Assembly (NCBI GenBank): GCA_964610345.1
Contig: CAZSVQ010000001.1
Coordinates: 280 to 62,348, forward strand
Source of the DNA: an uncultured Candidatus Saccharibacteria bacterium
GTDB lineage: Bacteria > Patescibacteriota > Saccharimonadia > Saccharimonadales > JAGQNJ01
DNA length: 62,069 nt
Direction of reading: 5' to 3'
Shown: one piece after another, positions 1 through 62,069 of the stretch
How positions within the stretch are numbered: the stretch's first letter is position 1
Layout of the letters: every line of letters starts with the position of its first letter
Position numbers and translations under genes: made by a program
The notes under the pieces: model-generated
The model's input: the letters and a program-made list of their open reading frames with translations, nothing else
Databases searched by the model: none
What the model was told of the DNA's origin: nothing

Positions 1-1
1 T

Positions 2-241
2 CAAGTAAAAGATCTTATTATAGCCTGGCTGAAAGACCGCACAGGAAGTTTGTATCGTATGCTCATGTTCTTTTGCGTGTGGCTTGTAATGTTCTTGTCT
101 AAGTTTATCTTCATTTGGGTACTAGACTTTTTATTTGGTAACTATATAAAAATCAATGGTTTCTTCGGAATATTACTGGTTGTTTTATGCGTAACTATTA
201 TTCATAAGCTTGCATATATAATATTCATCAAGCTTGGATAA
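2..241 (+). CDS. 3' end of a membrane protein gene truncated by the window edge
   Basis: The frame is open from base 2 to the TAA at 239-241. C-terminal segments are hydrophobic (FFCVWLVMFLSKFIFIWVL, FFGILLVVLCVTIIH). No family recognised. Confidence 0.3.
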   Translation, partial: QVKDLIIAWLKDRTGSLYRMLMFFCVWLVMFLSKFIFIWVLDFLFGNYIKINGFFGILLVVLCVTIIHKLAYIIFIKLG

Positions 242-483
242 ACAATATAGGGTTCTGTGTTAATTTAGTTGCAATAGTTTGCACCTAGCTCCTTCAATCT
301 TGGGTGTGTTCGTGAGAAGCTCACGCAGGTGATTGCACCGAGTAAGTGACGAAACGGGTCGAAAACCGCCTCCGTTGGCCCTCCATGAAAAAAGCCAACA
401 AAAATGTTATCCATGTAGTTTGTAAGTTGAGCTACTCGAAGACGGTTTTGTTTAGTTAAATTATTGGCCGTACTATTGTTGGC

Positions 484-1944
484 ATGGTAGTGCGTAGGCA
501 GTTTAGGCGAACAAGCTTAATCATGTTTGGCTTAACTTTGTTTTTAGCCGGGTTGATTGCTGTTAGAATTTTTGGAGTAAATAGCAGTTTTTTAATTGCA
601 AGCTGTGTTTTGCTTTTAAATTTGATTTTACTGCGCGGGCAAAAGAATTTAATAATAATTGCAATATTTTTATGCTTAGCTTTTTTATTCGGCATATATA
701 GAGGCAATATTTATTTAAAAGATCTGAGCAACTATAAAAATTTACATAATAAGCAGGTGACACTTGAGGTAACCGCAAAGGAAGATTCCGTTTATAGTAA
801 CCGTAAGCAATTGGAATTTTCAGCAACCAATATAGAAACAACTCAACCTACAATCAACAAGCTAATAGGCAATATCAAAGTTGAAGGTATGGGAGTGACT
901 ATGGTTTATAAGGGTGACAGGTTGAAAGTAACAGGCAAATTATATCCCAGACGTGGTGAAAACGTTGCCGGTATCAGTTTTGCTAATATTAAAGTTTTAA
1001 GCTCTGGGCAAAGTAAGATAGATAAATTTCGCCGGCAGTTTGCAACTGGGCTTCAAAATATTCTGCCAGAACCTTTAGCTTCATTAGGGTTGGGTATTTT
1101 AATAGGGCAACAAAATACTTTGCCAGATGATCTAACTGAGCAACTTAGGCAAGTTGGGTTAATTCATATTGTGGCGGTATCTGGCTATAACCTGACGATA
1201 ATTATTTATTTTTCTCAACGGTTGCTAAAAAAGCGTTCTCGTTTTCAGGCTTTAGTCGCATCGAATACTTTGATATTGTTATTTTTATTAGTCACAGGTT
1301 TTAGCCCTTCAATTGTGCGTGCAGCGGTGGTGAGTGGCATTGGTTTAGTTATGTGGTATTACGGACGTAACGTTAAGCCACTTATGATATTGCTATTGGC
1401 AGCTGTGTTTACGGCTGGCTGGAATCCGTTATATATTTGGTCAAGTGTTGGTTGGTATTTATCATTTGCTGCCTTTTTTGGTGTGCTGGTACTCGGACCG
1501 CTTTTGCACAAGGGATTTGTACCTGCGAGATCTCAAAATAAACTCTTACCACAAATTTTAACCGAAACTATCGCTGCCCAGATTTGCACAATACCAATTT
1601 TGCTTTATATATTTTCTACCCTATCTGTAATTAGTGTAGTTGCTAACATCTTGGTTGTGCCGTTAATCCCTTTTGTGATGTTGGCTACATTGATAGCCGG
1701 GATATATGGTATGATCGGGCCGTTTTTCTTAGGTGGAGTATTGGTACTACCTTCCAGGATTTTACTTGGTTATATAGTTGAGGTTACGCAAATTTTAAGC
1801 ACAGTCCCATACGCATCAATTGAGTTAAAAATTACGGCCAGCCAAACGGCCTTAATCTGCGGATTAATTATTATGTTTACTTTGTTTTTAGCTAAGTCAA
1901 ATAAGCAAAAGTTGACTTCTAGCGAGAGCAACCCTATAGTTTAA
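484..1944 (+). CDS. comEC: ComEC/Rec2 DNA internalisation channel (competence domain, no beta-lactamase-fold domain)
   Basis: 486 aa polytopic membrane protein. The N-terminal OB-like region is followed by the competence-domain signature GLIHIVAVSGYNLTII and many TM helices. Confidence 0.85.
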   Translation: MVVRRQFRRTSLIMFGLTLFLAGLIAVRIFGVNSSFLIASCVLLLNLILLRGQKNLIIIAIFLCLAFLFGIYRGNIYLKDLSNYKNLHNKQVTLEVTAKEDSVYSNRKQLEFSATNIETTQPTINKLIGNIKVEGMGVTMVYKGDRLKVTGKLYPRRGENVAGISFANIKVLSSGQSKIDKFRRQFATGLQNILPEPLASLGLGILIGQQNTLPDDLTEQLRQVGLIHIVAVSGYNLTIIIYFSQRLLKKRSRFQALVASNTLILLFLLVTGFSPSIVRAAVVSGIGLVMWYYGRNVKPLMILLLAAVFTAGWNPLYIWSSVGWYLSFAAFFGVLVLGPLLHKGFVPARSQNKLLPQILTETIAAQICTIPILLYIFSTLSVISVVANILVVPLIPFVMLATLIAGIYGMIGPFFLGGVLVLPSRILLGYIVEVTQILSTVPYASIELKITASQTALICGLIIMFTLFLAKSNKQKLTSSESNPIV

Positions 1945-1961
1945 GGTAAGTACTTAAGCTT

Positions 1962-3386
1962 ATGAAACAGAAACTAAAGCGAATCATCAAACAGCCATTT
2001 GTTGTGTTGCTGTGCTTGTGGTACACATTGGCTTGGTCGTGGGCATTTATAACTGACAGTCTTGATTTGGCGGGCTCAAAACCTGTAGCTATGGCTATTG
2101 CTGCGTGGGTGGTAGTTTTCAATGTAGCGATATCAACTTATATTGTTGTTAAAACTTTTAAGTTTTTAACTGGTAAGTTTAAAAAGCAAAATCCTTGGAT
2201 TGTTTTAGTTGTGGGGTTTCCAATATTTGCCTTAATGGATTACGCGATATCTTGGCTAACGGCAATAATTTGGATTGGCCCAGAGGGCAGCATTGACAAT
2301 GTTTTGCCCCTGAGTTCTCCAACCCTGCTTTTAATTAACACACCATTTAAGTATGCAACACGTTTTGTAGGATTTTACGGTTTAGCCGGATTTTTTTGGT
2401 TAATAACCTTTTTAATTCTAGAAAAGAAATGGCGAAAATACGCTTTAATTTGTATTGCGTTTTTAGCAGGATTGTCAGTTGTTGGCTGGCAATTATATAA
2501 AACCCCGAACGGCAAAGAGCTTAAAGCGACAGTGATTAGTGAAAACTTAGATAACCACGTGGGTGTAATGCAAAGTCGTGACTCAGAGTTAATTGTATTT
2601 CCTGAATATGGTTTAGATGAAATAACTAACGATAATATTAGCAAGAGGGTAGGGAAAAATAGGGATGGGTCAAAACAGAATTTTTTGGGCTCGCAGCAAA
2701 TATTTGATGGTAGCCCATCAGGTCACTTAAATATTTTATTATTTGGTAATACCGAAAAAGGCATAATAAGTTCACAAGAAAAATATCGTCTTATTCCGGG
2801 TGGTGAAGATTTAGGCTATATAGTCAGAACTGCACTTAGAGCTACCAATCAAAAAAGTACGTTAGATTATTTTAGCTATGCCAAGATGGTCAATAAAGGT
2901 AAGCATCCAGTTGTGCCAATTAAAGTTGATGATTCTGCCACGCTTGGCTCGGCTGTTTGTTCAAGCATTATTGCGCCAAAAGATTATCAGATTTTTGCCT
3001 TAAAAGGTGCAACAATATTTACGAATTCTGCATCCCTGACGATATTTAAAGGGTCACGAGTATTTGCTTGGCAACAAAAATCCTTGGCTCGTTTTATGGC
3101 TGTCGCTAATTCACGCTACTTTTTGCAATCGGCAAATGCAGCTACAGCTTACGCCCTAGACAATAACGGAAAGCAAATAGCCGAGGTACGTGGCATAGAA
3201 GCCAAGGATGTGATTGTACGCAACAATACCAAGAAAACTTTTTATACTTATGCTGGTGATTGGCTGGTAGCGCTTGGGATGTTGATTGTTGCGGGTTGGT
3301 TGCTGATAAAATTGAAAAATTTAAATAAGAAAAAGCCAAAAAGCAAGAAGCAAAAAACTAAAGCTTCAAAAAATAGTAAAATCTAG
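1962..3386 (+). CDS. Apolipoprotein N-acyltransferase-like protein (N-terminal TM bundle plus C-terminal CN-hydrolase-like domain)
   Basis: About 6 N-terminal TM helices, then ELIVFPEYGL (nitrilase-type Glu motif), a later GSAVCSSII Cys motif, and a C-terminal TM plus a Lys-rich tail. Confidence 0.5.
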   Translation: MKQKLKRIIKQPFVVLLCLWYTLAWSWAFITDSLDLAGSKPVAMAIAAWVVVFNVAISTYIVVKTFKFLTGKFKKQNPWIVLVVGFPIFALMDYAISWLTAIIWIGPEGSIDNVLPLSSPTLLLINTPFKYATRFVGFYGLAGFFWLITFLILEKKWRKYALICIAFLAGLSVVGWQLYKTPNGKELKATVISENLDNHVGVMQSRDSELIVFPEYGLDEITNDNISKRVGKNRDGSKQNFLGSQQIFDGSPSGHLNILLFGNTEKGIISSQEKYRLIPGGEDLGYIVRTALRATNQKSTLDYFSYAKMVNKGKHPVVPIKVDDSATLGSAVCSSIIAPKDYQIFALKGATIFTNSASLTIFKGSRVFAWQQKSLARFMAVANSRYFLQSANAATAYALDNNGKQIAEVRGIEAKDVIVRNNTKKTFYTYAGDWLVALGMLIVAGWLLIKLKNLNKKKPKSKKQKTKASKNSKI

Positions 3387-3416
3387 TATACTAACAGATA
3401 AGAAACAGGAGTTTTT

Positions 3417-4130
3417 ATGTCTGGACACAGTAAATGGGAGACTATTAAGCGATCAAAAGGCGCAAACGATGCTAAGCGTGGCGCGCTGTTTACAAAGCTA
3501 GGCAATGCCATCGCAATTGCCGCTCGTAATGGTGTCGACCCAGAAACTAATTTTAGTTTGCGGCTAGCAATAGATAAAGCCAAGGCTGCCAATATGCCAA
3601 TGAGTAACGTTGAGCGCGCAATTGCAAGAGTAAGTGACAAAAATAGCGCTCAACTCGAAGAGGTTATGTACGAAGGCTACGGCCCTGGCGGGATTGGTGT
3701 TTTGGTGGACTGCGCTACTGACAATACCAACAGGACGTACACTTATGTACGGACAGCTTTTGCCAAACACGGTGGTAATATTGCTGAAAAGGGGTCTGTA
3801 GCATTTCAGTTTGAGCGTAAAGGTGTTATACGCATAAAAGGTAGCGGTGAGGATTTATTACTACAAGTTCTTGATGCTGGCGCAGAAGATGCGATAGAGG
3901 ATGACGATAATGGCATGGTTGTGTATACTGATCAAAAACAACTCGCCTCAGTCCGTAACCAACTTCAGCAAGATGGCGTTGTGATTTTAGAAGCCGAGCT
4001 TACTTATGTGCCCAAAAACAAAGTAGAAATTTCTGAAGAAGCAACCCAGGGCAAAGTCATGCGGTTAATGGATGCACTTGATGAACTTGACGATGTTACG
4101 GCGACTCACACCAATTTCGAATTAGCATAA
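3417..4130 (+). CDS. yebC: YebC/PmpR family DNA-binding transcriptional regulator
   Basis: The N-terminus MSGHSKWETIKRSKGANDAKRG is the canonical YebC signature. 237 aa, with the usual position upstream of ruvC. Confidence 0.9.
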   Translation: MSGHSKWETIKRSKGANDAKRGALFTKLGNAIAIAARNGVDPETNFSLRLAIDKAKAANMPMSNVERAIARVSDKNSAQLEEVMYEGYGPGGIGVLVDCATDNTNRTYTYVRTAFAKHGGNIAEKGSVAFQFERKGVIRIKGSGEDLLLQVLDAGAEDAIEDDDNGMVVYTDQKQLASVRNQLQQDGVVILEAELTYVPKNKVEISEEATQGKVMRLMDALDELDDVTATHTNFELA

Positions 4131-4206
4131 TCACAATAATTTTGACTCGCAGTAAAATTTACATTTATAGTTGTATGTGAATTTATTGAGAGTATATTTT
4201 TGAGTT

Positions 4207-5763
4207 ATGAGGGTTAAATTCAAATCATTAGGGGTGATTTTATCAATTTTAATTATGGCGTTGCCGTCTATGGGGATGGCGGAACGACCGCCCAGGATGC
4301 TAATAACTGAGGTTAAAACTGGTGGAGTAGTTGCAGGCCAACCAACCGAGTTTGTTGAGATTATGAACGACTCCACACAAAATATTAATTTAAGTGGTTG
4401 GGCAATTGAGTATGCAAAACCCGCCGCAAAAATAAGTGATTGCTCGGCTATGGGCTGGAAATTACAAGATAGTTCGGCAAATGTCAAAGAATATCCAATA
4501 AGCGGTGAATTAATTGCTGGCCAAAAATTGATTATTGAGATTGCCATGAACGATAATATTGGCGGATCATTACGGCTAAGCAAAGCTGGCTTTGTTTATG
4601 ACCAAGTTGGCTGGGGTAATACGATTAGCCAAGGTGTTTGTAGTGAAGGCGAGCTTGCGCCACTACCAGTAAATGCAAAAAGTATTCGTAGGGTTATAAC
4701 AAAAGATGGTCTTTTGGTTGACACAGAGAACAATAAAAATGATTTTACTGATTCTGACGAAAATATCGTTGATTATAAGTTGGTCGTGCCACAAAATCCT
4801 CAGCCTGATTTATGTAACAATATTGATGGCATTCAGGTAATTGTTCCTCCTGGTTATTTCGCTAATAATGGTAATTGCAAACAAAAAATAGAAGCAAAAA
4901 CCTCAAACTGCACAGGCGTAATATTAACCGAAATATTACCAAACCCTGCTGGAGAAGACACTGGTAATGAGTATATTGAATTAAACAATACAACCAGTCA
5001 ATCAATTGAGTTAGTTGGCTGTAGTTTAAAAGTGGGTAGCACTGCCAAACAACTATCAGGCGTGATGTTGCCTGGCTATCAAGTATTTTATGGAGTGGTA
5101 TTGCCAAATACGGCTGGAGGCATGGTTGAGTTAATTACAAGCACCAATGAAGAAGCAGTTACTTACCCAATTAACTTAAAAGACAATCAAGCATGGGCGT
5201 TAATTAACGGGCAATGGCAATTAACAGAAAAACCAACACCCGGGGCTGAAAATGTAGCGTATACCGTTGTTGAAGAAGTCAGTGTTACGCAGTCCAGCAT
5301 AACAACTTACGAGCCCTGCCCAGAAGGTAAATATCGTAATCCAGAAACTAATCGATGCAAAACAATTGAAGCAACAGAAGGCCAAAAACCGTGCGAGTCT
5401 GGCCAAATTCGTAACCCAGAGACTAATCGGTGTAAAAAAACGGCCGAAGTTTTAACTAGCTTAAAACCATGTGAAGCAGGACAAACAAGAAACCCTGCAA
5501 CCAACCGTTGCCGAAAAGTCGCAATTGCAACCGCCTTAGCATCTTGCAAAGAAGGCCAAGAGCGTAATCCAGACACAAATCGTTGCCGTAAAGTTGCAGC
5601 ACTTGCAACTTCCTCACCAAGCAATCAACTAGAGCAAGAAGTTAAGTCAAAACAAAATATAAGTTACGGAATATTTGGAGCAATGGCAATATTGGTGCTG
5701 GGCTATGGTTTGTATGAATATCGCGGTAATATTACTAACTTTTTTGCTAGACACAAAAAGTAA
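4207..5763 (+). CDS. Secreted, C-terminally membrane-anchored protein with two lamin-tail (LTD) domains and four Cys-bracketed repeats
   Basis: A signal peptide is present. LTD starts are LITEVKTGG..EFVEIMN and ILTEILPNPAGEDTGNEYIELNN. It has four C-x2-G-x2-RNP-x-TNRC-[KR]K repeats and a C-terminal TM (GIFGAMAILVLGYGLY). Confidence 0.7.
   Translation: MRVKFKSLGVILSILIMALPSMGMAERPPRMLITEVKTGGVVAGQPTEFVEIMNDSTQNINLSGWAIEYAKPAAKISDCSAMGWKLQDSSANVKEYPISGELIAGQKLIIEIAMNDNIGGSLRLSKAGFVYDQVGWGNTISQGVCSEGELAPLPVNAKSIRRVITKDGLLVDTENNKNDFTDSDENIVDYKLVVPQNPQPDLCNNIDGIQVIVPPGYFANNGNCKQKIEAKTSNCTGVILTEILPNPAGEDTGNEYIELNNTTSQSIELVGCSLKVGSTAKQLSGVMLPGYQVFYGVVLPNTAGGMVELITSTNEEAVTYPINLKDNQAWALINGQWQLTEKPTPGAENVAYTVVEEVSVTQSSITTYEPCPEGKYRNPETNRCKTIEATEGQKPCESGQIRNPETNRCKKTAEVLTSLKPCEAGQTRNPATNRCRKVAIATALASCKEGQERNPDTNRCRKVAALATSSPSNQLEQEVKSKQNISYGIFGAMAILVLGYGLYEYRGNITNFFARHKK
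5317..5592 (+). repeat. Four tandem ~25-27 aa Cys-x11-Cys repeats inside the LTD protein gene
   Basis: CPEGKYRNPETNRCK / CESGQIRNPETNRCKK / CEAGQTRNPATNRCRK / CKEGQERNPDTNRCRK, read directly from the translation. Confidence 0.85.
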
Positions 5764-5775
5764 TATAATAAGCAC

Positions 5776-6246
5776 ATGAGAATATTAGGGATTGACCCCG
5801 GAACTGGTATTTTGGGATTTGGAATTATTGATGTTGAACGTGGTAATACCGTTTTTGTAGATGCTGGGGTAATTAAAACGCCAATTCATCAAGCAGATAG
5901 CGACCGGCTTTTTACAATCTATAATGACCTAGAGGACATCGTTGCCGAGCATAAACCAGATGTCATGGCAGTGGAGAAATTATTTTTTATTCGTAATATC
6001 ACCACAGCCATGAGCGTATCGCAGGCGCGCGGAGTGGTGTTGTTGCTAGGCAAGCAGAATAATCTACAACTATTTGAGTATACGCCCCTTCAAATTAAAC
6101 AAGCTGTAACTGGATACGGCAAAGCAGATAAAAAACAAATTCAAGAGATGGTGAAAGTAATTCTCAAACTACCACAAATTCCCAAGCCCGATGATGCCGC
6201 CGATGCGTTGGCGGCGGCTATCTGTTGTAGTACAAGTATGAGATAA
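5776..6246 (+). CDS. ruvC: Holliday junction resolvase RuvC
   Basis: MRILGIDPGTGILGFGIID start. 156 aa with a C-terminal DAADALA motif. Confidence 0.9.
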   Translation: MRILGIDPGTGILGFGIIDVERGNTVFVDAGVIKTPIHQADSDRLFTIYNDLEDIVAEHKPDVMAVEKLFFIRNITTAMSVSQARGVVLLLGKQNNLQLFEYTPLQIKQAVTGYGKADKKQIQEMVKVILKLPQIPKPDDAADALAAAICCSTSMR

Positions 6247-6255
6247 TGTATTTAC

Positions 6256-6837
6256 ATGTTTGTGACGCTAACTGGCCAGATTACTGAAAAGATATCTTCT
6301 ACCATTGTGATAGATGTAAATGGTGTTGGCTATGGCGTGCTTGTGACGAGTTCTGATTTTGGTTCAATAAGGGCTGGTGAAGTCTATAAACTATATATTC
6401 ACGAACATATTAAAGAAGATGCCCATGATTTATACGGATTTAAAACCTTAGATAATCAACAGCTTTTTGAACAGCTTTTAAGCGTAAAAAACGTTGGCCC
6501 AAAAGTTGCTTTGGCGGTGCTTGATATTGGTAGTATGGACGAAGTAAAACGAGCGATTGCCGGTGGCGATGTTAAAAAACTCCAAACCGCCAAAGGCGTT
6601 GGCAAACGAGCAGCCGAACAAATTGTGGTGGAACTACGCGATAAAGTTGGTGCGCCAGTAGGTGAGGGTGCTGATGCGGTAGTGAATCGTTCATCGGTTG
6701 ACCAGCAAGATGAAGCTGTGCAAGCCCTAGTAGCGCTTGGTTATACAGATGCTGATGCACAAGTAGCATTACACAGTATTGACAAGTCATTGCCACTTGA
6801 AGATAGAATAAAACTAGCCTTGAAAGGCCACCGATGA
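6256..6837 (+). CDS. ruvA: Holliday junction branch migration complex subunit RuvA
   Basis: 193 aa. The helix-hairpin-helix region is LLSVKNVGPKVALAVL..LQTAKGVGKRAAEQIVVEL. Sits in ruvC-ruvA synteny. Confidence 0.9.
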   Translation: MFVTLTGQITEKISSTIVIDVNGVGYGVLVTSSDFGSIRAGEVYKLYIHEHIKEDAHDLYGFKTLDNQQLFEQLLSVKNVGPKVALAVLDIGSMDEVKRAIAGGDVKKLQTAKGVGKRAAEQIVVELRDKVGAPVGEGADAVVNRSSVDQQDEAVQALVALGYTDADAQVALHSIDKSLPLEDRIKLALKGHR

Positions 6838-7373
6838 CATTATCAGAACTCAATACCGAAACTGTAAATTATGAGCAGACTTTCATTGAATTTACCAATG
6901 GTTATCAATTACCGGACGCTTGGTTTAGGAGACCAGACCACCTAGCTGTTAAATGTACTGAATGGTTTGACTACAATGAGACTACTAGAGAGACTTTTGT
7001 ATCACTAATTGACGACGAAGGATTATGGGAAATTGAAATGGGTGGTAGGTTCTTAGCCTCTGGTCAATTAGCTTCGCCAATTATGATTGCCAATTTTGAA
7101 TTTGGATGGATTGAAATTATGCAACCTAAACCAGGCAAAGAAGTACCAAAAAGCTTCGTAGAGCATACAGAATTTAAAGTTAGGGATTTCCAGGCGGTTA
7201 TTAACGGGTTGAAGGGTAGGGGTGTTGAAGACCACAAAATTCAGGATAATGGTAGTCACGCATGGGTAAATATTCCGATTGGTGACGATAGAGAAATAAA
7301 ACTCAACAATTTACCTCTTGCCGATGTTGTTAAAAAAGAAAAATCTCAAGGCCGTCTAAGGAAAATTAACTAA
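6834..7373 (+). CDS. YecM-like / VOC-fold protein (uncertain)
   Basis: 179 aa. Its start overlaps the ruvA stop (ATGA). It loosely resembles E. coli YecM blocks (PDHLAVKC ~ ADHISLRC; WIEIMQPKPGKE..VEHTEFKV ~ IVELPWPGEK..WEHIEIVL). Confidence 0.35.
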   Translation: MTLSELNTETVNYEQTFIEFTNGYQLPDAWFRRPDHLAVKCTEWFDYNETTRETFVSLIDDEGLWEIEMGGRFLASGQLASPIMIANFEFGWIEIMQPKPGKEVPKSFVEHTEFKVRDFQAVINGLKGRGVEDHKIQDNGSHAWVNIPIGDDREIKLNNLPLADVVKKEKSQGRLRKIN

Positions 7374-8402
7374 ATGGCGGTTGAGAGAATTACTAACACT
7401 AGTGCAGATGAAACCCCAGAGGAACAGGAACTTGAAGTAACTTTACGCCCGCACGACTTTGCAAATTATATTGGTCAAGAGCGGATAAAGCAAAATCTAA
7501 AGCTGGCAATAACAGCTGCTAAAAAACGCGGCGAACCAATTGACCACGTGTTACTTTATGGTCCGCCGGGGCTTGGCAAAACCACACTAGCAACTGTTAT
7601 CGCCAATGAAATGGGAGCTCAAATAAGAGTAACCAGTGGGCCAGCAATTGAGCGTTCTGGTGACCTAGCTAGTTTGTTAACCAACTTGCAAGACGGAGAT
7701 ATTTTGTTTATAGATGAAATTCATCGTTTAAACCGTAGCGTAGAAGAGGTACTTTATAGTGCGATGGAGGATTTTAAGCTAGATATTATGCTTGGCAAAG
7801 GCCCAAGCGCAAAGAGCTTGCGATTAGATTTACCTAAATTTACAATAATTGGTGCTACTACCCGGACAGGTGCGCTGGCGGCGCCTTTACGTGACCGTTT
7901 TGGAATGATTCATCGTTTAGAATTTTATACCCCAGAAGAAATTGCCAAAATTGTAAAGCGTGCAGCGAATATTTTAAATGTAAAAATTGATGATAATGCT
8001 GCATCTAATTTGTCTACCCGCGCTAGGCTAACACCAAGAATCGCCAACCGCTTACTTAAACGAGTCAGGGATTATGCTGATGTTAATGGTGATGGAATTA
8101 TTGATACGGTAATCAGTGAACAAGCCCTCAACCTACTAGAAATTGATAAGTTGGGGTTAGACCCGGCAGACAGACGAATGCTTGAAGCAGTTATTGAGAG
8201 TTACGACGGTGGCCCAGTAGGTGTGGATACAATCGCCGCATTAATTGCCGAAGAACGCGGTACGATAGAGGATTTTCACGAACCTTATTTAATGCAAATA
8301 GGATTAATTGAGCGTACTCCACGTGGGCGCAAAGTTACCCAAAAAGCTTACAAACATCTTGGTAAACAAAAAAACAGCCAAGACCAATCTTCTTTGCTAT
8401 AA
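7374..8402 (+). CDS. ruvB: Holliday junction branch migration DNA helicase RuvB
   Basis: [16 protein letters not shown], Walker [10 protein letters not shown] and Walker B FIDEIHRL. 342 aa. Confidence 0.95.
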
Positions 8403-8411
8403 TTTAAAACA

Positions 8412-9023
8412 ATGGAACCAGCAGAATTGAAGGCAGAGGACGCAGCAAAACTGTCCGCAACCGGTAAAAAATATTTTAAATTCATAGAGTTTGACAGTGA
8501 TGAGAATTTAATTTGCGAAATACGTAAACATTATGTCGGGCTATTCTTTATATATTTTACTGGTATTAGTATTACATTTATTGTGGTAATTATGTTTGGC
8601 TTAATTGGGTTCTCGGATATTTTAAGTTCAGGTTTAAGCGGTACTGGCGCACCATCTGGGTCAATAAAGTCGTTAGCAGTGGTTGGCGGTATTATTTTCG
8701 TAATGTTTATTTTAATTGCCATGACCATCCAGGCAATACTTTATACAAACAATGTAATATTTGTAACTTCCGAAAAAATTGCCCAAGTACTGTATATTAA
8801 TTTGTTTAATAGAAAAATTTCACAGCTCAGCATTGGAGACGTGCAAGACGTAACCGTTACCCAAAAAGGAGTTTTGGCGCATATGTTTAATTACGGTACG
8901 TTAGTTATAGAAACGGCAGGCGAGCAACAAAACTACTTGTTTACGTATATTCCAGACCCGTATATGCATTCTAAAGCTATTGTTGGCGCACACGAACGCA
9001 ATCTAGTTAATTACGGCAATTAG
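8412..9023 (+). CDS. Membrane protein with bacterial PH (YdbS/YdbT-like) domain
   Basis: Two TM helices followed by ...SIGDVQDVTVTQKGVLAHMFNYGTLVIETAGE..., which is typical of bPH_2 domains. Confidence 0.45.
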   Translation: MEPAELKAEDAAKLSATGKKYFKFIEFDSDENLICEIRKHYVGLFFIYFTGISITFIVVIMFGLIGFSDILSSGLSGTGAPSGSIKSLAVVGGIIFVMFILIAMTIQAILYTNNVIFVTSEKIAQVLYINLFNRKISQLSIGDVQDVTVTQKGVLAHMFNYGTLVIETAGEQQNYLFTYIPDPYMHSKAIVGAHERNLVNYGN

Positions 9024-9024
9024 A

Positions 9025-9324
9025 TTATTCTTGGAACGGGTTGTCGCGAGATTGCTCAAACAAAGCTTTAACATCAACATTGGCTGATTGTAATTGTTCT
9101 ACTTGTTTTACGGCTGACTCATCAATATTAATTGGCTGACTTTTACTTGACTTTTCACTAATTACATCTTCACTAGGTTCGCGACTCGCCAAAGTCCTGA
9201 TTCTAAACACCAAAAACCCGAACACGCCCAAACTGACCAAAACGAATATAAGCACAGCGTATTTTTTCGCAAACGCTAAATATTTAATTAAAAATGGTTT
9301 AATGTTTTGTAAGTCTAGTTTCAT
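9025..9324 (-). CDS. Small single-pass membrane protein, last gene of the pilMNO operon
   Basis: 99 aa with one TM helix (YAVLIFVLVSLGVFGFLVF). Its start overlaps the pilO-like stop. No family recognised. Confidence 0.4.
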   Translation of the reverse strand: MKLDLQNIKPFLIKYLAFAKKYAVLIFVLVSLGVFGFLVFRIRTLASREPSEDVISEKSSKSQPINIDESAVKQVEQLQSANVDVKALFEQSRDNPFQE

Positions 9325-9956
9325 GGTTTTAAAAATAAATTTACGGTTAATGAAAAGGTCAATTGTGGATTATTGCCTGACGATGTCTTAGGGTCAATTT
9401 TAATGCTAGTAACTTGGGCGGTTCGACGATTCTTTTCTAGCTTTGATAAAAAGCTTATGAATTGATAATAATTCACAGAACCTTCTGGCGCAATATTAGC
9501 TTCTAAGCTATATACACCGTTCATGCCTTGCACCGGCTTTGCCTGGCTAATTGGATTAGGCGCCGGTTGTGTAGTTTGTTGGGTTTGGTTCTCGCTACTT
9601 GGTGGCGGTGCAACTTTAGTGCCAAGATTAGATGCCGGGAAGGTAACACTTTTGATTTTAAAACCACTTTCTTCCGCTAAAGCGATAATTTCGCGAGTAA
9701 CTCGGGCTTGGTCTTTATCTTGGGGCACAATTGTTTGGGTTAGCTCCTCAAGGTTTTTGTACTTTTCTATATTTTGCTTAGCCTTAGCTAAAGAAATTAC
9801 TTGGTTTTCTAAAACTTCATTAGTAGCTTTTAAATCTACCAGTTTGTTTGACTGCTCGACCAGCATTTTATTGCCCATATAAATTAATGCGAAAATGCCA
9901 AGTGCAGCAGTACAAATTAGCCCAACCATAATATAAAAAACACGCTTAGTGGTCAT
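9321..9956 (-). CDS. pilO: Type IV pilus assembly protein PilO-like
   Basis: N-terminal TM plus coiled coil. It sits after pilN with overlapping stop/start. 211 aa. Confidence 0.6.
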   Translation of the reverse strand: MTTKRVFYIMVGLICTAALGIFALIYMGNKMLVEQSNKLVDLKATNEVLENQVISLAKAKQNIEKYKNLEELTQTIVPQDKDQARVTREIIALAEESGFKIKSVTFPASNLGTKVAPPPSSENQTQQTTQPAPNPISQAKPVQGMNGVYSLEANIAPEGSVNYYQFISFLSKLEKNRRTAQVTSIKIDPKTSSGNNPQLTFSLTVNLFLKP

Positions 9957-10549
9957 TGCTTGTCCTTGTTGTTTTGGTTAGTAAACGAAAACGGATTGTT
10001 TTTGGTAAACAGGGCTCGTAAAATTACCTTACATGGGTACTCCGGATTAGTAGTGCTATCGCAATTAACGGATACAATGTCTACCTTATCAAATAATTTG
10101 TTGTTTGGGTCTGCTAAATTAACCTGGACCTGAGTTGCTGTATTTTGGTCGCGCGCATCAGCCGTTAAATCAATGCCACCCTCAACTTTGCTTATCTCTA
10201 TATCTGATAATACTGAGTTTTCAGGCATAACGGCTCCAACTTGTTTAATAAGTTCAGAAAAAATTATTTGCTTTGAAAGCACTTGAACTATTAATTTTAA
10301 ATTACCAGAAATATTCCCTACAGTTTTAAGTGTACCCTCTAAGTCTTTATCTTTAAGCTCTTTTTCGATGTTAGCATTGGCGGTTGCATATTTTTTTGAC
10401 TCTGATTTTAGGTAGGCTTGTCCAATACCTAAAGTAACAACAGTAAGAGTCAAGATAGCAAAAAGTCCTGATAGCCATTTTAAAAGTATAGTATTACGAC
10501 GGGCATATTTAATGGATTTCTTGTGATCATAAGGGCTCAGGTTAATCAT
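9953..10549 (-). CDS. pilN: Type IV pilus assembly protein PilN-like
   Basis: MINLSPY start (INLLP-type motif), a basic stretch, then a single TM. Overlaps the pilM stop. Confidence 0.7.
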   Translation of the reverse strand: MINLSPYDHKKSIKYARRNTILLKWLSGLFAILTLTVVTLGIGQAYLKSESKKYATANANIEKELKDKDLEGTLKTVGNISGNLKLIVQVLSKQIIFSELIKQVGAVMPENSVLSDIEISKVEGGIDLTADARDQNTATQVQVNLADPNNKLFDKVDIVSVNCDSTTNPEYPCKVILRALFTKNNPFSFTNQNNKDKQ

Positions 10550-11616
10550 ACAAATGGCTCCTCTGGCCTCAGTAGAGCCAAGCCAGCAGAAGTTATGTAA
10601 ACACCTTCATCACCAGATGGGGGTAATGCTAGGTTGCCAAATGATATTGTACTCCATGGGTCATATGTTCTAACAGGCAAGCGTAATTGGTCGGTAAGAT
10701 GGTCGCTTAGGCCAGGAATATTTGCGCCTCCACCCAGAAGTACAACTTGGCCAATTTCTTTCTTGTTGTCAGTTATACGTTCTTCGTAATAACGTACCAT
10801 GCGCTTGACCTCTTTAATAATGTCGTCTATTAATGGCTTAAGAGCTTGTTTTATTTCTGATTGTTTTTTGCTGACATTTAAACCGTAACGAGTTTTAATG
10901 GTACGTGCTTCTTGGGGTGATATGTCCAGAGCTTGTTTAATAGCATCGGTATAATGGTCACCGCCACCGGTAACAGTGCCAGTTACCACTAGAGCTTCGT
11001 CATAAACTGTAATATCTGTTGAGTTAGCACCAAAATCAATTAGGACTGTTGGGACTTTGTGTTGATCTGTGTAGCCAAAAAGACGGTTTGAGGCACTGGT
11101 GGTGGGCTCCATGGCCACAACTTCAAGACCCAATATTCTAGCTAAGTCCATGTATGAATCAATAATTTTTCTTTGGACAGCGACTGTTAATATTCTGTAT
11201 TGACTATCTTGCATGCCTAAAATGGAGTAGTCAGTGTAAAGTTCCTCAATTGCTGATGGGAGATATTGTTGGGTTTCTGTAGTGACGGCATCAGGGATAT
11301 CTTTTATGTCAATATCTTTCGGTAGATTTATAATTCTCGAAAAAGTGTATGCAGCTGGAACGGATAATACAACACGATTGGTAGATATATCTCCAATGAT
11401 CCCTTCTTGAAACATTTTTTGAATACTGCCAGCCACTGGTTCGTGTTTAAGGATAATGCCACTGGCAATGCAAGTCTCATCAAAATCAGCTATGCCATAG
11501 CCAGCAATCTGATATTGTTTTTTGTGAGTATCAAGCTGGACAACTTTAATACTGCTGGATCCAATATCCATACCAAACAAAGGCCGATCTTGATAAAAAT
11601 ATATAGTATCACTCAT
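10546..11616 (-). CDS. pilM: Type IV pilus assembly ATPase-fold protein PilM
   Basis: Actin-like fold motifs FGMDIGSSSIKVV, LIDFGANSTDI and VLLGGGANIPGL. 356 aa. Confidence 0.85.
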   Translation of the reverse strand: MSDTIYFYQDRPLFGMDIGSSSIKVVQLDTHKKQYQIAGYGIADFDETCIASGIILKHEPVAGSIQKMFQEGIIGDISTNRVVLSVPAAYTFSRIINLPKDIDIKDIPDAVTTETQQYLPSAIEELYTDYSILGMQDSQYRILTVAVQRKIIDSYMDLARILGLEVVAMEPTTSASNRLFGYTDQHKVPTVLIDFGANSTDITVYDEALVVTGTVTGGGDHYTDAIKQALDISPQEARTIKTRYGLNVSKKQSEIKQALKPLIDDIIKEVKRMVRYYEERITDNKKEIGQVVLLGGGANIPGLSDHLTDQLRLPVRTYDPWSTISFGNLALPPSGDEGVYITSAGLALLRPEEPFV

Positions 11617-11680
11617 AATAAGCCATAAGCATTATAATTTAGTATATCAATTTATAGAGCTAAAAGATAATAAGGAATTA

Positions 11681-11718
11681 AAAAACTCCGCTCGGGTTTT
11701 TATACGAACGGAGTTTTT
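11681..11718 (-). terminator. Hairpin plus T-run just downstream of the pilin gene (probable attenuating terminator between pilA and pilM)
   Basis: AAAAACTCCG...CGGAGTTTTT arms, extendable to ACTCCGCTCG/CGAACGGAGT with one mismatch. It lies 17 nt after the pilA stop, and the T-run is on the minus-strand transcript. Confidence 0.55.
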
Positions 11719-11734
11719 AGTATATGCACTTAGA

Positions 11735-12193
11735 CTAGTTGTTTAGGCTGGTCTTGCTGTAAGTGCTGCTGCCTTCGATTTGACCTTCAAGAGTAGCCGT
11801 CAAAGTGTAGCCAGTACAGTCAGTAGTTGTATTGTCACAACCACTAGGTGTTACTGCGTAGGCATATGAGTTAGCTGCTGGTGCTGCAACGAGTGTTTGT
11901 CCAGCGCCTTTTGGATCTTGAAGTGCTTCTGCATCCAGACCCTTCATATTGGCACTTCTAAATGTTGCATCGTTAACGTTTGTTAGTGTTGGGTAACGAC
12001 CATTTTGAGCATAGTAAGCCTCTAGCTGACCGTGAAGTGCCTTAATGTCTGTTTGTCGTTCAGTATCACGACCTTTTTGTTGGATGCCGTTAAAGGTTGT
12101 GATGACAAGAGCTGCCAAGATACCAATAACAACGATCACGATTAGAAGTTCTACGATTGTAAAACCTTGTTGTTTTTTGTGTAGTGAAGTCAT
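11735..12193 (-). CDS. pilA: Type IV major pilin (prepilin with class III signal peptide)
   Basis: MTSLHKKQQG|FTIVELLIVIVVIGILAA shows G-1/F+1/E+5 and a hydrophobic helix. The C-terminal region has a Cys pair (CDNTTTDC). Confidence 0.85.
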   Translation of the reverse strand: MTSLHKKQQGFTIVELLIVIVVIGILAALVITTFNGIQQKGRDTERQTDIKALHGQLEAYYAQNGRYPTLTNVNDATFRSANMKGLDAEALQDPKGAGQTLVAAPAANSYAYAVTPSGCDNTTTDCTGYTLTATLEGQIEGSSTYSKTSLNN

Positions 12194-12305
12194 AAGGACC
12201 CACCCTCCTTTTTATTTGATTTACTTTATGACGGGATACTTTTGTATCCAGCTGAGCCCAATTATATACATAAGTAATATGTAATGGCAAGTACTATTTT
12301 ACTTC

Positions 12306-13520
12306 TTAGCCACCGATATTTTTACTGAGTGAGGCTATTGGGCCCATAACACTAGCCGCAATCAAACCAACTACGCTCCCAAGTACAATAATCATAATTG
12401 GTTCAATTATAGAACTTAGCCCATCAACAGTAGTCGCAACCTCTTCTTCATAAAAATCAGCTACTTTAACTAAGATGGTATCAATTTGGCCAGTTTCTTC
12501 ACCAACAGCCAGCATTTGCGAGACGATTGGGGGGAAATGAGAATCTGCACCCAAACTATCAGATAATTGTCTGCCATTTTTTACCTCTTTTGCGGCTTCT
12601 TGTAGTTCTTTTTCAAACACTTTATTGCCAATAGCCGCACCTGTTACATCTAGAGCATCTAATACACCAACACCAGCCGCCATTAATGAGGCAAAAGTTC
12701 GGGCAAATCTAGCAATGGCGATCTTCATAACTACCGTTTTAATTATTGGAATTTTGAGCAATAATACATGAAATTGATATTTACCCTTAGGTGTTTTGAT
12801 ATAACGTCTTAAAATGAAAACTAATATTATGGTAGCAACTACTATTAATGGGGCGTTACTACGCATGAAATCACTTACAGCAATCATGGCTTGGGTGTAT
12901 ATAGGCAACTGGGCATCCTCGCCCCCTAGATCGGTTAAGATCTGGCTAATTTTAGGGATTATAAACACCATAATTCCAAAAAAGGCCGCAACTGTAACAG
13001 TTAAGATAACAACTGGGTAGGTCATAGCACTTTTGACTTTTTTACGCATACTAGAATCTCGTTCAATTTGCGACGCCAATCGTTTTAAGATTTCATCTAA
13101 AATACCACCAGCTTCCCCGGCTTTGACCATGTTTACATAAACGTCAGAGAAAACATCCGGGTACTTGGCAAAACCATCAGCTAAAGGCAGGCCACCTTCG
13201 ACATTCTTTGATATATCGCCAATGATAGATTTAAATTTTTTGTTTGGCGCTTGAGCTTGCAATGTAGCTAAAGCTCGTGATAGAGGCACGCCAGCCGAAA
13301 CCATAGTGGATAATTGCCTAGTAAACACCGCCAAATCTTTAATGCCAACTTTTTGCCCAAGTGGAATTTTAAAGCCACGGCTAGATTTATGTTTTTTGAC
13401 GATAATTGGGTGGGCACCTTGTTTTTTAAGGCTAGCAATGGCTGCCTCTTTACTGCGAGCAGTTAATGTGCCAGATAATGTTTTGCCATCTTTGCTAGCT
13501 GTAAAAGAAAATTCTTCCAT
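12306..13520 (-). CDS. pilC: Type IV pilus platform protein PilC (GspF family)
   Basis: 404 aa with duplicated T2SSF domains and three TM segments. Confidence 0.9.
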   Translation of the reverse strand: MEEFSFTASKDGKTLSGTLTARSKEAAIASLKKQGAHPIIVKKHKSSRGFKIPLGQKVGIKDLAVFTRQLSTMVSAGVPLSRALATLQAQAPNKKFKSIIGDISKNVEGGLPLADGFAKYPDVFSDVYVNMVKAGEAGGILDEILKRLASQIERDSSMRKKVKSAMTYPVVILTVTVAAFFGIMVFIIPKISQILTDLGGEDAQLPIYTQAMIAVSDFMRSNAPLIVVATIILVFILRRYIKTPKGKYQFHVLLLKIPIIKTVVMKIAIARFARTFASLMAAGVGVLDALDVTGAAIGNKVFEKELQEAAKEVKNGRQLSDSLGADSHFPPIVSQMLAVGEETGQIDTILVKVADFYEEEVATTVDGLSSIIEPIMIIVLGSVVGLIAASVMGPIASLSKNIGG

Positions 13521-13526
13521 ATAACC

Positions 13527-15341
13527 CTATGCTTCCCTCGTTACTCTTAAAATTTCCTCAATACTGGTTTGGCCCCGCAGTGCCTTAACAAAACCATCCA
13601 TCTGCATCGTCAGCATACCTTCTTTAATTGCTTGCTGTTCAATTACTTCACTAGTTGCATTGCCGACAATTAATTTTTGTACGCTATTGGTGTTCTCTAA
13701 AACTTCATAAATACCCATCCGACCCTTATAGCCAGTATGGCTACAAGCATCACAGCCACCGTCGTGAGCCTTCCAAAGGTGTTGTATAGCTGTCTCACTG
13801 GTGGCTAGTTCACTGGTGTTCCGGGCTTTTTTGTTATCGGTTGTAATTTGACCAATGCCGGCTTCTAGTGCCGATTGTTCAAGTTGGTGGATCCAGGCAA
13901 ATTTTTCTGGGCTGTCAATGTGGAATGATTCTTTTAGTTGGCTTAAGATTTCGTTATCTGGCTCTACCTTTTCTTTGCACTCGATACAAAGTTTACGGAT
14001 CAGGCGTTGCCCAACCACGGCTCGTATGGTTGAGGCTATTAAAAATGGTTCAACTTCCATGTCTAATAAACGTGGCAGAGAAGTCGCTGCATTGTTGGTG
14101 TGCAGAGTAGAGAAAACTAGGTGCCCAGTTAGCGCAGCCTGAATTGCTAAATCGGCTGTTTCGCCGTCACGAATCTCGCCTACCATAATTACGTTTGGGT
14201 CTTGGCGGAGCAGGGCTCTAAGGCCATTGACAAAGGTCATGCCCGCCACCGGGTTAACTTGGGTTTGGTTGGCACCAGTAACGCGGTATTCCACAGGGTC
14301 TTCCACAGTAGAAATGTTTACAGTTGGTTTGTTTAAAATGCTTAAGATACTAAATAAACTAGTAGATTTACCTGAGCCGGTCGGGCCAGTTACCAAAATC
14401 ATGCCATAAGGTTGGATGATAGCCCGATTTATTGTGTCAAGTGACCCGTCCCAGTAACCAAGCTCTTCAAGACCTTGAGCTTTAGTGGATTCATCCAAAA
14501 TACGCATTACAACTTTTTCACCATCCATGATTGGCAAGGTAGAAACACGCAAGGCAAACAGTTTGCCACTAACTTGTATTTTAAATCGGCCATCTTGCGG
14601 TGCTCGACGTTCATCAATTTTAAGATTAGATAAAATTTTGATTCGTGATACCAGCGCAGCCATGACTTTTTTAGGTAGCTTATTGGCTTCTCGTAATACT
14701 CCATCAACACGGTAGCGCACAGATACATAATCTTCTCTTGGTTCAATATGGATATCGCTAGCTCCAGCTTTTACTGCATACTCAATCAATAAATTCACGG
14801 TTTGGGCTGTCGGCGAATCTTCGGCTAAGTCTTCAGCGCTTACTTCTTCAGTGTCTTCTTCATCCTTGCCTTCGCTTCCTATAACTTTGGTTAGTTCGCT
14901 GCCAATGTTACCCCGGTATTGGTCAAGAGCTGTTTGAATATTACTTTTAGTTGCAAGATGAATTTTTATTTTTGAACCAAGCTGTTTTTGGAGAAGGTTT
15001 ACGGCTTCGATATCGTCTGGGTCTTCCATGGCAAGGAGCTTGTTGCCCTCATCGTCAGCACCAAAAACAATTACTTTATATTGCCCGGCTAACCGCTCGG
15101 GGATTTGTTGGAGCACTTCACTGGGGATTTCTTTAGGGTTTAGCTCTATAAATGGAATGTCAATTTCCCCGGCGTAAAGCTTAGTCAAATCTTTTTCAGA
15201 TATATAATTGCTTTTTACAGCCAAATCTTGCAGAGGTTGTTTGCCGTCAACTGCCTGTTGCCTTAAAGTGGCAAGCTCATCAGTAGTGATTTCTGATGCA
15301 CTTTGTAGATACTTTTCGACTAATTCATCACTTATTTTCAT
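13527..15341 (-). CDS. pilB: Type IV pilus assembly ATPase PilB (GspE family)
   Basis: T2SSE_N domain, Walker A GPTGSGKST, Asp/His boxes, and a tetracysteine motif (CIECK...CDACSHTGYKGR). Confidence 0.9.
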   Translation of the reverse strand: MKISDELVEKYLQSASEITTDELATLRQQAVDGKQPLQDLAVKSNYISEKDLTKLYAGEIDIPFIELNPKEIPSEVLQQIPERLAGQYKVIVFGADDEGNKLLAMEDPDDIEAVNLLQKQLGSKIKIHLATKSNIQTALDQYRGNIGSELTKVIGSEGKDEEDTEEVSAEDLAEDSPTAQTVNLLIEYAVKAGASDIHIEPREDYVSVRYRVDGVLREANKLPKKVMAALVSRIKILSNLKIDERRAPQDGRFKIQVSGKLFALRVSTLPIMDGEKVVMRILDESTKAQGLEELGYWDGSLDTINRAIIQPYGMILVTGPTGSGKSTSLFSILSILNKPTVNISTVEDPVEYRVTGANQTQVNPVAGMTFVNGLRALLRQDPNVIMVGEIRDGETADLAIQAALTGHLVFSTLHTNNAATSLPRLLDMEVEPFLIASTIRAVVGQRLIRKLCIECKEKVEPDNEILSQLKESFHIDSPEKFAWIHQLEQSALEAGIGQITTDNKKARNTSELATSETAIQHLWKAHDGGCDACSHTGYKGRMGIYEVLENTNSVQKLIVGNATSEVIEQQAIKEGMLTMQMDGFVKALRGQTSIEEILRVTREA

Positions 15342-15600
15342 TGCAATAAATCTCCGGCATCAGAAAAATCAGTAGTTAAATTACACAGATTTTTGTATTT
15401 CATATATTACCCAAGTTCATAGTTAAGCTTATTATAACCAAGAAACGTAACCATAACCAGTACCTAGTTTTTGGTGTCTCAACTCTCTTATGCTAAACTA
15501 AAACCATAAGCACGAACCCTGTTATCTATTACTATGGTCGTACAAACAAATTACTATTACTACCACTATCACAATATCTCTATAGGTACCAACATCTAAT

Positions 15601-16401
15601 ATGCCTAGATTACCCATACCCGGTAGTGATGGTGGTCAGTGGGGAGATATCCTCAACGAATACTTAAGTGTCTCCCATAACAATGACGGCACCATAAAAC
15701 CCTCAGCCCTACCACCATCACAACCAAACAATGGCGCTACCGGCGCCACTGGCCCAATAGGCACAATTGGCTCAACCGGTGCTAACGGCCCAATTGGAGC
15801 TACTGGAGCCACCGGAGCCACCGGTGCCACCGGCCCAGACGGAGCAACTGGTACTCAAGGTATTCAAGGCATCCCTGGACCCCAAGGCCCTACTGGCTCA
15901 CCAGGTGCTACCGGAAGCCAAGGCAGCACTGGTGTCTCTGGCTCAACCGGAAGTACTGGATCTACCGGCCCCCAAGGGGCTACTGGCGCCACTGGTCAAG
16001 GAGGATTAATCGCAATTCAGTCGTATAATCCAGCGTCATTACAAACTATGACTGCCAGTGCTGTAGACACGGATATAGATGCTACTAATCTGGCAGTTAC
16101 TTTTACCGTTCCTGCCTCGGGGAGTGTGCTGGTTGTTTTATCTGGTATGGCAAGACGAGAATCGTCCTCTGCTTACCTGCAATGGACAGTACGAGCTTCT
16201 GTGACGACAATTGCCGTTCAAGCGGTTGTGCTTGAGTATACTGCAGAGTCACGTGTTTCTGCCAGAATACTTGTCACTGGCCTCACTCCAGGAGCCTCAA
16301 TAACTTACAAATGGGGCCATAAGGTTATTTCAGGTGTTGGTCGCACCAAGTATGGCGGAGATGCTGGATCTGCTGTTATTGAAGTATGGGCGGCGCCTTA
16401 A
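15601..16401 (+). CDS. Collagen-like triple-helix repeat protein with a conserved N-terminal module and a beta-rich C-terminal domain (BclA-like architecture)
   Basis: [33 protein letters not shown] is followed by 30 uninterrupted G-X-Y triplets (aa 45-134), then a ~130 aa beta-strand-rich domain. No signal peptide. Confidence 0.75.
15733..16002 (+). repeat. G-X-Y (collagen-like) coding repeat, including near-perfect tandem 9-nt GGAGCCACC/GGTGCCACC units
   Basis: [10 protein letters not shown]...[16 protein letters not shown]...[21 protein letters not shown], read from the translation. It is open in several frames, which produces spurious ORFs. Confidence 0.9.
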
Positions 16402-16519
16402 GGCCCCAAAACAAACCCCCGGTTGGTAAAAAATATTCGGAGGACAGTCCTCATGAAAGTTTGAAATGTTGCATAATAGTCTTGTGCGATCAGTTCAACC
16501 GCTATGTAACATAAGAATA

Positions 16520-16557
16520 AGCCCAGTCAATGATTTAGGTAGTCTGGGCTTTTTTTG
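16520..16557 (+). terminator. Candidate rho-independent terminator downstream of the collagen-like gene
   Basis: AGCCCAGTC...GTCTGGGCT stem (one mismatch) followed by TTTTTTT. Confidence 0.4.
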
Positions 16558-16672
16558 GGATGCTTCCGCACATGGATTTTTATTATATTGGCGTAACCAC
16601 TTTTTGTTTGGCAAAAATGCTATACTATTAAAACACAAATAATAGTTTTCTAGGACGGAGAAGGGGATCAAC

Positions 16673-17686
16673 GTGGCAGATAAAAAGGATTCAAAGGTAC
16701 AAGAATCGGGTAAGACTCAGGCATTGGGCTTGGCGCTCGATAATATTGAAAAGCAGTTTGGCAAAGGGTCAATTATGCGCCTGGGCGATGCTCACAAAGC
16801 GGTAGTGGAATGTATTCCAACCGGTAGTTTAGCTCTAGACTTGGCGCTTGGTGGCGGCCTGCCAAAGGGGCGGATTATTGAAATTTACGGCCCAGAAAGC
16901 TCTGGTAAAACTACTTTAGCGTTACACGCAATTGCCGAGGTTCAAAAATCCGGTGGTACAGCAGCTTTTATTGATGCCGAGCACGCACTTGACCCAGCTT
17001 ACGCTAAACGCCTTGGCGTAAAAACTGATAGCCTACTAATTTCTCAGCCTGATAACGGTGAGCAAGCGCTAGAGATTACAGAAACATTGGTTCGCTCTAA
17101 TGCGGTTGACTTAGTTGTTGTGGATTCTGTCGCTGCCTTGGTGCCACGGGCAGAAATTGAGGGTGATATGGGAGATAGTCACATGGGCTTACAGGCTCGG
17201 CTTATGAGCCAGGCTCTCCGTAAGCTTACTGGTGTGATTAACCGCTCTAAAACCACAGTTATTTTTATTAATCAAATCCGCATGAAGATTGGTGTAATGT
17301 TTGGCAATCCAGAAACAACCACCGGCGGTAATGCACTTAAATTTTATGCATCTGTGCGCATGGATATCCGCCGTGTTAGCCAAATCAAACAAGGCGAAGA
17401 AATTATTGGAAACCATTGCCGAGTAAAGGTAGTTAAAAACAAAATTGCCCCTCCGTTTAGACAGGCAGAATTTGACATTATGTATAATAAAGGCATTAGC
17501 CGTTCTGGCGATGTGTTAGACCTTGGCGTACAATATGATATTGTAGAAAAATCTGGCGCATGGTTTGCGTATGGTGGCAGTAAGATTGGCCAAGGCCGAG
17601 AAGCATCTAAAAAATACCTAGAAGATAACCCAAAAATCATGGAAGAAGTTGCCAAAAAAGTCACCGAAACTTCCAACAAGGAATAG
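16673..17686 (+). CDS. recA: Recombinase RecA (GTG start)
   Basis: [19 protein letters not shown], Walker [10 protein letters not shown] and [32 protein letters not shown]. Confidence 0.95.
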
Positions 17687-17689
17687 CAA

Positions 17690-18271
17690 TTGAAGCGAGT
17701 CGTTTTATTACATGGGACAGATGGTAGTCCGGATGAATTATGGTTCCCGTGGTTAAGTGAACAATTTGAGTTAGAAGGCTATAAAGTTTATGCGCCACTT
17801 TTGCCGGATAATCATACGCCAAATAAACAGAAATATGAAAGCTTTTTAAAAGAATCAGGGTGGGATTTTAGTAATAATATAATCGTTGGTCACTCATCGG
17901 GTGCAACAACTGTACTAAACTTACTTACTGAAGAGTGGTTTCCGAATGTAAAAGCAACAATTCTCGTAGGAACTTTTTTAAATGAGCATTTATTAAAACA
18001 AGTTAATCCAGACTGGTACGATGAAAAGCAGTTTATTGATTTATTTAAAGATTCATACGACATAGGTATGCTTAAAGAAAAATGTCAAAAATATTATTTT
18101 GTGCACGGTGATGACGACCCATATTGTAGTATTGATGATGCTACGGAATTATGCAAAAAGCTTGGCGGTAAAATGATTATAGTCAATAATGGCGGACATC
18201 TTGCATCTAGTTCTGGGATTTTGGAATTGCCACAAATAATCGAACAGCTTGAAGCTGACGATATTTTATGA
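17690..18271 (+). CDS. RBBP9/YdeN-family alpha/beta serine hydrolase (TTG start)
   Basis: 193 aa with VLLHGTDGSPDELWFPWL, the nucleophile elbow GHSSGA, and a late GGHL motif. Confidence 0.6.
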   Translation: MKRVVLLHGTDGSPDELWFPWLSEQFELEGYKVYAPLLPDNHTPNKQKYESFLKESGWDFSNNIIVGHSSGATTVLNLLTEEWFPNVKATILVGTFLNEHLLKQVNPDWYDEKQFIDLFKDSYDIGMLKEKCQKYYFVHGDDDPYCSIDDATELCKKLGGKMIIVNNGGHLASSSGILELPQIIEQLEADDIL

Positions 18272-18882
18272 AGATCACAGATATTAAACAGCAGGTTAAA
18301 AGGGCAGATAGGTACTCTATTTATATTGATGGAAAATACTCATTTAGTCTGTCCGCAAATGAATTATTAAACCAACATTTAAAAATTGGCCAAGAGTTTA
18401 ATAGAAGTCAGTACAATGAGGTGCAACAAAAAGCATTAGAAGACAAAGCTTACATGCGTTCGTTAGACCTATTGGCGCGTCGCTCAAGAAGCGAGTGGGA
18501 AATGGAGCAGTATTTAATAAAGAAAAGTTATGACAACAACACCACAACACGAATACTTAGCAAGTTAAGAAAAAAAGGATTACTTGATGATCTAAAATTT
18601 GCTCAAATTTGGGTAGCAGACCGGCGAAGACTAAAGAATGTCAGCAAGCGTCGATTACTACAAGAATTACAACAAAAAAGAATTTCTAAGCAAATTATCG
18701 TTGAAGTTTTAGACAATGACGAAACTAACGAACAAGATGTTTTGCGTGAATTAATAATAAAAAAACGTAATCAAACTAGGTATCAAGATAGCCAAAGGCT
18801 AACAGCTTACCTTCTCCGTCAAGGCTTTAATTACGATGACATAAAACTTTCAATCATTGAGTTAAAGATACAGAATAGCTAA
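18268..18882 (+). CDS. recX: Recombination regulator RecX
   Basis: Three-helix-bundle repeat pattern (..AYMRSLDLLARRSRSEWEMEQYL.., ..LDDLKFAQIW.., ..TAYLLRQGFNYDDI..). Sits in the recA neighbourhood. Confidence 0.75.
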   Translation: MKITDIKQQVKRADRYSIYIDGKYSFSLSANELLNQHLKIGQEFNRSQYNEVQQKALEDKAYMRSLDLLARRSRSEWEMEQYLIKKSYDNNTTTRILSKLRKKGLLDDLKFAQIWVADRRRLKNVSKRRLLQELQQKRISKQIIVEVLDNDETNEQDVLRELIIKKRNQTRYQDSQRLTAYLLRQGFNYDDIKLSIIELKIQNS

Positions 18883-18924
18883 GATCTACTAACTTCATAA
18901 AATCTAGATGAGAAACGAGTACGA

Positions 18925-19443
18925 TTACGCCATGGCTGGCATTGGAGCTGAATCTTGTGCTGTAGCTTCTCGTATAACAATTTTTTTATCAGTTATTTCT
19001 GTGATTTGACTACGGTCTATCATAAGCGCCCCACCCGTAAAGCTTTTAATTATTGACTGGCTTACGTGTAGTTTGTGAATTAAATAGGTATCTCTATCCA
19101 GGGCAAAGTCCGCTACTTTACCTAACTTTCTTTTGTGGTCTGATACTACGTTTTTACCAATTAAATTAAATTTATATGACAATATATCTTTTAAGCGGAC
19201 TAATTCATCTGGGTGGGTTAGCGCCTCGTGGTCATCAACTACAAAACCCTCCGGGATAATTTCGCGAATATCTTGAGACAACAAAACCACATGTTTTTTG
19301 TCACCAAGGTCAGTAGCATGCCAGCCCTCAATTTTGAGGTTATTTGGGTTAACAATAAAATCGTTAATTACACCTATTGGCCTGCCAATCCGCAGGCTCA
19401 TAATATTTTTGCCAATTAACTGTTGCCCTAAAGTAAGCATCAC
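18925..19443 (-). CDS. Tandem PRC-barrel domain protein
   Basis: Two repeats of the pattern L.GK.V......KLG.V.DF..D.....I..L.V. 172 aa. Confidence 0.45.
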   Translation of the reverse strand: MMLTLGQQLIGKNIMSLRIGRPIGVINDFIVNPNNLKIEGWHATDLGDKKHVVLLSQDIREIIPEGFVVDDHEALTHPDELVRLKDILSYKFNLIGKNVVSDHKRKLGKVADFALDRDTYLIHKLHVSQSIIKSFTGGALMIDRSQITEITDKKIVIREATAQDSAPMPAMA

Positions 19444-19460
19444 CTTTATTATAAACTAAT

Positions 19461-19916
19461 ATGATACATATTGAACTAAATACTCAAACTGCCGAACAAA
19501 CTATGGCAATTGCAGAGAGGATTGGTCAAAATTTAAAAGGTGGAGAGGTTGTTGAGTTGGTGGCAGATGTTGGGGGAGGCAAAACAACTTTTGTAAGGGG
19601 GTTAGCAAAAGGCGCAGGTAGCAAAAATCACGTATCTAGCCCAACTTTTACAATTAGTAAAGTCTATCAAGCACCAAAGTTTGAGATTGTTCACTTTGAC
19701 TTTTATCGATTAGAAGAGTCAGGCTTGATTGAGTATGAGATTCAAGAAGCAATTTTTGACCCTATAACTGTAATAGTTGTTGAGTGGTCAGATGTTATAA
19801 AGCACATTTTGCCAGAAGAAAGGTTAGTTATTTCAATATATCAAACACACGAAGACGAACGGACATTAAGTTTTGCTGCTCAATCTAAATTAAGATATTT
19901 ATTGGAGGGTGTATGA
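19461..19916 (+). CDS. tsaE: tRNA t6A37 biosynthesis ATPase TsaE
   Basis: GGEVVELVADVGGGKTTFVRGLAKG..SPTFTI...HFDFYRL...VEW. Confidence 0.85.
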   Translation: MIHIELNTQTAEQTMAIAERIGQNLKGGEVVELVADVGGGKTTFVRGLAKGAGSKNHVSSPTFTISKVYQAPKFEIVHFDFYRLEESGLIEYEIQEAIFDPITVIVVEWSDVIKHILPEERLVISIYQTHEDERTLSFAAQSKLRYLLEGV

Positions 19917-20305
19917 TACTAACTATTAGAACTGATAATCCACAGGCAGAAGTCGGATTGTTTTTTGACACTGGGCAAAAGCGTCAATATAAAAAATGGC
20001 AAGCACATCGGCAGTTGGCGGAGTCAATTCATAAAGAAATCGATGTTTTGCTTAAAGCAGAATCTAAAACTTGGCAAGACGTATCCGGAATAATTTGCTA
20101 CAAGGGTCCAGGAAGTTATACGGGGTTGCGCATTGGGCTGACGGTAGCAAACGCGCTTAGTTATGGCTTAGGTATACCGATAATTGGCCAAATAGGTACT
20201 GATTGGAAAAGGCAGGGAGCTGAGAGAATTGCGCAAGGAAATAATGAAAATCAAATAGCCCCAGAATACGGTGCCGAACCCCGAATAACTCTTCAGAAAA
20301 AGTAA
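19913..20305 (+). CDS. tsaB: Short TsaB-like protein (N-terminal ASKHA half only)
   Basis: GPGSYTGLRIGLTVANALSYGLGIPIIG. Only 130 aa. Its start overlaps the tsaE stop. Confidence 0.7.
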   Translation: MILTIRTDNPQAEVGLFFDTGQKRQYKKWQAHRQLAESIHKEIDVLLKAESKTWQDVSGIICYKGPGSYTGLRIGLTVANALSYGLGIPIIGQIGTDWKRQGAERIAQGNNENQIAPEYGAEPRITLQKK

Positions 20306-20456
20306 ATTACTAAAGTTTATATATAACAATTCATCAGCAATTACGCTAGCCTTTAAAAATTGATTAATCCATCTTTTAAAACATAAAAAATGTTGACTAT
20401 AATTTCGGTTATGGTTAACATTAAGTTAAATTTAAAAAGAAGAAGGGGTTCAGTTT

Positions 20457-20591
20457 ATGGGTATTAAAACCTTTGGTAGAATTGGATTAGCAAGTTTATT
20501 AATAATTTCACAGTTTGTTGGTATAGCTAGTCTTACTTTAAAAAATCTTATGCTGCTAGTATTGAGCCAGATGGTCCTATCAAAAAAGTAA
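20457..20591 (+). other. Orphan signal-peptide ORF: the displaced 5' end of the S8 peptidase gene
   Basis: A good RBS (AAGAAGGGG) precedes MGIKTFGRIGLASLLIISQFVGIASLTLKN.. . The reading frame of the peptidase opens at 20531, in the -1 frame relative to this ORF. The two frames cross at the A6 run at 20540-20545. Confidence 0.6.
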
Positions 20592-20650
20592 TCGTAACAT
20601 ATAAAGATATTTCAGGTCTTCAAGCAGAGACAATAGAAGAGCAACGTGAA

Positions 20651-22360
20651 TTGGTTAGGTACCAAAAAAACCAATTAATGGTTGAGCAAATCCAAACGGA
20701 AGGGTATAAAAAGATTGTACGTAACTTGAACAATATTCCAGTTTCAATTATGGATGTAGACGCTGCAGGCGAAGCATCTTTAAAGGCATCCGATAAAGTA
20801 GTTTCAGTGGTTGAAGAAAAATATATGAAATCAACACTAAAAGATACGATACCATTCTTAGGAGGTTCAGCTTCGACAGGATTTAGTGACGGGTTTTCAA
20901 GTTATACCGGAAACGGGCAGATTGTTGCTGTGATAGATGAAGGTTTTAATGAGCCTCATCCAATGCTAGATGGTTCTTTCACTAATGAGTTATGTTTAAG
21001 CGAATCATACCAAGAATACCTTAATGCTATAGTAGAAAGCGCATGCCCTGGTTCTGCTACTGAGTCTGAAGCGACAGGTTCGACACTACCCAACACTTCT
21101 AGTAATAATCATGGCTCAAGTGTTTCTAGTGCAGCTGTTGGTCGTCATGTTACGGCAGGGCCAGATCATTATTCTGGAGTTGCCAAGGCTTCGGACATTT
21201 ATCCCGTTAAAATTGTGATGAAAGTAACTGAAAAATCTGGGTATGATTTGTGTGATGATAGTGTCCCAACTTTATCTGTTTGTTATCTTCTTGCAATGTC
21301 AGTAGTTCTTACAGCACTCGATAAAATAATTGATTTATCAAATGATGGAACATTGGGCAAGCCAATCGCAGCTATTAATGCAAGTTTTGGATCAGAAGAT
21401 TTCTATAGTAACGAATCAGCATGCGATGCAGCAAATATTGGATATGCGGAAGCATTTGCTAGTCTAAAACTTGCAAATATTGCTCCTATAGTGGCAGCTG
21501 GCAATAGCGGAGATGGTGTTAATCAAGATAAATTGGGTTCACCTGCATGCGTCACCAATGCAATAGGTGTCTCATCAAGCACCAGAAGTGATACAATGGC
21601 GTATTATTCTAATGCTGGCACACTAACTGATTTAGTAGCGCCTGGTGGCGATATGAGTGGATCGGGCGACGGAGGTATTATTTTGGCAGGTGATGGATCA
21701 AGCATGTCTGCAATGCAAGGCACATCGTTTGCAGCTCCTATAGTCGCCGGTGCTTATGCAGTTATGCGTGAGCAAAATCCAACAATTTCTGTCGATACTG
21801 TACTTAGGGTGTTCCAAGAAACTGGTGCTAATGTTGTTGAAAATAGAGCAGGATACACAGCCATTACTCACAAAAGGCTTGCTCTTGCCAGTGCTCTAGC
21901 AGCATCTACTGATCTTCCTTCTATTACATCCGTAACGCCACAAGGATCATCTTTTAGTGATGGCGATACAGTAAGTCTTGATATTGTGGCTCCAAATGCT
22001 GTTTCTTGTTCACAGGTTGGAGGAGCAGGCACAGCATCAATATCAAGTGGTCAAGGAACTATGGATATTACAATAGGCGGCGGAACTCAAAGTTATTTAA
22101 TTGAATGTATTGACTCAAATAATTATGCGGCTCGTTTTTCGATTACATTAGCAGCTTCAGGTAGTAGCGGAATTCCTGGATCTGAAAATGTGGGATCTAA
22201 CGGTCAGGTTTTGGGCTCTATCACTCCAGGTACACCTAATACGGGGTTTCAGCGTTTATTTAGGCAGAATATCCTACTAACGCTAGCGCTAACATTTGCT
22301 TCATCGGGTCTAATAATTTACTTAGCAATAAACAGAAAAAAACTTACATCAAATAAATAG
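20651..22360 (+). CDS. Subtilisin-family (S8) serine peptidase with C-terminal xPNTG sorting signal
   Basis: Catalytic D (VAVIDEGF), H (NNHGSSVSS) and S (GTSFAAPIVAG). The C-terminus is TPGTPNTGF plus a hydrophobic helix plus NRKKLTSNK. The frame is actually open from 20531, so the annotated TTG start is probably artefactual. Confidence 0.8.
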   Translation: MVRYQKNQLMVEQIQTEGYKKIVRNLNNIPVSIMDVDAAGEASLKASDKVVSVVEEKYMKSTLKDTIPFLGGSASTGFSDGFSSYTGNGQIVAVIDEGFNEPHPMLDGSFTNELCLSESYQEYLNAIVESACPGSATESEATGSTLPNTSSNNHGSSVSSAAVGRHVTAGPDHYSGVAKASDIYPVKIVMKVTEKSGYDLCDDSVPTLSVCYLLAMSVVLTALDKIIDLSNDGTLGKPIAAINASFGSEDFYSNESACDAANIGYAEAFASLKLANIAPIVAAGNSGDGVNQDKLGSPACVTNAIGVSSSTRSDTMAYYSNAGTLTDLVAPGGDMSGSGDGGIILAGDGSSMSAMQGTSFAAPIVAGAYAVMREQNPTISVDTVLRVFQETGANVVENRAGYTAITHKRLALASALAASTDLPSITSVTPQGSSFSDGDTVSLDIVAPNAVSCSQVGGAGTASISSGQGTMDITIGGGTQSYLIECIDSNNYAARFSITLAASGSSGIPGSENVGSNGQVLGSITPGTPNTGFQRLFRQNILLTLALTFASSGLIIYLAINRKKLTSNK

Positions 22361-22620
22361 TTATAAGAGAACAATAATCTTGAATTTCGAAAATATGCTT
22401 ATTTTTTCAAAAGAATGCAAAAATGTACCAAAGTTAGAATTCTGCAAAATAGTAAATTCTAAGTAATTTGTAAAAAGCATTAATATTTAGTAAAAATGCA
22501 TACTGTGAAATATAGTTGTAACTAAAACCACAAAAATACATAAAAAACTTGACAAAAATACACTTTAACCATAAGCTCATAGTAGCGTACTTTAAACAAC
22601 AAAAAGAGGAGAACAAAAAC

Positions 22621-24303
22621 GTGAAAACAAACAAACTTCTATTAGCTTTTGGTACATTTAGTATCGCTTTGCTTGCCGCACTTACGTTTACTAAAGCTAA
22701 TGCTTTCGCTGCAGCTAGAACATGGGATGGCGGTGGCTCAGACGATAACTTTAGTACCGCTGCAAATTGGGACGCCGACACAATGCCTGTTAGTGGTGAC
22801 AGTATTATTTTGCCGCTTGACATGGTGTTTGCAGGTTGTACTGGCAATACCCCAATTAATTTAAATAATGATTTAGACTCTTCTACAATTACACTCACAG
22901 GTGTTACAGTAAATAGTTCAAAGCCAGAAGGTTGTGTTGCGGATGCTACTATAAATGGCAATACAATTAAAACTTCAGGCAATGTTATTGGAGCTGGATG
23001 GAGTGCAATATTTAATACTAACATAGAAACAGCTGGTAATATCACAATTGAAAATATAAGAGCGTCAGCTGATTTAATTATCGGGACCAATAACGTAACT
23101 GTGGAAGAAAGTTATTTTGATGGTGTCTCTGGCTCAGGTAGTTTAACTTTAGATAGTGATGGTATGGGTGGTGGCGGTGGTGGTGACTGCTCTGCACAGG
23201 CGCAACCTAATCCATTTGGTGGTGATGGTTCTGGGTTTAGCGGGCCAATAATAATTACGGGTCATGCCAATATTATAGTTACATCTCGAGACGGGGATGT
23301 CGCAAGGCATGCATCAAGCATAACAGTAGATGGTGGCAATAGCGGTGTATCATTTAATACTGATAATGGTAATAACCTAAGTTACAGTAAAAACATAACA
23401 ATTAACGGTGGATATTTATCTGCATCACAATCATATGATGAAGCTTGCAACTATCCGATTAATATTACAAATGTAGAGTTGACAGGTAATATCACAATTA
23501 ATGCTACTACTACCGTAAATTTATATAAAGCAAACTTAAACTTTACAGGTTCGTTGAACGGAAAAGAAAATATAGCATTGCAAACTGGACAATCAGGAAC
23601 AATATCATATCCTGATGGTTCAACTCAGAAAAGTGAAATGAAAGTGGTAACAATTGATAGCACTGATAATTGTATGGATGCTTGGATAGGATCTTCGGTA
23701 AACGCAAAATTGATTATGAATATTGACTGCTCTGAGTCGGTTGGATTTAGTGCTGATTATCCATTTAGCATATATGGGATATTTGCGGGAGTTGGTAAAA
23801 TAGGCCATGTTAAAATAGAAAACGGTGGGAAAATTGCACCCGGTTTGAGCCCAGGAACGTTAACTACTGGTAATATCGAATGGGTAGAAGGCTCTACATA
23901 CGAATTTGAAATAGGCAAAGACGGTGCAGATAAAATCGTTGCAAATGGCACAGTAACGCTCGGTAACGGAACATTAAGCGTATTGCGATATCAAGATTAC
24001 GCTCCAAAATCCGGTGATGTTTATACAATAATCGAGAACGATGGATCTGACGCAGTTAGTGGAACATTTAAGGATTTGCCAGAAGGTGCAACTTTTACCA
24101 CAGCAGACGGAGCAGTTTACAGAATTAATTATGTAGGCGGTGATGGTAACGACATAATTTTAACAGTTGTTGGCGCGCCAAAAGTCCCAAATACAGGTTC
24201 AGAGTTGATTAAAAATAATCCTATGGCAACTTTTGCAGTTACAACAATTGCTGCTTTAATAGTTGGAGCTATTGCAAGAAAGCGCGCTATACTTAGCAAA
24301 TAA
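22621..24303 (+). CDS. Large secreted beta-helix / autotransporter-associated-repeat-like surface protein with VPNTG sorting signal
   Basis: The GTG at 22621 follows AAAGAGGAG and gives the signal peptide VKTNKLLLAFGTFSIALLAALTFTKANA. The later motif GKIAPGLSPGTLTTG...YRINYVGGDGNDIILTV is present. The C-terminus is VPNTG plus TM plus RKRAILSK. Confidence 0.7.
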   Translation: MKTNKLLLAFGTFSIALLAALTFTKANAFAAARTWDGGGSDDNFSTAANWDADTMPVSGDSIILPLDMVFAGCTGNTPINLNNDLDSSTITLTGVTVNSSKPEGCVADATINGNTIKTSGNVIGAGWSAIFNTNIETAGNITIENIRASADLIIGTNNVTVEESYFDGVSGSGSLTLDSDGMGGGGGGDCSAQAQPNPFGGDGSGFSGPIIITGHANIIVTSRDGDVARHASSITVDGGNSGVSFNTDNGNNLSYSKNITINGGYLSASQSYDEACNYPINITNVELTGNITINATTTVNLYKANLNFTGSLNGKENIALQTGQSGTISYPDGSTQKSEMKVVTIDSTDNCMDAWIGSSVNAKLIMNIDCSESVGFSADYPFSIYGIFAGVGKIGHVKIENGGKIAPGLSPGTLTTGNIEWVEGSTYEFEIGKDGADKIVANGTVTLGNGTLSVLRYQDYAPKSGDVYTIIENDGSDAVSGTFKDLPEGATFTTADGAVYRINYVGGDGNDIILTVVGAPKVPNTGSELIKNNPMATFAVTTIAALIVGAIARKRAILSK

Positions 24304-24362
24304 CAACAAAAAACCCAATTATTGATTGGGCAAACAAATAATAAAACGGATACAAAAACAAA

Positions 24363-25457
24363 ATGTTAAAACTTGATTCAATTGAAATGTCTAGCCGATT
24401 AAAAACATATAATTCTCGGTCAGTTAAGAGGGTAGAGCCACGTAGTCGGGTTAATCACTTAACTAAGCGAGTCGGTATGGATGTCTGGGAGCCAGCGTTA
24501 AAGGACGTAGTTTTTAATAATACTACCGAATCACCTAAAAACACAAAGCACACAACTGACATTAGTGTTAATAATATTGGTACATCTAAAATTACAGATG
24601 TTCAAAACCGCTCAAGTTTTACACCTCGCACCATAAGCCCAAATAAATACATTAACAAAGAGTCGAATAATATAAGCGATTTAGAAGCAGACAGTATGTT
24701 CCGTAAACTTGATTTTTCAGCTTCAGCCAGTGATTGGAAAAAACAAAAAAAATCAAACTTTAATTTTGGTAAATCAAATATAACTAAAGCTGGATTTAAA
24801 AATTTTGCATTATATGGAATGGCCGTAACGGTATTTTTATTTGGCGTGGCAGCAGCGATGAATTCATTTATGACCGATAAAAAGATAGTAGAAGCAGCGG
24901 CAAAACCACAAGAATCAAGTGATCAAGAAGAATTTGGGGGTGCGACAGACGATGCTAGTGACGAATCAAAAACAGATGTAGGAGCATATAAAGTAGCACC
25001 AGATATGCCTAGAGTAATATACATACCAAAACTAAAGGTAAACGCAAGAGTAACAAAAATGGGTATAAAAAATGACGGATCATTAGAAGCGCCAAAAAAT
25101 GTACATGATGCAGGTTGGTATAAAAATAGCTCAAAACCCGGTAGCCCTGGTGGAGCATCTTTGATCGATGGTCATGTATCTGGGCCAACCCAAAAAGGGG
25201 TATTCTATAAGATTGAAACATTAAAGTCTGGTGATGTAATCACGATAGAACGTGGCGATGGTAGTAAATTAGAATACAGTGTTGTCAAGACAGAAGTTGC
25301 TAAAGCAACTGAAACTGATATGGCAAAAATGATGTTGCCTGTTACAGTCGGTAAGCACGGGCTAAACTTAATTACTTGCACTGGTAAGTTTGACTCATCC
25401 ACCAAAACCTACGAAGACCGAGCACTTGTTTATGCAGAGTTTGTAAAAGCTTACTAA
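24363..25457 (+). CDS. Sortase-family transpeptidase (class E/F-like) with a long N-terminal linker and TM anchor
   Basis: Catalytic His (LIDGHVSG), Cys (LNLITCTG) and Arg (DRALVYAEF). Confidence 0.8.
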   Translation: MLKLDSIEMSSRLKTYNSRSVKRVEPRSRVNHLTKRVGMDVWEPALKDVVFNNTTESPKNTKHTTDISVNNIGTSKITDVQNRSSFTPRTISPNKYINKESNNISDLEADSMFRKLDFSASASDWKKQKKSNFNFGKSNITKAGFKNFALYGMAVTVFLFGVAAAMNSFMTDKKIVEAAAKPQESSDQEEFGGATDDASDESKTDVGAYKVAPDMPRVIYIPKLKVNARVTKMGIKNDGSLEAPKNVHDAGWYKNSSKPGSPGGASLIDGHVSGPTQKGVFYKIETLKSGDVITIERGDGSKLEYSVVKTEVAKATETDMAKMMLPVTVGKHGLNLITCTGKFDSSTKTYEDRALVYAEFVKAY

Positions 25458-25721
25458 ATGTTAGGTTAAACTAATTGATTGCAGTATAATCTGGCATAGG
25501 ATTAGAGTTTTCAAAAAACAAATCCGATTAATTAATTGATTTATAAATTTTGGTTGGTCATAAAGAAGTGATAGTGATTGAACCAATCAGAGTTTTGAAT
25601 GCATATTCAGTGCAAAGGCTTAAACTAGGGCTATAAATTTAAAAACTTTAAATCTAAAAGTAATCATACAAATAAAAAACTTAAGATTACTAACACTGAA
25701 GGTGCGAGAAAGGAAAAACAG

Positions 25722-27236
25722 ATGGAACCAATCACCATAGTATTACTTGTGGCTGGTCTTGCTGCTGGTTTTGGTGGTAATGTCCTTATTACGCGCCAAA
25801 AAGCTGGCAAAGCTGAGGACGTTGCTAAAAAAGAAGTAGAAAAAGCCAAAAAAGAAGCACGTAAAATCGTGCAAGACGCCCGCGATGATGCAACTAAAAT
25901 AGCGGATGAAGCTCGCAAAGAAGAGCAAACCAGACGTCGAGAGTTTAAAGATATAGAAAAGCGTTTACTAGACCGCGAAGAGTCACTAGATAAAAAATTA
26001 GATCAACTAGATAAACGCAATGAGAATTTGCGCAAAAGTGAAGATGAAGTAGAAGGGCTCAAGGATGAAATCCGCAAAATCCGTACCAAACAGCAAGAAA
26101 AGCTTGAGAAAGTTGCTAAGTTAAGTAAGTCTGACGCAGCTGATAAATTAATGCAAATGACTGAACGCGACATTAAAGCAGATTTAACTGGCTTGGTTGC
26201 AAAACTGCAAACAGAAGCTCAGGAACAAGCAGAAGAAAAAGCTGGTGTGATTATCGTAAGTGCTATGGAGCGCATGGCAAGCGAAGTCACAGCTGAACGT
26301 ACAATCACAAGTGTCAAGCTTGAGGATGAAGAGATGAAAGGTCGTATAATCGGCAAAGAAGGCCGGAATATTCAAGCGCTACAGCGGGCAACTGGTGTAG
26401 ATATTATGGTAGACGACACGCCAGGTTATATTGTACTTTCTAGCTTTGATCCTGTGCGCCGTGAGGTAGCTCGCCAAGCTGTAGAAATGTTGCTCAAAGA
26501 TGGTCGTGTCCATCCGGGGCGGATTGAAGAAGTGGTTGAAAAAGCTCAAAAGAACGTTCAAAAAGATGTTTTGCGCGCAGGTGAGGACGCTGCTCGTGAA
26601 GTAGGTATAATTGGTATGCCAAAAGAGATTTTGCAAATTTTGGGTGAATTAAAGTACAGGACATCTTATGGCCAGAATGTCTTAAAGCATAGCACCGAAA
26701 TGGCTCACATCGCAGGTATTATTGCAGAAGAAGTTGGTGCCGATGTAAAAACTGCAAAATATGCGGCGTTAGTTCATGACATTGGCAAGGCTCTAACTCA
26801 TAAGGTTGAGGGCAAGCACCACCATATAAGTGGAGAAATTTTACGTAAATATGGCGCTCCAGAAGAAGTAGCTTTGGCCGCAGAACAGCACCACGATGAC
26901 GTAGAAGCAACCACAACCGAGGCTTTGATTGTTAGGGTGGTTGATGCGATTAGTGCGGCTCGCCCTGGTGCTCGTAATATCAGCGCAGAGAATTTTGCAG
27001 AGCGCATGAAAGAATTAGAAAACGTTGCTAACAGCTTTGGTGGGATAGAAAAGTCGTACGCTATTAGTGCCGGGCGTGAGGTACGAGTTTTTGTTAAACC
27101 ACAAAGCATTGATGATTTGTCGGCCATAAAACTCGCCCGCGATATCGCAACCAAGATTGAAAGCACCATGCAATACCCTGGCACCATCAAGGTTAATGTG
27201 ATCCGCGAAACGCGCGCCATAGAATTTGCTAAATAA
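25722..27236 (+). CDS. rny: Ribonuclease Y
   Basis: N-terminal TM, coiled coil, KH domain (MKGRIIGKEGRNIQAL) and HD domain (ALVHDIGKA...HH). Confidence 0.95.
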   Translation: MEPITIVLLVAGLAAGFGGNVLITRQKAGKAEDVAKKEVEKAKKEARKIVQDARDDATKIADEARKEEQTRRREFKDIEKRLLDREESLDKKLDQLDKRNENLRKSEDEVEGLKDEIRKIRTKQQEKLEKVAKLSKSDAADKLMQMTERDIKADLTGLVAKLQTEAQEQAEEKAGVIIVSAMERMASEVTAERTITSVKLEDEEMKGRIIGKEGRNIQALQRATGVDIMVDDTPGYIVLSSFDPVRREVARQAVEMLLKDGRVHPGRIEEVVEKAQKNVQKDVLRAGEDAAREVGIIGMPKEILQILGELKYRTSYGQNVLKHSTEMAHIAGIIAEEVGADVKTAKYAALVHDIGKALTHKVEGKHHHISGEILRKYGAPEEVALAAEQHHDDVEATTTEALIVRVVDAISAARPGARNISAENFAERMKELENVANSFGGIEKSYAISAGREVRVFVKPQSIDDLSAIKLARDIATKIESTMQYPGTIKVNVIRETRAIEFAK

Positions 27237-27266
27237 ACTCAAGCTCTTAGTGTAAAATATTAGTAG

Positions 27267-28004
27267 GTGAAAAACTTGCTTTTAAATAAAATCAGATTAT
27301 CTTGGTATTTTGGATTTTTCTTTATTTTATTTTTTTTGATTTTGAACTTCCTTCCAAGATTCAAATTTGAAGCCGGTGCATTGACACTGTTCTCTGTCAA
27401 TTCTTTTTTATATGGCTTTTACATTTCACCAATTTTGGGAGCACAAAAAGCTCGCATAGAAGAACTTCATAGAATTGTGCGTGCTGAATCAAACGCCATC
27501 TTTACAATCATGCTTGCAACGAAAGGTCTACGAAAGCCACAACGTAGCAATTTACAGTCAAAGTTCTCACTTTATCTAACACAAACCTCTCACAAACTAA
27601 GGGGTGATGCAGAAAAGACTTATGAAGGAATCATTAGCTATTGCTTGGATTACGACGGCAAAGATAAAGATAAAATGAATAAGCTTTTAGAAAAAATAGT
27701 AGCCAATCAACAAAACAGAACAAACCTTAGCATGCAATTATCTAATAGAGTTTATAGCAATGAATGGATGATCATGATGGTACTATTCTCTATTACCTTG
27801 TCATTTATACTATTGCTAGATACCGGAAGTAGCCTTATTTTGCGCACAGTGACTGCGTTGTTATGTACTAGTTTGACGATGCTCGTATTGATTTTAATCA
27901 AGTTGAGTACACTATCACACAAAAAAGCAAAACAAATGTGGGAACCTTTTGAATCACTACTTTCTACACACTACTATCGCATTGATAAAAATTCGGACGA
28001 CTAG
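27267..28004 (+). CDS. Hypothetical membrane protein (GTG start)
   Basis: 245 aa with TM helices at both ends. No family recognised with confidence. Confidence 0.4.
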   Translation: MKNLLLNKIRLSWYFGFFFILFFLILNFLPRFKFEAGALTLFSVNSFLYGFYISPILGAQKARIEELHRIVRAESNAIFTIMLATKGLRKPQRSNLQSKFSLYLTQTSHKLRGDAEKTYEGIISYCLDYDGKDKDKMNKLLEKIVANQQNRTNLSMQLSNRVYSNEWMIMMVLFSITLSFILLLDTGSSLILRTVTALLCTSLTMLVLILIKLSTLSHKKAKQMWEPFESLLSTHYYRIDKNSDD

Positions 28005-28066
28005 CATTTAAATGATCTATAATGTATAATCCTCCCTGTTGGATATTAATTTTTGAAAATTAACGA

Positions 28067-28143
28067 CGGGGTTTGGCGCAGTTGGCTAGCGCGCGCGGTT
28101 TGGGACCGCGAGGTCACAGGTTCGAGTCCTGTAACCCCGACCA
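28067..28143 (+). tRNA. tRNA-Pro (anticodon UGG), CCA encoded
   Basis: Manual fold: acceptor CGGGGTT/AACCCCG, D stem GCGC/GCGC, anticodon stem CGCGG/CCGCG with loop TTTGGGA, and T arm ACAGG-TTCGAGT-CCTGT. Confidence 0.9.
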
Positions 28144-28313
28144 AGTAAAGCGTTCCTTTCGGTTTTTATTTTATTAAGTATTAGCAGTATGTATATCTTT
28201 GAGCAGACAAGAATGTTGTGATTGTGACATATTCTTGCATATGTTGCATAAGCATTGTTATAATTTATTAACATAAGTTAAATAATAGGTGGGCAAGGAG
28301 GGTTTCCTAGTTC

Positions 28314-28766
28314 ATGAGTAATATCAAAAAAATAATAAGTGCGAGCACACTTTTTGCATTAGTGATTGTAGCGGGTTTTGTGATTGTTGGTAGAGGCAGT
28401 GTTTCTGCACAAGAGCTGGTTCAAGAAAACAATCAACAAACTAACAATAACCAAAGTCAATCATTTAATTATGTTGCGCAACCAGGAGACTCTTTTAGTT
28501 TAATGGCGCGCAAGGCAATACAAACATACGGAATAAACAATAAAGTTAATTTAAGTGAAGCTCAAATTATTTTTGCAGAAACAAATATAACGCAAACTGC
28601 GGGGTCGCCAGTTTTAGCACAGGGTCAAAAAGTTGAAATAAATGAAACTACTGTAAAAGATTGGGTCGAAAAGGCAAAAAGCCTTACCGCCGAGCAACAA
28701 GCAGCTTGGGATGTTTATGCTAAACAAGCAAATTTCAATACAAACAAAGTTGGCCAAGCCTCATAA
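28314..28766 (+). CDS. Secreted protein with LysM-like segment
   Basis: Signal peptide, then YVAQPGDSFSLMARKAIQTYG...GQKVEI, which resembles a LysM with an insertion. Confidence 0.35.
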   Translation: MSNIKKIISASTLFALVIVAGFVIVGRGSVSAQELVQENNQQTNNNQSQSFNYVAQPGDSFSLMARKAIQTYGINNKVNLSEAQIIFAETNITQTAGSPVLAQGQKVEINETTVKDWVEKAKSLTAEQQAAWDVYAKQANFNTNKVGQAS

Positions 28767-28815
28767 AACTCTTAAAGTAACTAAATAATTAAACCGCTAG
28801 TGTACAATATGTGTT

Positions 28816-29448
28816 ATGCACGATATTGCGCTGGCGGTTTTGCCAGTTTTTGCCCTGCTTGTTTTAACAGAAGTACTTTGGCGTAATAATAGTTTGCGTG
28901 GTGAGTCAGCACGCAAGTTTATCCATATAGTAGTTGGGTCTTATGTGGCTTTTTGGCCATTTTTGATTAGCTTTGAAACCATTCAGCTTGTGAGCGCAGC
29001 ATTTTTGATAGTTATTGGTATTTCACTTCGTTTTCATATATTTAAAGCTATACATGGTGTCGCCCGAAAAACTTGGGGTGAGGTGCTGTTCGCGGTTGGG
29101 ATTGGCTTAATTGCAGTACTGACAAATGAACCATGGGTGTTTACGGCTTGTATTTTGCATATGAGTGTGGCAGATGGTTTTGCTGCTTTGGCTGGTAAAC
29201 GTTGGGGCGAAAGTACTCGATATAAAGTTTATGGTCATGAAAAAAGTTTAGTTGGCACAGTAGTTTTTTGGCTGTGTTCGTTATTAATTACCGGTTTAGC
29301 GATAATTAATATTCCTGAACTTCAAGCTAATGCGTCAACCTATTTATTGTGGTTACCGTTTGCAACAAGTTTTGCAGAAAATATCGGCATAAATGGCACA
29401 GATAACGTGTTAGTGCCAGTGCTGGTATATATTGCATTAACAGTCTGA
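28816..29448 (+). CDS. Polyprenol/dolichol/phytol kinase - CDP-alcohol (CTP_transf_1) family membrane protein
   Basis: Polytopic, 210 aa, with SVADGFAALAGKRWG typical of this family. Confidence 0.5.
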   Translation: MHDIALAVLPVFALLVLTEVLWRNNSLRGESARKFIHIVVGSYVAFWPFLISFETIQLVSAAFLIVIGISLRFHIFKAIHGVARKTWGEVLFAVGIGLIAVLTNEPWVFTACILHMSVADGFAALAGKRWGESTRYKVYGHEKSLVGTVVFWLCSLLITGLAIINIPELQANASTYLLWLPFATSFAENIGINGTDNVLVPVLVYIALTV

Positions 29449-29571
29449 TCATAAAAATTAAAAACAATTGTGTTTACTAAGCTCGTACATTTTATACATT
29501 GCATTAATCAAAACTGTGCTACAATAACCACAAGCACAAATAACCAAGGAGAAGGGAATTAAACTAACGTT

Positions 29572-30027
29572 ATGGACGTGTCACCTCTTAATAGCAAATC
29601 AACTAACAAACCAAGCAAATCCAAAAAGCTATCTTCAAAACAAAAGAAACTAATCCTAACCTTAGCAGCCATATTACTAGTAATACTAGCCTTCTGTGGA
29701 GTATATAAGTACTCTTACAATAAAGGCTACAAAGCCGGAGAAGCTAACGCCAAAAAGAATACTGCCAGTAACGCCCAAGACCTACTAGGTAACATCCAAA
29801 ACCCATTTAAAACCCAAACCGGCCAAGTAGAAAAACTAGAAGGTGAAACTCTAACCATAACTAACTCTAAAGGTGAAACCAAAACAATCAAGATAACCAA
29901 CAGTACCAAAATAACCAAAAAAACTGAAACCCTAAACAAAGACGCCCTAACCAAAGGCACCAAAGTCACTATCTTCACAAGCGGAGAAGGTGACAACCTA
30001 AGTGCAACACGAGTAGTGGTAAGATAA
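29572..30027 (+). CDS. Membrane-anchored hypothetical protein (DUF5666-like C-terminus)
   Basis: N-terminal basic region plus TM. C-terminal pattern is TLTITNSKGETKTIKITNSTKITKK...GTKVTIFTSG. Confidence 0.35.
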   Translation: MDVSPLNSKSTNKPSKSKKLSSKQKKLILTLAAILLVILAFCGVYKYSYNKGYKAGEANAKKNTASNAQDLLGNIQNPFKTQTGQVEKLEGETLTITNSKGETKTIKITNSTKITKKTETLNKDALTKGTKVTIFTSGEGDNLSATRVVVR

Positions 30028-30106
30028 CCCCTCAGCCCACCAAAAAGCAAAACGTTAGATTTAAGATATAAGACGCGAGTCGTAAAAATTCAAGATTTAA
30101 GTTACG

Positions 30107-30137
30107 AGGTTTTTAGAGGATGAACCTCTAAAAACCT
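30107..30137. repeat. Perfect 13-bp inverted repeat with a 5-nt loop in a 218-nt intergenic region
   Basis: AGGTTTTTAGAGG-ATGAA-CCTCTAAAAACCT, read directly. Confidence 0.8.
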
Positions 30138-30245
30138 AAAAAGTGAGAAATGTGGTGGGGTAGGTTTAATTTAAAATAATTTGCTGAAAAATGATTAAAA
30201 TTTTAAAGATATTCTCAGACTGTAACTGGTATAATATACAACTAA

Positions 30246-30893
30246 ATGAAGAGGGTTAAAATAACACGCAAAACTAGCACTTTGTTATTAACTGTTGGCT
30301 TTGTGTTGGTAATTATTTTTGCCGGTGCTATATTTTTTAAGAACAAAAAAGAGCCTCAGCCACAAAATGAACCAACAATCACTTATTCTACTGACACACC
30401 AGACGAATCTAAGACCAACGCTGAAAATTATAACTGGAAAGGCGCGTTAGACGAGCCTAAAAAAATAAAAATTAATCAAATAAGTGTGGATGCATTCATA
30501 CAAAAAGCTGGTGTTGATCAAAAAAATCAAGTTGCTGTACCAAATAATGTGCATTTGGCTGGATGGTATAACCAAAGTCAAAAACCTGGCCAAAATGGGC
30601 TATCAATTATTGCTGGCCATGTAACTGGCAAGAAAAGCGACGGCGTATTTAAGCAATTAGGTGTTTTAAAAGCAGGTGATATATTTGAGATAGAACTTGG
30701 TAACGGTGAAGTAAAAAGCTACAAAGTAATCGAAACAAAACAAGTCAAAGAGGCAGAATCTGCCGGAGTGCTATTCTCTCAAAACCCTAAAGTAAAAAGT
30801 CAAGTTAATTTGATAACATGTGGCGGTTCTTTTAATAAAACCACCAATCAATATGATGATCGTATCATCGTTAGTGGTGAACTCCAAGTTTAA
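30246..30893 (+). CDS. Sortase-family transpeptidase (second copy, compact)
   Basis: TM anchor, His (IIAGHVTG), Cys (VNLITCGG) and Arg (DRIIVSGE). Confidence 0.8.
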   Translation: MKRVKITRKTSTLLLTVGFVLVIIFAGAIFFKNKKEPQPQNEPTITYSTDTPDESKTNAENYNWKGALDEPKKIKINQISVDAFIQKAGVDQKNQVAVPNNVHLAGWYNQSQKPGQNGLSIIAGHVTGKKSDGVFKQLGVLKAGDIFEIELGNGEVKSYKVIETKQVKEAESAGVLFSQNPKVKSQVNLITCGGSFNKTTNQYDDRIIVSGELQV

Positions 30894-30966
30894 TCATTGT
30901 ATACAGATTAATATTTTATTATACTTAAGCTTATGAAAAGTGTTAATAGCTGGGCAATAAATAGTT

Positions 30967-31434
30967 ATGCCTAGACTCCCAATTCCTGGTCAAGACGGTG
31001 GTACCTGGGGTAACTTACTCAATGAGTATTTGAGCGTATCACACAATTCAGACGGCACTATTAAATCGTCCGCTTTGCCGCCGGCACCGACAGATGGGGC
31101 TACCGGCGCTACTGGCCCAATTGGTGCGACCGGTGTTCAGGGTATTCCTGGATCAGATGGAGCAACCGGTGCTACGGGCTCTCAGGGTGTGGTGGGAGAC
31201 CAAGGATTTACAGGAGCGACGGGCCCAACTGGCATAGCTGGTTTGCCTGGTGCCACTGGTGCTGTTGGCGCCACTGGTGCCACAGGCGATAGCGGCACCT
31301 CACGTGTTTGGTTTTATGACACAGGTGATTATATAGAAAAGCCAAATGCACGAATATTTGTTGGCCCAGTTGATCCCGGTACAGAAGGCTTTACCTTAGC
31401 TGACGGTGATATTTGGGAAGACACTAGTGCATGA
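30967..31434 (+). CDS. Short collagen-like repeat protein with the conserved N-terminal LPIPG module
   Basis: [33 protein letters not shown], then about 22 G-X-Y triplets, then a ~45 aa tail. No signal peptide. Confidence 0.7.
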
Positions 31435-32402
31435 CTCGCAAGATTAGGCAAGGTGGCCAGTGGGTACAAGTCAGTGGGGCAAATATTGATTCAGTTGAAG
31501 TAGTGCAAAATTCTGTTGACGCTATCGACCCAAGTAAACTGTATCTTATAGCAAATAGTGTTACTCCGAGTGACTTGGTAACGTTTCGTGTAAATGGCAA
31601 GCTAGGTTCTGGCATCTGGTTCGGTGGCAATGAAATGTGGGTACCACCAGTGCAAGCTGTGGGTGGTGCAGAGACTGATATTATGGTTTCTGGCACCCCA
31701 TATCGGGTTCACACCTTCACTAGTAATCTTGATTTTGAAGTACTTGTCGCTTCACTCAACGTTGAGTATCTAATTGTTGGTGCTGGCGGTAATGGTGGAA
31801 CGGCTAATTCAGTAGGTCTTTATTATTCGGGTGGTGGGGGAGGAGCGGGTGGTGATGTGTTGGCAGGAGTAATCACGCTTGGTAATGGTATTTACGCTTG
31901 CACAGCAGGGGCAGGGTCTGATTCTTCAATAGCGAGCGTAGCGACAGCCACAAAAGGGGCTAATGGAGGTGCTGGGGCAAATCCTAAGGCGGGCAACGGT
32001 GGATCGAATACTAACTACACTGGTGGCGCGGGTCCAAGTTCAGCTAGTAATGTAACCGGTGGCGGTGGTGGTGCTGGGGCATCGGCCAACGGTTCAAATG
32101 GAAGTGTTTCAGGCTCATCAGCATCACAAACAGGAGGTGCCGGGGGAGAAGGGGTGCTCTCGTCTATAACAGGAACAGCTATTGTTTATGGATCTGGTGG
32201 TGGCGGAGGACATGGATATGGCAGCTTTGGAATAGCTCGGGCAGGCGGTACCGGTGCGGGTACAGGTGCAGCAGTCAATAATGCTACTGACCCAATAGCC
32301 AATCGTGGCGGTGGTGGAGGCGGTGCTGCTGGTTACTCTGGCCCGAAGAATGCATCCAATGGTGCTGCTGGAGTTATTATTATTAGGTATCCATTAGCAT
32401 GA
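31431..32402 (+). CDS. Glycine-rich domain protein (paralog 1)
   Basis: [40 protein letters not shown], followed by long GGxGG tracts. Its start overlaps the upstream stop (ATGA). Confidence 0.6.
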
Positions 32403-32412
32403 GTATTACAAA

Positions 32413-33396
32413 GTGAGTAGCAGAAAAATCCGAAACGATGGCCAGTGGGTACAAATAGGTGGCACAGTAGATAGCGTACTGCCAATAACCCAATCTAATT
32501 ATGATGCATTGTCATCTAAAGATCCTAGTAAGATGTATGTTATTACGGATAGTGCTGGGGCAGCCTTAACGGCACAATCCTTTCGTGTCAACCAACGGCT
32601 CGTACAGAAGATAATGGTCGGAGACAATCAACTCTGGCAGCCTGTGGTTTTTGCCACCGGTGGTACAGTTACGGATATTGATGTGGGCGGTGTTATGTGG
32701 AGAGTTCATATATTTACATCGTCAGGGCAACTTGAGGTTTTACAAGATAACTTGAGTATTGAATATCTAGTTGTTGGCGGCGGTGGCGGCGGAGGTGTTC
32801 CATCCGGATACAGTGGCGGTGGCGGTGGTGCAGGGGGTTATCTTGAAGGAGCAATTTCGTTACCAATTTCTGTTATTAATATTTCTGTAGGAAACGGGGG
32901 AGCTGTTGGAAGTCAGGGTCAAAATTCTTCCATCGATTCTAGTGTGATATCGATTGGTGGTGGTGCTGGAGGAAATGGAACTTCAGGTTCTGGAGGATTG
33001 GGTGGATCTGGCGGGGGCGGAACTTATAATTTAGGTTCTGCAGGAGCTGCAACAAGTGGTCAAGGCAATCCTGGCGGTCCCGGAGCAGCAAGTGCGGGTA
33101 TAAGTGGTGGCGGTGGGGGTGCAGCTGGAAGTGGGAGCGAATACGGAAACGGTGGTAACGGACGTCAATCCTCAATTACAGGTACTCTTCAATACTATGC
33201 AGGCGGTGGTGGAGGCGGTCGCTACAGTGGCAGTAGCGGAGGACCTGGTGGTGGCGGCATCGGTGGTGGCGGCGACGGAGGCAAAGGAAGTGCAGCAGTT
33301 GCAGGGACACCAAATTCTGGCGGCGGCGGTGGCGGCGGCGGAACTGCAGCTGCAGGTGGTTCAGGTATAGTAATTGTTCGCTACCAGTTTGGCTGA
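32413..33396 (+). CDS. Glycine-rich domain protein (paralog 2, GTG start)
   Basis: RKIRNDGQWVQI..WRVHIFTSSGQLEVL..IEYLVVGGGGGGG, and it ends GSGIVIVRY as paralog 1 ends AGVIIIRY. Confidence 0.6.
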   Translation: MSSRKIRNDGQWVQIGGTVDSVLPITQSNYDALSSKDPSKMYVITDSAGAALTAQSFRVNQRLVQKIMVGDNQLWQPVVFATGGTVTDIDVGGVMWRVHIFTSSGQLEVLQDNLSIEYLVVGGGGGGGVPSGYSGGGGGAGGYLEGAISLPISVINISVGNGGAVGSQGQNSSIDSSVISIGGGAGGNGTSGSGGLGGSGGGGTYNLGSAGAATSGQGNPGGPGAASAGISGGGGGAAGSGSEYGNGGNGRQSSITGTLQYYAGGGGGGRYSGSSGGPGGGGIGGGGDGGKGSAAVAGTPNSGGGGGGGGTAAAGGSGIVIVRYQFG

Positions 33397-33428
33397 TATG
33401 TATACAATGGTCATGGTAAGATATCACT

Positions 33429-34592
33429 ATGGCAAAAATGCGAGAGCAAATGACGTTTCATGTTGTTTCTTTACCTCATACTCAAACAACGCTAGAGTAC
33501 GAGGCTTGTGCTTACACATCAAAGGTTCGTAAATTTTGCAACATGATGAAATCGCTCGGACATACAGTTTACCTTTATGCTTCAGAGGAAAACGAGGCAG
33601 ACGTTGATGAGTTAATAACTACTGCATCAAAAAAAGATCAACAAAAATGGTTTGGCAATAATAACTTTAAGCAAAACTTTTTTAATTTAACTTGGGATGC
33701 AAAAGATGAACATTGGCAAGTTACCAACAAACGTTCCATTACGGCCATAAAAAAACGCATTAGCAAAAAGGATTTTATCTGCTTAATTGGTGGTGTTTGT
33801 CAAAAGCAAATTGCCGATGCTTTTCCGGCACATATGTCGGTAGAATACGGAATAGGCTATGAGGGCGTTTTTGCACCGTACCGGGTTTACGAATCATATT
33901 CACATATGCATTTTGTTCAAGGCAAACTAAATGATGACAATGGTAGATTTTTTGATGCGGTTATTCCTAATTATTTTGAGCCAGAAAACTTCCCTTTCAA
34001 AAATGTAAAAGAAGATTACTTTTTGTTTTTAGGACGATTTATTGAACGAAAGGGTTTAGAAATTGCGGTTGAAGTTACACGCCGGATGGGCAAAAAATTA
34101 GTCATGGCCGGGCAGGGAGTACGTGAAGTTAAAGGTAATAAAATTATTGGTGATAACTTTACCGTAGCAGGTGACCATATTATTCATCTTGGTCATGCTG
34201 ATGTTAAGCAGCGAGCGGCACTACTTCGTAATGCTACGGCCACATTCATGGCTACTACTTATTTGGAGCCGTTTGGTGGCGTAGCAATAGAAAGCTTAAT
34301 GTGCGGGACGCCAGTTATTGCTACTGATTTTGGGGCTTTTGTAGAGAATATTCAACATGGAGTTCATGGATATCGGTTTAGAACAATCGGTGAGGCAGAA
34401 TGGGCGGCAAAAAATGTTCACAAACTAAATAACAAGAAAATCCACGAATATGCTGTTAAGAATTTCAGCGTAGATAGGGTTAAATACCAGTACCAGGCAT
34501 ATTTTGAACAACTGCTAACTTTATGGGAAGATGGTTTTTACTCTAAATGGGACAGGGGTGTATCAAAATATAAACGCTATTTTCGCTCATGA
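33429..34592 (+). CDS. GT-B fold glycosyltransferase (GT4/GT1-like)
   Basis: EPFGGVAIESLMCGTPVIATDFGAFVENIQHGVHGY is an E-x7-E-type GT4 motif. 387 aa. Confidence 0.7.
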   Translation: MAKMREQMTFHVVSLPHTQTTLEYEACAYTSKVRKFCNMMKSLGHTVYLYASEENEADVDELITTASKKDQQKWFGNNNFKQNFFNLTWDAKDEHWQVTNKRSITAIKKRISKKDFICLIGGVCQKQIADAFPAHMSVEYGIGYEGVFAPYRVYESYSHMHFVQGKLNDDNGRFFDAVIPNYFEPENFPFKNVKEDYFLFLGRFIERKGLEIAVEVTRRMGKKLVMAGQGVREVKGNKIIGDNFTVAGDHIIHLGHADVKQRAALLRNATATFMATTYLEPFGGVAIESLMCGTPVIATDFGAFVENIQHGVHGYRFRTIGEAEWAAKNVHKLNNKKIHEYAVKNFSVDRVKYQYQAYFEQLLTLWEDGFYSKWDRGVSKYKRYFRS

Positions 34593-34618
34593 TTTGTTAT
34601 CCATGTTAGCAGTATTTA

Positions 34619-34951
34619 TTAACAATTTAATGATTCGCCAATAGAGTATTTTGCACCCCAGTTGGCCATTTGGCGCAGAACTCCATGTAGTTCTGAACCT
34701 TTTTTGGTAATTTGATAACGGTAGCGTGGCGGGTGTTCACAGTATTGGCTCTTTGATATTATTTGCTCGGACTCTAATTTGTCAAGACGTTGGCTGAGGG
34801 TGCGAGGGCTAATGCTGTCAAGGGCATGTTCTAGTTCAGAAAATGTTGCTTGACTTTTTGACAGTTCTAGTAAAATGCGAGCAGTCCATTTGTCACCAAT
34901 TATTTGCAAAGTCCTTTGTACGCAACCTGGGCGTTTTTCTATCGGTTTCAT
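34619..34951 (-). CDS. HxlR-family winged-helix transcriptional regulator
   Basis: C..RTLQIIGDKWTARILLEL...FSELEHAL.SISPRTLSQRLDKLESEQII...PPRYRYQITKKG. Confidence 0.85.
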   Translation of the reverse strand: MKPIEKRPGCVQRTLQIIGDKWTARILLELSKSQATFSELEHALDSISPRTLSQRLDKLESEQIISKSQYCEHPPRYRYQITKKGSELHGVLRQMANWGAKYSIGESLNC

Positions 34952-35030
34952 GAGTTACATTATAATACACTTTACAAAGTATAGCTAGTAACTATACAAT
35001 GTATAGCGTAATTTAATTTAAGGAGAAACA

Positions 35031-35603
35031 ATGAATTTAAAAATTGGAATTATAATTGGTAGCACAAGGCCTACCCGCGCTGGTAAAACCATTACTGATT
35101 GGTTTTATTCACAGGTTAAAGATACACCAGATGTTAAGTTTGATATTATTGACTTAAAAACAGAAAACTTACCATTTTTGAGCGAACCACAATCGGCAGT
35201 TACGGGAGTTTATGAGCAAGAAAAGTCTAGAGCTTGGAGCAAGAAAATTGCTAATTATGACGGTTTTGTTTTTGTAACTTCAGAATACAACCACGGTTAC
35301 CCAGCACCACTTAAAAACGCAATTGATACTTTGTTTCATGAATGGAGCAAAAAGCCGGTAGCTTTTGTTGGTTATGGCGGCCTTGGTGGTAGCCGAGCTA
35401 TTGAACAGCTCATTCCGGTAATCGCCAGAACAGGCGCCGTGCCTTTGGCTGCCCCAACATTAAATATAACCAATGTTTGGTCTGCTATTGATGACGCTGG
35501 CAATGTTAAGCCAGAAAATATTATGGGTGACCATGAAAAACTAGTTGAAAACCTAATTTGGTGGGCAAAGACTTTAAAACCATCTCGAGAATCAGTCAAA
35601 TAA
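35031..35603 (+). CDS. NADPH-dependent FMN reductase family oxidoreductase
   Basis: IGIIIGSTRPTRAG...FVFVTSEYNHGYPAPLKNAID...VGYGGLGG. Classic divergent pairing with HxlR. Confidence 0.85.
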   Translation: MNLKIGIIIGSTRPTRAGKTITDWFYSQVKDTPDVKFDIIDLKTENLPFLSEPQSAVTGVYEQEKSRAWSKKIANYDGFVFVTSEYNHGYPAPLKNAIDTLFHEWSKKPVAFVGYGGLGGSRAIEQLIPVIARTGAVPLAAPTLNITNVWSAIDDAGNVKPENIMGDHEKLVENLIWWAKTLKPSRESVK

Positions 35604-35685
35604 TCAAACTTAAATAGATCTAACAAGCAAAAAGCTGTTATTGCTCATGCTTGCGCATTAGTAAAAAACCTGTTATTGTCGCCTC

Positions 35686-36117
35686 ATGAACGTTTTTGAG
35701 CGGTTTCCGTTACCAGAAATCCCAGAATCAAAGGAAGGTATTGCACCCGCAGATCAATTTGCCGAAGAAATTGAATTGCGGGTAGCTACCTTAAACGACT
35801 GTGTTGAAGATTTAATTGAGCGACGAATGACTTTTGCGCCCTACACTTTAATAACCATTGAGGGACAAAGGAATAATTTTATTCAACATTACTGCATGCT
35901 TAAATTTTTGAGTCAACGTAATTTACTCGATAGATATTATGAAGATGCTAGCGCTATAAGATATAAAAATAGAACCGACTGGGAGGTAGTGCTAAATCGT
36001 CCATTGTCCGGTACTAGTTTGACAGAAGAATATAGAATTGAAAGCCGAGAACCAAATAGTATGACAGATAGCGATAGGCACTTGTTTATTTTAAGATATA
36101 AACTTAATAAATTTTAA
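35686..36117 (+). CDS. Hypothetical cytoplasmic protein
   Basis: 143 aa ORF with reasonable coding appearance. No family recognised. Confidence 0.35.
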   Translation: MNVFERFPLPEIPESKEGIAPADQFAEEIELRVATLNDCVEDLIERRMTFAPYTLITIEGQRNNFIQHYCMLKFLSQRNLLDRYYEDASAIRYKNRTDWEVVLNRPLSGTSLTEEYRIESREPNSMTDSDRHLFILRYKLNKF

Positions 36118-36173
36118 ACTAAATAAAAACAGCTTTTGAATGTATTAAACATAAAACTGTTTTTGATATGTTT

Positions 36174-36859
36174 TGGTGGGGGTGGTTGGAATTGAACCAA
36201 CGACCAATCGGTTATGCGTACCACTACAACTTTAGTTGCCCCTTTCGGGTTTGATGGTCTGGACTGTCTCTTCATCCTTCTTAGCCACTAAGGCTACGAA
36301 GGAGCCTGCCGTACAGTCTCTACACCTTCCCGCTGATAAGCGGGCTTGGCTCGGGATTGCCATTTTAAAGGGTTCCCCGAATTTGACAAGATATACTTAT
36401 CGGTTGCCCGATAAGCAGCCCTAAACAATTGTGCATATCTAGTATAAACTACAGTTATGAATAAAGAGTCTAGCTGCAAGATCTGTAGCAAAACCCTCAA
36501 AGGTAGACAAACATTCTTTTGCTCGATTAAATGCAAAAATGCTGCACATTAATCTTATCCAGCCCAGAATAAATGAGGGCTAGAACGCAAACTTCACTAT
36601 GTAGAGAAGCTTGGCGGAAAATGCTCAAAGTGCGGTTATGCTAAGAATCTTGCTGCTCTAGCTTTTCACCATTTGAATGGTAAAGAATTTCAGCTGGATG
36701 CCCGCGCTCTATCTAACCGTAGGTTGAATCCTATTCTAGAAGAGATCGCAAAATGCGTTCTACTCTGTCATAACTGTCATGCTGAGACACATAATCCCAG
36801 TTTAGACTTAGCTAAATTGTCAATTGAGCCGACTGCTCTAACCACTGAGCTACACCCCC
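36174..36859 (-). tRNA. tRNA with CAU anticodon (elongator Met or Ile2/lysidine type), interrupted by an intron; exons 36859..36827 and 36216..36174
   Basis: The joined exons give a perfect 76-nt cloverleaf: GGGGGTG-TA-GCTC-AGTGGTTA-GAGC-A-GTCGG-CTCATAA-CCGAT-TGGTC-GTTGG-TTCAATT-CCAAC-CACCCCC-A-CCA. G1-C72 is paired, so this is not an initiator. Overall it is closest by eye to E. coli tRNA-Ile2. Confidence 0.85.
36217..36826 (-). mobile_element. Group I (IC3-like) self-splicing intron in the tRNA anticodon loop
   Basis: The minus strand carries the conserved core strings GUCAAAUUCGGGGAACC (36371-36387), AUGGCAAUCCCGAGCCAAGCCCG (36341-36363), GGAAGGUGUAGAGACUGUACGGCAGG (36305-36330) and AAGAGACAGUCCAGACC (36256-36272). 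These closely match the Azoarcus tRNA-Ile and cyanobacterial tRNA-Leu introns. GNRA-capped hairpins are present (CUUAUCGG-GCAA-CCGAUAAG; CCC-GAAA-GGG). The exon ends in U and the intron ends in G. Confidence 0.8.
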
Positions 36860-36867
36860 TTGTATAG
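36457..36867 (+). pseudogene. Decayed HNH homing-endonuclease ORF, antisense to the intron
   Basis: A single frame reads MNKESSCKICSKTLKGRQTFFCSIKCKNAAH*SYPAQNK*GLERKLHYVEKLGGKCSKCGYAKNLAALAFHHLNGKEFQLDARALSNRR...KCVLLCHNCHAETHN. In-frame stops are TAA at 36550 and TGA at 36574. The tail of the ORF runs by chance through the tRNA 5' exon. Confidence 0.7.
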
Positions 36868-37057
36868 TTGTGAATTATATTCAACCATCATCAAGATTGT
36901 TAATAGTTAGAAAATAATTACAGAATTACAGATTATAAAGTGAACTTTATAATCTGGTGTAGCTAGGAACTTTGCTTAAATACTTAAAATTCATATGTAA
37001 GCAACAGAGTGGATTATAACAGAAAAACGATTCAGTATATAATGGTTACGGATAATT

Positions 37058-37501
37058 ATGATACAAAAAATAATTCAACAAACCCTACATTTTATACGTC
37101 GACTAACTGACATGCGTTTTTTGGGTCAAGTAATCTTCGTAATTATTATTCTGTTAGTCAGCTGGAGTACAGCCAAAGCTATTCAACAAAATTATGATAT
37201 TCAAAAACAAGTTGCATCAAAGCAAAAAGAAAACGATGTCCAAAAACTTAAAAACGAAAACTTAAAAATTAAGAATAAATACCTTGAAACAGATGAATAT
37301 TTAGAACTTACCGCTCGACGCCGGTTAGGCAAAGCGGCACCTGGTGAAACTTTAGTAATAATCTCTAAAGAAGTTGCATTGCGTAACACTGTAGAAAGTA
37401 GTATAAAGCCCGACGAGCAAATCCAGCAAGAAGCTGATGAAACCAAACCAACCTACCAACGCAACTTAGAGGCTTGGTCTAGGTTTTTCTTCCGTCACTA
37501 A
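37058..37501 (+). CDS. Septum formation initiator family protein (FtsB/DivIC-like)
   Basis: N-terminal TM, coiled coil, then DEYLELTARRRLGKAAPGETLVI. Confidence 0.6.
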   Translation: MIQKIIQQTLHFIRRLTDMRFLGQVIFVIIILLVSWSTAKAIQQNYDIQKQVASKQKENDVQKLKNENLKIKNKYLETDEYLELTARRRLGKAAPGETLVIISKEVALRNTVESSIKPDEQIQQEADETKPTYQRNLEAWSRFFFRH

Positions 37502-37881
37502 ATTTGAATTAGGTCTGAACTATTAACTTTAAAATAGTTTCTTGAAATTGGCTAACTATTAGGTAGCCTATGCCAAAAGCTATTAAAAAACTAATAGCCA
37601 GTATCAATAAATTGTGTGTTAAAGAATTTTCCACCTTCTTTTTCATACTTTAATATTAACAGAAAAAATAAATCCCAGATACAAATATTGGTTACAACAA
37701 TAAAAAAGATTCAGATAAAACGGGTCACTTTTGTTGTTTGCGGGACTAAGGCTGGTAACGAGTTGTCCGCTTTGTACTATGCTCGAAGTAAACTATTGCA
37801 CGCAGAAGTTTGCGAACGCACCTCGGACAATTATACTTTCTGAGAAAAACTGAGCCACAGAATCAAGCCTAGCTCATAATA

Positions 37882-37907
37882 TGAAAAAGACCCCACTTGG
37901 AGTGGGG
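37882..37907 (-). terminator. Rho-independent terminator downstream of tRNA-fMet (hairpin usable from both strands)
   Basis: CCCCACT-TGG-AGTGGGG stem, followed on the minus strand by TCTTTTTT. Confidence 0.65.
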
Positions 37908-37916
37908 TACTTTTCA

Positions 37917-37991
37917 TGGTTGCGGGACCAGGACTCGAACCTGGGACCTCGTGGTTATGAGCCACGCGAGCTGCCGCTGCTCCATCCCGCG
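37917..37991 (-). tRNA. Initiator tRNA-fMet (CAU), CCA encoded
   Basis: CGCGGGATGGAGCAGCGGCAGCTCGCGTGGCTCATAACCACGAGGTCCCAGGTTCGAGTCCTGGTCCCGCAACCA. It has the C1-A72 mismatch and strongly resembles E. coli tRNA-fMet. Confidence 0.9.
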
Positions 37992-38130
37992 TCGGCGGTT
38001 ATAAAGTTGTAAAATGATGCAAACTTACAACTTAGCAAACACTATAATACTAAACAGGGGTAGGATTGTCAATAATCCAAGAGAGGATTATTTTACTTAT
38101 TAAGCAACAGCGGTTATGCTATAAGTACAT

Positions 38131-39138
38131 ATGCAACAGGAGCCACGCAAAAGATCATGGAATGCTGACATTGTTAATGTTCGGCGAACGTATAGCTCTA
38201 AGCCACAGACTGTTGACAGGGTGAGTATTCCAGTTAGCACCGAAAAACCAACCTCTGCTATTGGCCACTCTGCACTAAAAGCCGTAACCGAGCAAAAAAT
38301 CACCACCAAACATAGAGAAATAAAGCAGGTAGAAGATGTTGACGAGGCAACCTTGGCTGATGTATCTAAAAAGATGTATAGGCCAAATTACTACAAGCAT
38401 TCTCACAAAATACCGATGATGGATCATGTTGGCGAGCTCCGTAGGCGTGCATTATATTGTTTGATAGCACTATTTATTGGCGGAATAATTGGTTATAAGT
38501 TCCAAGACCAAATTATCGCTTGGTTGGTTAAGCCACTCGGTCAACAATTGTTTTACACCAGTCCAACTGGCGGGTTTGATTTTTTAATTAAAATTTGTTT
38601 GTTTTTTGGATTTATTTTGGCTGTGCCAGTGATAATTTATAACTTGTTTAAGTTTATCTCTCCGGCGATTCCGCCTCATGTTACTTATAGCTTTGCAAAA
38701 ATAATTTCTGTTTCTATAGTGCTGGCACTCGCTGGCGTGGCGTTTGCATATTTTGTGAGTTTGCCATCGGCACTTCACTTTTTGAATAATTTTAGCAATG
38801 ACCAAGTCTCGTCATTGATTAGTGCTCAAGAATATTTTAACTTTGTGATGATTTATATGGCCGGCTTTGCCTTGTTGTTCCAGATGCCGTTAGTCTTTTC
38901 TTTTATCAACAAAGTCAAGCCACTTAAACCCTCGCAGTTACTAAAAAAACAAAAAGTTGTTATTTTGGTAAGTTTTATTATCGCAGCAATGTTAACACCA
39001 ACACCAGACCCAATTAATCAAGCCTTAATGGCGGCGCCAATAATTGCTTTATACCAAACTTCAATTGGGGTGGTTTGGCGCGATAACAAACGCGGTTATG
39101 GCAAGCAACAGCGTAACCGGCAACTAGAATTTGCTTAA
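38131..39138 (+). CDS. tatC: Twin-arginine translocase subunit TatC (start uncertain; possible ~95 aa N-terminal extension)
   Basis: The core begins MMDHVGELRRRALYCLIALFIGG and has six TM helices. Alternative starts are at 38374, 38416 and 38419. Confidence 0.8.
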   Translation: MQQEPRKRSWNADIVNVRRTYSSKPQTVDRVSIPVSTEKPTSAIGHSALKAVTEQKITTKHREIKQVEDVDEATLADVSKKMYRPNYYKHSHKIPMMDHVGELRRRALYCLIALFIGGIIGYKFQDQIIAWLVKPLGQQLFYTSPTGGFDFLIKICLFFGFILAVPVIIYNLFKFISPAIPPHVTYSFAKIISVSIVLALAGVAFAYFVSLPSALHFLNNFSNDQVSSLISAQEYFNFVMIYMAGFALLFQMPLVFSFINKVKPLKPSQLLKKQKVVILVSFIIAAMLTPTPDPINQALMAAPIIALYQTSIGVVWRDNKRGYGKQQRNRQLEFA

Positions 39139-39144
39139 ACCAAG

Positions 39145-40764
39145 TTAAGCAGTCAGCATAGTAAACTCAGCAACAGTTTGTTCGTTTGGCTCGGAGTTGA
39201 TTGAAATGGTGCCGTTGATTTTGTCCAGCAGTTGTTTATCTATAAATAGGCTTAGGCCTAAACCATCATGATTATAGGTCAAAACATCTTCGCCAGTAGA
39301 AAAAGGTTTAAATAATAATTGAATATTTTCGGGCTTGATGCCAACACCATTATCAGTAATTTTTACCGTTATTTTATGGCTATTTTCAATTACAGAGATG
39401 TCAATATTGCCACCTTCTTTGCTGAAGTCAGCAGCGTTTTCTAGTAAGCTGTTTAAAATAAATGAAAATTCAGTTGCGTGAATTACCGATTTAGGCCCTA
39501 CTTTTATATCGCTTGAAACGTTGAGTTTTTTGACTTCAATAACTGATTGGTTGTTAGCTATTACTCCTGTAACAAGAGCAGAAATCGAGACCGTGCTGGC
39601 GGGTAAAGTGGCAGAAAATAGCAACTGCATCCGTTCCGACAATCTACCAAGCATAGTCAAGCTACTAGTTAAAAGTGACCTAACTTGCTGATTGGTTATT
39701 TGCTGGGCACCAGTTTGCATAGCCAAAGTAATTGATTGCAATGAGGTACCAAGCGAACGTATTATCCGGAGTCGTTTGTCTTCTAGTTCGACTGTGGCTT
39801 TTTGAATACTAACTATAACCGTGCGACGTTTATGGGTAAGGCGATTAAGCCTCAGGGCATTGGCAAAAATAAAGACGACCATAATGGCTATAACTATTTG
39901 GTATATAAAATAAGCAGATTTTGTTTCTATGCCAGTTTGAAGCAAGACCCAGTTTACGAACATACCACTTACTATTGCTAGCGAGATTGGTAAAATGAAG
40001 TACCATTTTGTAATAAAGTCTTTTAAACCAACTTTTTTAACATCATTGAGGCTAAGGAATAAACTATTGTCGGAATCATTAATAACTTCCATAGCAGCAT
40101 AATCAATTGTAGTGGCTAAATCCAGGACGGTTGGTTTTAAAGTACTAATGGCAGTGGGTTCTGGAGGTTGAGCTTTTTCGAGCAATTCTATACTACTTTT
40201 TGAGGTTGCCAAAGGTGTGTTGAGGTGGTGAAGAACCAGACGCATAAAACTTTTTTGCTCGGCTAACTTGGCTTGGAGCTTTTTAATTAACAGTAGGATT
40301 TTGTTGATTTTGTGCTTGTCTAGCATTGCCTGCAGTAGTAATATTAGAGCTAATAATGCTAGTAATAGCCAGCTATAAAATGGTAACTGGCGTTTTTGCG
40401 CTTCTGGCAAATCATTAATTAGATTAATTAATGGATTTAAAAATGAGAAGCCCTTTACTGGTTGTGCTATTTGGTTTGGTGAAGCAGATTGCTTAGGCCT
40501 AGTCGGAGGTGTTGGTGTAGTATTATTTACAGGTTGTGGAGGTGGGTCTGGATCTTCTGGTGGTTGGGGAGGCTCTGGCGGTTCTGGTGGCTGAGGGGTG
40601 GTTGGGCAGGCTTGGCCATAAGCACACTGGCCATAAGCATCTTGCCCAAATTGGGCAAAGGTAGTTGATGTTGTTGCTAAAAATACCAATGTTGTAACTA
40701 CCAAAAACATCAACAGATTTAGCAGAGATTTGTTTATGGCTTTAAAGCTAATGAATATTTGCAT
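39145..40764 (-). CDS. Orphan sensor histidine kinase with Pro-rich extracytoplasmic N-terminus
   Basis: I placed the start at the internal Met (MQIFISFKAINKSLLNLLMFLVV...) because the longer ORF, which runs to 40827, would abut tatA (starting 40830) with no room for a promoter. It has an H-box (LVLHHLNTPLA) and HATPase_c N/G boxes (LENAADFS, DNGVGI, GLGLS). Confidence 0.7.
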   Translation of the reverse strand: MQIFISFKAINKSLLNLLMFLVVTTLVFLATTSTTFAQFGQDAYGQCAYGQACPTTPQPPEPPEPPQPPEDPDPPPQPVNNTTPTPPTRPKQSASPNQIAQPVKGFSFLNPLINLINDLPEAQKRQLPFYSWLLLALLALILLLQAMLDKHKINKILLLIKKLQAKLAEQKSFMRLVLHHLNTPLATSKSSIELLEKAQPPEPTAISTLKPTVLDLATTIDYAAMEVINDSDNSLFLSLNDVKKVGLKDFITKWYFILPISLAIVSGMFVNWVLLQTGIETKSAYFIYQIVIAIMVVFIFANALRLNRLTHKRRTVIVSIQKATVELEDKRLRIIRSLGTSLQSITLAMQTGAQQITNQQVRSLLTSSLTMLGRLSERMQLLFSATLPASTVSISALVTGVIANNQSVIEVKKLNVSSDIKVGPKSVIHATEFSFILNSLLENAADFSKEGGNIDISVIENSHKITVKITDNGVGIKPENIQLLFKPFSTGEDVLTYNHDGLGLSLFIDKQLLDKINGTISINSEPNEQTVAEFTMLTA

Positions 40765-40829
40765 GGTTTGTTTTTTTGAGTTATGCTTAACAGTATAAAC
40801 TAAATGAAGAAGAGAGGGAATATTCATAT

Positions 40830-41003
40830 ATGTTTGGTTTAGGCGTACCAGAACTATTAATCATCTTATTGATTCTTTTGCTTTTGTTTGGAGCCAGCCG
40901 CTTACCAAAGTTGTCTAAGTCGCTTGGTGAATCAGCACGAGAACTCCGTAAAGGGCTAAACGACGACCCACACGGCAAAGACGATTCAAAAGAAAAAAGC
41001 TAA
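40830..41003 (+). CDS. tatA: Twin-arginine translocase subunit TatA/E (57 aa, below the ORF-track cutoff)
   Basis: Translated by hand: MFGLGVPELLIILLILLLLFGASRLPKLSKSLGESARELRKGLNDDPHGKDDSKEKS. This is the canonical TatA TM, hinge and amphipathic helix. Confidence 0.85.
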   Translation: MFGLGVPELLIILLILLLLFGASRLPKLSKSLGESARELRKGLNDDPHGKDDSKEKS

Positions 41004-41035
41004 TATAGATTAGCTAAGAAACACTGGGGGAGGGA

Positions 41036-41368
41036 GTGGCTTACACACCAAAAGTTTTATTTGCGACAGGCTATCCGTCGACAACTGGTACGGTATTGTA
41101 TACTGTGCCAGTCGGCGCTAGTGCTATTGTAAAAAATGTTGTTATGACTAATACTACCAGCGTTGATGCTTGGGTGCATCTTTCTGTTGTTCCTCAAGGT
41201 GATTCCTCGCAAGCATCGAACCGTATTCTGGCGGCATACAACGTCCCACCTAATGGTATTTCTACTTTAGATTGTAGTATTGTCGTACCGTCTCAAAGCT
41301 ATTTACACGCTACTAATGGAACTAATAATGCTGTTACCATGACAATTTCTGGAGTGGAGATAACCTAA
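41036..41368 (+). CDS. Small beta-rich protein, first gene of the fibre-like operon (GTG start)
   Basis: 110 aa after the [13 protein letters not shown]. Alternating beta-strand pattern (TVLYTVPVGASAIVKNVVMTN...VTMTISGVEIT). No signal peptide. Confidence 0.55.
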   Translation: MAYTPKVLFATGYPSTTGTVLYTVPVGASAIVKNVVMTNTTSVDAWVHLSVVPQGDSSQASNRILAAYNVPPNGISTLDCSIVVPSQSYLHATNGTNNAVTMTISGVEIT

Positions 41369-41369
41369 T

Positions 41370-41864
41370 ATGGCCGTCAATAGTAGTTTAAATGCGGTTG
41401 ATCCAAGGCCAGTTGTCAGGCGATTGATTGGGCAAGTTAGTGGCTTATCTACTAGTGGCGCAAACTATAGCCCTAATAATCAGATGGGCGGTGAAATCAC
41501 ATTTGCCATGGCTACTAGGGCTTCAGGAGGCTACGGCACAGTAACTACGGCTACAATAATAGATACGGCAAATGTTATCGGCGCGGTAGATTTACATTTG
41601 TTTAGCTCTAGCATTACACCTGCTAATGATAAATCTGCAACCAATTTTTCAGACAGTGCTATGACTCAAAATTATATGGGTACAATATCTTTTCCAGCAC
41701 CAACATCGTTTACTAATAATCGCGGAATCAGCCTATCGGCGATAGGGCTAACGTATAATTGTACATCAACAATTTTATATGGATACCTAACGACACTAAC
41801 ACAACACGGTATCTTTAATTCCGCAACTGACATAACTATCAGCTTAACTACATACCAGTACTAA
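41370..41864 (+). CDS. Beta-rich hypothetical protein (164 aa)
   Basis: Starts 1 nt after the upstream stop. No signal peptide and no recognised family. Confidence 0.5.
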   Translation: MAVNSSLNAVDPRPVVRRLIGQVSGLSTSGANYSPNNQMGGEITFAMATRASGGYGTVTTATIIDTANVIGAVDLHLFSSSITPANDKSATNFSDSAMTQNYMGTISFPAPTSFTNNRGISLSAIGLTYNCTSTILYGYLTTLTQHGIFNSATDITISLTTYQY

Positions 41865-41866
41865 TC

Positions 41867-43093
41867 ATGGCGCTTAATAATAATCTGCCTATTTTACCTC
41901 TAAGACCAAGCGATGCCAACTCTCAGTTTCTTGCTAAAAATCTTATCTTGGCGTATCCAATGCTCTACGGGGGTAATACTCTTAAGAACTATGGATCATT
42001 AGGCGCCCAGGCAGATCTTAACTTAAGTAATGTCAGTAGGGTTCGTCAGAACGGCATAACGAGCCTGTCATTTAACGGAACTTCATCAATAGCGAGCAAT
42101 GCAACCATAAATATGACTGTGCCCCAAAAATGGTCATTCGCTTATTGGGTAAAATTTAATGGTTCGCCTTCGGCAGAGACTAGTTTGTTGACGCTACAGG
42201 GCCCAACTGAAGGGCATTTGCGGGCATGGGCAGATGGTCAAGGTATTTGGGCTTGGCAAAAGCATTCTATCGCCGATGCTTATTCTATTTTGCCAACTAG
42301 TGACTTCCCCACAAACAATACTATGTTAGTTATAGCAGTTTATGACGACCCATTATTGCCACCTGCTCAACTACGAACAAATCAAGGATTAACAAATCAT
42401 CCTTCACAACCGCAATCTTATACAGTTTTTAACGAAGCAACTGGGTCTCCTCTGACTACCGTAAATAGTATATATATTGGTGGCGGGCCTGGTAATTCAA
42501 AATTATTTAATGGTGTTCTGGGACCGGTTTATGTTTGGAGCCGGCCTTTATCTGAGTCAGAGATCTGGCAACTATGGCAGGACCCTTATGCACCGTTTAG
42601 GCGAAATACAGAACAATTAGTTACTCCATCTACTATGGTCAGTTCACAAGGCTCGAGCTTGCAGGGTATCGGTAAATCTACCGGATCATCACCCGTTATA
42701 TCTGATAATTCAGCTTTAGTTATTGGAATTGATGATAATTTAGTAGAACGCAACTATGTAAATGATGGAACTTCTTTAATCAATAGATTCAATGATGATC
42801 TCTACATAAACGATTACTATAATTACCAGGATGTTGCATTAGACTCACTTATGACTGAGTTGACTACACCACCAGAGATTAATATTGTAGATGATTATAG
42901 CTATGCAAATATTCCAAATGACCAGGTCATTGTTAATTCATCAAACATTGGGATAATTGATATTCAAGATAGTTTTCAGTTTGTTTCTGTTCCGACAGAT
43001 TCAGTACTTGTAGAATCTAGTGGAGTATCTACTGTAAGCATAAATGACGATGTGGCATATGTTTCAGAGCCTGGAGAGCAGATAATTATATAA
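41867..43093 (+). CDS. LamG (concanavalin-like lectin) domain protein with an acidic repeat C-terminus
   Basis: WSFAYWVKFNG...LFNGVLGPVYVWSRPLSESEIWQLW is typical of Laminin_G_3. The C-terminus has about three ~20 aa I/V-x-D-rich repeats. Confidence 0.6.
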   Translation: MALNNNLPILPLRPSDANSQFLAKNLILAYPMLYGGNTLKNYGSLGAQADLNLSNVSRVRQNGITSLSFNGTSSIASNATINMTVPQKWSFAYWVKFNGSPSAETSLLTLQGPTEGHLRAWADGQGIWAWQKHSIADAYSILPTSDFPTNNTMLVIAVYDDPLLPPAQLRTNQGLTNHPSQPQSYTVFNEATGSPLTTVNSIYIGGGPGNSKLFNGVLGPVYVWSRPLSESEIWQLWQDPYAPFRRNTEQLVTPSTMVSSQGSSLQGIGKSTGSSPVISDNSALVIGIDDNLVERNYVNDGTSLINRFNDDLYINDYYNYQDVALDSLMTELTTPPEINIVDDYSYANIPNDQVIVNSSNIGIIDIQDSFQFVSVPTDSVLVESSGVSTVSINDDVAYVSEPGEQIII

Positions 43094-43117
43094 AATAGGG
43101 TAAAATAGACGTAAGCA

Positions 43118-44515
43118 ATGAGCCAACAAATACTAAATGACTATATGCCTAACAAGCAAAATGTAGCCGGATTAAAGGGTAGTGTTACTGTGCAGTTATT
43201 TGATGCAAAGTCTAAAAAAGTCCTAGTAGATTATACTAGCGATAACTTTATAGCAAATTTTGCTAAGGAGTATTTTGCTTACCTTGAAAGAGTTAATTTT
43301 AATAGTCAAATGAATAGTTTGTCTCCAAATAGTAATTCTGACATAGCGCCTTATAGTTCTTCGCTAACTGCATTGGTGTTGTCTGATTGTGCAGATAGTC
43401 CTGATCCAGATAACGAATGGATGCTTGCCGGCAATTTGGTTGGCTATTCTACGAAAGCAAATTATTCTGGTGCAGACACAATGCGAGGTACACCTAATGG
43501 GCAATTCTGTGAAACTTCTACTACATCAACTAAGTGGGTTTTTGACTGGCCAACACATTCAGCAAATGGAACAATCAAGTCCATAAGTTGGATGGCAGAA
43601 AATTATCAGGCTTTTTCAAACAATGGCAACGGAAGAGTCCTTAATCTGCCCACAGTTTTAAATAATGGCTCAACTTTGTTAAAGCATAGGGTTGCTCCTT
43701 TTAGCAATAATCAACCAATTTCGCTCATCTCAAACAATCGTCTTGCAACTGGTCAAGGAACTACCGTAAGTGTGTTTGAAGAAAACAATACACCAGTTAC
43801 AACCTTTACTACAATAAGTTGCAGTGGATTAACGTGGGATAAAATAAATGAAAAATTATGGGTAATTAGTGGCAATCAAATTGCATCATACACCCAATCT
43901 GGTTCGATAGTCGATAGTCCTATAAGTATTACACCTAGATCTTATCGGGGCTTAACTTTTGATGGTACTGACCTGTGGACAATAGCAAGTGGTGTTGTAT
44001 ATAGAATATCTCTAGCTGGAGTAGATGTTTCAAGTTTTACACCTAGCTTCGGTACATTAGGAAATTCTAATACATATATAGGAGATGTAGTTTGGGATAA
44101 TTTTAGGTCGGTGTTAATAGTTTTAGCTATTGGCTATAGTTCTTGGAGGTATGGTTTTGGATATGCAACTAATCATGATTATGTTCTTTGCACTCAACAC
44201 TATAATAAAACGGGGGTGGTTTTATCTATGGGAACTTGTATTAACCCTTGGAATGGAAGTAGGAATATATTCACCTTGAACGCAGGGACAGATAGCGGTT
44301 ATGGGGGATCTGCTAGTGATGTGTATAGATATTTTGACATAAAAAGTCCAGATACATTTGCGGTTACTGTGTATTCCGGATCTTTATATCCAACAGGTAA
44401 TCGTATAATGGATATCCGTGCCGATGGCATGGGCTCACGTATTTTATTGCCAAGCCCAATTACTAAAACAAGTGCTCACACGTTCAGGGTTTCTTATACT
44501 CTTACTTATGCCTAA
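43118..44515 (+). CDS. Fibre/adhesin-like paralog A (conserved N- and C-terminal blocks, central propeller-like repeats)
   Basis: Shares KGS(V/I)TV.LF.AK, TKWVFDWPTHSANGTI, LWVISG.QIASY, RSYRGLT(F/Y)DG.DLW and DG(M/L)G...LLPSP(I/V)TK with the next two genes. Confidence 0.6.
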   Translation: MSQQILNDYMPNKQNVAGLKGSVTVQLFDAKSKKVLVDYTSDNFIANFAKEYFAYLERVNFNSQMNSLSPNSNSDIAPYSSSLTALVLSDCADSPDPDNEWMLAGNLVGYSTKANYSGADTMRGTPNGQFCETSTTSTKWVFDWPTHSANGTIKSISWMAENYQAFSNNGNGRVLNLPTVLNNGSTLLKHRVAPFSNNQPISLISNNRLATGQGTTVSVFEENNTPVTTFTTISCSGLTWDKINEKLWVISGNQIASYTQSGSIVDSPISITPRSYRGLTFDGTDLWTIASGVVYRISLAGVDVSSFTPSFGTLGNSNTYIGDVVWDNFRSVLIVLAIGYSSWRYGFGYATNHDYVLCTQHYNKTGVVLSMGTCINPWNGSRNIFTLNAGTDSGYGGSASDVYRYFDIKSPDTFAVTVYSGSLYPTGNRIMDIRADGMGSRILLPSPITKTSAHTFRVSYTLTYA

Positions 44516-44573
44516 TAACCGAACATGTTTTAAACATAATAAATAAAAGTTATACTATTAAAGAATTAAATAT

Positions 44574-45827
44574 ATGTCACAAGATACATTAAATATAACA
44601 AATTTGATAAACAAAATTAAAGGCAGTATTACTGTTGAATTATTTAATGCAAAAACCGGTAAATGTGTTTTAGTAAATAAAGACAATAATTTTATTGCCT
44701 TACCTGGTGTTGATTATTTACGATCCATTCAACGTATAAATTTTAAAAGTACTATGGAATCGTTATATGCGGGGAGTGATACAGATGTTTCTTTGACTAG
44801 TCCTTTCCAGGTTATTTCTCTTTCTACTAATGTTAGTGCTGTTGATCAATCTAAAGAAAGAATAATGCCAGGAATACCTGTAGGATATTCAAATAAAGCT
44901 ACATATTCTGGAAGCGATTCAATGCGGGGCACTCCTAATGGATTATTGTGTAGTACATCACCAACTTTTACAAAATGGGTTTTTGACTGGCCAACACATT
45001 CAGCAAATGGAACAATTGGATCAATTGGGTGGACTATTAACAACACTGCACATACAACACGAATAATAAATTCGTCAAATTTACCACAGTATCCAGCAGC
45101 AAATTCTATATACGTCGCAATTTTACCCCCAGATAAATTTATTGTTGGTAACGGAACAAATATCAAAATTTTTAACAAGGGTGATCTTTCGGAAATTGCT
45201 AATTTTACGGCTATTTCAGCAAATGGTTTAGCATGGGACTCAGCTAACAATAAAATTTGGGTTATAAGTGGCACTCAGATAGCATCGTATGATCAAACTG
45301 GTACTGTGGTAGACTCGCCCATTACAGTTGCCTCAAGATCTTATCGGGGCTTAACATATGATGGATCCGATTTATGGACAACCAATGGCTCAGTTTTGTA
45401 TAAGATTAGTACTTCAGGTACGGACATCAATTCTTATACTAATACTTTAACTACTGAATCTGGTAGCGGGTACGGACAATATATAACTGACGTCGCATGG
45501 GATAATAGAGCTCAGCAAATTCGTATTCTTCATGCTGCATTTAGGGGTGGTGGCTATAATGATTACTATCGTTTGGTGTCGTTAGGCGACATAACTGGCG
45601 GTACATTAGCTAATTATCATGTTGTATTTCCGATTATGTATGGTGGTAATCCCTATCGTTGTTTTGATATCGATCCAAATAATCAAGATATTTTGATACG
45701 TTTCAACAGTACTAATTTTGAAACTAGAGTAGTAGATGGGTTAGGTACATTAGTTTTATTGCCAAGCCCAGTAACAAAAAATAACACACAAACTTTGCGT
45801 GTTACCTATCAAATAGACTACAATTAA
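44574..45827 (+). CDS. Fibre/adhesin-like paralog B
   Basis: Same block structure as paralog A. 417 aa. No signal peptide. Confidence 0.6.
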   Translation: MSQDTLNITNLINKIKGSITVELFNAKTGKCVLVNKDNNFIALPGVDYLRSIQRINFKSTMESLYAGSDTDVSLTSPFQVISLSTNVSAVDQSKERIMPGIPVGYSNKATYSGSDSMRGTPNGLLCSTSPTFTKWVFDWPTHSANGTIGSIGWTINNTAHTTRIINSSNLPQYPAANSIYVAILPPDKFIVGNGTNIKIFNKGDLSEIANFTAISANGLAWDSANNKIWVISGTQIASYDQTGTVVDSPITVASRSYRGLTYDGSDLWTTNGSVLYKISTSGTDINSYTNTLTTESGSGYGQYITDVAWDNRAQQIRILHAAFRGGGYNDYYRLVSLGDITGGTLANYHVVFPIMYGGNPYRCFDIDPNNQDILIRFNSTNFETRVVDGLGTLVLLPSPVTKNNTQTLRVTYQIDYN

Positions 45828-45837
45828 GGTAAGTATT

Positions 45838-47106
45838 ATGAAAAATAATTATGCTAAACAATTTGAAGGAAAACTTTGGTTAGAGCTACGAAATGGAAAT
45901 ACAGGAAAAGTTGAAAATAAAATATCAGTAAAGAACTTTGCAGCTAATCAAACAAATGAATATGGTAAATGGCTGCAAAGGAACTCTTTTAAAACGGGAC
46001 TAAGTGCACTTGGTGTTACGGATACTGATTATTCACCACATCAAGCAGCCAACGCAATGGTATTAACTGATTCAACGCTAGTAGAAGATCCTTCGGGTGA
46101 ATGGTATATGCCTGGAAAAACTATAGGATACGCTATTAAAGCAACATATGCCGGAACGGATATTTGGCGAGGTACAGTAGCTACAACACAATTACAGGCA
46201 ACATCTGCATTAACAAAATGGACCTTCGATTGGCCTACACACGCAGGTAATGGGACAATTGGCTCTGTTGGGTGGGTTGATTCTCAATCGCAAGGATTAT
46301 CAGCAACAGAACCTATTTTTAGATCGACAATGACTATACTATCTGGGCACGGTAGCACAGGTAACTGGAATAATTTTGCGCGAGCCAATAGTTCAACAGC
46401 ATTTGGCAACACAGGCAACACAGTAATTTATGTATTAGATGGTTTAAGTTATGCACAAACTACAACATTCAATGTTAATGCACAATTTACGGCTGTTCGT
46501 GGCATTGCTTGGGACTCTGGCAATAACTTTCTTTGGGTGATCGGTGATAACAGTTCTGTCCGACGAATTGCTGCGTATAATTCATCTGGTGTATTGCAGA
46601 CAGGCCCTTTTGTGGTAACTACAAGGTCGTATATAAGGTTGGCGTATGATGGGTCAGCACTTTGGAGTATCACCCAAGATAGCGGTTCAAATCATACAGC
46701 CTGGAAGTTAAATACCTCAGACGGGTCAGATATGACTAACTTCCCTTTTGTTACAAATACATCTTCAGTTGTTTGCGGTTTAGCTTGGAATGATAATACA
46801 AATACACTTTGGATGCGCTATTCTGGTACAACGGGGTTTCAAGCTTGGGATACAAGTGGTAATAAAAAAGCAGTCGAGATATCTACAAGTGCATTTACAC
46901 CAAGTGCAGGCAATTATGCAAGTAATTTAAATTCTGGTTTAGATTTTGATTTTATTAATAGTTATGAAATTGCCGTTTCTCAAGCAACAAATACTGTCTA
47001 TAAGTGCCGATTAGATGGCATGGGTACGCGTGCTTTATTGCCAAGCCCTGTAACAAAAAATAACACACAAACTTTAAAATTAATCTACCAAATAAACTAT
47101 ACTTAA
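45838..47106 (+). CDS. Fibre/adhesin-like paralog C
   Basis: TKWTFDWPTHAGNGTI, LWVIGDNS, RSYIRLAYDGSALW and DGMGTRALLPSPVTKNNTQTLKLIYQINYT. Confidence 0.6.
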   Translation: MKNNYAKQFEGKLWLELRNGNTGKVENKISVKNFAANQTNEYGKWLQRNSFKTGLSALGVTDTDYSPHQAANAMVLTDSTLVEDPSGEWYMPGKTIGYAIKATYAGTDIWRGTVATTQLQATSALTKWTFDWPTHAGNGTIGSVGWVDSQSQGLSATEPIFRSTMTILSGHGSTGNWNNFARANSSTAFGNTGNTVIYVLDGLSYAQTTTFNVNAQFTAVRGIAWDSGNNFLWVIGDNSSVRRIAAYNSSGVLQTGPFVVTTRSYIRLAYDGSALWSITQDSGSNHTAWKLNTSDGSDMTNFPFVTNTSSVVCGLAWNDNTNTLWMRYSGTTGFQAWDTSGNKKAVEISTSAFTPSAGNYASNLNSGLDFDFINSYEIAVSQATNTVYKCRLDGMGTRALLPSPVTKNNTQTLKLIYQINYT

Positions 47107-47118
47107 TCGTATTGAGGG

Positions 47119-47643
47119 TTAAGATCCTAAAACTTGATTATTAAATAATTTGATTACCTGATCTTTTGCTAGTTTACTTTTTGTAATTGCTACAAAATAT
47201 CTATCATTTAGAATATATGCTGAATTACCACTCAGTAATGCTTCATCTTTAATGTCGGTTATTGTTATTTTGTTAGTTAAATTAGCTGTTTGAGCTTCCC
47301 AGGCTTCATTGACAATTTGTGAATTATTATCTTTAGAATACTTAATAACTATTTGTATATTGTTTTCTGATAACTCGTCTTTGGATTTGAAAGTGCAAGT
47401 ATCGCTACTTAAGCCACCGTTTATACTGGCTTTGGTCGTACTCGGTTTTTCGTAATCAATGTTAAATATTGACTTTAACTCTTCAGGAGTAATTTTGTTA
47501 CAAATATCTTTTTCCTGAGTGTTATTAATAGAGACAACCTCTTGCTTGACAGGGGCTTTTTTATTAGTTGATAATCTCCATACACCAAAAGCTAAGATTG
47601 GTATTAATATAATGGCGCCGAATATTAATATTCTTTTCTTCAT
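47119..47643 (-). CDS. Membrane-anchored or secreted hypothetical protein
   Basis: MKKRILIFGAIILIPILAFGVWRL signal/anchor. 174 aa. Confidence 0.45.
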   Translation of the reverse strand: MKKRILIFGAIILIPILAFGVWRLSTNKKAPVKQEVVSINNTQEKDICNKITPEELKSIFNIDYEKPSTTKASINGGLSSDTCTFKSKDELSENNIQIVIKYSKDNNSQIVNEAWEAQTANLTNKITITDIKDEALLSGNSAYILNDRYFVAITKSKLAKDQVIKLFNNQVLGS

Positions 47644-47751
47644 ATTGTTATTTTATGCAATTAACACAAGCAATGTAAAGTAGCTTGACAAGAATTGGCA
47701 GGGTGGTTACCATGTAAATGGTTAATTAAAAAATAAAAAACCAAAAATAAA

Positions 47752-47982
47752 ATGAACAATTTAGATAACATACAGCAGTTAATGGCTCAAGAAGTTTCGC
47801 GCCGGCAGTTTTTGTTACATACTGGAACTGCATTGTTGGCAATTTTTGGCATTTCGGGTTTAATACGTAATTTAAATTCTATATTTCCACAAAAGGTTGA
47901 TGAATCAGGTGCTTATGGCTGGAATGGATATTCTGGGATAGCAGGCAAAAAAAGCTCTTTGCAAAAGGCAGGTAAATTGTAA
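47752..47982 (+). CDS. 76-aa protein consisting mostly of a twin-arginine (Tat) signal peptide
   Basis: ..AQEVSRRQFLLHTGTALLAIFGISGLI.. matches S-R-R-x-F-L plus an h-region. Its stop overlaps the next start (TAATG). Confidence 0.55.
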   Translation: MNNLDNIQQLMAQEVSRRQFLLHTGTALLAIFGISGLIRNLNSIFPQKVDESGAYGWNGYSGIAGKKSSLQKAGKL

Positions 47983-48680
47983 TGGCACGCTTACCAATTC
48001 CTGGTCAAGATATCGGTACTTGGGGTCAGGTTTTAAATGAATTTTTAAATGTTGGACATAACCCTGATGGTACTCTAAAAATAAGTACTACGCCAGAAAC
48101 TCCAGATGCAAACTCGACTACCAAAGGTAAGCTACGCTTAGCTGGTGATCTTGGAGGTACGGCAGATAGCCCCACAGTTACATCAACCTCATTAACCTCG
48201 GCACTACCGATAAATCAAGGTGGTACAGGTTCGACAACGCAAAACTTTGTAGACATTACAAACAATCAAACCATTGGTGGAACAAAAAGTTTTAGCAGTA
48301 CAGTAAATGCTAGTATAAACGGCACGGCAGACAATGTTACTGGTGTTGTAGCTATCACCAACGGAGGTACCGGCTCTAACACCAAAAATTTTGTTGACCT
48401 TACAACCAATCAAACAATTGCTGGCAGTAAAACCTTTTCTGACGTGATTATTGGTGATATTGCTGGGAATTCTAATAACGTAAATGGGGTTGTGGCTATC
48501 ACCAACGGTGGTACCGGGCAAACTACCCCCGACGCAGCTCTAAATGCGTTACTGCCAAATCAAACAGGCAATAACGGCAGAGTATTGCAAACCGATGGCG
48601 CAACTGCTACCTGGGTTCAACCAGCCACAACAAATCTTGACGATATTTATGCTTTGCAGTGGATGGTAGTCGGCGCCTAA
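47982..48680 (+). CDS. Tail-fibre-like repeat protein with the conserved N-terminal LPIPG module
   Basis: [33 protein letters not shown], then ~44 aa repeats I(T/N)(N/Q)GGTGS.T.NFVD(I/L)T.NQTI.G.K.FS. It ends ..LQTDGATATWVQP.. . No signal peptide. Confidence 0.65.
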   Translation: MARLPIPGQDIGTWGQVLNEFLNVGHNPDGTLKISTTPETPDANSTTKGKLRLAGDLGGTADSPTVTSTSLTSALPINQGGTGSTTQNFVDITNNQTIGGTKSFSSTVNASINGTADNVTGVVAITNGGTGSNTKNFVDLTTNQTIAGSKTFSDVIIGDIAGNSNNVNGVVAITNGGTGQTTPDAALNALLPNQTGNNGRVLQTDGATATWVQPATTNLDDIYALQWMVVGA

Positions 48681-48705
48681 ATCCCAGAATTGTAAACTAA
48701 TAATT

Positions 48706-50580
48706 TTATACCTTAAGTTTTTTGGTTTTGCGCCAAGGGCCGTGAGCTCGCAGGGCATAAATTATAACTGTTACGTCAACAAGCTCTTGGATTATCGCAC
48801 CACTTGTAGCGTTGAATTTACCGGTAGAATAAATCAACATCAAAACTATACTTATAATAATACCAATCATAATACTTTGTTTGGCGATACTAAGAGTATT
48901 TTTGGCGATATCTAAACTTTGTGCAACTTTACTGACATCGTCTAACATGATTACAACATCTGCGGTTTCGCTAGCAGCTGTTGAGCCACGAGCCCCTAGT
49001 GCAATACCAACTTCTGAAGCTGTTAGTACTGGTGCGTCATTCACCCCATCACCAACAAAGGCAACCGGACGGTGTTTTAATTCTTCAATGGCGGTTAGTT
49101 TATCGGCTGGCAAGCAGTCTGCCTTTACATTAGTAATACCAAGTTTTTTAGCAATAGTTTGGGCCGTCGTTTTATTATCACCAGTAACCATCAGAGTGTT
49201 TTTAATGCCAAGTTTTTTAATTCGCGCAAGCATTGATTTGCTTTCTGGGCGGATTGCATCTTCAAAACTAATAGTGCCAATTACGTTTTCGTCAACCACT
49301 ACCAACGAGGTAGTATCTGTTAAAGTGCTGGCTTTTAGTTGGCTAGGCATGTTGATTTTGCTTGAGCGTACAAAATTATATTTACCGACAATGATTTGTT
49401 TATTGCCGGCATAGCCTAGCAAGCCATGACCAGCTACTTCTTTAACATTTTTTGTTTTAGGTAGTTTTAATTTCTTTTTTTCGGCTTCATTTACGACAGC
49501 CTGAGCCAGTATGTGGTTAGAGTTATGCTCGAGTGCTGCAGCATACCCTAGCACATCACATATTTTATTTTTTCCAAATGCCGTAACTTTTTTTACGGTC
49601 GGGCGCCCGACCGTTAATGTGCCGGTTTTATCAAAAGCAACAGTTTTGACATCAGCAAGCTGTTCAATTGCCCCACCGTTTTTTATTATAATGCCGTGCC
49701 TAGCAGCTCGGCTAATTCCAGAAATCAAAGCTATTGGCGCTCCCAAAATTAATGGGCAGGGAGTTGCTACAACGAGTACTTGTAAGAACCGCATAGAGTC
49801 ACCAGACATAATCCAAGCCCCTCCAGCAATGATAAAAGCTATAATAGTAAATGGAATACTATAACGATCAGCTAAACGGACAAATGGTGATTGAGAAGTA
49901 GAGGCTGATTTAACTAATTTTATTATTTGTTCATACTGGCTGTCGACAGAGGTGTGGATGGCTTTTATAGTAATTGTGCCGTCAACAGCGATTGCTCCAC
50001 TAAGTATGGTTTCTCCAATTTCTTTATTTATTGGCAGACTTTCCCCGGTAATGCTAGATTCGTCAAAACTTGAATCGCCTTCTAGTATTATACCGTCAAC
50101 TGGCACCACCTCACCTGGCTTAATCAAAATTTTATCACCAACTTGAACTTTACTAACTACTACATCAATAGTTTTACGGCCTTTTAAAATACGAGCTTGT
50201 TTAGGGGCGTTATTTAATAGTGTACTCAGTTCTGCCTTAGCGCGGTTTTCGGCATAATCTTCAAGTGCTTCACCACCGGTTAGCATCAAGACGATAATTA
50301 TTCCGGCCCAATATTCTCCAAGTACTATAGATGTAATGATTGCTGTAGCTGCAAGTATATCAACACCGTATGTGCCATGCCTAAGGTCTTGAATCATGCC
50401 CCAAACCAGAGGAATGGTGTTTAATATTGCCGTAACAGCAAGCAAAATATGAGCGGTCTTAGTAAAACCAGCAAAAGTTAGACACAGTGCAAATAAAATT
50501 GAAACTACAGTCCAACCAAATTGATAGTACTCTCTAAAAAATCGTCCAAGCTTTTTGAACACATCACCTCCTGTAATCAA
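48706..50580 (-). CDS. P1B-type heavy-metal translocating P-type ATPase with TPCP transmembrane motif, no N-terminal metal-binding domain
   Basis: TGES, DKTGTLT, GDGVNDAP, and TM motif VVATPCPLILG. The N-terminus starts directly with TM helices. Confidence 0.85.
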   Translation of the reverse strand: MITGGDVFKKLGRFFREYYQFGWTVVSILFALCLTFAGFTKTAHILLAVTAILNTIPLVWGMIQDLRHGTYGVDILAATAIITSIVLGEYWAGIIIVLMLTGGEALEDYAENRAKAELSTLLNNAPKQARILKGRKTIDVVVSKVQVGDKILIKPGEVVPVDGIILEGDSSFDESSITGESLPINKEIGETILSGAIAVDGTITIKAIHTSVDSQYEQIIKLVKSASTSQSPFVRLADRYSIPFTIIAFIIAGGAWIMSGDSMRFLQVLVVATPCPLILGAPIALISGISRAARHGIIIKNGGAIEQLADVKTVAFDKTGTLTVGRPTVKKVTAFGKNKICDVLGYAAALEHNSNHILAQAVVNEAEKKKLKLPKTKNVKEVAGHGLLGYAGNKQIIVGKYNFVRSSKINMPSQLKASTLTDTTSLVVVDENVIGTISFEDAIRPESKSMLARIKKLGIKNTLMVTGDNKTTAQTIAKKLGITNVKADCLPADKLTAIEELKHRPVAFVGDGVNDAPVLTASEVGIALGARGSTAASETADVVIMLDDVSKVAQSLDIAKNTLSIAKQSIMIGIIISIVLMLIYSTGKFNATSGAIIQELVDVTVIIYALRAHGPWRKTKKLKV

Positions 50581-50655
50581 TTGATTTTGTTCTTTGCAAT
50601 ATTATAACAGAGATTATTACTGCAGAGGAGTCAATTCTGCGTTACAATAAAACCT

Positions 50656-51033
50656 ATGGTTATTTTGTTGGCTCTAAAATGGTGGTATAGCGCTGGCTGG
50701 CAATGGGTATGGACACAATCTGTTAGTGAACGTATCAACTGGGTAAATCAAGCCTTCTCAATTTCTGCTTTGGTGCGTACATGGTTTTCACCATTTAAGC
50801 AAACGTATAGTAAAGTCAACAAGGGCTCAATTGATTTTAGGGTTCAGGCGGCTGTAGATAATTTTGTATCTAGATTTATCGGGTCAATTCTCAGAACAAT
50901 AATTATTATTGCCGGGCTACTTTGTATGATATTGGCCGTGACTACTGGAGTGTTGGCAATAATTCTTTGGCCAGTTATTCCTTTAATGCCTCTAATTGCA
51001 ATTATCCTTAGCGTAAGTGGGCTAGGTGCATGA
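50656..51033 (+). CDS. Small Trp-rich membrane protein translationally coupled to the Clp-like ATPase
   Basis: 125 aa with C-terminal TM helices. Its stop overlaps the next start (ATGA at 51030). Confidence 0.5.
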   Translation: MVILLALKWWYSAGWQWVWTQSVSERINWVNQAFSISALVRTWFSPFKQTYSKVNKGSIDFRVQAAVDNFVSRFIGSILRTIIIIAGLLCMILAVTTGVLAIILWPVIPLMPLIAIILSVSGLGA

Positions 51034-53453
51034 AAGATTCATTGCACTGTAATATTAAAAGTGCCAGAGCTGTGAAAGCGCGTTTTGCAACACATTTTGA
51101 CAATACTCTTGTTAGGCAATCACTAACAGTAGTTAATTTTATATGTATCGCAGGACTAGTGTGGCTAATATTTGTAACTAAAAGTACTTTAGGTTGGTTG
51201 TTGCTAGCACCGTTTTCGATAAATATTTTCTTTTTGGCTTGGTATCACGGTGAGCTTTCAGATCTAACGCCAACATCTAAGTTAGATGAAGTTAGAGATT
51301 TAAGTGATGTTGTTAGCAGGCGATTGCTGGCACAGTTGTCTGACTCAATGACGCCAAAAGATCTTGCTAAATGTATTACTAAACAAGAGGGTGGTTATTT
51401 TTTTGGAGCCAGATTTGGGATTGGCCAAGATTTTTTATTGCAATATTCAGCTGATGATGAAGGCTCTAGTGCCTTGGTGTGGAGTCGAGCGATAGAGTTA
51501 GCGCTCAAGACAGGCAGTCAAGAAATTGACTCCGGAGATTTGGCAGGAGCGTTAATATTAACTATCCCTGAGGCAGAGCCAACATTGGCACGTTTAGCAA
51601 TTGATGCTAGTGATATTAAAAATGGCGTAGAATGGCTTGCTCATATTCGTCGGATGATTGAACGAGCAGAGGAGAAAAGTCATTTTGGTGGAATTGGCAG
51701 AGATCTTAGTTTTGGTTGGGCTCCAACTCTAAACCATGTGGGATTCAACATTACGGATAGCATTCAGAACGGTGCATTTTTAAGTCGTGCTGTTGTTAGT
51801 CGTGAGCAAAATATTGATCAGATTATGCGGTTACTAGCTCAGCATGGAAGACGCAATGCAGTGTTAGTCGGCGAACCAGGAGTCGGCAAAACAACTTTAA
51901 TATATAGTTTGGCTCAACGGTTATTGTTAGGCAACTCAGCTATTCCTCGTGAGTTGATGTTTCAGCAAATAATAACACTCGACGCTGCTAACTTAATAAC
52001 TAACGCCAAAGCTCGTGGGCAACTAGAGTCTCTATTAATTAGAGTTTTTAACGAGGCGATTCATGCAAAAAATGTAATTATTTTTCTTGATGATGCGCAA
52101 CTATTTTTAAAAGATGGTACTGGCTCAGTGGATTTATCTAATTTACTTTTACCAATATTACAGGGTGGAGCATTGCGTATAATTTTGTCGTTGACTGATC
52201 AAGAATGGTTACGTTTGAGTCAAGAAAATCCAGGGTTGGCTCAGCTTGCAAATAGGGTGGCCGTCAAGCCGTTAGAACACGACGAAACTATTCAAGTAGT
52301 TGAAGATGAAGTTGTGCTACTTGAAGCAAAAAACAAACAAGTCTATATGTATCAATCAATAAACGAGGCTTATAACTTAGCCGAGCGATTCATTCATGAA
52401 CAAGCATTTCCCGGCAAAGCTATAAAATTATTAGAGGCAGCCGCAAACTTCCCAGAAAGTGAACATTTTGTGACCGCAAAAAGTGTTAAGTTAGCGGTTG
52501 AAAAATCTTTTGATGTTAAGGTGCAATCGGCTGACACACAAGCTGAAAAAGATACCCTACTAAATTTGGAGCAAAAAATTCACGAACGTATGATTAACCA
52601 AACTCGAGCTGTAACTTTAGTTAGTGACGCATTAAGGCGTGCTCGGAGCGGGGTGCGTAACCAAAATAAACCAATTGGTACATTCTTGTTCTTGGGCCCA
52701 ACTGGAGTTGGTAAAACTGAGTTATCAAAAGCTTTAGCTTTTGTGTATTTTGGTGGCGAAGAACGTATGGTTAGGATTGATTTAAACGAGTATTCTCACG
52801 CAGAGGATACTAGTCGCTTGTTGGCAGTGGGCGCAATCGACCCTTATAGTTTATGTGCTCAAATTGCCAAACATCCATTTAGTGTGGTGCTACTGGATGA
52901 AATCGAAAAGGCCCACCCCAATGTTTTAAATATCCTACTTCAAATGCTTGACGAGGGTGTTCTGCGTGACGCTAATAATAAACCAATCAGTTTTAGGGAT
53001 GCAATTATTATTTGTACCAGTAATGCCGGAGCTGAGCAGATTAGGGCACACATTAACCAAGGACAAAATCTAGAAGATTTTGAAGAAGCGTTAGTGGATG
53101 AACTAATTAATGCTAATATTTTTAGACCAGAATTTTTAAATCGGTTTGATGAAATCGTATTATTTAGGCCGCTTAAAAAAGAAGAGCTCATTCAGCTAAT
53201 TGACTTACTGCTACACTCACTTAACAAAACACTGGCCGATAGAAAGGTCAGTGTTGTGTTGACTGATCGCGCCAAAGAACTATTAGCAACCCGTGGCTAT
53301 GATCCACGCCTGGGCGCACGCCCCTTGCGCCGAGTTATGCAAAGAGCGGTAGAAAATTTGGTGGCTCAAAAACTGTTGTCTAGCCAGGTAGGCCCCGGAC
53401 AGCAAATCCAGTTAGACGCACCAGAACTTCACAAAGTACTAGAATCTAGGTAG
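51030..53453 (+). CDS. Membrane-anchored two-ring Clp/Hsp100-family AAA+ ATPase (no M-domain, no ClpP-docking loop recognised)
   Basis: Two N-terminal TM helices and a Clp_N-like region. NBD1 has Walker A GEPGVGKTT and Walker B IIFLDDAQ. NBD2 has Walker A GPTGVGKTE and Walker B VVLLDEIEKAHPNV. The C-terminus is D2-small (GARPLRRVMQRAVEN). Confidence 0.8.
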   Translation: MKDSLHCNIKSARAVKARFATHFDNTLVRQSLTVVNFICIAGLVWLIFVTKSTLGWLLLAPFSINIFFLAWYHGELSDLTPTSKLDEVRDLSDVVSRRLLAQLSDSMTPKDLAKCITKQEGGYFFGARFGIGQDFLLQYSADDEGSSALVWSRAIELALKTGSQEIDSGDLAGALILTIPEAEPTLARLAIDASDIKNGVEWLAHIRRMIERAEEKSHFGGIGRDLSFGWAPTLNHVGFNITDSIQNGAFLSRAVVSREQNIDQIMRLLAQHGRRNAVLVGEPGVGKTTLIYSLAQRLLLGNSAIPRELMFQQIITLDAANLITNAKARGQLESLLIRVFNEAIHAKNVIIFLDDAQLFLKDGTGSVDLSNLLLPILQGGALRIILSLTDQEWLRLSQENPGLAQLANRVAVKPLEHDETIQVVEDEVVLLEAKNKQVYMYQSINEAYNLAERFIHEQAFPGKAIKLLEAAANFPESEHFVTAKSVKLAVEKSFDVKVQSADTQAEKDTLLNLEQKIHERMINQTRAVTLVSDALRRARSGVRNQNKPIGTFLFLGPTGVGKTELSKALAFVYFGGEERMVRIDLNEYSHAEDTSRLLAVGAIDPYSLCAQIAKHPFSVVLLDEIEKAHPNVLNILLQMLDEGVLRDANNKPISFRDAIIICTSNAGAEQIRAHINQGQNLEDFEEALVDELINANIFRPEFLNRFDEIVLFRPLKKEELIQLIDLLLHSLNKTLADRKVSVVLTDRAKELLATRGYDPRLGARPLRRVMQRAVENLVAQKLLSSQVGPGQQIQLDAPELHKVLESR
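53238..53305 (+). repeat. Left copy of a perfect 68-nt direct repeat (inside the 3' end of the Clp-like gene)
   Basis: GATAGAAAGGTCAGTGTTGTGTTGACTGATCGCGCCAAAGAACTATTAGCAACCCGTGGCTATGATCC is identical at 58809-58876. Confidence 0.95.
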
Positions 53454-53671
53454 CTCAGCTCCAGGTTATGAGTTTGCTATTTGGGCTACAAATTGAGCCC
53501 AATACTTAGCCGGTGTCTAAAACATATATCAAGTTGATAACGATATTTGATGTTTGAAATGCGTCGATATACTTTAATCAGTAAAAGATGCCGTAGACAT
53601 TGACGGTGAAATGTAATATTATAATGCTAACAAACAAGATTATTGAACAATAATCAATAAAGTTAAACAAT

Positions 53672-55507
53672 ATGTCTAAGCATAACCGACAATCACAAAG
53701 AATGAGATATTTCAGCACCTTAGCTGGGCCATATCAAAAATTACAAAGAAAACACCCATATAAAGTAAGCTACAGTAAGCTTAATAGTAAAGACAATATA
53801 TTGTATCGTTTTTGGGTAATAGCAATGGCATATATGTCTTTAGGGATAGTGCTAGCGTTTACGGCTGTTTTGTTTCGACCCGAGCATTGGATAATTAGGC
53901 TTCAGCCTGAATCATCGCTACATACATGGAATTTGTTAATGTTGGTGTGTTTGGTTATGTTGCAGATTTTTGTGATTATTGGTACTATTTCGGCCACTAG
54001 ATCAACGCTAAAAGCTCGTAATCCAATTCCGGTCCGGCCACCTAGAGGGTTGCGTGTAGCATTTGTGACTACTCGTGCTCCCGGGGAGCCGATAGATTTA
54101 GTGCGCACCACTTTAGAGGCCGCCAAAAGGGTACGTTACAAACAGGGCACGGTAGAGGTGTGGCTACTTGATGAAACTAAGGATCCTGCGCTAAAAACTC
54201 TGTGCAGACAAACTGGCGTAAAATACTTCAGCCGAAAAAATGTAGCTAAATGGAATACTTTAAAGCCAAAATCAAAACTACATCGTTTATATGCTATCGG
54301 AAGTAAAAATGGTAAAAACTACATCAAGCCAGATCAATTTTATGCGACACGAACAAAGCACGGTAATTTTAATGCGTGGTTAGCTTATTTAGAGAGCAAG
54401 CATATTAGATATGATATCTTGGCGGGGGTAGATACTGACCATGTTCCGGAACCGAACTTCTTAGAGCGCATTTTGGGCTATTTTCGTGATGATGATGTTG
54501 CGTTTGTGGTTGGTCCACAAGTTTATGGTAATTATACTGTTGGTGCTAGCGGATTGGTTACACGGTGGGCTGAATCGCAGGCATCGTTTTTTCAAAGTAC
54601 AATTCAGCGTGCCGGTAATGCTAGTAAATCGCCGATGTTTGTGGGCACAAATTACGCTGTAAGAATACCGGTGTTGCAACAAATAAGAGGTTTCCAGCCG
54701 TGCATAACTGAGGATATGGCAACAGGTTTAGCTATTCACGCTAGTCAAAATCCAAGTACTGGCAATCACTGGGAGTCGGTCTACACGCCCGATGTACTGG
54801 CAGTGGGTGAGGGTCCGGAAGCCTGGGCGCCATTCTTCACGCAACAATGGCGCTGGGCAGGTGGGTCTTTTGATACTTGGCGATGCATAGTCTGGAAACT
54901 AGGGTATCGTATTCCGTTCAGAGCAATGTTGCACTATCTATTGATGCTCGTTTACTATCCAATTTCTGCTTTAACATGGATTTTAGCAGTTGCAAGTAGT
55001 TTAATGTATTTGACGACAGGGGCTACAGCTATTCTTGCTCCTTGGGGAATGTTTATGGCGTTATATCTTATGTCGATGGTGATGCAGTTGAGCTTATATT
55101 TTTGGAACCGTCGCTTTAATGTGTCGCCACACGAGCCAGAAGGTTCTTACGGAGTAGCGGGCATGGTTATGTCTTCTTTGGTTGCCCCGGTATACTCTTC
55201 GGCTCTGATGGGAATACTAGTGGGTAAAAAACCAAATTTTGTAGTTACTGCTAAAGGTGGTGGTGCTAGTTTGGATCGGTGGACGGCATTTAGAGTGCAC
55301 TTGCAATGGGCAATAATATTAGCAGTGGCGTTAGGTTATGGTATTTATGCCAAAAATGATCACCCGGCAATGCTTATTTGGGTCGGGTGCCTACTGGCTG
55401 TTTGCTTGTTGCCATGCGTATTGGCTTTGAATTTGTCTATGAAGAGTTGGTCGCAAAACCTAATTATTAAATTGAGGCCTGAATCGAAAGGAGTTCACCA
55501 TGCATAA
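53672..55507 (+). CDS. cslA: Cellulose-synthase-like family 2 glycosyltransferase (CslA-like)
   Basis: Polytopic, with GT2 motifs DTDH (DxD), ITEDMATG (TED) and QQWRWAGG (QxxRW). It overlaps the downstream gene by 8 nt. Confidence 0.8.
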   Translation: MSKHNRQSQRMRYFSTLAGPYQKLQRKHPYKVSYSKLNSKDNILYRFWVIAMAYMSLGIVLAFTAVLFRPEHWIIRLQPESSLHTWNLLMLVCLVMLQIFVIIGTISATRSTLKARNPIPVRPPRGLRVAFVTTRAPGEPIDLVRTTLEAAKRVRYKQGTVEVWLLDETKDPALKTLCRQTGVKYFSRKNVAKWNTLKPKSKLHRLYAIGSKNGKNYIKPDQFYATRTKHGNFNAWLAYLESKHIRYDILAGVDTDHVPEPNFLERILGYFRDDDVAFVVGPQVYGNYTVGASGLVTRWAESQASFFQSTIQRAGNASKSPMFVGTNYAVRIPVLQQIRGFQPCITEDMATGLAIHASQNPSTGNHWESVYTPDVLAVGEGPEAWAPFFTQQWRWAGGSFDTWRCIVWKLGYRIPFRAMLHYLLMLVYYPISALTWILAVASSLMYLTTGATAILAPWGMFMALYLMSMVMQLSLYFWNRRFNVSPHEPEGSYGVAGMVMSSLVAPVYSSALMGILVGKKPNFVVTAKGGGASLDRWTAFRVHLQWAIILAVALGYGIYAKNDHPAMLIWVGCLLAVCLLPCVLALNLSMKSWSQNLIIKLRPESKGVHHA

Positions 55508-57482
55508 TAATCAAAAGTCAATTGCCCGTCGTGGTCGGCCTTTGATCCTAGTTATAAGCACATTATTAGCTATCAGTGTAGCATCGTCGCCAGTATCGGT
55601 GCCGGCCTTTTCTGAATGGTGGTACGAAAATAAAGTAAATTCAATTGATTACAAAAAACTATATGGACACTGGCAAGTATTAGATTTACCCGAAGAGTTT
55701 AAGCTAAATACTATTCATGGCGCCGCCTTGCCAACAGGCAAAATCTTATTAGTGGCTGGCTCGGGCAATAATAGACAAGACTTTAATGCTTTTCACAATG
55801 AAGGCAAAATACAGGTTTTAAAAACTGTTGTGCTTGACCCAGAGACCATGGATATTAAGACGGTAGAGACTCCAAGTGATTTATTTTGTAGCGGTCATGC
55901 CTTGCTCCAGGGCGGCAACTTACTAATTGCCGGTGGTACCAGTGGATATGAGTTGTTAGAGAACGAAGTAAAAAAACCAGCCGGTGCAATGACTATACAT
56001 AACGAAGACCCGGATAGTCAACCGCGAACTTTCCCCAAGGGCACTAGGTTTACCAGCCCTAAAGGTAAGGTTTATGAATCAACCGAAGAATTTATTTTAC
56101 AGCCTGCTCACAAAATGGATCACGGTCAAGGTAATGTTGAAATCCATCATAGTAGTAGCAAGGTGTTCGTTGAAGCTGTATCAGAAGATCCTAGCTATAT
56201 AACAGAAGAACATCTTCAGTATAGTATCGAGGGTCTTACTGGCACTGATGAACATAATATCTATGGTCAGGGTGGACCAATGACCCTAAATAAGCAAGAT
56301 TTTCGGGGCGATGAACGTACCTACGAATTTGACCCAGTTTCTGAGCAGTATGTTCGCGTGGGTGACTTAAAAGAGAGTCGTTGGTATGCGTCATTGCCGG
56401 TTTTGACGAACGGTGAGGTTCTGGCCGTGTCTGGATTAGATAATACAGGCGTTATCACTGAAACTACAGAGAAATACCACCCAGATACCAAGCAGTGGGA
56501 GTGGGGACCAAACCAGGCAATGCCAACTTACCCAGCCTTATTCCGCACATTAAACCCAGATGAGTTGTTTTATTCTGGTTCTAGTGCTGGTTATGGACCG
56601 GCAGACAAAGGGCGTGAGCCAGGCTTTTGGAATATTAAAACTGATAAGTTTACTACCGTATCTGGATTGCGGGACACTGACATACTAGAAACAAGTGCAT
56701 CGGTTATGTTGCCACCCAAAAAAGGTAGCAACGATGGTAGCCAGAGTTGGCGTGTTATGGTTGCCGGAGGTGGTGGAGTCGGTGAGTCGCCACTGGTCAC
56801 CAAGCGAACAGACATCATTGACCTCACTGAATCGAACCCAACCTTCACGCCTGGTCCTGACTTACCGAGTCCATTACGTTATGTAAATATGGTAGTAACG
56901 CCGTGGGATGAGGTGTTTGCAGCTGGTGGTACCGCTGACTATCGCTCCAAGGGTGAAAGCTATTCTCATAAAACGGTTATGATTAATCCGGTAGACAATA
57001 AAGTTACACCAATGGCAGACGAGCGTGTTGGTCGCGGTTATCACTCAGGTGCGGTCTTGCTTAAAGATGGGCGTATTTTGGCATTCGGTAACGACCCACT
57101 ATTTAGTGATAAGGATAATACTCAAATTGGCAAGTTTGAACAACGTCTTGAAATATTTACGCCAGCTCACTTTTTTCATGGCGACCGTCCGATGCTGATT
57201 GGTAAAGAAAGTTTACAGGCCAAAAGAGGTCAAGAACTTAGTTTTAGTAGCCCTCAAGCTAGCAGTATTAAAACTGCCCGCTTGATTCCACCTAGTAGCA
57301 CCACGCATGTAACAAATATAGAGCAACGATCAGTGGGAGCCATAGTTAAACATAGCGGTGGGAATGTAAACATTCAAATACCCGATGACGAAAATCTACT
57401 CCCTAATGGATGGTATATGCTATTCGTAACCAATGAAAACGGAATTCCTTCTGTAGCTAAAATGATACAAATTGTTCGCTAA
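55500..57482 (+). CDS. glxA: Membrane-anchored radical copper oxidase (glyoxal/galactose oxidase-like, GlxA-like) with C-terminal DUF1929-type domain
   Basis: LFCSGHALLQGGNLLIAGG (cross-link Cys), ESRWYASL (Tyr) and GRGYHSGAVLLKDGRILAFG (His ligand). The C-terminus is LPNGWYMLFVTNENGIPSVAKMIQI. Confidence 0.8.
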   Translation: MHNNQKSIARRGRPLILVISTLLAISVASSPVSVPAFSEWWYENKVNSIDYKKLYGHWQVLDLPEEFKLNTIHGAALPTGKILLVAGSGNNRQDFNAFHNEGKIQVLKTVVLDPETMDIKTVETPSDLFCSGHALLQGGNLLIAGGTSGYELLENEVKKPAGAMTIHNEDPDSQPRTFPKGTRFTSPKGKVYESTEEFILQPAHKMDHGQGNVEIHHSSSKVFVEAVSEDPSYITEEHLQYSIEGLTGTDEHNIYGQGGPMTLNKQDFRGDERTYEFDPVSEQYVRVGDLKESRWYASLPVLTNGEVLAVSGLDNTGVITETTEKYHPDTKQWEWGPNQAMPTYPALFRTLNPDELFYSGSSAGYGPADKGREPGFWNIKTDKFTTVSGLRDTDILETSASVMLPPKKGSNDGSQSWRVMVAGGGGVGESPLVTKRTDIIDLTESNPTFTPGPDLPSPLRYVNMVVTPWDEVFAAGGTADYRSKGESYSHKTVMINPVDNKVTPMADERVGRGYHSGAVLLKDGRILAFGNDPLFSDKDNTQIGKFEQRLEIFTPAHFFHGDRPMLIGKESLQAKRGQELSFSSPQASSIKTARLIPPSSTTHVTNIEQRSVGAIVKHSGGNVNIQIPDDENLLPNGWYMLFVTNENGIPSVAKMIQIVR

Positions 57483-57492
57483 AGAAACCGAT

Positions 57493-58638
57493 TTACTCAG
57501 CGTTAGAGGCAAGCTCTAATGCTTTTTCGGTAATAAAAACACCGGCGTCAGGATTCCCGCGACAAGATCCATCGCTTTCGCCCGGGACTTTAATCCAGAC
57601 GTAGGCATGGAGGTTTTTATCATTCACGTTGGTAGTTGGGGCTTTTCCAAGACCACGCCCTTCGGGGTTGCACCAACGAGCTTCACCGGTAACAGTGTTT
57701 GGCGCAGAGCCACGACCATTACGACTAGTATCTATCAAAATTCCTTTTTCTTTGCCGATTAGCGCCACTAGGTCTTGTGCCCACTTCGTGATATCGGGTG
57801 TGGCAATAAAGTTCGAAACATTTACGGTTATGCCACTGGCATTATCTATGCCAGCGCGTTTCAAGGGTTCTACTAGCTTGCTGGCATCAGGGAACCACTC
57901 GGAGTGCCCGCTATCTAGGTAAACCCCAATAACCTTAGGATTTTGCTTCAATGTTGTAATAGCCGAAGCTAGAGTAGCATAACGCTCATTGGTCTGTTTG
58001 TTCGTCAGGCAGTTACTTTCAATTGTGTGAGCCAACGCATCTGGTTCGAGTGTGACCACTGTTTCTGATTTGATCTTCGAGGATATATTTGCAACCCAAT
58101 TTAAGTATGATTCGCTTGATTTAAATCCGCCACTCGAGTAGCCAGCGCAAGCATCGCGATGCGGGATGGCGTAGATTTGGTAAAGGGCTACTTTATTCTG
58201 CTGTAGTGCTGATTGTGATATTTGCTCAACCAGGTATAAATCACTGTTGCCGTTAGGGTCTTCAGTTGTTGGTCCATTGAGCCATATTGCAGTTGGTTGA
58301 TTTGATATTTTTTCGAGTAGCTTTGCCTTGGATGTATCATTTTGAGCTATGTCTGTAATGGCTTTATTGACGGTACGTGTGGTATGAATATAAAATTCTT
58401 TGCCAGCTAGTGGCGACGATGACTTTGGGGTATTGTTGTTTGTCGTGCTGTTAATTGTGGGTGTTGACAGCTGTTCGTAGCGATTATTGTTCGGCGACGA
58501 CCAGAAATACCAACTCAAGGCACTTAGAATTACAAAGACGAGCCCAATGGCTAAAATCAATTTTAGCGAGAGTTTATTTTTGTGCTTGTTCCGTAAGTTA
58601 CCGGGACTTACACGTTTTGCTTGTTCCTTGCGTGGCAT
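57493..58638 (-). CDS. Membrane-anchored glycoside hydrolase family 6 (endoglucanase, CslZ-like)
   Basis: GH6 signatures VALYQIYAIPHRDACAG and VTLEPDAL, plus WIKVPGESDG. N-terminal TM anchor. Confidence 0.75.
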   Translation of the reverse strand: MPRKEQAKRVSPGNLRNKHKNKLSLKLILAIGLVFVILSALSWYFWSSPNNNRYEQLSTPTINSTTNNNTPKSSSPLAGKEFYIHTTRTVNKAITDIAQNDTSKAKLLEKISNQPTAIWLNGPTTEDPNGNSDLYLVEQISQSALQQNKVALYQIYAIPHRDACAGYSSGGFKSSESYLNWVANISSKIKSETVVTLEPDALAHTIESNCLTNKQTNERYATLASAITTLKQNPKVIGVYLDSGHSEWFPDASKLVEPLKRAGIDNASGITVNVSNFIATPDITKWAQDLVALIGKEKGILIDTSRNGRGSAPNTVTGEARWCNPEGRGLGKAPTTNVNDKNLHAYVWIKVPGESDGSCRGNPDAGVFITEKALELASNAE

Positions 58639-58774
58639 GAACTATAGTCTAGCAAGAAATACAGGAATATTCACGTCTTTGTATATACCCATGTCACGGG
58701 GAACAACCCAAAGCTATAAATATTATAAGGTCAACCTTTTTAGATCGCGATATATGAACGGCTAAATTAGCGGA

Positions 58775-59023
58775 TTTTTCACTGATATCTCTTCATAAAA
58801 AGCTAGCAGATAGAAAGGTCAGTGTTGTGTTGACTGATCGCGCCAAAGAACTATTAGCAACCCGTGGCTATGATCCTCGTTTAAGCGTTTGCCCGTTGCA
58901 CCGAGTCATGCTGTGTTAAAGAAAAGGTTGTTGCTCAAAAAACTACTTGTTGGTCAAATAAACCCTGGCCAACAAATCTAGTTCGACACCTCAGAGCCCA
59001 ATCAAGCCTTAGATATCTGTTAA
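58775..59023 (+). pseudogene. Decayed duplicate of the last ~80 codons of the Clp-like gene (contains the right 68-nt repeat at 58809-58876)
   Basis: Reads LHKKLADRKVSVVLTDRAKELLATRGYDPRLSVCPLHRVMLC*. Recognisable but frame-broken homology continues to ..GPGQQIQLD.. (..NPGQQI*FD..). Confidence 0.8.
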
Positions 59024-59055
59024 CGTAACGCACGTTTAACTAATGGGAGAAATGG

Positions 59056-60081
59056 CTAGATACTATTTTCTAGTATGGTTATGACATTATTCCATAACGT
59101 CAAAGCTTCCTTGCTAGCGTGTTCAGATTTTGGTGAAATAAGTTGGGTGAATATTACGTAAGCTGTTTCATCATTTTCAACAAACCCTATGAATGACCCG
59201 ATATCGTTATTTGTATAAATTAGGTTGTTATTAATCATAGATGATGTTCCTGTTTTTCCGCCAATAGATTTAAATTTTGAATCTTGCTTTAAGTTGGCTT
59301 TGTATTGATCCATGTTATATGTAAGTAATTTTTTAAACTCGTTAACAGTTGACTCCTTAATTCTTTTATCTGGATTAGTCAAGGCAATATCGTAAGCATT
59401 AGTTAGTTGTAGAGGTGTTGCATTAATACCAACCCCGAATGAAGACAAACTGAACCTGTATTCTGGATTATTTTTTAAATTTATTGGTGGCAAGTAGCCA
59501 CTATCTTCATTAGTGATATTATATCCAGTTTTTTTATTGAGTCCATAAACTTCTTGCAAGTTCAGGTTCCATATTCTTCTTCTTTCCGATGGTTTACTAT
59601 CTAATGATTTATATATTTCAACGATGCCGGTATTAATGGAGTTAACGGAAATATCTGCAATAGAATATGTTCCCGAGCTAAATACTAAATGATTCTGTAT
59701 TGTTTTTCCACCAATTGATTCATAATTTTTTACGTTGTATATAGACTCAATGGTTTTTTGATTTTTTTCTATTGCTGTTTGAATTAATAGTGGTTTTATG
59801 ATGGAGCCAGGCTCCCATGATGCAAGGGCAAGGTTTAATTTATTGCCACATTTATCAATATGATAGCCAGGTATTGAACTGACTACACTTACGAGTTTGT
59901 CCGAATTAGCATTTTTAATGACTATTGAGCCACCGACACTTTCAGTTCTTTTTATCTCTTTCGAGAGTAATATTTCTGCAGAAGATTGAATATTCGTATC
60001 CATGTTTTCATTAATTTTTGGATAGCACTTTATTTGTTGTGGCGAAGATAAAAATAACAATACTGATAAAATAACAGCCAA
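59056..60081 (-). CDS. Penicillin-binding-protein transpeptidase-domain protein
   Basis: SxxK (GSIIKP), SxN (SVNS) and KTG (GGKTGTS). 341 aa with a signal/anchor. Confidence 0.65.
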   Translation of the reverse strand: MAVILSVLLFLSSPQQIKCYPKINENMDTNIQSSAEILLSKEIKRTESVGGSIVIKNANSDKLVSVVSSIPGYHIDKCGNKLNLALASWEPGSIIKPLLIQTAIEKNQKTIESIYNVKNYESIGGKTIQNHLVFSSGTYSIADISVNSINTGIVEIYKSLDSKPSERRRIWNLNLQEVYGLNKKTGYNITNEDSGYLPPINLKNNPEYRFSLSSFGVGINATPLQLTNAYDIALTNPDKRIKESTVNEFKKLLTYNMDQYKANLKQDSKFKSIGGKTGTSSMINNNLIYTNNDIGSFIGFVENDETAYVIFTQLISPKSEHASKEALTLWNNVITILENSI

Positions 60082-60100
60082 GATAACTACAACTTTTAAT

Positions 60101-61375
60101 TTAATACGACAACCTTGTTTTTAATTTATAATTTACAGGTAGCTTATATATTAGCGAAGCTAAAGAAATAAAAAATAGTGAAGTCAATTCAATGCTGGGA
60201 ACATTAAACACGGCGTTTAAAAATAAGATTAGCACAATAATTGATAGCACGCCAGTTTCGGGGTCGCGTGACAATAGCCCAAGAATTATTCCGAATAGCG
60301 CGATAGCGAACAATAAAAATGAAAAAATTAATCCAAAATAATACGCCATATCAAGAAATAAATTATGTGTTGAAGAAAAGACGATTGATTGGTTCAAGGT
60401 ATCGGCTAAATCTGCTGGAACTTGATTTATGTCATTGATTGATACAGGTAATGAACCAGGCCCGTTACCGAATACGATATTATTTTTTGACACATCCAGT
60501 AAAGACAAATAATACATGCTTGATCTGTACGAAGAGCCTTGATTGATTCTATTGGCCTGGAATCTGTAAAAGTAATTTTTCTGGGTAATTGCTAGTAGTG
60601 GCAACAACACAACAATCGTCAAAACACATAAAAGTATTTTCTTCGATTTTATATTAAATTTTAATGTAATTAAACCTAAAGATATAAGTAAACTTAAATA
60701 GCCAATACGTGATTGTGTTAGAAGTAGTATTATTATAGCTAAGATCAGGGTAATATAATGTAGGAGTAGTAATTTATTTTCTGTATTTTTATTTATTAAT
60801 TTATAAAAAATTATAACTATTACTAAAACTGCATACATGGCTAAAGTTGTAGACTGAACAAGCAGCCCACTAATTCTAATGCCGTGCCAAATATTGTCAA
60901 AATCAATAAGAATAGAAAAGCTTAAAATTATTGTAAATATAGTTATTGCTGAACTAGAAGAGATGTGTCTGGTAAACGTTTTTCTATTAGTAACAGCTAA
61001 AACAACAAAGCATAACCAACTAAGGATACCTAAATACACAGGGGGTGTACCTAGTAAAATTTCACTAATTGGCTGTGAACTTTTTATCAAGCTACCCAAA
61101 ACAACTAATAATACAATAAGAAATATTGTTTTAAACTGGGCACGGACTTTATTGAACCGTTTAAAATCTTTTACAATCTCTACATGATTATAAAACAGAA
61201 TACCTGTAGAGATCCCGAATAATGCAAGGGCGCGAAGTGTACTAATGGCTGTGTAATTGTTCGGAATATATATTAGCGGAATGCATAGTAATGCTAATAA
61301 CGATAGATGATTTTTGTTAATTATGTTATATATTTTGTTGACATTTGTAATTTTGCCAATTAAAGCTAACATCAC
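60101..61375 (-). CDS. O-antigen ligase / Wzy-like polytopic membrane protein
   Basis: About 10-12 TM helices, with the STHNLFLDMAYYFGLI motif (HN.(F/Y)L..(E/D)..G) typical of Wzy_C. Very AT-rich. Confidence 0.55.
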   Translation of the reverse strand: MMLALIGKITNVNKIYNIINKNHLSLLALLCIPLIYIPNNYTAISTLRALALFGISTGILFYNHVEIVKDFKRFNKVRAQFKTIFLIVLLVVLGSLIKSSQPISEILLGTPPVYLGILSWLCFVVLAVTNRKTFTRHISSSSAITIFTIILSFSILIDFDNIWHGIRISGLLVQSTTLAMYAVLVIVIIFYKLINKNTENKLLLLHYITLILAIIILLLTQSRIGYLSLLISLGLITLKFNIKSKKILLCVLTIVVLLPLLAITQKNYFYRFQANRINQGSSYRSSMYYLSLLDVSKNNIVFGNGPGSLPVSINDINQVPADLADTLNQSIVFSSTHNLFLDMAYYFGLIFSFLLFAIALFGIILGLLSRDPETGVLSIIVLILFLNAVFNVPSIELTSLFFISLASLIYKLPVNYKLKTRLSY

Positions 61376-61415
61376 TTAATACTAACATTTATAGCAAAAA
61401 TATGTATTGAAATAT

Positions 61416-61946
61416 TTATTTACCGCCACTAGGGTTGGGGACGGGGCACATATTAAATACAGAACAATCGTTAAAGAATGCGGTCCATGTATTAGGGCCA
61501 ACTACGCCATCGGGAGCTGTATTTTTACCTGCGGCACCTTTTGCTTTTTGAAATGCAATTACTTTTTGTTTTGTTGATTCCCCGTATATTCCATCTACAG
61601 CTACATATCCACCAACTGTCGGTGAATTTTTACTGTTTCCAGCTTTGGTTTGAGCGGTTGTCCAGTTATTTAGGCCTACTTGTATAGCATAAACACAAGG
61701 CCCTCGACTGCCTACACCCTGTGTTGGAGGTATGTCACTGGGTGGTTGCTGTATGCATAGTCTAGCCTGATCATTATTAAGATAACTTGCATAATATGCA
61801 GTGTATGCACTACTTCTATTTAACATATAAACACCCAGAGCACCGAAAGTTAGAATAATTGCCATAATTATAAAAAACTGTCGTTTTGAAAAAGAGCCAT
61901 TTTTTACTTTAACTTGTTTATTTGTTGTTTTCTTTTTTGATTTCAT
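61416..61946 (-). CDS. Membrane-anchored peptidoglycan-binding (PG_binding_1) domain protein
   Basis: VYAIQVGLNNW...VDGIYGESTKQKVIAFQKAKG...PDGVVGPNTWTAFF. Confidence 0.6.
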   Translation of the reverse strand: MKSKKKTTNKQVKVKNGSFSKRQFFIIMAIILTFGALGVYMLNRSSAYTAYYASYLNNDQARLCIQQPPSDIPPTQGVGSRGPCVYAIQVGLNNWTTAQTKAGNSKNSPTVGGYVAVDGIYGESTKQKVIAFQKAKGAAGKNTAPDGVVGPNTWTAFFNDCSVFNMCPVPNPSGGK

Positions 61947-62069
61947 GAGAATCCTTTTTATTTTTTATTAGATAACTACACTTTAATTCTAATGCTTACT
62001 TTTGTCAACAAAAATGCACTTACTCACTACATCGTGGACACTTTTGCTCGTGGAATGGTTATGTCTAAT

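Follow-up and report, generated by a model that had tools for sequence, protein, structure and literature searches.

An N-terminal module of phage-type fibre proteins in Saccharibacteria and its linkage to Tat genes

Three dispersed genes in a 62,069-nucleotide stretch of Saccharibacteria DNA (the window) encode fibre-like proteins that begin with the same module of ~35 residues. We found that this module belongs to a very large family that had not been described before and that is missing from Pfam, PHROGs, NCBIfam, and the PDB. In phages, the module also appears to form the start of receptor-binding or depolymerase proteins, judging from what it heads. We propose, with moderate confidence, that it serves fibres of the phage type as a base-proximal docking head, that it was domesticated and expanded in Saccharibacteria, and that the three proteins of the window are paralogous fibres with one attachment point and with differing shafts and tips. 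CPR bacteria, including Saccharibacteria, live attached to the bacteria that host them, and to our knowledge, their means of recognising and holding these hosts are largely unexplained. The module may mark the main host-binding fibre repertoire of Saccharibacteria, with thousands of proteins that are now annotated as "hypothetical" or "collagen-like." It also provides a simple sequence handle for finding fibres throughout a genome and for tracking the swapping of tips with phages.

The three open reading frames are present (Table 1), as a sequence-only reading of the window had claimed, and residues 1–39 of their products align without gaps. Relative to copy 1, the module is 85% identical (at the amino acid level) in copy 2 and 62% identical in copy 3, and 24 of the 39 columns are invariant. 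A six-frame HMM scan of the window finds exactly these three copies (95–98 bits); the next match has E ~1. The reading was right that the conservation is at the protein level, although its estimate of ~70% DNA identity, made by eye, was slightly too high (the pairwise nucleotide identities of the module copies are 57–67%). Between the modules of copies 1 and 2, there are 22 synonymous and 6 non-synonymous codon differences, and third positions are 28% identical. Given the excess of synonymous differences and the low identity at third positions, these are old paralogues that are under purifying selection and not products of recent conversion.

Table 1. Features of the window that are discussed in the text (strand and positions within the 62,069 nucleotides).
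Feature	Position	Strand	Details
Module copy 1 (aa 1–39 of 266-aa protein)	15601..15717	+	HMM 96.6 bits
Fibre gene 1 (266 aa)	15601..16401	+	between pilB (minus strand) and recA
Module copy 2 (aa 1–39 of 155-aa protein)	30967..31083	+	HMM 97.9 bits
Fibre gene 2 (155 aa)	30967..31434	+	stop codon lies within the start of the gene that follows
Two tandem glycine-rich paralogues (323 + 327 aa)	31431..33396	+	PF21722 Gly_rich_2; PHROG 2295
GT4-type glycosyltransferase	33429..34592	+	last gene of the copy 2 operon
tatC (335 aa; N-terminal extension of ~95 aa)	38131..39138	+	PF00902, 187 bits; TIGR00945, 165.9 vs. cutoff of 132.7
tatA (57 aa)	40830..41003	+	PF02416; TIGR01411, 58.4 vs. cutoff of 53.9
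Signal-only mini-protein (76 aa)	47752..47982	+	1-nt overlap between its stop and the copy 3 ATG (TAATG)
Module copy 3 (aa 1–39 of 232-aa protein)	47982..48098	+	HMM 95.5 bits
Fibre gene 3 (232 aa)	47982..48680	+	module, then DUF5907 / BppL_N-type "GGTG" repeats; ends in ...YALQWMVVGA

Downstream of the module, the sequence-only reading had the three proteins diverging completely. Copy 3 is indeed unrelated to copies 1 and 2 (E ~1), and all that copies 1 and 2 have in common there is collagen G-X-Y repeats (53% identity over 78 amino acids). In the first protein, the module is followed by ~30 collagen G-X-Y triplets (aa 45–134) and then by a beta-rich C-terminal domain; in the second, by a short collagen shaft and then by a C-terminal connector motif (...GDIWEDTSA). 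Both proteins exceed the gathering threshold (27.2) of the Pfam collagen family PF01391, with 52.2 bits for the protein of copy 1 and 35.3 bits for that of copy 2. The protein of copy 3 has matches to the fibre-repeat families DUF5907 and BppL_N, both of which are below the Pfam thresholds.

The genomic settings of the three copies are those of cellular genes. Copy 1 is at a pilB/recA locus. Copy 2 lies 3′ of a sortase gene; it is the first gene of an operon that also contains the glycine-rich pair and the GT4-type glycosyltransferase. Copy 3 is beside a P-type ATPase gene. None of the annotated neighbours of the three copies matches a phage hallmark family, and none of the copies is inside a prophage. 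The glycine-rich pair likely encodes the distal parts that are borne by fibre 2, and the same pairing is found at two other loci (L014 and L042). Scans with Pfam, PHROGs, and NCBIfam identified no sorting signal or cell-wall-binding domain in the three fibre proteins. (We also considered the "LPxPG" at residues 4–8 as a sortase motif, and we dropped it because its placement at the N-terminus makes no mechanistic sense.)

As the sequence-only reading had suggested, we searched with HMMs beyond the window, and we found the family in both Saccharibacteria and phages. A profile of the three sequences, when compared with 1.84 billion representative proteins, matched at least 6,094 clusters with E ≤ 1e-3 and 2,648 with E ≤ 1e-10. 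Among the best 150 of the 6,094 clusters, only a handful have a match that does not begin at residue 1, and most of these exceptions have a methionine exactly at the start of the module, which points to mis-called starts. A few proteins (P0005, P0033) contain two or three copies of the module in tandem within one chain. Across genomes, with a single one for each species, our search confirmed 155 stretches, and nearly all of the best 78 loci were labelled as Saccharibacteria, Saccharimonadales, or Patescibacteria. DNA sequencing runs place the organism of the window among Saccharimonadales from wastewater. These 78 loci include 86 module ORFs of 44–1,290 amino acids, and all of them begin with the module. 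Tandem arrays of two to four module genes are frequent at these loci, and the C-terminal endings fall into recurring classes. Also, a search for homologues of residues 1–40 of copy 3 gave eight close relatives.

The motif of the module is M-[AP]-R-L-P-[IV]-P-G-x-D-x-G-x-W-G-x-[IVL]-L-N-[ED]-[FY]-L-x-V-x-H-N-x-D-G-[TS]-[LI]-K, with conserved M1, R3, L4, and P5; R3, L4, P5, D10, W14, and N19 are among its invariant positions. No Pfam, PHROG, or NCBIfam profile covers residues 1–39: the matches cover the collagen or repeat parts, and where a few of them run on into the module, they do so as prolonged alignments to collagen repeats. A profile search of the PDB with the module gave only spurious 11-residue matches, and a fold search of the PDB with the model of the module (Foldseek) gave no neighbour (the best E-value was 8.5). 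AlphaFold2, given an alignment of 78 sequences, models residues 1–12 as an extended arm and residues 13–25 as an amphipathic helix that contains the W-G-x-x-L-N-E-x-L core; H-N-x-D-G-T-x-K then forms a tight hairpin. The pLDDT is 85–90 over residues 11–40.

Among 50,697 deposited phage records, the module is present only in the ~113-kb BRock group of Streptomyces phages (50–60% identity). There, it begins a beta-rich protein (BRock gp186) or a pectate-lyase-type spike (GiJojo gp34), and the module gene is in a tRNA island. A scan of IMG/VR with a 78-row profile identified 22 viral contigs with the module, with GC contents of 34–70%. (A scan of IMG/VR with a narrow profile of 3 sequences gave no contig, which must be an artefact of sensitivity since the 78-row profile found 22.) In 19 viral ORFs, the module is at residue 1, and it is mostly fused to a pectate-lyase-type beta-helix. 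We scanned eight viral module proteins with Pfam, and six have a domain from about residue 36 on (four pectate-lyase/beta-helix domains of PF12708/PF13229, one GH5 cellulase, and one polysaccharide deacetylase). Two of the module-bearing viral contigs (L094 and L097) were annotated with PHROGs. In L094, the module gene is immediately 3′ of the tape-measure gene, and its product matches tail-spike PHROGs; in L097, the module gene is 3′ of a gene for a 2,027-aa tape-measure protein and three other ORFs. In both of these contigs, then, the module gene belongs to the tail-tip cassette that follows the tape-measure gene, unlike in the BRock group and unlike the window copies with their cellular neighbours. 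Position 7 of the module is V or I in phages and P in Saccharibacteria. We looked for a hub or base family that is common to the module phages and the Saccharibacteria loci and found none; the only other family that they share is a glycosyltransferase.

In the receptor-binding and depolymerase proteins of tailed phages, the N-terminus is the end that is attached to the particle. As the module heads proteins of this kind in phages, it is probably the base-proximal docking end, by analogy with phage receptor-binding proteins. For example, BppL_N (PF18338) of the lactococcal phage TP901-1 is an N-terminal anchor domain that plugs into BppU. The module is similar to the anchors of phage receptor-binding proteins and tailspikes (such as BppL_N) in that a short conserved N-terminus is followed by interchangeable shafts and by receptor-binding or enzymatic domains, and also in its location, in both annotated viral contigs, in the tail-tip cassette 3′ of the tape-measure gene. 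The module differs from these anchors in that it has no sequence or fold relation to any that has been described and in that most of its members are chromosomal genes of Saccharibacteria, outside of prophages. The sequence-only reading had noted that the module might simply be the N-terminus of a well-characterised phage tail-fibre family inside prophages. We found that the module does occur on phage tail proteins, but the family is not a characterised one and the window copies are not in prophages. For phage biology, the module would define a new class of N-terminal anchor on tailspike-type depolymerases, from hosts of 34–70% GC.

The module genes also show modularity. Where a module protein has the ending GD[IV]W.[DI]T.., as in copy 2, a gene for a separate distal or tip protein always follows (at −3 to +28 nt). 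This constant arrangement suggests that the fibres, like those of phages, combine the products of several genes. (The C-terminal endings also hinted at direct fusions of module proteins to the glycine-rich domain, which BLAST did not confirm.) In addition, two variants of one locus (L081 and L082, which are >99% identical) differ by a 2.1-kb cassette that is flanked by a 79-bp duplication of the 5′ end of the module. The DNA of the module thus also acts as a recombination handle for the exchange of cassettes. Population variants swap cassettes with their reading frames intact.

We propose that the module entered a Saccharibacteria chromosome and grew into a multigene family. The head would be held constant, while the shafts, of collagen or GGTG repeats, and the tips, which can be globular domains, glycine-rich proteins, or enzymes, would be exchanged, partly by recombination within the DNA of the module. 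The three fibres of the window would all plug into one common partner. Given the collagen repeats and the tailspike folds, the module fibres presumably form trimers, and we infer that they are located at the cell surface.

The closest working analogue of the module fibres, although not a homologous one, is the mosaic adhesive trimer (MAT) of Bdellovibrio bacteriovorus, which has 21 phage-like trimeric fibres with mosaic tips (Caulton et al., 2024, PMC10769870). The N-domain of MAT is invariant, has no homologue in the PDB, and is presumed to bind a surface element (PMC10769870). In both cases, a bacterium that lives on bacteria has a multigene family of phage-like fibres with an invariant N-terminus and swappable tips. 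In contrast to the module, which is a signal-less arm-helix-hairpin of 35 amino acids with Tat-linked genes, MAT fibres carry a Sec signal, and their beta-rich N-domain has ~130 amino acids.

A second parallel is with the BclA-type fibres of Bacillus, which have a short N-terminal targeting motif, a collagen region, and a globular C-domain. They share with the protein of copy 1 this three-part layout and the lack of a secretion signal. They differ in the N-terminal motif, and the context of sporulation and the exosporium is absent here.

Instead of docking to a partner, the module could be a folding or trimerisation nucleus of the shaft (a registration cap) that has no external partner, with export and anchoring achieved by other means. 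This seems unlikely to us. The module does precede obligate trimers (collagen repeats and beta-helix spikes), but shafts with unrelated folds would have no need of one shared nucleus, and phage spikes usually trimerise via C-terminal or intramolecular chaperone domains. In the model, the amphipathic helix (residues 13–25) could build a short three-helix bundle. Also, the tandem copies of the module in P0005 and P0033 imply that a free N-terminus is not always required. Nevertheless, the near-absolute position of the module at residue 1 and the conservation of M1, R3, L4, and P5 fit a recognised end more than an internal zipper.

If the module is a docking head, then the fibres must also reach the surface. 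The sequence-only reading had stated that none of the three proteins has a Sec signal, and indeed there is no hydrophobic N-terminus in any copy: across the first 60 amino acids, the maximum hydropathy of 15 residues is 0.33–0.43 for the three copies, versus 1.85 for the neighbouring mini-protein. The absence of a hydrophobic stretch rules out a Sec or lipoprotein signal on the fibre proteins. The module itself is ruled out as a Tat signal because it has one arginine only and no h-region.

The module genes are linked to the genes of the Tat system. When we clustered the neighbours of the 86 module genes, the commonest families were TatC, a protein of ~70 amino acids (the mini-protein), a glycosyltransferase, and TatA. 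By tblastn, TatC and TatA are each present in 18 of the 78 module loci (mean length of 9.6 kb), whereas a gene with one copy per genome of ~1 Mb would be expected in ~0.75 loci; this is an enrichment of ~24-fold that shared ancestry inflates. There are at least 10 different gene orders among the Tat-linked module loci.

The mini-protein looks like a Tat-type signal-anchor with little behind it. In the window, it has SRRQFL at residue 16, ~20 hydrophobic residues (hydropathy of 1.85–2.2), a basic R/K, and a tail that is rich in Gly and Tyr; that is, it has the layout of an S/T-R-R-x-F-L motif, a moderately hydrophobic h-region, and a basic c-region. It is the only Tat-type N-terminus within the 62-kb window, according to a scan for the motif plus hydropathy. 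The plan of the family is similar: [ST]-R-[RK]-x-F-L, then a stretch of ~20 residues of moderate hydrophobicity, one basic residue, and a short tail that ends in G-Y-G-x-S-x-Y-G-G. Across the family, which has at least 342 clusters, all of them unnamed, only the first arginine never varies; the second can be replaced by K, A, or Q, so the mini-protein is not a canonical twin-arginine signal. The profile TIGR01409 scores 13.6 in one member (versus a cutoff of 16.7) and does not match the mini-protein of the window. No A-x-A cleavage site follows the helix of the mini-protein, which implies that the signal would remain as an anchor. The mini-proteins match NF038009 ("twin-arginine translocation system-associated protein") from end to end, with 22.1 bits for the window mini-protein and 47–60 bits for its relatives. 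NF038009 is also a profile of ~70 amino acids with a Tat-operon association, and it has no assigned function; as its cutoff is 100, the mini-proteins (22–60 bits) are relatives and not members.

With an HMM for the mini-protein, we identified 25 members, spread over 23 of 79 loci. Ten loci, among them that of copy 3 in the window, have the mini-protein gene directly 5′ of a module gene. The fibres that are encoded beside a mini-protein have 221–1,033 amino acids. Long fibres might surpass the known sizes of Tat cargo. In several lineages, the mini-protein and module genes overlap or are tightly spaced, which suggests translational coupling. On the other hand, the majority of the module genes, copies 1 and 2 among them, do not adjoin a mini-protein gene, and we found no mini-protein gene in the phage contigs that bear the module. 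At one locus (L058), the mini-protein gene shares its reading frame with the module gene, from which a TAG and one codon separate it. When we modelled the read-through product with AlphaFold2 (with the TAG as Gly), the fold of the module was retained, and there was no confident contact (pTM of 0.25); the mini-protein half had no alignment depth, and we count this model as uninformative. No natural fusion of a mini-protein to a module was found among 46 candidates.

As a reciprocal test, we examined eight independently sampled mini-proteins, which were chosen solely by the length of their contigs. Seven of the eight are within 8 kb of tatA and/or tatC, typically in the order tatA-tatC-mini, so the mini-protein is primarily a member of the Tat operon. 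A module gene lies within 8 kb in four of these eight loci and is absent from the other half. Thus, module genes are strongly enriched at Tat/mini-protein loci, and the linkage is facultative.

The fibres of phages fold and oligomerise while still in the cytoplasm, and the general route by which folded proteins leave it is Tat. Few Saccharibacteria have Tat, and few substrates are predicted for it there (PMC6031116). There are precedents for Tat hitchhiking, in which a partner supplies the signal (HybOC, DmsAB, and PaoABC; PMC4273604), and Rieske proteins are a precedent for uncleaved Tat signals that serve as anchors (PMC13673990). Together with the linkage of the genes, these considerations make hitchhiking the most attractive route to the surface. 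We propose that the fibres, like phage parts, reach their fold within the cytoplasm; that the module binds the signal-only mini-protein of ~70 amino acids; that TatA and TatC export the complex of fibre and mini-protein, with the fibre as hitchhiker; and that the uncleaved signal of the mini-protein acts as a membrane anchor. We favour this route over the others and yet hold it only tentatively, because the interaction is a hypothetical one, the second arginine is variable, half of the sampled Tat loci are free of module genes, and shared ancestry inflates the statistics. In the same speculative spirit, the module could be a universal docking peptide for a Tat signal that is supplied in trans, such that a relaxed, single-arginine signal-anchor carries folded trimeric fibres and holds them at the membrane.

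The resemblance to HybOC, DmsAB, and PaoABC is that signal-less cargo is encoded beside a signal-bearing partner and tatA/tatC. The differences are that the putative carrier here has ~70 amino acids with no passenger domain and a variable second arginine, and that the cargo would be long fibres instead of redox enzymes. If the module does couple fibres to Tat, then this would be a new use of Tat, in which phage-type structural oligomers are exported via a free-standing signal, and it would provide a testable model for how domesticated phage parts reach the cell surface. One small protein would give an ultra-small epibiont a plug-and-play display of fast-recombining fibres for host recognition.

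The other possibility for export is that the module targets the fibres to a different route or anchor (the cell wall, the S-layer, a pilus-type machine, lysis, or vesicles) and that the proximity to Tat reflects a shared variable region. We doubt this, and we rate it about as low as the idea of a trimerisation nucleus. Copies 1 and 2 adjoin pilB and sortase genes, not Tat, and sortase genes recur around the sampled mini-protein loci; however, neither a sorting signal nor a cell-wall-binding domain was found in the three proteins. Similarly, module genes are absent from half of the sampled Tat loci, and the mini-protein, being tied first to the tatA-tatC operon, may be a mere subunit or substrate of Tat. 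Yet a shared variable region would have to account for the 24-fold enrichment of Tat across at least 10 gene orders and very different fibres, and also for the overlaps and tight spacing that suggest translational coupling of mini-protein and module genes in several lineages.

Returning to our preferred reading, the sequence-only interpretation of the module as a common docking or targeting domain, for one base structure or one export route, fits all of our data, and we regard it as partly supported, with indirect evidence for each half. The docking half is backed by the viral tailspike-type enzymes that the module heads and by the tail-tip cassette in the two annotated contigs, and the export half by the clusters with tatA/tatC and the mini-protein.

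Finally, we give very little credence to the view that the three genes are leftovers of phage tail fibres (cryptic prophage debris or morons) with no function in the cell: although the module and several of the shaft and tip elements have phage relatives, all of the ORFs are intact, synonymous differences clearly outnumber non-synonymous ones between copies 1 and 2, phage hallmark genes were not found nearby, several copies are at housekeeping loci in many lineages of Saccharibacteria, and the exchange of cassettes between population variants preserves the frames.

We also considered known surface structures of Saccharibacteria as the base of the fibres. Cryo-ET of the wastewater Saccharibacterium M. 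amalyticus revealed a "lance" (PMC11880426). The Mycosynbacter lance is a conceivable structure for this purpose, but nothing ties it to module genes. The thin filaments of M. amalyticus are Pam pili, which are a separate system (PMC13278184).

The glycosyltransferase that is common to module phages and Saccharibacteria is of the GT4 type, as in the copy 2 operon. Its family is found in nine module loci, and it also adjoins the module gene in a 130-kb phage contig.

Two variants of one Saccharibacteria locus (L081 and L082), which are over 99% identical, are distinguished by a 2.1-kb insertion in L082. The insertion is flanked by a 79-bp direct duplication, which corresponds to codons 1-26 of the module. 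Upstream of the insertion, the remnant is a truncated module stub; downstream of it, the fibre gene is intact. This arrangement appears to reflect cassette exchange, with module DNA as the recombination handle. Also, the module is found in tandem copies within single proteins (three in P0005, of 523 aa, and two in P0033, of 129 aa, both from our profile search). So, to judge from these sequences, the module can fold as an internal repeat and does not strictly depend on a free N-terminus.

In phages, some annotated starts lie ahead of the module. In gp186 of Streptomyces phage BRock, the module methionine is at position 9001 of the locus, 210 nt downstream of the annotated start, and the annotated start overlaps the tRNA-Lys gene gp187. 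To judge from these two observations, the start in the record was probably placed upstream of the true one. The annotated start of GiJojo gp34 is likewise 15 codons ahead of the module methionine.

Besides the module, a glycosyltransferase is the sole family that module-bearing phages and Saccharibacteria loci have in common. The enzyme encoded last in the copy-2 operon is 41% identical over 364 aa to a homologue on a 130-kb viral contig (L102), where it lies about 4 kb from a module gene. The glycosyltransferase may add sugars to the fibres.

The Tat/mini-protein locus repeatedly has sortase genes no more than a few kb away, and one sortase gene lies immediately 5' of copy 2. The module's residues 4-8 (L-P-x-P-G) bear a loose resemblance to the LPxTG sorting motif, though their place at the N-terminus speaks against a conventional sortase mechanism.

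Other components of the system could be encoded near tatA. Of the six genes in the operon that separates tatA from the mini-protein/copy 3 pair, three are tandem paralogues that match PHROG 25763, and another encodes a 110-aa protein that matches PHROG 1276. (Both are phage families without an assigned function.) A hub, or additional cargo, of the same system could be among these products. In these Saccharibacteria, TatC has a long N-terminal extension: in the window's protein (335 aa), the Pfam TatC match begins only at residue 98, and relatives are as long as 410-417 aa. This extension could be a domain that receives cargo or a carrier.

Coordinates of features at the module and Tat loci
Feature	Position	Remark
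Six-gene operon	window 41036-47106	
Sortase genes	window 24363-25457, 30246-30893; L081 7010-7663; L086-L089	
Glycosyltransferase	window 33429-34592; L102 14112-15215	
TatC with extension	window 38131-39138; L002 2975-4207; L017 2242-3495	Saccharibacteria
2.1-kb insertion	L082 8229-10410 (versus L081 8229-8307)	75-aa ORF, 504-aa LamG protein, 85-aa ORF
BRock gp186	L079 8791-9738	module-bearing
High-GC locus	L028 6001-9833	contig labelled Galbitalea sp.; 61% GC

Finally, at the high-GC locus, the module gene is followed by an overlapping 687-aa gene, an 87-aa mini-protein, and a protein whose N-terminus (beginning GFTIVELLIVIVV) resembles that of type IV pilins. Either the system reaches into Actinobacteria or this contig is mis-binned.

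Follow-up and report, generated by a model that had tools for sequence, protein, structure and literature searches.

Group I introns in bacterial tRNA genes are textbook rarities, known from cyanobacteria and a few proteobacteria and usually described as lacking an ORF (PMC4033280). The intron of the Azoarcus tRNA gene has an internal guide that pairs with the CAU anticodon (PMC2241849) and a 3' exon of 40 nt (PMC13168695), and a cyanobacterial tRNA-fMet intron encodes the endonuclease I-Ssp6803I (Bonocora and Shub 2001, as cited in PMC3984707). Endonuclease genes lying antisense to their intron have been described in protist nuclear rDNA, where Dir.S956-2 and Dsq.L2066 carry enzymes of the His-Cys box type (PMC9548176). 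A further arrangement is collaborative homing, in which a free-standing endonuclease works together with an ORF-less intron—the case of cyanophage psbA and F-CphI, as cited in PMC6083498. For CPR bacteria, a passing remark states that their tRNAs can contain group I introns (PMC8172020).

Here, we analyzed a 62,069-nucleotide stretch of DNA (the window) from an uncultured Candidatus Saccharibacteria bacterium, in which an earlier note had recognized a tRNA(CAU) gene interrupted by a group I intron. That interpretation holds and can be widened to a composite mobile element made up of a ribozyme, an extended P1 and an antisense HNH gene. Our main reading, to which we assign a probability of roughly 85%, is that a self-splicing, IC3-like intron occupies the U33|C34 site of a saccharibacterial tRNA-Ile2(CAU) gene, belongs to a large mobile family and contains an HNH gene that died recently in the window. 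The features of the locus are collected in Table 1.

Table 1. Features of the interrupted tRNA locus and its surroundings, in positions of the window.
Feature	Position	Strand	Basis or remark
Promoter-like site for the tRNA, TTAACA-18 nt-TATAAT	36874..36903	-	Consensus scan, 11/12; consensus match only
tRNA 5' exon, positions 1-33, ending in GGCU33	36827..36859	-	ARAGORN with introns allowed; GGCU end kept in all relatives; minus-strand letters (36859-36827) GGGGGTGTAGCTCAGTGGTTAGAGCAGTCGGCT
Group I intron, 610 nt	36217..36826	-	ARAGORN i(34,610); RF00028, 60.9 bits over 36236-36457
P1 extension, 5' strand, intron +2 to +26	36801..36825	-	Duplex energy, cognate versus swapped
P1 extension, 3' strand, 30 nt 5' of the guide	36422..36451	-	Duplex energy
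Internal guide GGGCUG, 3' strand of P1	36416..36421	-	Conserved GGGC core directly 5' of P2
Ribozyme core, ~205 nt at the intron 3' end	36217..36415	-	Consensus fold and pair counts, 70 sequences
P2	36417-36394	-	2-nt overlap with the guide
P3	36390-85/36310-05	-	
P4	36380-75/36356-51	-	
P5	36371-70/36361-60	-	
P6	36350-48/36326-24	-	
P6a	36344-40/36333-29	-	
P7	36318-14/36266-62	-	
P8	36304-36273	-	
P9.0-like	36258-56/36222-20	-	
P9	36249-40	-	
P9a	36239-26	-	
tRNA 3' exon, positions 34-76, CAUAAC start, CCA end	36174..36216	-	Minus-strand letters (36216-36174) CATAACCGATTGGTCGTTGGTTCAATTCCAACCACCCCCACCA
Promoter-like element for the HNH gene, degenerate in the window	36422..36456	+	Family geometry
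HNH endonuclease pseudogene, antisense to the intron	36457..36867	+	Translation; phrog_2255, 6e-20
Separate initiator-type tRNA(CAU)	37917-37991		

The interrupted tRNA gene and its identity

With introns allowed, ARAGORN reported a single tRNA(cat), placing an intron of 610 nt at position 34; the joined exons adopt a standard 76-nt cloverleaf with a CUCAUAA anticodon loop, just as the earlier note had proposed for the two halves. In its default mode, the program did not call the split tRNA(CAU) gene, and the only tRNAs it returned for the window were a tRNA-Pro and the initiator-type tRNA(CAU). The spliced product is identical at 76 of 76 positions to the uninterrupted tRNAs of two related contigs (L140 and L204). 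The closest syntenic relatives of the window are Candidatus Saccharibacteria, in agreement with the CPR host that had been supposed.

The resemblance of the tRNA body to tRNA-Ile2, also part of the earlier interpretation, was supported by a comparison with all tRNA genes of 5,426 E. coli genomes, among which the top match was a gene annotated as tRNA-Ile, with CAT as its anticodon; it is 84% identical over 69 nt and shares the D-loop, the variable loop UGGUC and the UUCAA T-loop. Moreover, G1 and C72 are paired in the split tRNA, in contrast to the initiator-type tRNA nearby. An elongator-type body combined with a CAU anticodon supports the view that the split gene specifies a tRNA resembling tRNA-Ile2—and AUA amounts to 2.4% of the codons across the long ORFs of the window, so a tRNA-Ile2 is needed. 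We consider it quite unlikely that the gene encodes an elongator tRNA-Met instead. ARAGORN assigns Met to any CAU anticodon, a search of the window for an ORF with the SGGxDS motif of TilS returned none, and E. coli TilS uses the pairs C4-G69 and C5-G68, in place of which the saccharibacterial acceptor stem has G4-C69 and G5-C68; against this stand the annotated identity and shared loops of the E. coli match, together with the GGGCCC acceptor stems (C4-G69, C5-G68) of most family members outside the Saccharibacteria.

Splice site, ribozyme core and P1 extension

The intervening sequence matched Rfam RF00028 (Intron_gpI) on the minus strand over the full length of the model (60.9 bits, E=5e-13; gathering score, 50 bits), with relatives scoring between 50 and 81 bits. 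The match covers the 3' third of the intervening sequence only, leaving the 5' ~370 nt outside. All four catalytic-core strings quoted in the earlier note are present and correspond to near-invariant columns of a 70-sequence family alignment, and the GNRA-capped P2-like and P9-like hairpins it described are there as well, with GCAA as L2 and GAAA as L9; the L9a loop is UAAA.

A CA at both junctions had left the exact splice site ambiguous, and U33|C34 had been preferred on the basis of group I rules. The family settles the matter in favor of that choice: all 81 related introns follow an exon ending in GGCU and have a final G ahead of CAUAAC, and 29 of the 81 introns start with something other than CA, which removes the ambiguity and fixes the site at U33|C34. 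The intron-final G (omega-G) is 36217 in the window and a G in every one of the 81 relatives. The proposed guide GGGCUG likewise withstood comparison. Its partners are C29-U33 of the exon (36831-36827) and intron base +1 (36826); across 76 distinct sequences, the pairs U33-G, C32-G and G31-C are each formed in all 76, the first intron base is paired in 100% and G30 in 95%. In each of these 76 sequences, U33 faces the second G of the guide, forming the U-G wobble of a 5' splice site.

The fold of the ribozyme was derived from an alignment of 70 distinct ribozyme parts from relatives, which did not include the exon. RNAalifold recovered P2, P3, P4, P5, P6/P6a, P8 and three P9 helices; one spurious helix was replaced by the pseudoknotted P7 before pairs were counted. 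This discarded helix joined the GGGC of the guide to a GUCC that is the 3' strand of P7, and it was dropped also because the exon, the true partner of the guide, was absent from the alignment and P7 is pseudoknotted. The resulting consensus fold, including the P3/P7 pseudoknot, comprises 54 pairs in 11 helices and leaves 97.2% of cells paired, compared with 31-45% when partners were slid, and double changes occur at 39 of the 54 pairs (among the family sequences, four pair types are seen at the last pair of P7). None of 500 shuffles reached the observed values of pairing and covariation. The window ribozyme itself keeps every family-invariant base, and 52 of its 54 pairs are canonical; the two exceptions both lie in P8, where a register shifted by one pairs instead. 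Single-sequence MFE folding of a mini-precursor in which the ORF was replaced by GAAA returned P2, P4-P6, P8 and P9 with z = -5.0; the method is blind to P1, P3 and P7, and we did not count this result toward the fold. With P2 present, P5 a simple hairpin, no P5abc, GNRA loops on P2 and P9 and a tRNA anticodon loop as host site, the compact architecture leads us to describe the intron as IC3-like—a putative assignment made by architecture.

Beyond the core, the two strands of a P1 extension gave a mean duplex energy of -15.3 kcal/mol in cognate combinations versus -6.9 kcal/mol in swapped ones (p=1e-41), with -10.5 kcal/mol for the window. Since cognate strands pair better than swapped ones, we conclude that P1 is extended into a long helix that has the ORF as its terminal loop. 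Opposite the 5' arm (intron +2 to +26), the other strand specifies the final codons of the HNH domain. The terminal loop corresponds to the 5' ~390 nt of the intron; the earlier note had missed both the extended P1 and the antisense HNH gene, which together account for most of the intron.

These data also bear on whether the locus could be a dead tRNA pseudogene, with an intron that no longer splices and a functional tRNA-Ile2 elsewhere. In favor of this, decay of the window's endonuclease gene has already begun, and the default ARAGORN search, which returned no other candidate, covers the window only. Nonetheless, we regard such a pseudogene as very improbable given that the exons are intact and fully identical to the relatives' uninterrupted tRNAs, that the ribozyme retains all family-invariant bases and helices and that a strong promoter-like site ends 15 nt 5' of the tRNA. 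Furthermore, 70 species keep the interrupted arrangement, with compensatory changes in their sequences, and such conservation implies that splicing is under selection. We thus retain the reading of a self-splicing intron in a functional tRNA gene.

The antisense HNH gene and its decay in the window

The strand opposite to the ribozyme carries a frame of 136 codons that runs without frameshifts from an ATG at 36457 to a stop at 36865-36867, its tail extending across the antisense 5' exon so that the stop lies 8 nt past the 5' end of the tRNA. The translation displays a CxxC...CxxC arrangement followed by CxxC...HH...N...CxxCHxExH, residues that are invariant in the family, and the ORF matches HNH endonuclease families of PHROGs (the best is listed in Table 1). 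Among 5.8 billion proteins searched, we found 175 homologs at 65-90% identity, nearly all of them uninterrupted and 136-140 aa long, with several named Candidatus Saccharibacteria. The AlphaFold model of an intact homolog with 90% identity (pLDDT 80) matched 57 predicted phage HNH endonucleases in BFVD at E<=1e-3, the best at 1.7e-10. Foldseek against the PDB with the same model yielded no significant hit (best E=0.14), the weak matches being led by HNH nucleases, and sequence searches of Pfam, NCBIfam and the PDB did not recognize the domain. Based on motifs and predicted fold, the ORF family presumably represents HNH (beta-beta-alpha-Me) endonucleases, for which a homing activity and its target are suggested by the genomic context.

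In the window, this frame is broken by two in-frame stops, TAA at 36550-36552 (codon 32) and TGA at 36574-36576 (codon 40), located at the family-invariant residues Q32 (CAA) and R40 (CGA). Compared with the closest intact relative, CAA became TAA and CGA became TGA by one C-to-T change each. Two such stops at invariant residues, set against intact homologs, indicate that the HNH gene was inactivated recently. That readthrough of the stops, or a genetic code other than the standard one, still allows the frame to be expressed strikes us as barely credible: UGA is recoded in some CPR lineages and the 136-codon frame is otherwise open, with no frameshifts, yet recoding would have to cover TAA as well as TGA, the two serve as terminators of the window's long ORFs (31 of 39 end in one or the other) and the homologs have ordinary CAA and CGA codons at these positions. 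The ORFs of the window use all three standard stop codons. A recent loss of the enzyme is hence the reading we keep.

Distribution, probable mobility and age of the intron family

To place the element in a wider frame, we examined relatives across sequenced genomes. Contigs with intact homologs (L011-L022) are partly syntenic with the window, in the order GT4, HxlR, FMN reductase, element and DivIC, and in all of them a tRNA(cat) is split at position 34 by an intron of 595-612 nt that matches RF00028 and contains the HNH gene in antisense orientation. A DivIC gene identical to that of the window is present in the SRR14092xxx and ERR8482637 sequencing runs. A scan of 185,579 species, each represented by one genome, detected relatives in 237 genomes. 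Complete genomes bearing the element include OZ246404.1 and OY782391.1. The best 80 of the 237 include Saccharibacteria, Chloroflexota, Latescibacteria, Bdellovibrionales, Krumholzibacteriia and Armatimonadota, as well as other CPR groups (Peregrini-, Gracili-, Peri-, Doudna-, Moran- and Howlettbacteria). At 76 of these 80 loci, the HNH gene lies antisense inside an intron of ~600 nt at U33|C34 of a ~76-nt tRNA(CAU), one intron reaching 1,307 nt; at the remaining four, the HNH gene is free-standing. For some relatives ARAGORN proposed other anticodons (Leu-CAA/UAA, Ser, Thr, Phe), calls that we rejected as misplaced junctions because the exons total ~76 nt and each 3' exon starts with CAUAAC after a G. 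The intron thus belongs to a large and apparently undescribed family of mobile tRNA introns, with copies at 55-65% identity across at least six phyla.

Intron-less alleles do exist in relatives, some with the same DivIC neighbor. An uninterrupted tRNA with the exact anticodon arm was present on at least 120 metagenome contigs, and the tRNA-DivIC neighborhood is kept in ~44 of the empty-site contigs listed; on L140, for instance, the empty-site tRNA adjoins a DivIC homolog of 68% identity. L057 and L064 each combine an ORF-less intron of ~250 nt at U33|C34 with a free-standing HNH homolog located ~1.8 kb from it. Short public contigs that break at an exon/intron boundary were not counted as polymorphism, since shared tRNA k-mers explain them equally well.

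The HNH ORF evolves under purifying selection (median dN/dS 0.14), and a frame of at least 110 codons is open in 73 of the 90 loci examined. Between the window and the syntenic contig L012, the host genes share 73-78% nucleotide identity with dS of at least 1.6 or saturated, versus 93% identity and a dS of 0.21 for the intron ORF and 95% identity for the ribozyme. This contrast makes the intron much younger than the split of the two genomes, and the low dS of the ORF could stem in part from constraint on the overlapping RNA, beside recent transfer. From the empty sites, the ORF-less forms, the purifying selection on the ORF and the dS contrast, we infer that the element has been mobile recently.

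The same observations speak to a different or additional role of the HNH protein, as a splicing aid or through antisense regulation of tRNA-Ile2 output. The homing-cycle model predicts frequent decay of endonuclease genes, and here many copies are intact and the ORF is under unusually strong purifying selection; additionally, the intron sits at the same syntenic locus in many Saccharibacteria, and the antisense layout makes the HNH mRNA fully complementary to the pre-tRNA. Such a role nevertheless seems unlikely to us, as loss of the ORF is tolerated in the window and in a few relatives, ORF-less introns exist, the presence/absence polymorphism and the dS contrast are what homing predicts, and fold and motif match those of phage HNH endonucleases. 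We therefore continue to view the protein as a probable homing enzyme.

Expression signals and proposed mechanism

Upstream of the HNH gene, family members have a TAnAAT box at a fixed distance of 6 nt from the ATG, and 38 of 53 sequences match TATAAT at five or more of its six positions. Family members show a weak -35 element, which abuts the complement of the guide. The copy in the window reads TAAACA (36422-27), a 17-nt spacer, TAAACT (36445-50), ACAGTT and the ATG at 36457; it scores 8/12, under the scan threshold. A box only 6 nt from the ATG leaves no space for a ribosome-binding site and points to a probably leaderless mRNA for HNH. In free-standing HNH genes, which lack a ribozyme, TATAAT-N6 and GTTATGA are kept, and the element can therefore be attributed to the HNH gene and not to the ribozyme. 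For this reason, the conserved internal UUCAUAAC, for which we had considered mimicry of the 3' exon (CAUAACC) or a role as an RNA element, is best read as the start signal of the HNH gene itself; we do not favor a putative role as an operator for autoregulation. At the other end of the gene, the HNH stop straddles the splice site in most members outside the Saccharibacteria, and in many lineages it is composed of the first two intron bases and, as its last base, the complement of U33. In the subgroup of the window, the frame runs on through the antisense exon and ends in the tail IEPTALTTEL.

On this basis, we propose the following sequence of events. A pre-tRNA would be transcribed from the minus strand, whereupon C29-U33 and the first intron base would pair with GGGCUG to form P1, placing a U33-G wobble at the cleavage site. 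P1 would continue into a long, interrupted extension helix with the 5' ~390 nt of the intron as its terminal loop, while the 3' ~205 nt would fold into the P2-P9 core. An external guanosine would then attack after U33, the terminal G (36217) would dock and the exons would be joined into the 76-nt tRNA, whose C34 would be converted to lysidine for the reading of AUA. The HNH gene would be accommodated in the P1 loop on the opposite strand, with a promoter of its own within the DNA of the P1 extension. In relatives, tRNA-Ile2 genes without the intron are presumably cleaved by the HNH enzyme and would acquire a copy of the intron during repair. In the window, with the ribozyme intact and HNH dead, the intron would persist as a passenger that is still obliged to splice.

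A more speculative reading, which we judge somewhat unlikely, holds that an HNH gene invaded the P1 loop backwards, that its promoter in the P1 extension and its stop at the splice site interlock with the ribozyme, and that HNH expression opposes tRNA-Ile2 maturation and AUA decoding. If this opposition were real, it would constitute a built-in switch holding endonuclease levels low, and it may explain why an intact, selected ORF is found in genomes that are already occupied.

Implications

In the literature searched, coverage of which was incomplete, we found neither a description of this intron family nor an earlier bacterial group I intron with an endonuclease gene in antisense orientation; within that literature, the gene reported here is the first of its kind, and the insertion site has no earlier report. 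The family occurs in at least 237 species-level genomes of CPR bacteria, Chloroflexota and other phyla, and always hits what appears to be the AUA-decoding tRNA. Its life-cycle stages can be seen side by side—empty sites, ORF-less introns with a free-standing HNH gene, composite introns and, in the window, a freshly inactivated copy—and, because all of them are present, the origin and decay of mobile introns become directly testable. A practical consequence is that standard tRNA finders miss the split genes, so that CPR and Chloroflexota genomes wrongly seem to be without tRNA-Ile2. Finally, a small HNH enzyme presumed to act on a tRNA gene may prove attractive as a new sequence-specific nuclease.

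Comparison with known systems

The parallel with Azoarcus drawn in the earlier note stands for the tRNA species, but the insertion site in the window lies 3 nt upstream: a guide on CAU and a 40-nt 3' exon put the Azoarcus site after the anticodon, at 36/37, as compared with 33/34 in the window. Both introns are inserted in the anticodon loop and share a compact P2-P9 core with P9.0, no P5abc and GNRA-type tetraloops on P2 and P9. The J3/4-P4, P6 and J6/7-P7 strings of the window fit the Rfam group I consensus, and the near base-for-base match to the Azoarcus and cyanobacterial introns put forward in the earlier note is a putative one. In size and content the two diverge, as the Azoarcus intron measures 205 nt and has no ORF, whereas that of the window has a P1 with a long extension and holds an HNH gene in antisense orientation. 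I-Ssp6803I belongs to the PD-(D/E)XK enzymes and has its gene on the sense strand, and the intron that encodes it resides in an initiator tRNA at another site; the enzyme of the window is, by contrast, a predicted HNH protein encoded antisense in the P1 loop.

With Dir.S956-2 and Dsq.L2066, the element has in common an endonuclease gene opposite to the ribozyme strand, located in a peripheral loop and furnished with its own internal promoter (a probable one in the window family), and in both kinds of element antisense transcripts could interfere with the host RNA. The nuclear introns are eukaryotic, reside in rRNA genes and express His-Cys enzymes from P9-type loops by way of Pol II transcripts that are polyadenylated and sometimes contain spliceosomal introns, whereas the window element is bacterial, resides in a tRNA gene and places an HNH gene in the P1 loop behind a sigma-70-like -10 box 6 nt from the ATG. 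Finally, the ORF-less introns of L057 and L064, each with an HNH gene nearby, resemble psbA and F-CphI in layout, the kind of arrangement from which composite mobile introns have been proposed to develop—the host being a cellular tRNA gene in our case and a protein gene of a phage in the other.

Intron variants and HNH homologues in other lineages

We identified introns lacking the ORF in one Gracilibacteria and one Peribacteria genome (L057 and L064), each inserted between U33 and C34 of the tRNA(CAU) gene, with lengths of 250-264 nt and a short hairpin replacing the ORF. Both genomes also carry a free-standing HNH homologue that retains the TATAAT-N6-ATG signal. Moreover, in two Chloroflexota contigs (L075 and L096), a free-standing HNH homologue directly adjoins an uninterrupted tRNA(CAU) gene (see the table). 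At the start of the HNH ORF, the sense-strand sequence UUCAUAAC is conserved across the family (window 36457-36459) and resembles the beginning of the 3' exon, CAUAACC—with a 10/10 match in one relative, L039. The resemblance probably reflects nothing more than the sequence context in which the HNH start codon sits, although the motif may also serve as a binding site through which the endonuclease regulates its own expression.

The U33/C34 intron of an Anaerolineae contig (L059) is ~700 nt longer than those of other members. A second group I intron was found in the tRNA-Phe(GAA) gene of a Moranbacteria contig (L093), scoring 57.4 bits with the Rfam model RF00028. It adjoins the tRNA(CAU) intron and looks unrelated to it; introns of more than one family therefore occur in the tRNA genes of CPR bacteria.

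Genomic surroundings of the interrupted tRNA gene

An initiator-type tRNA(CAU) gene lies on the same strand as the interrupted tRNA, 1 kb upstream. Several Saccharibacteria relatives (L025, L028, L042, L044, L049 and L101) also have, close to the element, a tRNA(CAU) whose anticodon falls at position 33. The short public contigs L002-L010, which carry a DivIC gene identical to that of the window and cover window positions ~36825-37990, all start a few bases from the exon/intron boundary and all stop within the initiator tRNA. Such end points would be expected if the assembly graph branches at tRNA sequences; intron polymorphism in the source samples may also contribute.

In the Latescibacteria genome (L060), about 1.5 kb separates the interrupted tRNA from an RNase P RNA gene. 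In the window, a 143-aa ORF directly upstream of the element had no match in Pfam; it is missing from the syntenic relative L012, where a 41-aa ORF takes its place. Additionally, L012 contains three genes between the tRNA and DivIC that the window lacks, i.e., a cNMP-binding/Crp-like gene, an 84-aa ORF and ChaB. The neighbourhood is rearranged precisely at the intron-bearing tRNA.

Features of the window and of compared loci
Feature	Source	Position	Strand	Remarks
ORF-less intron locus	L057	4336-4662		
ORF-less intron locus	L064	4645-4985		
Free-standing HNH homologue	L057, L064	2501-2842 (both)		~1.8 kb from ORF-less intron
Free-standing HNH, uninterrupted tRNA(CAU)	L075	2386-2923		
Free-standing HNH, uninterrupted tRNA(CAU)	L096	2501-3015		
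tRNA-Phe(GAA) intron locus	L093	2924-3243		247-nt intron
Long U33/C34 intron locus	L059	1527-2908		1,307-nt intron
Initiator-type tRNA(CAU)	window	37917-37991	minus	C1/A72 mismatch; RF00005, 60.5 bits
143-aa ORF	window	35686-36117	plus	
tRNA-DivIC interval	L012	3636-4982		
tRNA-DivIC interval	window	36860-37057		
RNase P RNA	L060	424-789		RF00010, 301 bits

Follow-up and report, generated by a model that had tools for sequence, protein, structure and literature searches.

The region of interest lies in a stretch of 62,069 nucleotides of Candidatus Saccharibacteria DNA, which was analysed as a whole and is referred to as the window. The six ORFs g1 to g6, read in a preliminary description as an operon behind tatA, were all recovered on the plus strand where that description had placed them (Table 1), and the gene ahead of g1 is indeed tatA by its Pfam match. 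The gaps calculated from the ORF coordinates, running from tatA to g1 and on to g6, are 32, 1, 2, 24, 58 and 10 nt, as reported earlier. The operon had been taken to end at 47106; we find that the module comprises eight genes, with g7 and g8 added after g6. In the window and in two relatives (L009 and L114, the only other places where it was seen) the module is broken up between g6 and g7 by an interposed gene; its 174 amino acid product gave no family match, and the gene is lineage-specific and probably outside the module. A 19-residue Kyte-Doolittle scan revealed no hydrophobic N-terminal or internal segment in g1 to g6 (highest mean below 1.4). The earlier statement that export signals are missing thus holds for these six proteins and fails for the wider unit, in which g7 has an export-type signal. 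Elsewhere in the window there are further orphan genes resembling phage fibres: collagen-like ones (15601 and 30967) and, at 31431–33396, Gly_rich_2 genes bearing a Phage_tail_C motif.

Table 1. Genes of the module and of its surroundings (positions in the window)
Feature	Position	Strand	Product	Remarks
tatC	38131–39138	+		Pfam TatC, E 5e-55; belongs to resident Tat/histidine kinase frame
histidine kinase	39145–40827	-		membrane protein; Pfam HATPase_c; divergent neighbour
tatA	40830–41003	+	57 aa	Pfam TatA_B_E, E 8.6e-14
g1	41036–41368	+	110 aa	GTG start
g2	41370–41864	+	164 aa	
g3	41867–43093	+	408 aa	
g4	43118–44515	+	465 aa	
g5	44574–45827	+	417 aa	
g6	45838–47106	+	422 aa	
interposed gene	47119–47643	-	174 aa	hydrophobic segment at N-terminus
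g7	47752–47982	+	76 aa	twin-arginine-type N-terminus
g8	47982–48680	+	232 aa	tail-fibre-like

PHROG profile searches matched g4, g5 and g6 to phrog_25763 (E 1.2e-20, 3.7e-22 and 9.5e-20, respectively). They are paralogs, as had been proposed, with identities of 39% between g5 and g4 and 31% between g5 and g6, and both of the motifs described for them, TKW(V/T)FDWPTH(S/A)(A/G)NGTI and DG(M/L)G...LLPSP(I/V)TK, are present. Their mosaic build is equally apparent from the block-wise identities, which range from 34–46% in the N-terminal block and 38–61% in the C-terminal strands to 20–35% in the centre, the most divergent part (47–65 gapped columns). The AlphaFold model of g5 (pLDDT 85.9, pTM 0.81) and Foldseek agree upon the propeller-like centre that had been suspected, the best fits being five-bladed glutaminyl cyclases (TM 0.64–0.67) and the top viral structural matches full-length uncharacterised proteins of Siphoviridae. 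In this model of the g4 to g6 family a conserved frame surrounds a roughly five-bladed beta-propeller. Genomes with the module carry two or three such receptor-binding protein (RBP) paralogs in tandem. While g4 is 68% identical to its L009 ortholog, g6 is 84% identical; the latter corresponds, as a conserved ortholog, to whichever paralog stands last in each genome (40–58% identity to that of other lineages).

In phages, relatives from phrog_25763 occupy the final slot of the tail genes, behind those for tape measure, Dit and Tal and ahead of holin and lysin. This is also the position of the g5 homologs in Clostridium phage CWou-2020b (QPW62294) and Geobacillus phage GBSV1 (gp33), siphophages whose last-slot tail proteins are sequence homologs of g4 to g6. 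Among 80 IMG/VR contigs with the g5 family, a Tal homolog lay directly upstream in at least 43, Dit in at least 40 and the tape measure protein (TMP) in at least 49, and lysis genes followed downstream in at least 33, all four counts being lower bounds. The RBPs of Gram-positive siphophages and g4 to g6 are modular in the same way: the part used for attachment is conserved, and the distal part can be exchanged. Gp45 of Staphylococcus phage phi11 has a five-bladed propeller which binds wall teichoic acid GlcNAc (PMC4901313); its likeness to g4 to g6 is one of fold only, no sequence relation having been detected.

The small protein g1 matches phrog_1276 (E 4e-8 in the PHROG search), and tblastn located homologs in 46 phages, 41 of Streptomyces and five of Ralstonia. 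In the Streptomyces siphophages these homologs follow the hub, and in phage phiScoe1 the gene stands directly behind Dit and hub. By homology g1 is an all-beta relative of a small phage tail-tip protein; its orthologs are 51–85% identical, and its pN between the window and L009 is 0.088. For g2, also predicted to be all-beta, AlphaFold gave a jelly-roll beta-sandwich (pLDDT 86.8) with weak Foldseek matches to viral jelly-rolls, C1q/TNF heads and lectins. An exhaustive profile search collected 2165 clusters in which the domain is mostly C-terminal in repeat proteins of 150–981 amino acids, and hhalign added a podophage homolog (probability 96.9%). As judged from these profiles, g2 is a stand-alone copy of a domain which other, fibre-like proteins carry as their C-terminal tip. 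The laminin-G domain reported in g3 scores 39.6 bits with Pfam Laminin_G_3 against a cutoff of 27.6, and its acidic tail consists of 4–5 copies of I(T/S)I.D.Y.Y...PTD, repeats which are kept in six orthologs; only their period needs correction, from about 20 to about 25 amino acids. No relatives of g3 were found in phages, PDB or PHROG, and we regard it as a candidate scaffold.

These comparisons establish a phage ancestry for g1, g2, g4 to g6 and g8. The likeness to phage receptor-binding modules, previously drawn from layout, is therefore one of real homology (phrog_25763, phrog_1276 and the RBP slot), and the statement that none of them fits a known family was too strong, the matching PHROG families nonetheless being of unknown function. 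Of two marks of a prophage tail that had been named, HMM matches to phage tail families were found and flanking phage genes were not. As already stated in the preliminary description, the 62 kb are devoid of phage genes: a Pfam scan of about 60 window proteins returned nothing for capsid, terminase, portal, tube, tape measure or integrase. Genes for Dit, Tal, TMP, tube, portal, capsid or lysis were detected neither in the window nor in the flanks, 10 kb long, of 13 module loci. The window represents ordinary chromosomal DNA; Candidatus Saccharibacteria MAGs are close relatives, in keeping with the CPR-type cell that had been suspected. At least 13 loci in Saccharibacteria share the gene order of the module, their g1/g2 proteins being about 50–85% identical. 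Because phage genes are lacking on its flanks and its chromosomal synteny is conserved, the module is not a prophage. Unlike siphophage modules, the Saccharibacteria locus lacks Dit, Tal, tape measure, tube, capsid and lysis cassette, its genes sit in a conserved chromosomal position with two or three tandem paralogs, and its companions are Tat genes, a gene for an RR mini-protein and one for a histidine kinase.

Could the module be the decaying, functionless remnant of an old prophage tail region? Its components are of phage ancestry, the first RBP paralog of locus L116 is split into two ORFs, and the otherwise syntenic relative L119 has no module. Against this, all eight ORFs are intact in the window, synteny extends over at least 13 loci despite g1/g2 identities of only 50–65%, the overlapping g7/g8 junction is conserved and the composition is not atypical. 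Moreover, pN is 0.09–0.20 where pS is saturated (at least 0.7), values comparable to those of tatC, so that the sequences speak clearly for purifying selection on the module. We consider decay very improbable and strongly disfavour it.

A tail-like particle distributed over the genome, akin to an F-type tailocin or a gene transfer agent (GTA), would make the module its receptor-binding end, with the remaining genes elsewhere and release by lysis rather than by Tat. GTAs keep fibre genes apart from their main cluster, and the window has its scattered orphan fibre-like genes (15601, 30967, 31431–33396). The phage relatives of g1 and g4 to g6, being baseplate-distal proteins, usually have Dit/Tal as their docking site, and the absence of signals from g1 to g6 and g8 would likewise fit. 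F-type tailocins and monocins are bacterially retained phage tail parts for interbacterial recognition whose RBPs set the specificity (PMC11830787). Yet tailocins keep tube, tape measure, Dit/Tal and lysis cassette, none of which was found in the 62-kb window, and neither these nor portal or capsid genes were found in the 10-kb flanks of the 13 loci; Saccharibacteria genomes of about 0.7–1.5 Mb leave little room for such an element, and the repeated linkage to Tat and g7 would go unexplained. Such a particle is unlikely. Still less probable is a role in self-protection, in which RBP-like proteins would cover or mask receptors on the producing cell, or serve as decoys, and so keep related phages from adsorbing, in the manner of superinfection exclusion. 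Homology to phage RBPs, diversified paralogs and presence/absence polymorphism among close relatives would suit that role, but g1 to g8 gave no PADLOC match, no defence-island signature lies nearby in the window, and the closest phage relatives of the module proteins infect Bacillota and Streptomyces, not CPR bacteria.

The N-terminus of g7 consists of SRRQFL and a Gly-rich hydrophobic stretch, the only RR-type N-terminus among all window ORFs of at least 50 amino acids, and its C-terminal part is a conserved AYG...YS tail. The motif is kept in nine orthologs, as RR in five and as RK in four; RK in place of RR is often a poor Tat signal. No conserved, clear signal-peptidase site was seen in the orthologs. 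All of them, like g7, match NCBIfam NF038009, "Tat system-associated protein" (E 1e-4 to 3e-13; nearly full-length for g7), with scores of 22–57 bits that are far below the curated cutoff of 100. Against TIGR01409 g7 reached about 13 bits, under the threshold of 16.7; the Pfam scan gave no match for it, and we found no literature describing NF038009. The stop codon of g7 overlaps the start of g8 by one base, and this junction is conserved among loci, which suggests translational coupling. g8 (130–232 amino acids among orthologs) is built of a conserved 35 amino acid N-terminal adaptor domain, DUF5907/BppL_N-type repeats, of which the window has two extra units, and a conserved C-terminus. Its Pfam matches to DUF5907 and BppL_N are sub-threshold, PHROG minor tail and tail fibre families are matched at E of about 2e-6, and the N-terminal domain is common to a collagen-like protein of Streptomyces phage BRock. 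A g7-like gene directly precedes g8 in nearly all loci. More widely, g7-like genes stand directly ahead of signal-less proteins with the g8-type adaptor domain while the cargo varies, being a 436 amino acid DUF5907 fibre in L117 and a 511 amino acid pectate-lyase-type beta-helix, adjoining tatA-tatC, in L118.

The frame around the module comprises tatC, the histidine kinase, tatA (94% identical in L009) and g7. In the kinase a Sec-type signal is followed by an ectodomain with the motif YG...YG.C.YG..CP (kept in nine orthologs), a Pro/acidic linker, a single transmembrane helix and the catalytic kinase domain; at 11 of the 13 loci its gene is next to g1 in divergent orientation. Tat is reported to be rare in Saccharibacteria (PMC6031116). 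Of the 13 independent loci studied here, 10 have tatA, tatC or both no more than about 3 kb away from the module, and at least five different arrangements occur. At two loci, L006/L010 and L024, no Tat gene was found up to 10 kb away, and the short contig of L112 (about 12 kb) lacks one altogether. The export route, earlier called unexplained, is no longer wholly so, given these Tat genes and the twin-arginine-type g7 with its NF038009 match.

The Tat genes, g7 and the kinase might alternatively form an unrelated resident locus into which the phage-like genes were merely inserted, their products being cytoplasmic or otherwise released. In L119 tatC, kinase, tatA and g7 are retained and the module is absent, and therefore frame and module are separable; L024 has the module without g7 and without kinase, and the family that g7 resembles is named only for its Tat association. 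Set against this are the persistence of the linkage through at least five rearranged layouts, the adaptor-domain fibre- or tailspike-like genes directly behind g7-like genes in three unrelated contexts, the overlap of g7-like and cargo genes in several loci, and the case of L118, where a different cargo still adjoins tatA-tatC. We consider such an insertion unlikely.

We propose, giving this reading roughly even chances, that a receptor-binding module derived from phages has been domesticated and has become a fixed part of the chromosome in an environmental clade of uncultured Saccharibacteria, and that Tat exports it, g7 acting as its escort or anchor. For the proteins of the module we infer complex formation, Tat export, a surface location and recognition of a ligand or host; the link to Tat is direct only for g7 and g8 and comes from gene neighbourhood for g1 to g6. 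In the proposed module, g4 to g6 would be diversified RBPs of a siphophage family, with an N- and C-terminal attachment frame and a variable, probably glycan-binding propeller. The recognition complex would have no tube, and its other parts would be g1 as tail-tip adaptor homolog, g2 as jelly-roll tip or head domain, g3, whose lectin domain and acidic repeats may provide several docking sites, and g8 as a short tail-fibre-like protein. Like the parts of phage tails, the signal-less proteins would reach their folded and assembled state in the cytoplasm, and the Tat translocase encoded beside the module would then carry them out, g7 supplying the twin-arginine signal and afterwards serving as membrane anchor or escort. 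It counts against this route that a trimeric complex of 45–50-kDa RBPs would rank among the largest cargoes that Tat is known to carry. The histidine kinase next to the module may be a regulator or sensor of the complex.

Such an exit would be hitchhiker export, the AYG...YS tail of g7 holding the shared adaptor domain of g8-type fibres. In the Tat hitchhikers HybOC, DmsAB and PaoABC one subunit has the twin-arginine signal, and folded, signal-less partners bind to it and are co-exported, as has been established for PaoABC (PMC4273604). Their signal subunits are full-size, cofactor-binding redox proteins and their cargo redox enzymes, whereas the g7-type proteins are mini-proteins of 60–85 amino acids with a proposed cargo of phage-like fibres. 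In Bdellovibrio bacteriovorus, itself a bacterium living on other bacteria, a phage-fibre-like repertoire with variable tips, the mosaic adhesive trimer (MAT) fibres, recognises prey (PMC10769870). The g2 model weakly matches the tip domain of Bd2734 (Foldseek, TM about 0.26), no sequence homology to the module was detected, and the variable elements are tips of long trimeric fibres there and propellers in a frame here; the Tat export proposed for the module also sets it apart. In the Streptomyces umbrella toxin particles, several diversified UmbA beta-propeller lectins on an UmbC repeat scaffold bind actinobacterial cell-wall glycopolymers in a form of bet-hedging (PMC13274773). By analogy only, the 4–5 repeats of g3 and two or three propeller paralogs could act similarly, although the module has no UmbC-like toxin, coiled-coil stalk or trypsin-like UmbA domain and the Umb proteins bear their own secretion signals, unlike g1 to g6 and g8. 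Once exported, the complex would leave the epibiont a choice of two or three lectin specificities, directed at the cell-wall glycopolymers of bacteria that serve as hosts or compete with it. If this is true, it suggests a new way for tiny epibionts to display recognition proteins.

Reassessment of the six ORFs downstream of tatA (g1-g6) showed that all are encoded on the plus strand, with gaps of 32 nt from tatA to g1 and then of 1, 2, 24, 58 and 10 nt as described previously, and that the ORF preceding g1 does specify TatA. None of the six products contains a hydrophobic segment, which agrees with the reported lack of export signals. The proposed extent of six genes proved too short, since the unit goes on beyond g6 with two further ORFs, g7 and g8. 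In nearly all of the Saccharibacteria loci compared, the paralogs are followed by a g7-type ORF of 76-85 aa and by g8, a protein with sub-threshold DUF5907 and BppL_N similarity which matches PHROG tail-fibre and minor-tail families. In the window, in its closest relative (locus L009) and in L114, an unrelated opposite-strand gene of 174 aa lies between g6 and g7. Promoter and terminator scans gave counts no better than those from shuffled sequence, and the sole plausible promoter-like site lies upstream of g7. An antisense ORF within g5 is probably spurious.

Coordinates of the eight module genes and of features next to or within them
Feature	Position	Strand	Length (aa)	Remark
Histidine kinase	39145-40827	-		
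g1	41036-41368	+	110	
g2	41370-41864	+	164	
g3	41867-43093	+	408	
g4	43118-44515	+	465	
ORF antisense in g5	44846-45274	-	142	unsupported
g5	44574-45827	+	417	
g6	45838-47106	+	422	
Opposite-strand gene	47119-47643			between g6 and g7
Promoter-like site	47685-47713			upstream of g7
g7	47752-47982			window copy of the small ORF after the paralogs
g8	47982-48680			tail-fibre-like protein after g7

The tandem genes g4-g6 are paralogs, g5 having 39% identity to g4 and 31% to g6, and the motifs quoted for them in the preliminary description were recovered. Their conserved ends and variable centre could be measured as 34-46% identity in the N-terminal block, 20-35% in the centre, where indels are numerous, and 38-61% in the C-terminal strands. 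All three match phrog_25763 (E-values of 1.2e-20, 3.7e-22 and 9.5e-20 for g4, g5 and g6, respectively), a family annotated as 'unknown function' in PHROG and for which no characterised member was found; a tblastn match to phage CWou-2020b covers 97% of g5. The homolog occupies the final tail-gene position in Clostridium phage CWou-2020b and Geobacillus phage GBSV1, following the genes for the tape measure (TMP), Dit and tail protein (Tal) and preceding the holin and lysin. Of 80 IMG/VR contigs with a family member, 43 have a Tal homolog immediately upstream, 40 have Dit and 49 TMP, and 33 have lysis genes downstream, all of these being lower bounds because only the tail and lysis proteins of the two named phages served as queries. 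Many phage relatives align over residues 15-153 or so only and differ in the distal part, a modular arrangement customary among receptor-binding proteins (RBPs). From the position of its phage members in this RBP slot, the family is putatively receptor-binding. No TMP, Dit or Tal gene was detected near the paralogs in the window or in 13 Saccharibacteria loci, so that here the family is not placed in a phage tail module. Neither were relatives of g1, g2, g3, g7 or g8 found beside the family in the 80 viral contigs, which indicates that the gene combination is specific to Saccharibacteria.

AlphaFold modelled g5 with confidence (pLDDT 85.9, pTM 0.81), and every Foldseek match in the PDB is a beta-propeller, the best fit being to five-bladed glutaminyl cyclases (TM 0.64-0.67 over about 260 columns). 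The paralog profile also matches Vgb-lyase propeller repeats, its only sequence relatives in the PDB being propeller-repeat matches, and the top viral Foldseek matches of g5 are full-length uncharacterised proteins of Siphoviridae. A five-bladed propeller forms the receptor-binding platform of Gp45 of Staphylococcus phage phi11 (PMC4901313), to which g5 may be likened at the level of fold, by analogy only. Close relatives of the paralogs occur solely in Candidatus Saccharibacteria MAGs; most genomes have two copies, the window and L009 have three, and g6 is the conserved ortholog of the last paralog. In a JGI contig (L116:4945-6295) the first paralog is split into ORFs of 196 and 268 aa, which reflects either a frameshift/pseudogene or an error of assembly. 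A distant family member (26% identity) was located in ENA YUYA23-1 scaffolds (L007/L008) on a phage-looking contig, possibly from a phage of an uncultured host. Numerous small ORFs accompany it there, as do an N6/N4 methyltransferase, an HTH regulator and a protein of 3138 aa, and the ORF of 113 aa that immediately precedes it is not g1-like.

The first three genes yielded mixed affiliations. g1 matches phrog_1276, and g1-like small ORFs are found in 41 Streptomyces and five Ralstonia phages; in phiScoe1 such an ORF directly follows Dit and the hub. The genes downstream of it are unrelated to g2 and g3 (hhalign probability <1%). The g2 model (pLDDT 86.8) has a jelly-roll fold with structural resemblance, weak in each case, to the Bc2L-C lectin, a Bdellovibrio fibre tip, C1q/TNF heads and the jelly-rolls of viral capsids. 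A word-indexed search with g2 returned 27 close orthologs only, an exhaustive profile search 2165 representative clusters, in which the domain makes up, almost without exception, the last 150 or so residues of proteins of 150-981 aa with fibre-like repeats; the N-terminal parts of these relatives gave no usable Pfam or PHROG annotation. A metagenome scan with g2 returned five loci only. A homolog consisting of this domain alone is encoded by an uncultured podophage (hhalign probability 96.9%), where the 117-aa ORF upstream is not g1-like, and a marginal match lies beside a minor tail protein in N4-like Rhizobium phages. The LamG assignment of g3 holds, residues 71-233 matching positions 3-150 of the 151 in Pfam PF13385 (Laminin_G_3) with 39.6 bits (gathering score 27.6). 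Its acidic repeat tail is likewise present, in four to five copies retained in orthologs, with a period of about 25 aa rather than the approximately 20 first given. No phage relative of g3 was detected in PHROG, in phage genomes or among the phiScoe1 genes, and PDB searches revealed no sequence relatives of g1, g3 or g8.

In at least 13 independent loci the genes are arranged as g1-g2-g3-paralogs-g7-g8, with g1 and g2 proteins 50-85% identical to those of the window. Between the window and L009 synonymous divergence (pS) is at least 0.7 and thus saturated, for which reason pN and pS are given in place of a proper dN/dS; non-synonymous divergence (pN) is 0.09-0.20 as compared with 0.13 for tatC, and the values for the kinase are unreliable owing to fragmented HSPs. 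Since pN remains low and tatC-like despite saturated pS, and the order is the same in at least 13 loci, the module is maintained and vertically inherited, and is not a decaying prophage. A prophage remnant is strongly opposed by this conservation and selection and hardly deserves credence. An integrated prophage was also rejected, as head, tube and integrase genes are missing from the 62 kb and chromosomal synteny is conserved.

The window is ordinary chromosome. It codes for ComEC, YebC, RuvCAB, a type IV pilus cluster, RecA/RecX, TsaE/TsaB, RNase Y, sortases, DivIC, TatC, the histidine kinase, TatA, a P-type ATPase, ClpB, a GT2 and GlxA-like pair, GH6, a PBP and an O-antigen ligase. In keeping with the original observation, Pfam scans of its approximately 60 proteins returned cellular functions only and no capsid, portal, terminase, tube, tape-measure or integrase gene, and neither of its two tRNAs (28067 and 37917) adjoins the module. 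A group I catalytic intron (36236-36457, minus strand; Rfam RF00028, 60.9 bits, full-length model) sits in an ORF-free gap of about 940 nt (36118 to 37057), where ARAGORN, with introns allowed, found no split tRNA to host it. At 53672-58638 three genes cluster, for the GT2 glycosyltransferase, the opposite-strand GH6 glycoside hydrolase and a GlxA-like radical copper oxidase that has GlxA beta-barrel, Kelch and galactose-oxidase E-set domains. This group resembles the Streptomyces cslA-glxA-cslZ locus for a cellulose-like glycan, and such a locus would be unusual in a CPR genome.

Tat genes recur at the module: in 10 of the 13 loci it has tatA and/or tatC no more than about 3 kb away, in at least five layouts. 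These are tatC, kinase, tatA, module; tatA, kinase, module, tatC; module, tatA, tatC; module, tatC; and, in L116, the module followed after about 1.3 kb by tatC and tatA in opposite orientation. The Tat pathway is reported to be rare in Saccharibacteria (PMC6031116). Among window ORFs of at least 50 aa, only g7 combines R-(R/K)-x-F-L with a hydrophobic stretch. Its N-terminus, SRRQFLL followed by an 18-aa Gly-rich hydrophobic stretch, conforms to the Tat motif, taken as (S/T)-R-R-x-F-L-K and a moderately hydrophobic h-region near the N-terminus. This motif, the Gly-rich h-region and an AYG...YS tail are kept in nine orthologs, with RR in five and RK in the other four. The motif makes g7 a candidate for Tat- and RR-dependent export, a case weakened by the RK forms and by sub-threshold scores: three of the nine orthologs reach 12.8-13.4 bits against TIGR01409 (cutoff 16.7), and Pfam (TAT_signal) gave no match. 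The nine orthologs and nine more distant relatives match NCBIfam NF038009, the 'twin-arginine translocation system-associated protein' family, over nearly its full length (E down to 1.8e-15), at 22-57 bits and so below the curated cutoff of 100 bits. The genomic association of that family with tatA/tatC is also seen for g7, in 10 of the 13 module loci and in L118 and L119; from its sequence we class g7 as a distant relative of NF038009 and not a member by the curated cutoff.

In nearly all loci the g7-like gene is directly followed by one for a signal-less protein starting M.RLP..G.D.G.WG..LN..L...N.DGTLK. This cargo is a 436-aa DUF5907 fibre in L117 and, beside tatA-tatC in L118, a 511-aa beta-helix of pectate-lyase type, such as phage tailspikes typically have. 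The 35-aa N-terminal adaptor domain of g8 also heads a collagen-like protein of Streptomyces phage BRock and two collagen-like proteins of the window (15601-16401 and 30967-31434, plus strand), indicating that the genome holds a family of phage-fibre-like proteins. Both window proteins have collagen triple helices and no signal peptide. The gene for the first is divergent to pilB of the type IV pilus cluster; that for the second is preceded by a sortase and followed by two Gly_rich_2 genes (31431-32402 and 32413-33396) whose products match Pfam Phage_tail_C at their N-termini.

Variants show how the locus may differ. L119 (ENA ERZ28614961 scaffold_197, 5566-14977) is a close relative and a natural presence/absence variant: it has the synteny of the window (DivIC, tatC, kinase, tatA, g7, P-type ATPase, 125-aa ORF, ClpB) without g1-g6, the 174-aa gene or g8. 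The g8 proteins of the window and L009 contain a 96-aa internal expansion of two extra units of about 48 aa (NGGTG..T.NFVD.T.NQTI.G.K.F...), orthologs in L004:13111-13503 and L006:12970-13374 have 130-134 aa, and the equivalent in L112 has 601 aa. L112 further carries genes for proteins of 131, 516 and 125 aa between this fibre gene and a displaced g7-like ORF (8845-11182), and a second adaptor-domain fibre of 515 aa upstream of g1, so that the module can evidently grow by adding fibre genes.

The chance insertion of phage-like genes into a Tat locus would also bring the two together. Linkage to Tat persists though rearranged, and pairs of g7 and cargo occur in other contexts, which argues against coincidence and leaves that reading unlikely. 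For g1-g6, a link to Tat is suggested by gene neighbourhood; it is weakened by the three module loci with no adjacent Tat gene and by the separability of the module from the frame of tatC, kinase, tatA and g7 (L024, L119).

The divergent kinase is present beside the module in 11 of 13 loci. Immediately behind the Sec signal, the mature ectodomain opens in all kinase orthologs with a conserved YG...YG.C.YG..CP peptide (residues about 59-76) resembling the AYG...YS tail of g7. A similar YG-rich peptide, STYGYGKYGANIYGIGTYP, begins an fn3 protein (L118:7016-7966) beside the g7-like/tailspike-like pair. Such peptides may be shared docking epitopes, a lead from a short motif which is possibly coincidental. 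PADLOC matched only the generic ATPase domain of the kinase among the proteins tested and none of g1-g8 at E <= 0.01, and that the module serves as an anti-phage decoy appears quite improbable.

The earlier interpretation of a host-recognition apparatus stands in part and has been extended, phage ancestry, folds, conservation and the linkage to Tat and g7 being demonstrated; host recognition and surface display, like export and assembly, we infer. We propose that the proteins would reach their folded and assembled state inside the cytoplasm, as components of phage tails do, and that g7 would supply the twin-arginine signal while its AYG...YS tail holds the adaptor domain of g8-type fibres. Tat could then move the complex across the membrane, after which g7 might stay as an anchor or be cleaved. 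g1, g2 and g3 would form a base or scaffold, the g3 repeats possibly offering multiple docking sites, and g4-g6 would provide alternative propeller lectin specificities for cell-wall glycopolymers of host or competitor bacteria. Co-export of signal-less partners by Tat is established for PaoABC (PMC4273604). An undescribed form of Tat export and display, in which a detachable signal or membrane anchor of 60-85 aa, hardly more than a twin-arginine signal with the short AYG...YS tail, serves pre-folded, signal-less, phage-derived fibres, tailspike-like proteins and propeller lectins with a common adaptor domain and the kinase could sense engagement, is put forward tentatively; that this escort mechanism is both real and categorically new has in our judgement a substantial chance, though one below even. 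A tailocin or GTA-like particle distributed over the genome, with its tube genes elsewhere, would leave the g7/Tat linkage unexplained. Neither the window nor the flanks of the module loci contain a tube, tape measure, Dit/Tal or lysis cassette, and we judge such a particle improbable.

The closest functional analogies are the Bdellovibrio MAT fibres (PMC10769870), the lectin arrays of Streptomyces umbrella toxins (PMC13274773) and tailocins, and the module lacks features that define each. Umbrella particles combine a UmbC scaffold that bears a polymorphic toxin with UmbA, which contains a trypsin-like domain (PMC13274773), whereas trypsin, toxin and long coiled-coil protein are all absent from the module. 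F-type tailocins unite tube, tape measure, Dit/Tal and lysis genes in one cluster, none of which is found in the window or the locus flanks. The parts themselves are of known kinds, namely phage RBP-slot proteins, jelly-roll tips, tail-fibre repeats, LamG and Tat. No published description of the module or of NF038009 was found in the literature searched, nor did we find described a system of this type, in which a tube-less RBP module has become fixed in the chromosome of a CPR bacterium, lies among Tat genes and is accompanied by a mini RR-protein and a sensor kinase.

Host recognition and attachment by CPR/Patescibacteria are largely unknown, and in cultivated Saccharibacteria the genetically supported attachment factors are type IV pili and a few adhesins only (PMC10633639, PMC12206443). 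For environmental Saccharibacteria the locus provides concrete candidates that can be tested, namely two or three diversified propeller homologs of phage RBPs. Three dark groups would gain annotation: the g2 jelly-roll (more than 2000 unannotated representative clusters), phrog_25763 and the NF038009-like proteins. The locus also raises the question of whether Tat, via a mini 'signal-only' partner, can export phage-like fibres folded and oligomerised in the cytoplasm. If it can, Tat hitchhiking would have gained a new use, and phage parts a new way of becoming domesticated. If the proposal is true, ultrasmall epibiotic Saccharibacteria could present at their surface a phage-style device that recognises hosts with several specificities, and would need no phage tail to do so.

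Follow-up and report, generated by a model that had tools for sequence, protein, structure and literature searches.

Concerted evolution and short-tract conversion, acting between a gene and its silent copies or pseudogenes, are known from the enterobacterial tuf genes, from pilE/pilS in Neisseria and from the MgPa repeats of Mycoplasma genitalium. Islands, prophages and ICEs located in gene 3′ ends have a duplicated 3′ end flanking the extra genes, with the upstream copy completing the gene, and transformed DNA can enter by homology-facilitated illegitimate recombination or Campbell-type insertion, as in Acinetobacter baylyi and Streptococcus pneumoniae. Saccharimonadales live on Actinobacteria. 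In Streptomyces, the cslA-glxA-cslZ locus serves the synthesis of an apical glycan (bioRxiv 10.1101/2023.11.20.567928; PMC4736821; PMC9040799). Our literature search found no paper linking this glycan locus to Saccharimonadales.

Here, we analyzed a window of 62,069 nt (the whole stretch of DNA under study) from a Saccharibacterium (TM7) with a genome of ~1 Mb and a GC content of ~40%. A first-pass annotation had read a perfect 68-nt direct repeat, which duplicates part of the 3′ end of a clp-like gene on the far side of three genes, as the attL/attR scar of an island. Comparison with other strains and genera indicates that the perfect repeat is most likely young sequence on an old scar, and that the three genes are most likely not a mobile element that can currently be defined. 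The second copy lies in an old, decayed relic of the clp 3′ end, of which a short patch has probably been recurrently overwritten by gene conversion from clp; it is most likely not an att core.

Within the species, we compared three lineages, at 100%, 99.4–99.9% and 96% identity to the window. They include the JGI contig L093 (99.4%), the MEGAHIT contig L201 (99.9%) and L090, which represents the 96% lineage (96.2% identity over 16.5 kb); three further contigs (L181, L174, and L192) come from sample ERR8482638. Seven other genera (L001–L006 and L009) were compared at the clp locus.

The clp gene and the left copy of the repeat

The functional clp gene (51030..53453, + strand) encodes an 807-aa Clp/Hsp100-like AAA+ protein, and its start overlaps the end of a small membrane gene (50656–51033). 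The protein has a membrane segment at its N-terminus and, according to Pfam, two AAA+ modules and a C-terminal D2-small domain (AAA 278–380, AAA_lid_9 418–508, AAA_2 547–709, and ClpB_D2-small 715–794), as is typical of the Clp/Hsp100 family. Orthologues sharing the upstream neighbor were found in 17 Saccharibacteria loci.

The left copy of the repeat (53238..53305, + strand) lies inside clp, at codons 737–759 (..DRKVSVVLTDRAKELLATRGYDP..). The peptide that it encodes is intact and lineage-typical, with 1 aa different from L001, which fits a transfer from the gene to the relic, and the left copy is the probable donor of the patch. It had been designated attL inside a functional gene; the functional gene stands, the att core does not, for the reasons given below. 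The proposal that an element supplied a replacement 3′ end fared worse. Sliding identity between clp and L001 is 0.68–0.82 with no break toward the 3′ end, and the intact 3′ end itself is at 0.72; having diverged like the rest of the gene, it gives no sign of such a supply.

The cslA-glxA-GH6 cassette and the DNA beyond it

Downstream of clp lie a cslA-like family-2 glycosyltransferase gene (53672..55507, + strand; Pfam Glyco_trans_2_3/Glyco_tranf_2_3), a glxA-like copper radical oxidase gene (55500..57482, + strand; Pfam GlxA beta-barrel and GO-like E-set) and a cslZ-like GH6 glycoside hydrolase gene (57493..58638, − strand; Pfam Glyco_hydro_6, E=1e-57). With cslA and glxA forward and GH6 then reversed, this is the layout of a cslA-glxA-cslZ locus, as identified by Pfam and by the full-length match of the glxA-like product to Streptomyces lividans GlxA (PDB 4UNM; residues 38–658, E=1e-161). 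This product has >100 homologues at 53–78% identity, and C130, Y514, H515, and H603, candidate residues for its Cys-Tyr cross-link and copper ligands, do not vary among 31 homologues compared by sequence. The cslA-like protein is 60–70% identical to homologues in other Saccharibacteria-type contigs and 41–52% identical to those in high-GC actinobacterial-type contigs, the order cslA, glxA, GH6 being unchanged in both. The three-gene operon is present in many Saccharimonadales. This wide distribution of a Streptomyces-type cslA-glxA-cslZ locus in Saccharimonadales may matter more than the repeat itself.

Between the repeats, Pfam found only GT2, GlxA, and GH6, in agreement with the earlier remark that no integrase is present there. 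No recombinase was found in the 28.8–50.6 kb interval either, and the nearest DDE transposases are those of IS copies beyond 62015, which vary between strains. The GC3 of the cassette genes (0.37–0.43) is 1.2–2.5 sd above the window mean (0.315, sd 0.045), a mild shift. No other genes in the window score higher, and the GH6 gene (0.43) leads its 56 ORFs. The tetranucleotide distance of the cassette is 15.8, where other 5-kb segments give 9.5–17.3.

On the far side of the relic, a low-GC module (59056..61946, − strand; GC 0.31–0.38, GC3 0.23–0.27) comprises, according to Pfam, genes for a transpeptidase-only PBP-like protein, a Wzy_C (O-antigen-ligase-like) protein and a PG-binding protein. The PBP-like gene is a near-orphan, and the PBP-Wzy-PGb trio was found again in L086–L089. 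The window closes with the start of an IS (62015..62069); L196, L193, and L201 extend from this tail, and L196 encodes a 312-aa HTH+rve+rve_3 transposase. Beyond the IS, the species has tRNA-Gly, tRNA-Arg, and tRNA-His followed by L001-like genes, as seen in L093. A sister strain carries a different insert, flanked by a ~160-nt direct duplication.

In the seven other genera, tRNA-Gly(tcc)/tRNA-Arg(tct) lies no more than ~1.1 kb beyond clp; cassette and relic are both lacking there, and PBP-Wzy-PGb is also missing from this interval. The whole ~10-kb block from the clp stop to tRNA-Gly, made up of cassette, relic, PBP-Wzy-PGb, and IS, is extra in this species, and the repeats bracket only part of it. 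The equation of the island with everything between the repeats is hence not supported, as the non-syntenic block runs on to tRNA-Gly. Likewise, the predicted empty site was only half recovered: clp without the cassette exists in the seven genera, but it precedes tRNA-Gly, and clp directly followed by the PBP gene was not found in any relative examined. The cassette lies beside clp in 0 of 80 other cassette loci.

A decayed copy of the clp 3′ end

The 68-nt direct repeat (53238–53305 and 58809–58876) is exact in the window, and identity ends at precisely these bases. Its right copy (58809..58876, + strand; 68/68 identical to clp) is the conversion patch in our reading, and lies within a ~320-nt relic of the clp 3′ end (58700..59023, + strand), a pseudogene fragment delimited by tblastn and nucleotide alignments that corresponds to Clp residues ~698/722–807 and thus to the D2-small domain. 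By tblastn, residues 722–770 map to 58764–58910 (78% identity) and residues 760–805 to 58886–59014 in a different frame (37%, E=2e-6). No such relic was present in any of the 17 related genomes examined.

The decay described around the right copy was borne out in all its parts. Upstream, similarity is clear at the protein level from 58764 and continues at ~50% nucleotide identity back to ~58700. Downstream, homology at 62% (90/146) reaches the equivalent of the natural stop (TAA, 59021–59023), with a premature stop at 58917–58919 (TAA; ..PRLSVCPLHRVMLC*) and two frame breaks, namely a 2-nt deletion after 58911 and one additional A in an A-run. The sensor-2 motif GARPLRR has become SVCPLHR. The right copy is, as had been stated, a non-functional remnant of the clp 3′ end; the suggestion that it was a displaced original end now decaying holds for the dead remnant and not for any recent function, in view of SVCPLHR and of a frameshift shared by all lineages.

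The relic flanks are 50–62% identical to clp. Downstream mismatches between relic and gene fall on third, first, and second codon positions in 27/48, 19/48, and 9/47 cases, respectively, and the changes in the relic are AT-biased (C>T 13, G>A 11). In sequence, the relic falls within the window/L001 clade (AQKLL..PGQQ) and retains ancestral residues common to L001. When matches and mismatches were permuted 200,000 times across the 317 columns of the alignment (62% identity), the longest run was 38 and never near 68, so that the identity tract is longer than the overall divergence of the copies predicts, as is characteristic of gene conversion. Elsewhere in the window, tandem paralogues that are only 53–54% identical overall (43118–47106) share perfectly matching stretches of 41 nt and 26 nt.

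The identity patch differs between sister lineages

The order clp, cslA-glxA-GH6, relic, then PBP-Wzy-PGb is the same in all three lineages of the species, so that the relic is genuine, old, and fixed. One k=31 Logan contig (L090) covers clp, cassette, relic, and PBP, as does L093, and L201 runs from the start of GH6 through the relic to PBP-Wzy-PGb. The idea that the second copy is a duplication created by assembly was rejected on the strength of these three contigs.

The relics of all lineages share the 2-nt deletion, the frameshifts, and the decayed flanks. We scored site patterns over the gene and relic copies of the window and of L090 (winL, winR, L090L, and L090R). Both relics agree against both genes at 55/114 sites upstream of the core (48%) and at 29/100 sites in the distal part, compared with 0/68 sites in the core, which makes the core much younger than its flanks.

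The mosaic of the identity patch differs between lineages. In the 35 nt directly 3′ of the core (58877..58911, + strand), an old unconverted segment in the window's lineage, the window's relic has 11 mismatches to clp, compared with 3 in L090R; 9 differences are private to winR, L090R being clp-like there. The clp-like stretch of the L090 relic thus reaches 35 nt beyond the patch of the window. Conversely, the patch of the L090 relic matches its own clp at 62/68 positions, with 5 private core changes in L090R, and no exact match of at least 31 nt exists between the two copies in L090, though the arrangement is kept. One core site is concerted within genomes (C/C in the window, T/T in L090, and G in L001). 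A mosaic that differs between related lineages and a site concerted within the genome are both what gene conversion would produce.

A single base decides whether the repeat is perfect

Position 58834 is covered by eight other assemblies of the species (L079, L080, L093, L174–L177, and L201), all of which carry an A there and match over 67/68 positions, so the perfect 68-mer is so far private to the window. The contigs from ERR8482638 equal the window at all compared bases (~17 kb) except 58834: L174 differs at this sole position over 5,589 nt, and L181 and L192 are 100% identical over 8,307 and 3,196 nt. Within the species, the window falls inside a group of A-bearing strains, and the outgroup L090 has C at 58834; all that sets the window apart from its neighbors is thus the one base by which identity with clp is regained. 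Two explanations offer themselves for this loss of the last mismatch, a conversion that happened very recently or a consensus error of the assembly.

If the true base is A and the C of the window comes from consensus calling or repeat resolution, the organism has no perfect 68-mer but exact segments of 25 and 42 nt, and the relic and its older conversion history remain real. Such an error is a serious possibility, although not the outcome we would expect. Eight independent assemblies have A, including the relic-spanning L201 and L093, the ERR8482638 contigs are otherwise identical to the window, and the sole discrepant base sits in a near-repeat, the kind of place most prone to mis-threading or mis-polishing. 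On the other side, at k ≥55 all k-mers over 58834 are copy-specific and short-read assemblers should retain the A, 150-nt reads over this position nearly always extend into unique flanks, and the sister lineage L090 carries C.

Discussion

The observations above are probably best accounted for as follows. Before the lineages of the species diverged, a rearrangement or insertion would have put cslA-glxA-GH6 directly downstream of clp and left a ~320-nt non-functional clp 3′ fragment on the far side of the operon. This fragment would then have decayed through frameshifts, stop codons, AT-biased substitutions, and loss of the sensor-2 motif. From a distance of 5.6 kb and in direct orientation, the functional clp 3′ end would repeatedly have overwritten a short stretch of it through short-tract gene conversion, a non-reciprocal form of homologous recombination. 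One patch would be the 68 nt of the window, a separate event in the sister lineage would extend 35 nt further, and in the window strain a very recent conversion might have erased the A at 58834, if this is not a consensus error.

We infer gene conversion as the mechanism, and clp to relic as its direction, because a lineage-variable patch on shared decayed flanks points to recurrent short conversion and not to a preserved att core. The 41-nt and 26-nt identity islands in tandem paralogues of the same genome argue for it as well, as does the absence of mobile-element hallmarks (no recombinase between the repeats and no phage, plasmid, or viral matches). Several observations stand against it. 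The left boundary of the patch (after 58808) is the same in both lineages, which would mean that an older shared event was re-used later, and which a single recombination junction explains more simply. RecA-type conversion normally requires flanking homology, and the present flanks are only 50–62% identical. Concerted sites amount to one, site counts speak only weakly for a separate conversion in the lineage of the window (P ~0.07 for ≤1 change, ~4 expected), and the strain-level reversion at 58834 concerns one base in one assembly.

Conversion does not explain where the relic came from, and an insertion of some form at the clp 3′ end is still required. Since the cassette and the relic are absent after clp in relatives and the right copy is dead, the view that the clp 3′ end bears the scar of some old event, an insertion or a recombination, is supported. 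An ancient event of either kind is the likely origin, perhaps with a diverged clp allele as the recombination partner when the operon was acquired. Alternatively, the relic could have arisen in situ, as a second copy of the resident clp 3′ end made by a long target duplication when DNA inserted, and then have decayed neutrally, with no second clp allele or gene transfer involved and the patch arising from later conversion. Its position in the window/L001 clade with ancestral residues kept speaks for a local copy, its AT-biased changes resemble neutral decay, and the ~160-nt duplication around the other insert of a sister strain indicates that long flanking duplications occur at this locus. However, second codon positions have changed at 19–29% and third positions at 56–67% (small numbers, with an uncertain upstream alignment), where local decay combined with change in the constrained gene predicts ~30% changed third positions. 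We consider this origin rather doubtful.

Site-specific or Campbell-type integration of a 5.5-kb cslA-glxA-GH6 element into the clp 3′ end, with the 68 nt as its core, the flanks differing because one derives from the element and one from the host, and the element now immobilized, is improbable. In its favor, the clp 3′ relic sits exactly at the far side of a cassette that is missing downstream of clp in seven other genera, the third > first > second codon-position bias of mismatches suggests a relic from a diverged functional allele and not simple local decay, the GC3 of the cassette is raised, and the left boundary of the patch is common to both lineages. Yet the core is not static (68/68, 67/68, and 62/68, 35 nt longer in L090, and with one concerted site), the supposed host end bears a frameshift common to all lineages and was dead long before the core became identical, and the intact 3′ end has diverged from L001 as much as the rest of clp. 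The repeats fail to delimit the extra DNA, which reaches tRNA-Gly, no relic exists in 17 relatives, and the cassette is never beside clp in the 80 other loci. The first-pass annotation proposed searching for the 68-mer in other replicons; a 32-mer from the core gave 0 matches in viral contigs, a degenerate core pattern gave 0 matches in JGI metagenomes, and region 53200–59060 matched nothing among plasmids or phages. Of the features of an integrative island, the locus lacks an integrase, repeats bracketing the whole insert, a core as old as the scar, and, in these searches, a match on other replicons. An att core as a description of the 68-mer is contradicted by the young, lineage-variable core, whose flanks had decayed before the lineages split. 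What survives of the island scar is the dead clp remnant and the lineage-specific position of the cassette.

Finally, it is highly improbable that the repeats are a working substrate for excision and re-integration of a 5.57-kb cslA-glxA-GH6 circle by RecA or a recombinase, switching the glycan operon off and on together with truncation and restoration of Clp, with core identity kept for the switch: direct repeats do flank an operon, excision would join clp to the broken end of the relic (..VMLC*), and identity has been repeatedly restored, but no contig examined holds an empty site or circle junction, L090 retains the arrangement without an exact match of at least 31 nt, no recombinase is present, and the truncated Clp would be without sensor 2. 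If true, it would amount to phase-variation-like removal of a surface-glycan operon with Clp truncation in an ultra-small episymbiont, and recurrent conversion would keep the excision substrate alive.

Recurrent conversion on an old relic, the reading we prefer, carries a methodological caution: a gene 3′ end duplicated as a long perfect direct repeat mimics attL/attR, and if islands were called on such repeats only, this locus would be given the wrong age and the wrong limits; population and sister-lineage comparison shows the conversion patch to be young and the scar under it old. The locus is also an example of short-tract homologous recombination in a ~1-Mb Saccharibacteria genome, with three separate identity islands in the 62-kb window, which bear on the retention or loss of duplicated DNA in reduced genomes.

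Compared with tuf, pilE/pilS, and MgPa, the locus has the same kind of short, non-reciprocal patch between diverged repeats of one genome and the same lineage-specific identity islands. It departs from them in that the apparent direction is from an expressed gene to a dead fragment, with no visible phenotypic role such as antigenic variation, and in that the partner is a ~320-nt 3′ fragment instead of a full paralogue or cassette array. With islands, prophages, and ICEs in gene 3′ ends, it shares the duplicated end flanking extra genes, the completion of the gene by the upstream copy, and relatives without an insert at this site; unlike them, it has no integrase, repeats that do not delimit the extra DNA, a core that postdates its flanks and differs from lineage to lineage, no further case at clp among 17 relatives, and, as cargo, a conserved chromosomal operon of the phylum. 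Homology-facilitated illegitimate recombination or Campbell-type insertion would offer a recombinase-free way for an operon beside a diverged clp allele to leave a truncated 3′ fragment, although no clp-cassette donor occurs in the 80 cassette loci and the join is no longer readable. As for the cassette itself, the host is a Saccharibacterium of ~40% GC, identity to actinobacterial-type loci is ~40–52%, and a role in glycan synthesis is predicted only; with the cslA-glxA-cslZ locus of Streptomyces, it has in common the same three families (GT2 synthase, GlxA, and GH6), in the same order and orientation.

A decayed copy of the clp 3′ end

Two 68-nt stretches of the window, 53238-53305 and 58809-58876, are identical and in direct orientation, and the match ends at precisely those positions. 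The left copy covers codons 737-759 of an 807-aa Clp/Hsp100-like AAA+ gene (clp, 51030-53453; Pfam domains AAA, AAA_lid_9, AAA_2, and ClpB_D2-small). The right copy is flanked on both sides by further homology to the same gene and lies in a decayed fragment of its 3′ end, hereafter the relic (~58700-59023). On its 3′ side, identity is 62% (90/146) as far as the TAA at 59021-59023, which corresponds to the gene's natural stop; in this stretch 2 nt are missing after 58911, an A-run is longer by one A, and the frame is cut short by a stop at 58917-58919 (..PRLSVCPLHRVMLC*). On its 5′ side, nucleotide identity is ~50% back to ~58700, and similarity at the protein level is clear from 58764. The alignment confirms the first-pass annotation in its description of an exact repeat accompanied by lower-identity homology with a premature stop and frame breaks. 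In 200,000 shuffles of the alignment columns, the longest run was 38, and none came near 68. A promoter and terminator scan of 53300-59200 gave counts not above those in shuffled sequence.

Seventeen orthologous loci with clp (L001-L017) were found in Saccharibacteria (TM7) genomes. The closest, L001, shares 86% amino-acid and ~74% nucleotide identity; a protein search for nearer Clp relatives returned none above 86%, and an exact look-up of the window's Clp gave no match. Synteny on the 5′ side is kept among the relatives (P-type ATPase, 125-aa membrane protein, clp), and the pair formed by the membrane-protein gene and clp is kept across all these loci. Within 50656-53453, these two genes overlap by 4 nt, at the end of the first and the start of clp. 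The Clp-like ATPase begins with a hydrophobic segment in its N-terminal part, and a Clp N-domain is not detectable by Pfam. Farther upstream, 29436-48732 represents ~19 kb extra compared with L001, with the tRNA-Pro region on one side and the gene for the P-type ATPase on the other. Encoded there are a sortase, a collagen-like protein, two glycine-rich-domain proteins, a GT4, an FMN reductase, DivIC, TatC, a histidine kinase, a lectin-like protein, and tRNA-Met; cell-surface and housekeeping genes only were found there, and no recombinase.

The repeats do not delimit an island

The first-pass annotation had taken the two 68-mers for the attL and attR sites of a 5.5-kb island inserted at the clp 3′ end, with the cslA-glxA-GH6 operon as cargo. 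None of the relatives carries the cslA, glxA, GH6, PBP-like, or Wzy-like genes 3′ of clp. In L001-L006 and L009, tRNA-Gly(tcc) and tRNA-Arg(tct) lie within ~1.1 kb after clp, and tRNA-His lies farther along. A near-identical strain, L093 (JGI, 99.4% identical), extends past the window's end and shows the order clp, cslA, glxA, GH6, relic, PBP, Wzy, PGb, an IS-like insert, tRNA-Gly, tRNA-Arg, and tRNA-His, followed by HD-domain, polysaccharide deacetylase, sortase, and GT2 genes, the last three ordered as in L001. Given the position of tRNA-Gly near clp elsewhere, this order means that the whole ~10 kb from the clp stop to tRNA-Gly is extra compared with other genera. The relic sits in the middle of this block, between two modules, and the repeats therefore fail to bracket an insertion. 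No tRNA-Gly 3′-end repeat that could serve as the att site of the larger block was found in L093.

The arrangement itself is genuine and of long standing, and the species carries it as a fixed feature. In L090, which represents a 96% lineage, a single Logan k=31 contig (96.2% identity over 16.5 kb aligned) runs unbroken through clp, the cassette, the relic, PBP, Wzy, and PGb, and L091 and L092 agree with it; the MEGAHIT contig L201 confirms the portion from GH6 and the relic to PGb only. An assembly duplication artefact is excluded, as L090 and L093 cross the whole structure and L201 crosses the relic. The clp 3′ end was also considered as a recurrent integration target and rejected, since relic-like fragments occur in none of the 17 related loci outside the window's species.

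An empty site, with clp directly adjoining the PBP gene, was not found, and L086-L089, from a distant relative, have an aminotransferase gene there. Searches for the 68-mer elsewhere gave no match, either for a degenerate 35-nt pattern run against JGI metagenome contigs or for a 32-mer run against viral contigs, nor did plasmid and phage BLAST of 53200-59060. The earlier statement that the element lacks a recombinase holds, as none was found.

The PBP-Wzy-PGb module (59056-61946) has a GC content of 0.31-0.38 and is more deviant in composition than the cassette. Its transpeptidase-only PBP-like protein (341 aa) is a near-orphan, with one relative at 43% identity and the others at ≤29%; a low-GC trio of PBP, Wzy_C, and PG-binding genes recurs in one distant relative (L086-L089) in a different context. 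The last 55 nt of the window (62015-62069) are an IS end, as seen from its continuation in L196, L193, and L201: these assemblies of the same strain type run from the window's tail into a 312-aa HTH+rve+rve_3 DDE transposase. This IS is missing at that point in L090 and L093. Just past the window's right end, L093 (at 6818-8074) has a 936-nt insert (HTH and rve ORFs of 69 and 222 aa) with a flanking direct duplication of ~160 nt at 98-100% identity, which far exceeds a normal IS target duplication; the insert is missing in the L090 lineage.

The 68-mer as a probable gene-conversion patch

For the window, L093, L090, and L085, gene and relic were aligned together with L001, and site patterns were then counted. 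The window and L090 relics agreed with each other against both genes at 55 of 114 sites 5′ of the repeat core and at 29 of 100 distal sites, but at 0 of the 68 core sites. The 2-nt deletion is common to all relics. From the flanking patterns and this shared deletion, the relic had strongly diverged before the 96% lineage branched, and the core is young. An att core is hard to reconcile with the lack of any old relic-specific site between decayed flanks, and the patch varies by lineage and by strain.

In the 35 nt past the core, the window's relic has nine private differences and reads SVCPLHR, versus the sensor-2 motif GARPLRR in every aligned Clp (window, L001-L006). The same 35 nt in the L090 relic are clp-like, with three differences from its own gene, and this relic has five private changes within the core. 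One core site has evolved in concert (C in both window copies, T in both L090 copies, G in L001). With the patch excluded, the neutral divergence between the window and L090 relics is ~13%. These patterns are beyond any single event, and we infer from the aligned copies that at least two non-reciprocal transfers from clp to the relic, with different 3′ ends, would be needed. The 68-mer is thus most likely a gene-conversion patch and not an att core.

In the functional gene, the window and L090 differ most over the last 150 nt (53280-53429), where identity is 0.94 versus 0.95-1.00 elsewhere. At two differing sites in this 3′ end, the L090 gene has the base of both relics, and at one of them L001 has it too.

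Other islands of exact identity are present in the window: 41 nt (43535-43575 and 44976-45016) and 26 nt (45771-45796 and 47050-47075), both within tandem paralogues that are only 53-54% identical overall. They look like additional short gene-conversion patches, and short conversion between diverged repeats would seem to be a habit of this genome. The region concerned (43118-47106) holds three tandem paralogues (465, 417, and 422 aa; DNA identity 47-54%) without Pfam match, and exact runs occur in two of the pairs.

Perfect identity rests on a single strain-level base

At 58834, all eight other assemblies of the species that reach this position (L079, L080, L093, L174-L177, and L201) have an A; its counterpart in the functional copy, 53263, is a C in L093. 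The Logan clp contigs L181, L184, and L185 equal the window through 53263 and end one k-mer beyond, as would be expected from a relic differing there, and contigs entering the relic from the cassette side end exactly one k-mer past the 58834 mismatch. In sample ERR8482638, this base is the sole difference between L174 and the window in 5,589 nt, and L181 and L192 match the window at all of the 8,307 and 3,196 nt compared. In the SNP table, the most derived haplotype is common to the window and L174, and the outgroup L090 has a C at 58834. The nesting of haplotypes, together with the A in the other assemblies, makes the window's C a terminal-twig reversion of the sole base separating the two copies. 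Either this base was converted very recently or the assembly consensus is wrong there; in both cases, the perfect 68-mer is no stable feature of the species.

Origin of the relic

Mismatches between the relic and clp at third, first, and second codon positions number 27/48, 19/48, and 9/47 in the downstream unconverted part and 22/33, 18/33, and 10/34 in the upstream one. Though the numbers are small, this bias is stronger than uniform neutral decay of a local duplicate would predict. The decay favours A and T (C>T 13, G>A 11), and the relic retains L001-shared residues (GQ.NPGQQ) that are altered in the window's gene. The ancestor of the relic could be a clp allele whose divergence, under selection, had reached about the L001 level before it decayed by roughly 15-25%. 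Two clp alleles would have recombined long ago, while the operon was acquired, through homology-facilitated illegitimate recombination, a Campbell-type insertion, or replacement of the resident clp as candidate routes. The codon-position pattern and the retained residues, few as the sites are, fit such an old recombination, a reading that suggests part of the island idea may survive: an old scar is present at the clp 3′ end, but a mobile element is not definable. No donor with clp beside the cassette was found in 80 metagenome loci or in L081-L083. The proposal that the element supplied a replacement 3′ end is not borne out, as identity to L001 is 0.72 in the intact 3′ end, within the 0.68-0.82 of the rest of the gene, and nothing there looks foreign.

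A Streptomyces-type glycan operon

The cassette (53672-58638) is an operon encoding, by Pfam, a GT2 synthase (cslA), a GlxA-type copper radical oxidase, and a GH6 hydrolase. GlxA homologues of 53-78% amino-acid identity are abundant, and those with a named source are labelled Saccharimonadales or Patescibacteria. Among the loci compared (L081-L083, L094-L137), the same operon order is found in Saccharimonadales-type contigs of 40-53% GC and, at 35-52% identity, in actinobacterial-type contigs of 66-75% GC; clp adjoins it in none of the 80 metagenome loci, nor in L081-L083. Chromosomes of the class commonly carry this operon, which is unlike typical island cargo. A compositional shift had been proposed as a check on the island, and the outcome is mixed: GC3 is mildly raised (0.37-0.43 versus a window mean of 0.315, sd 0.045), but the tetranucleotide distance is unremarkable. 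As the closest cassette, L081, has 53% GC, the GC3 shift would be consistent with acquisition from a Saccharibacterium of higher GC.

Saccharibacteria are episymbionts of Actinobacteria. A literature search found no paper tying them to GlxA, CslA, or copper radical oxidases. CslA and GlxA together make up a cellulose synthase complex in Streptomyces (bioRxiv 10.1101/2023.11.20.567928). The repeat and the relic are a new example of known processes, namely relic gene fragments and concerted evolution; the more promising lead is a Streptomyces-type glycan locus widespread in Saccharimonadales. Along its full length, the window's oxidase aligns with GlxA of Streptomyces lividans (PDB 4UNM; E=1e-161). 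In gene content and order, the operon equals the apical-glycan locus cslA-glxA-cslZ of Streptomyces, of which it is a full-length counterpart.
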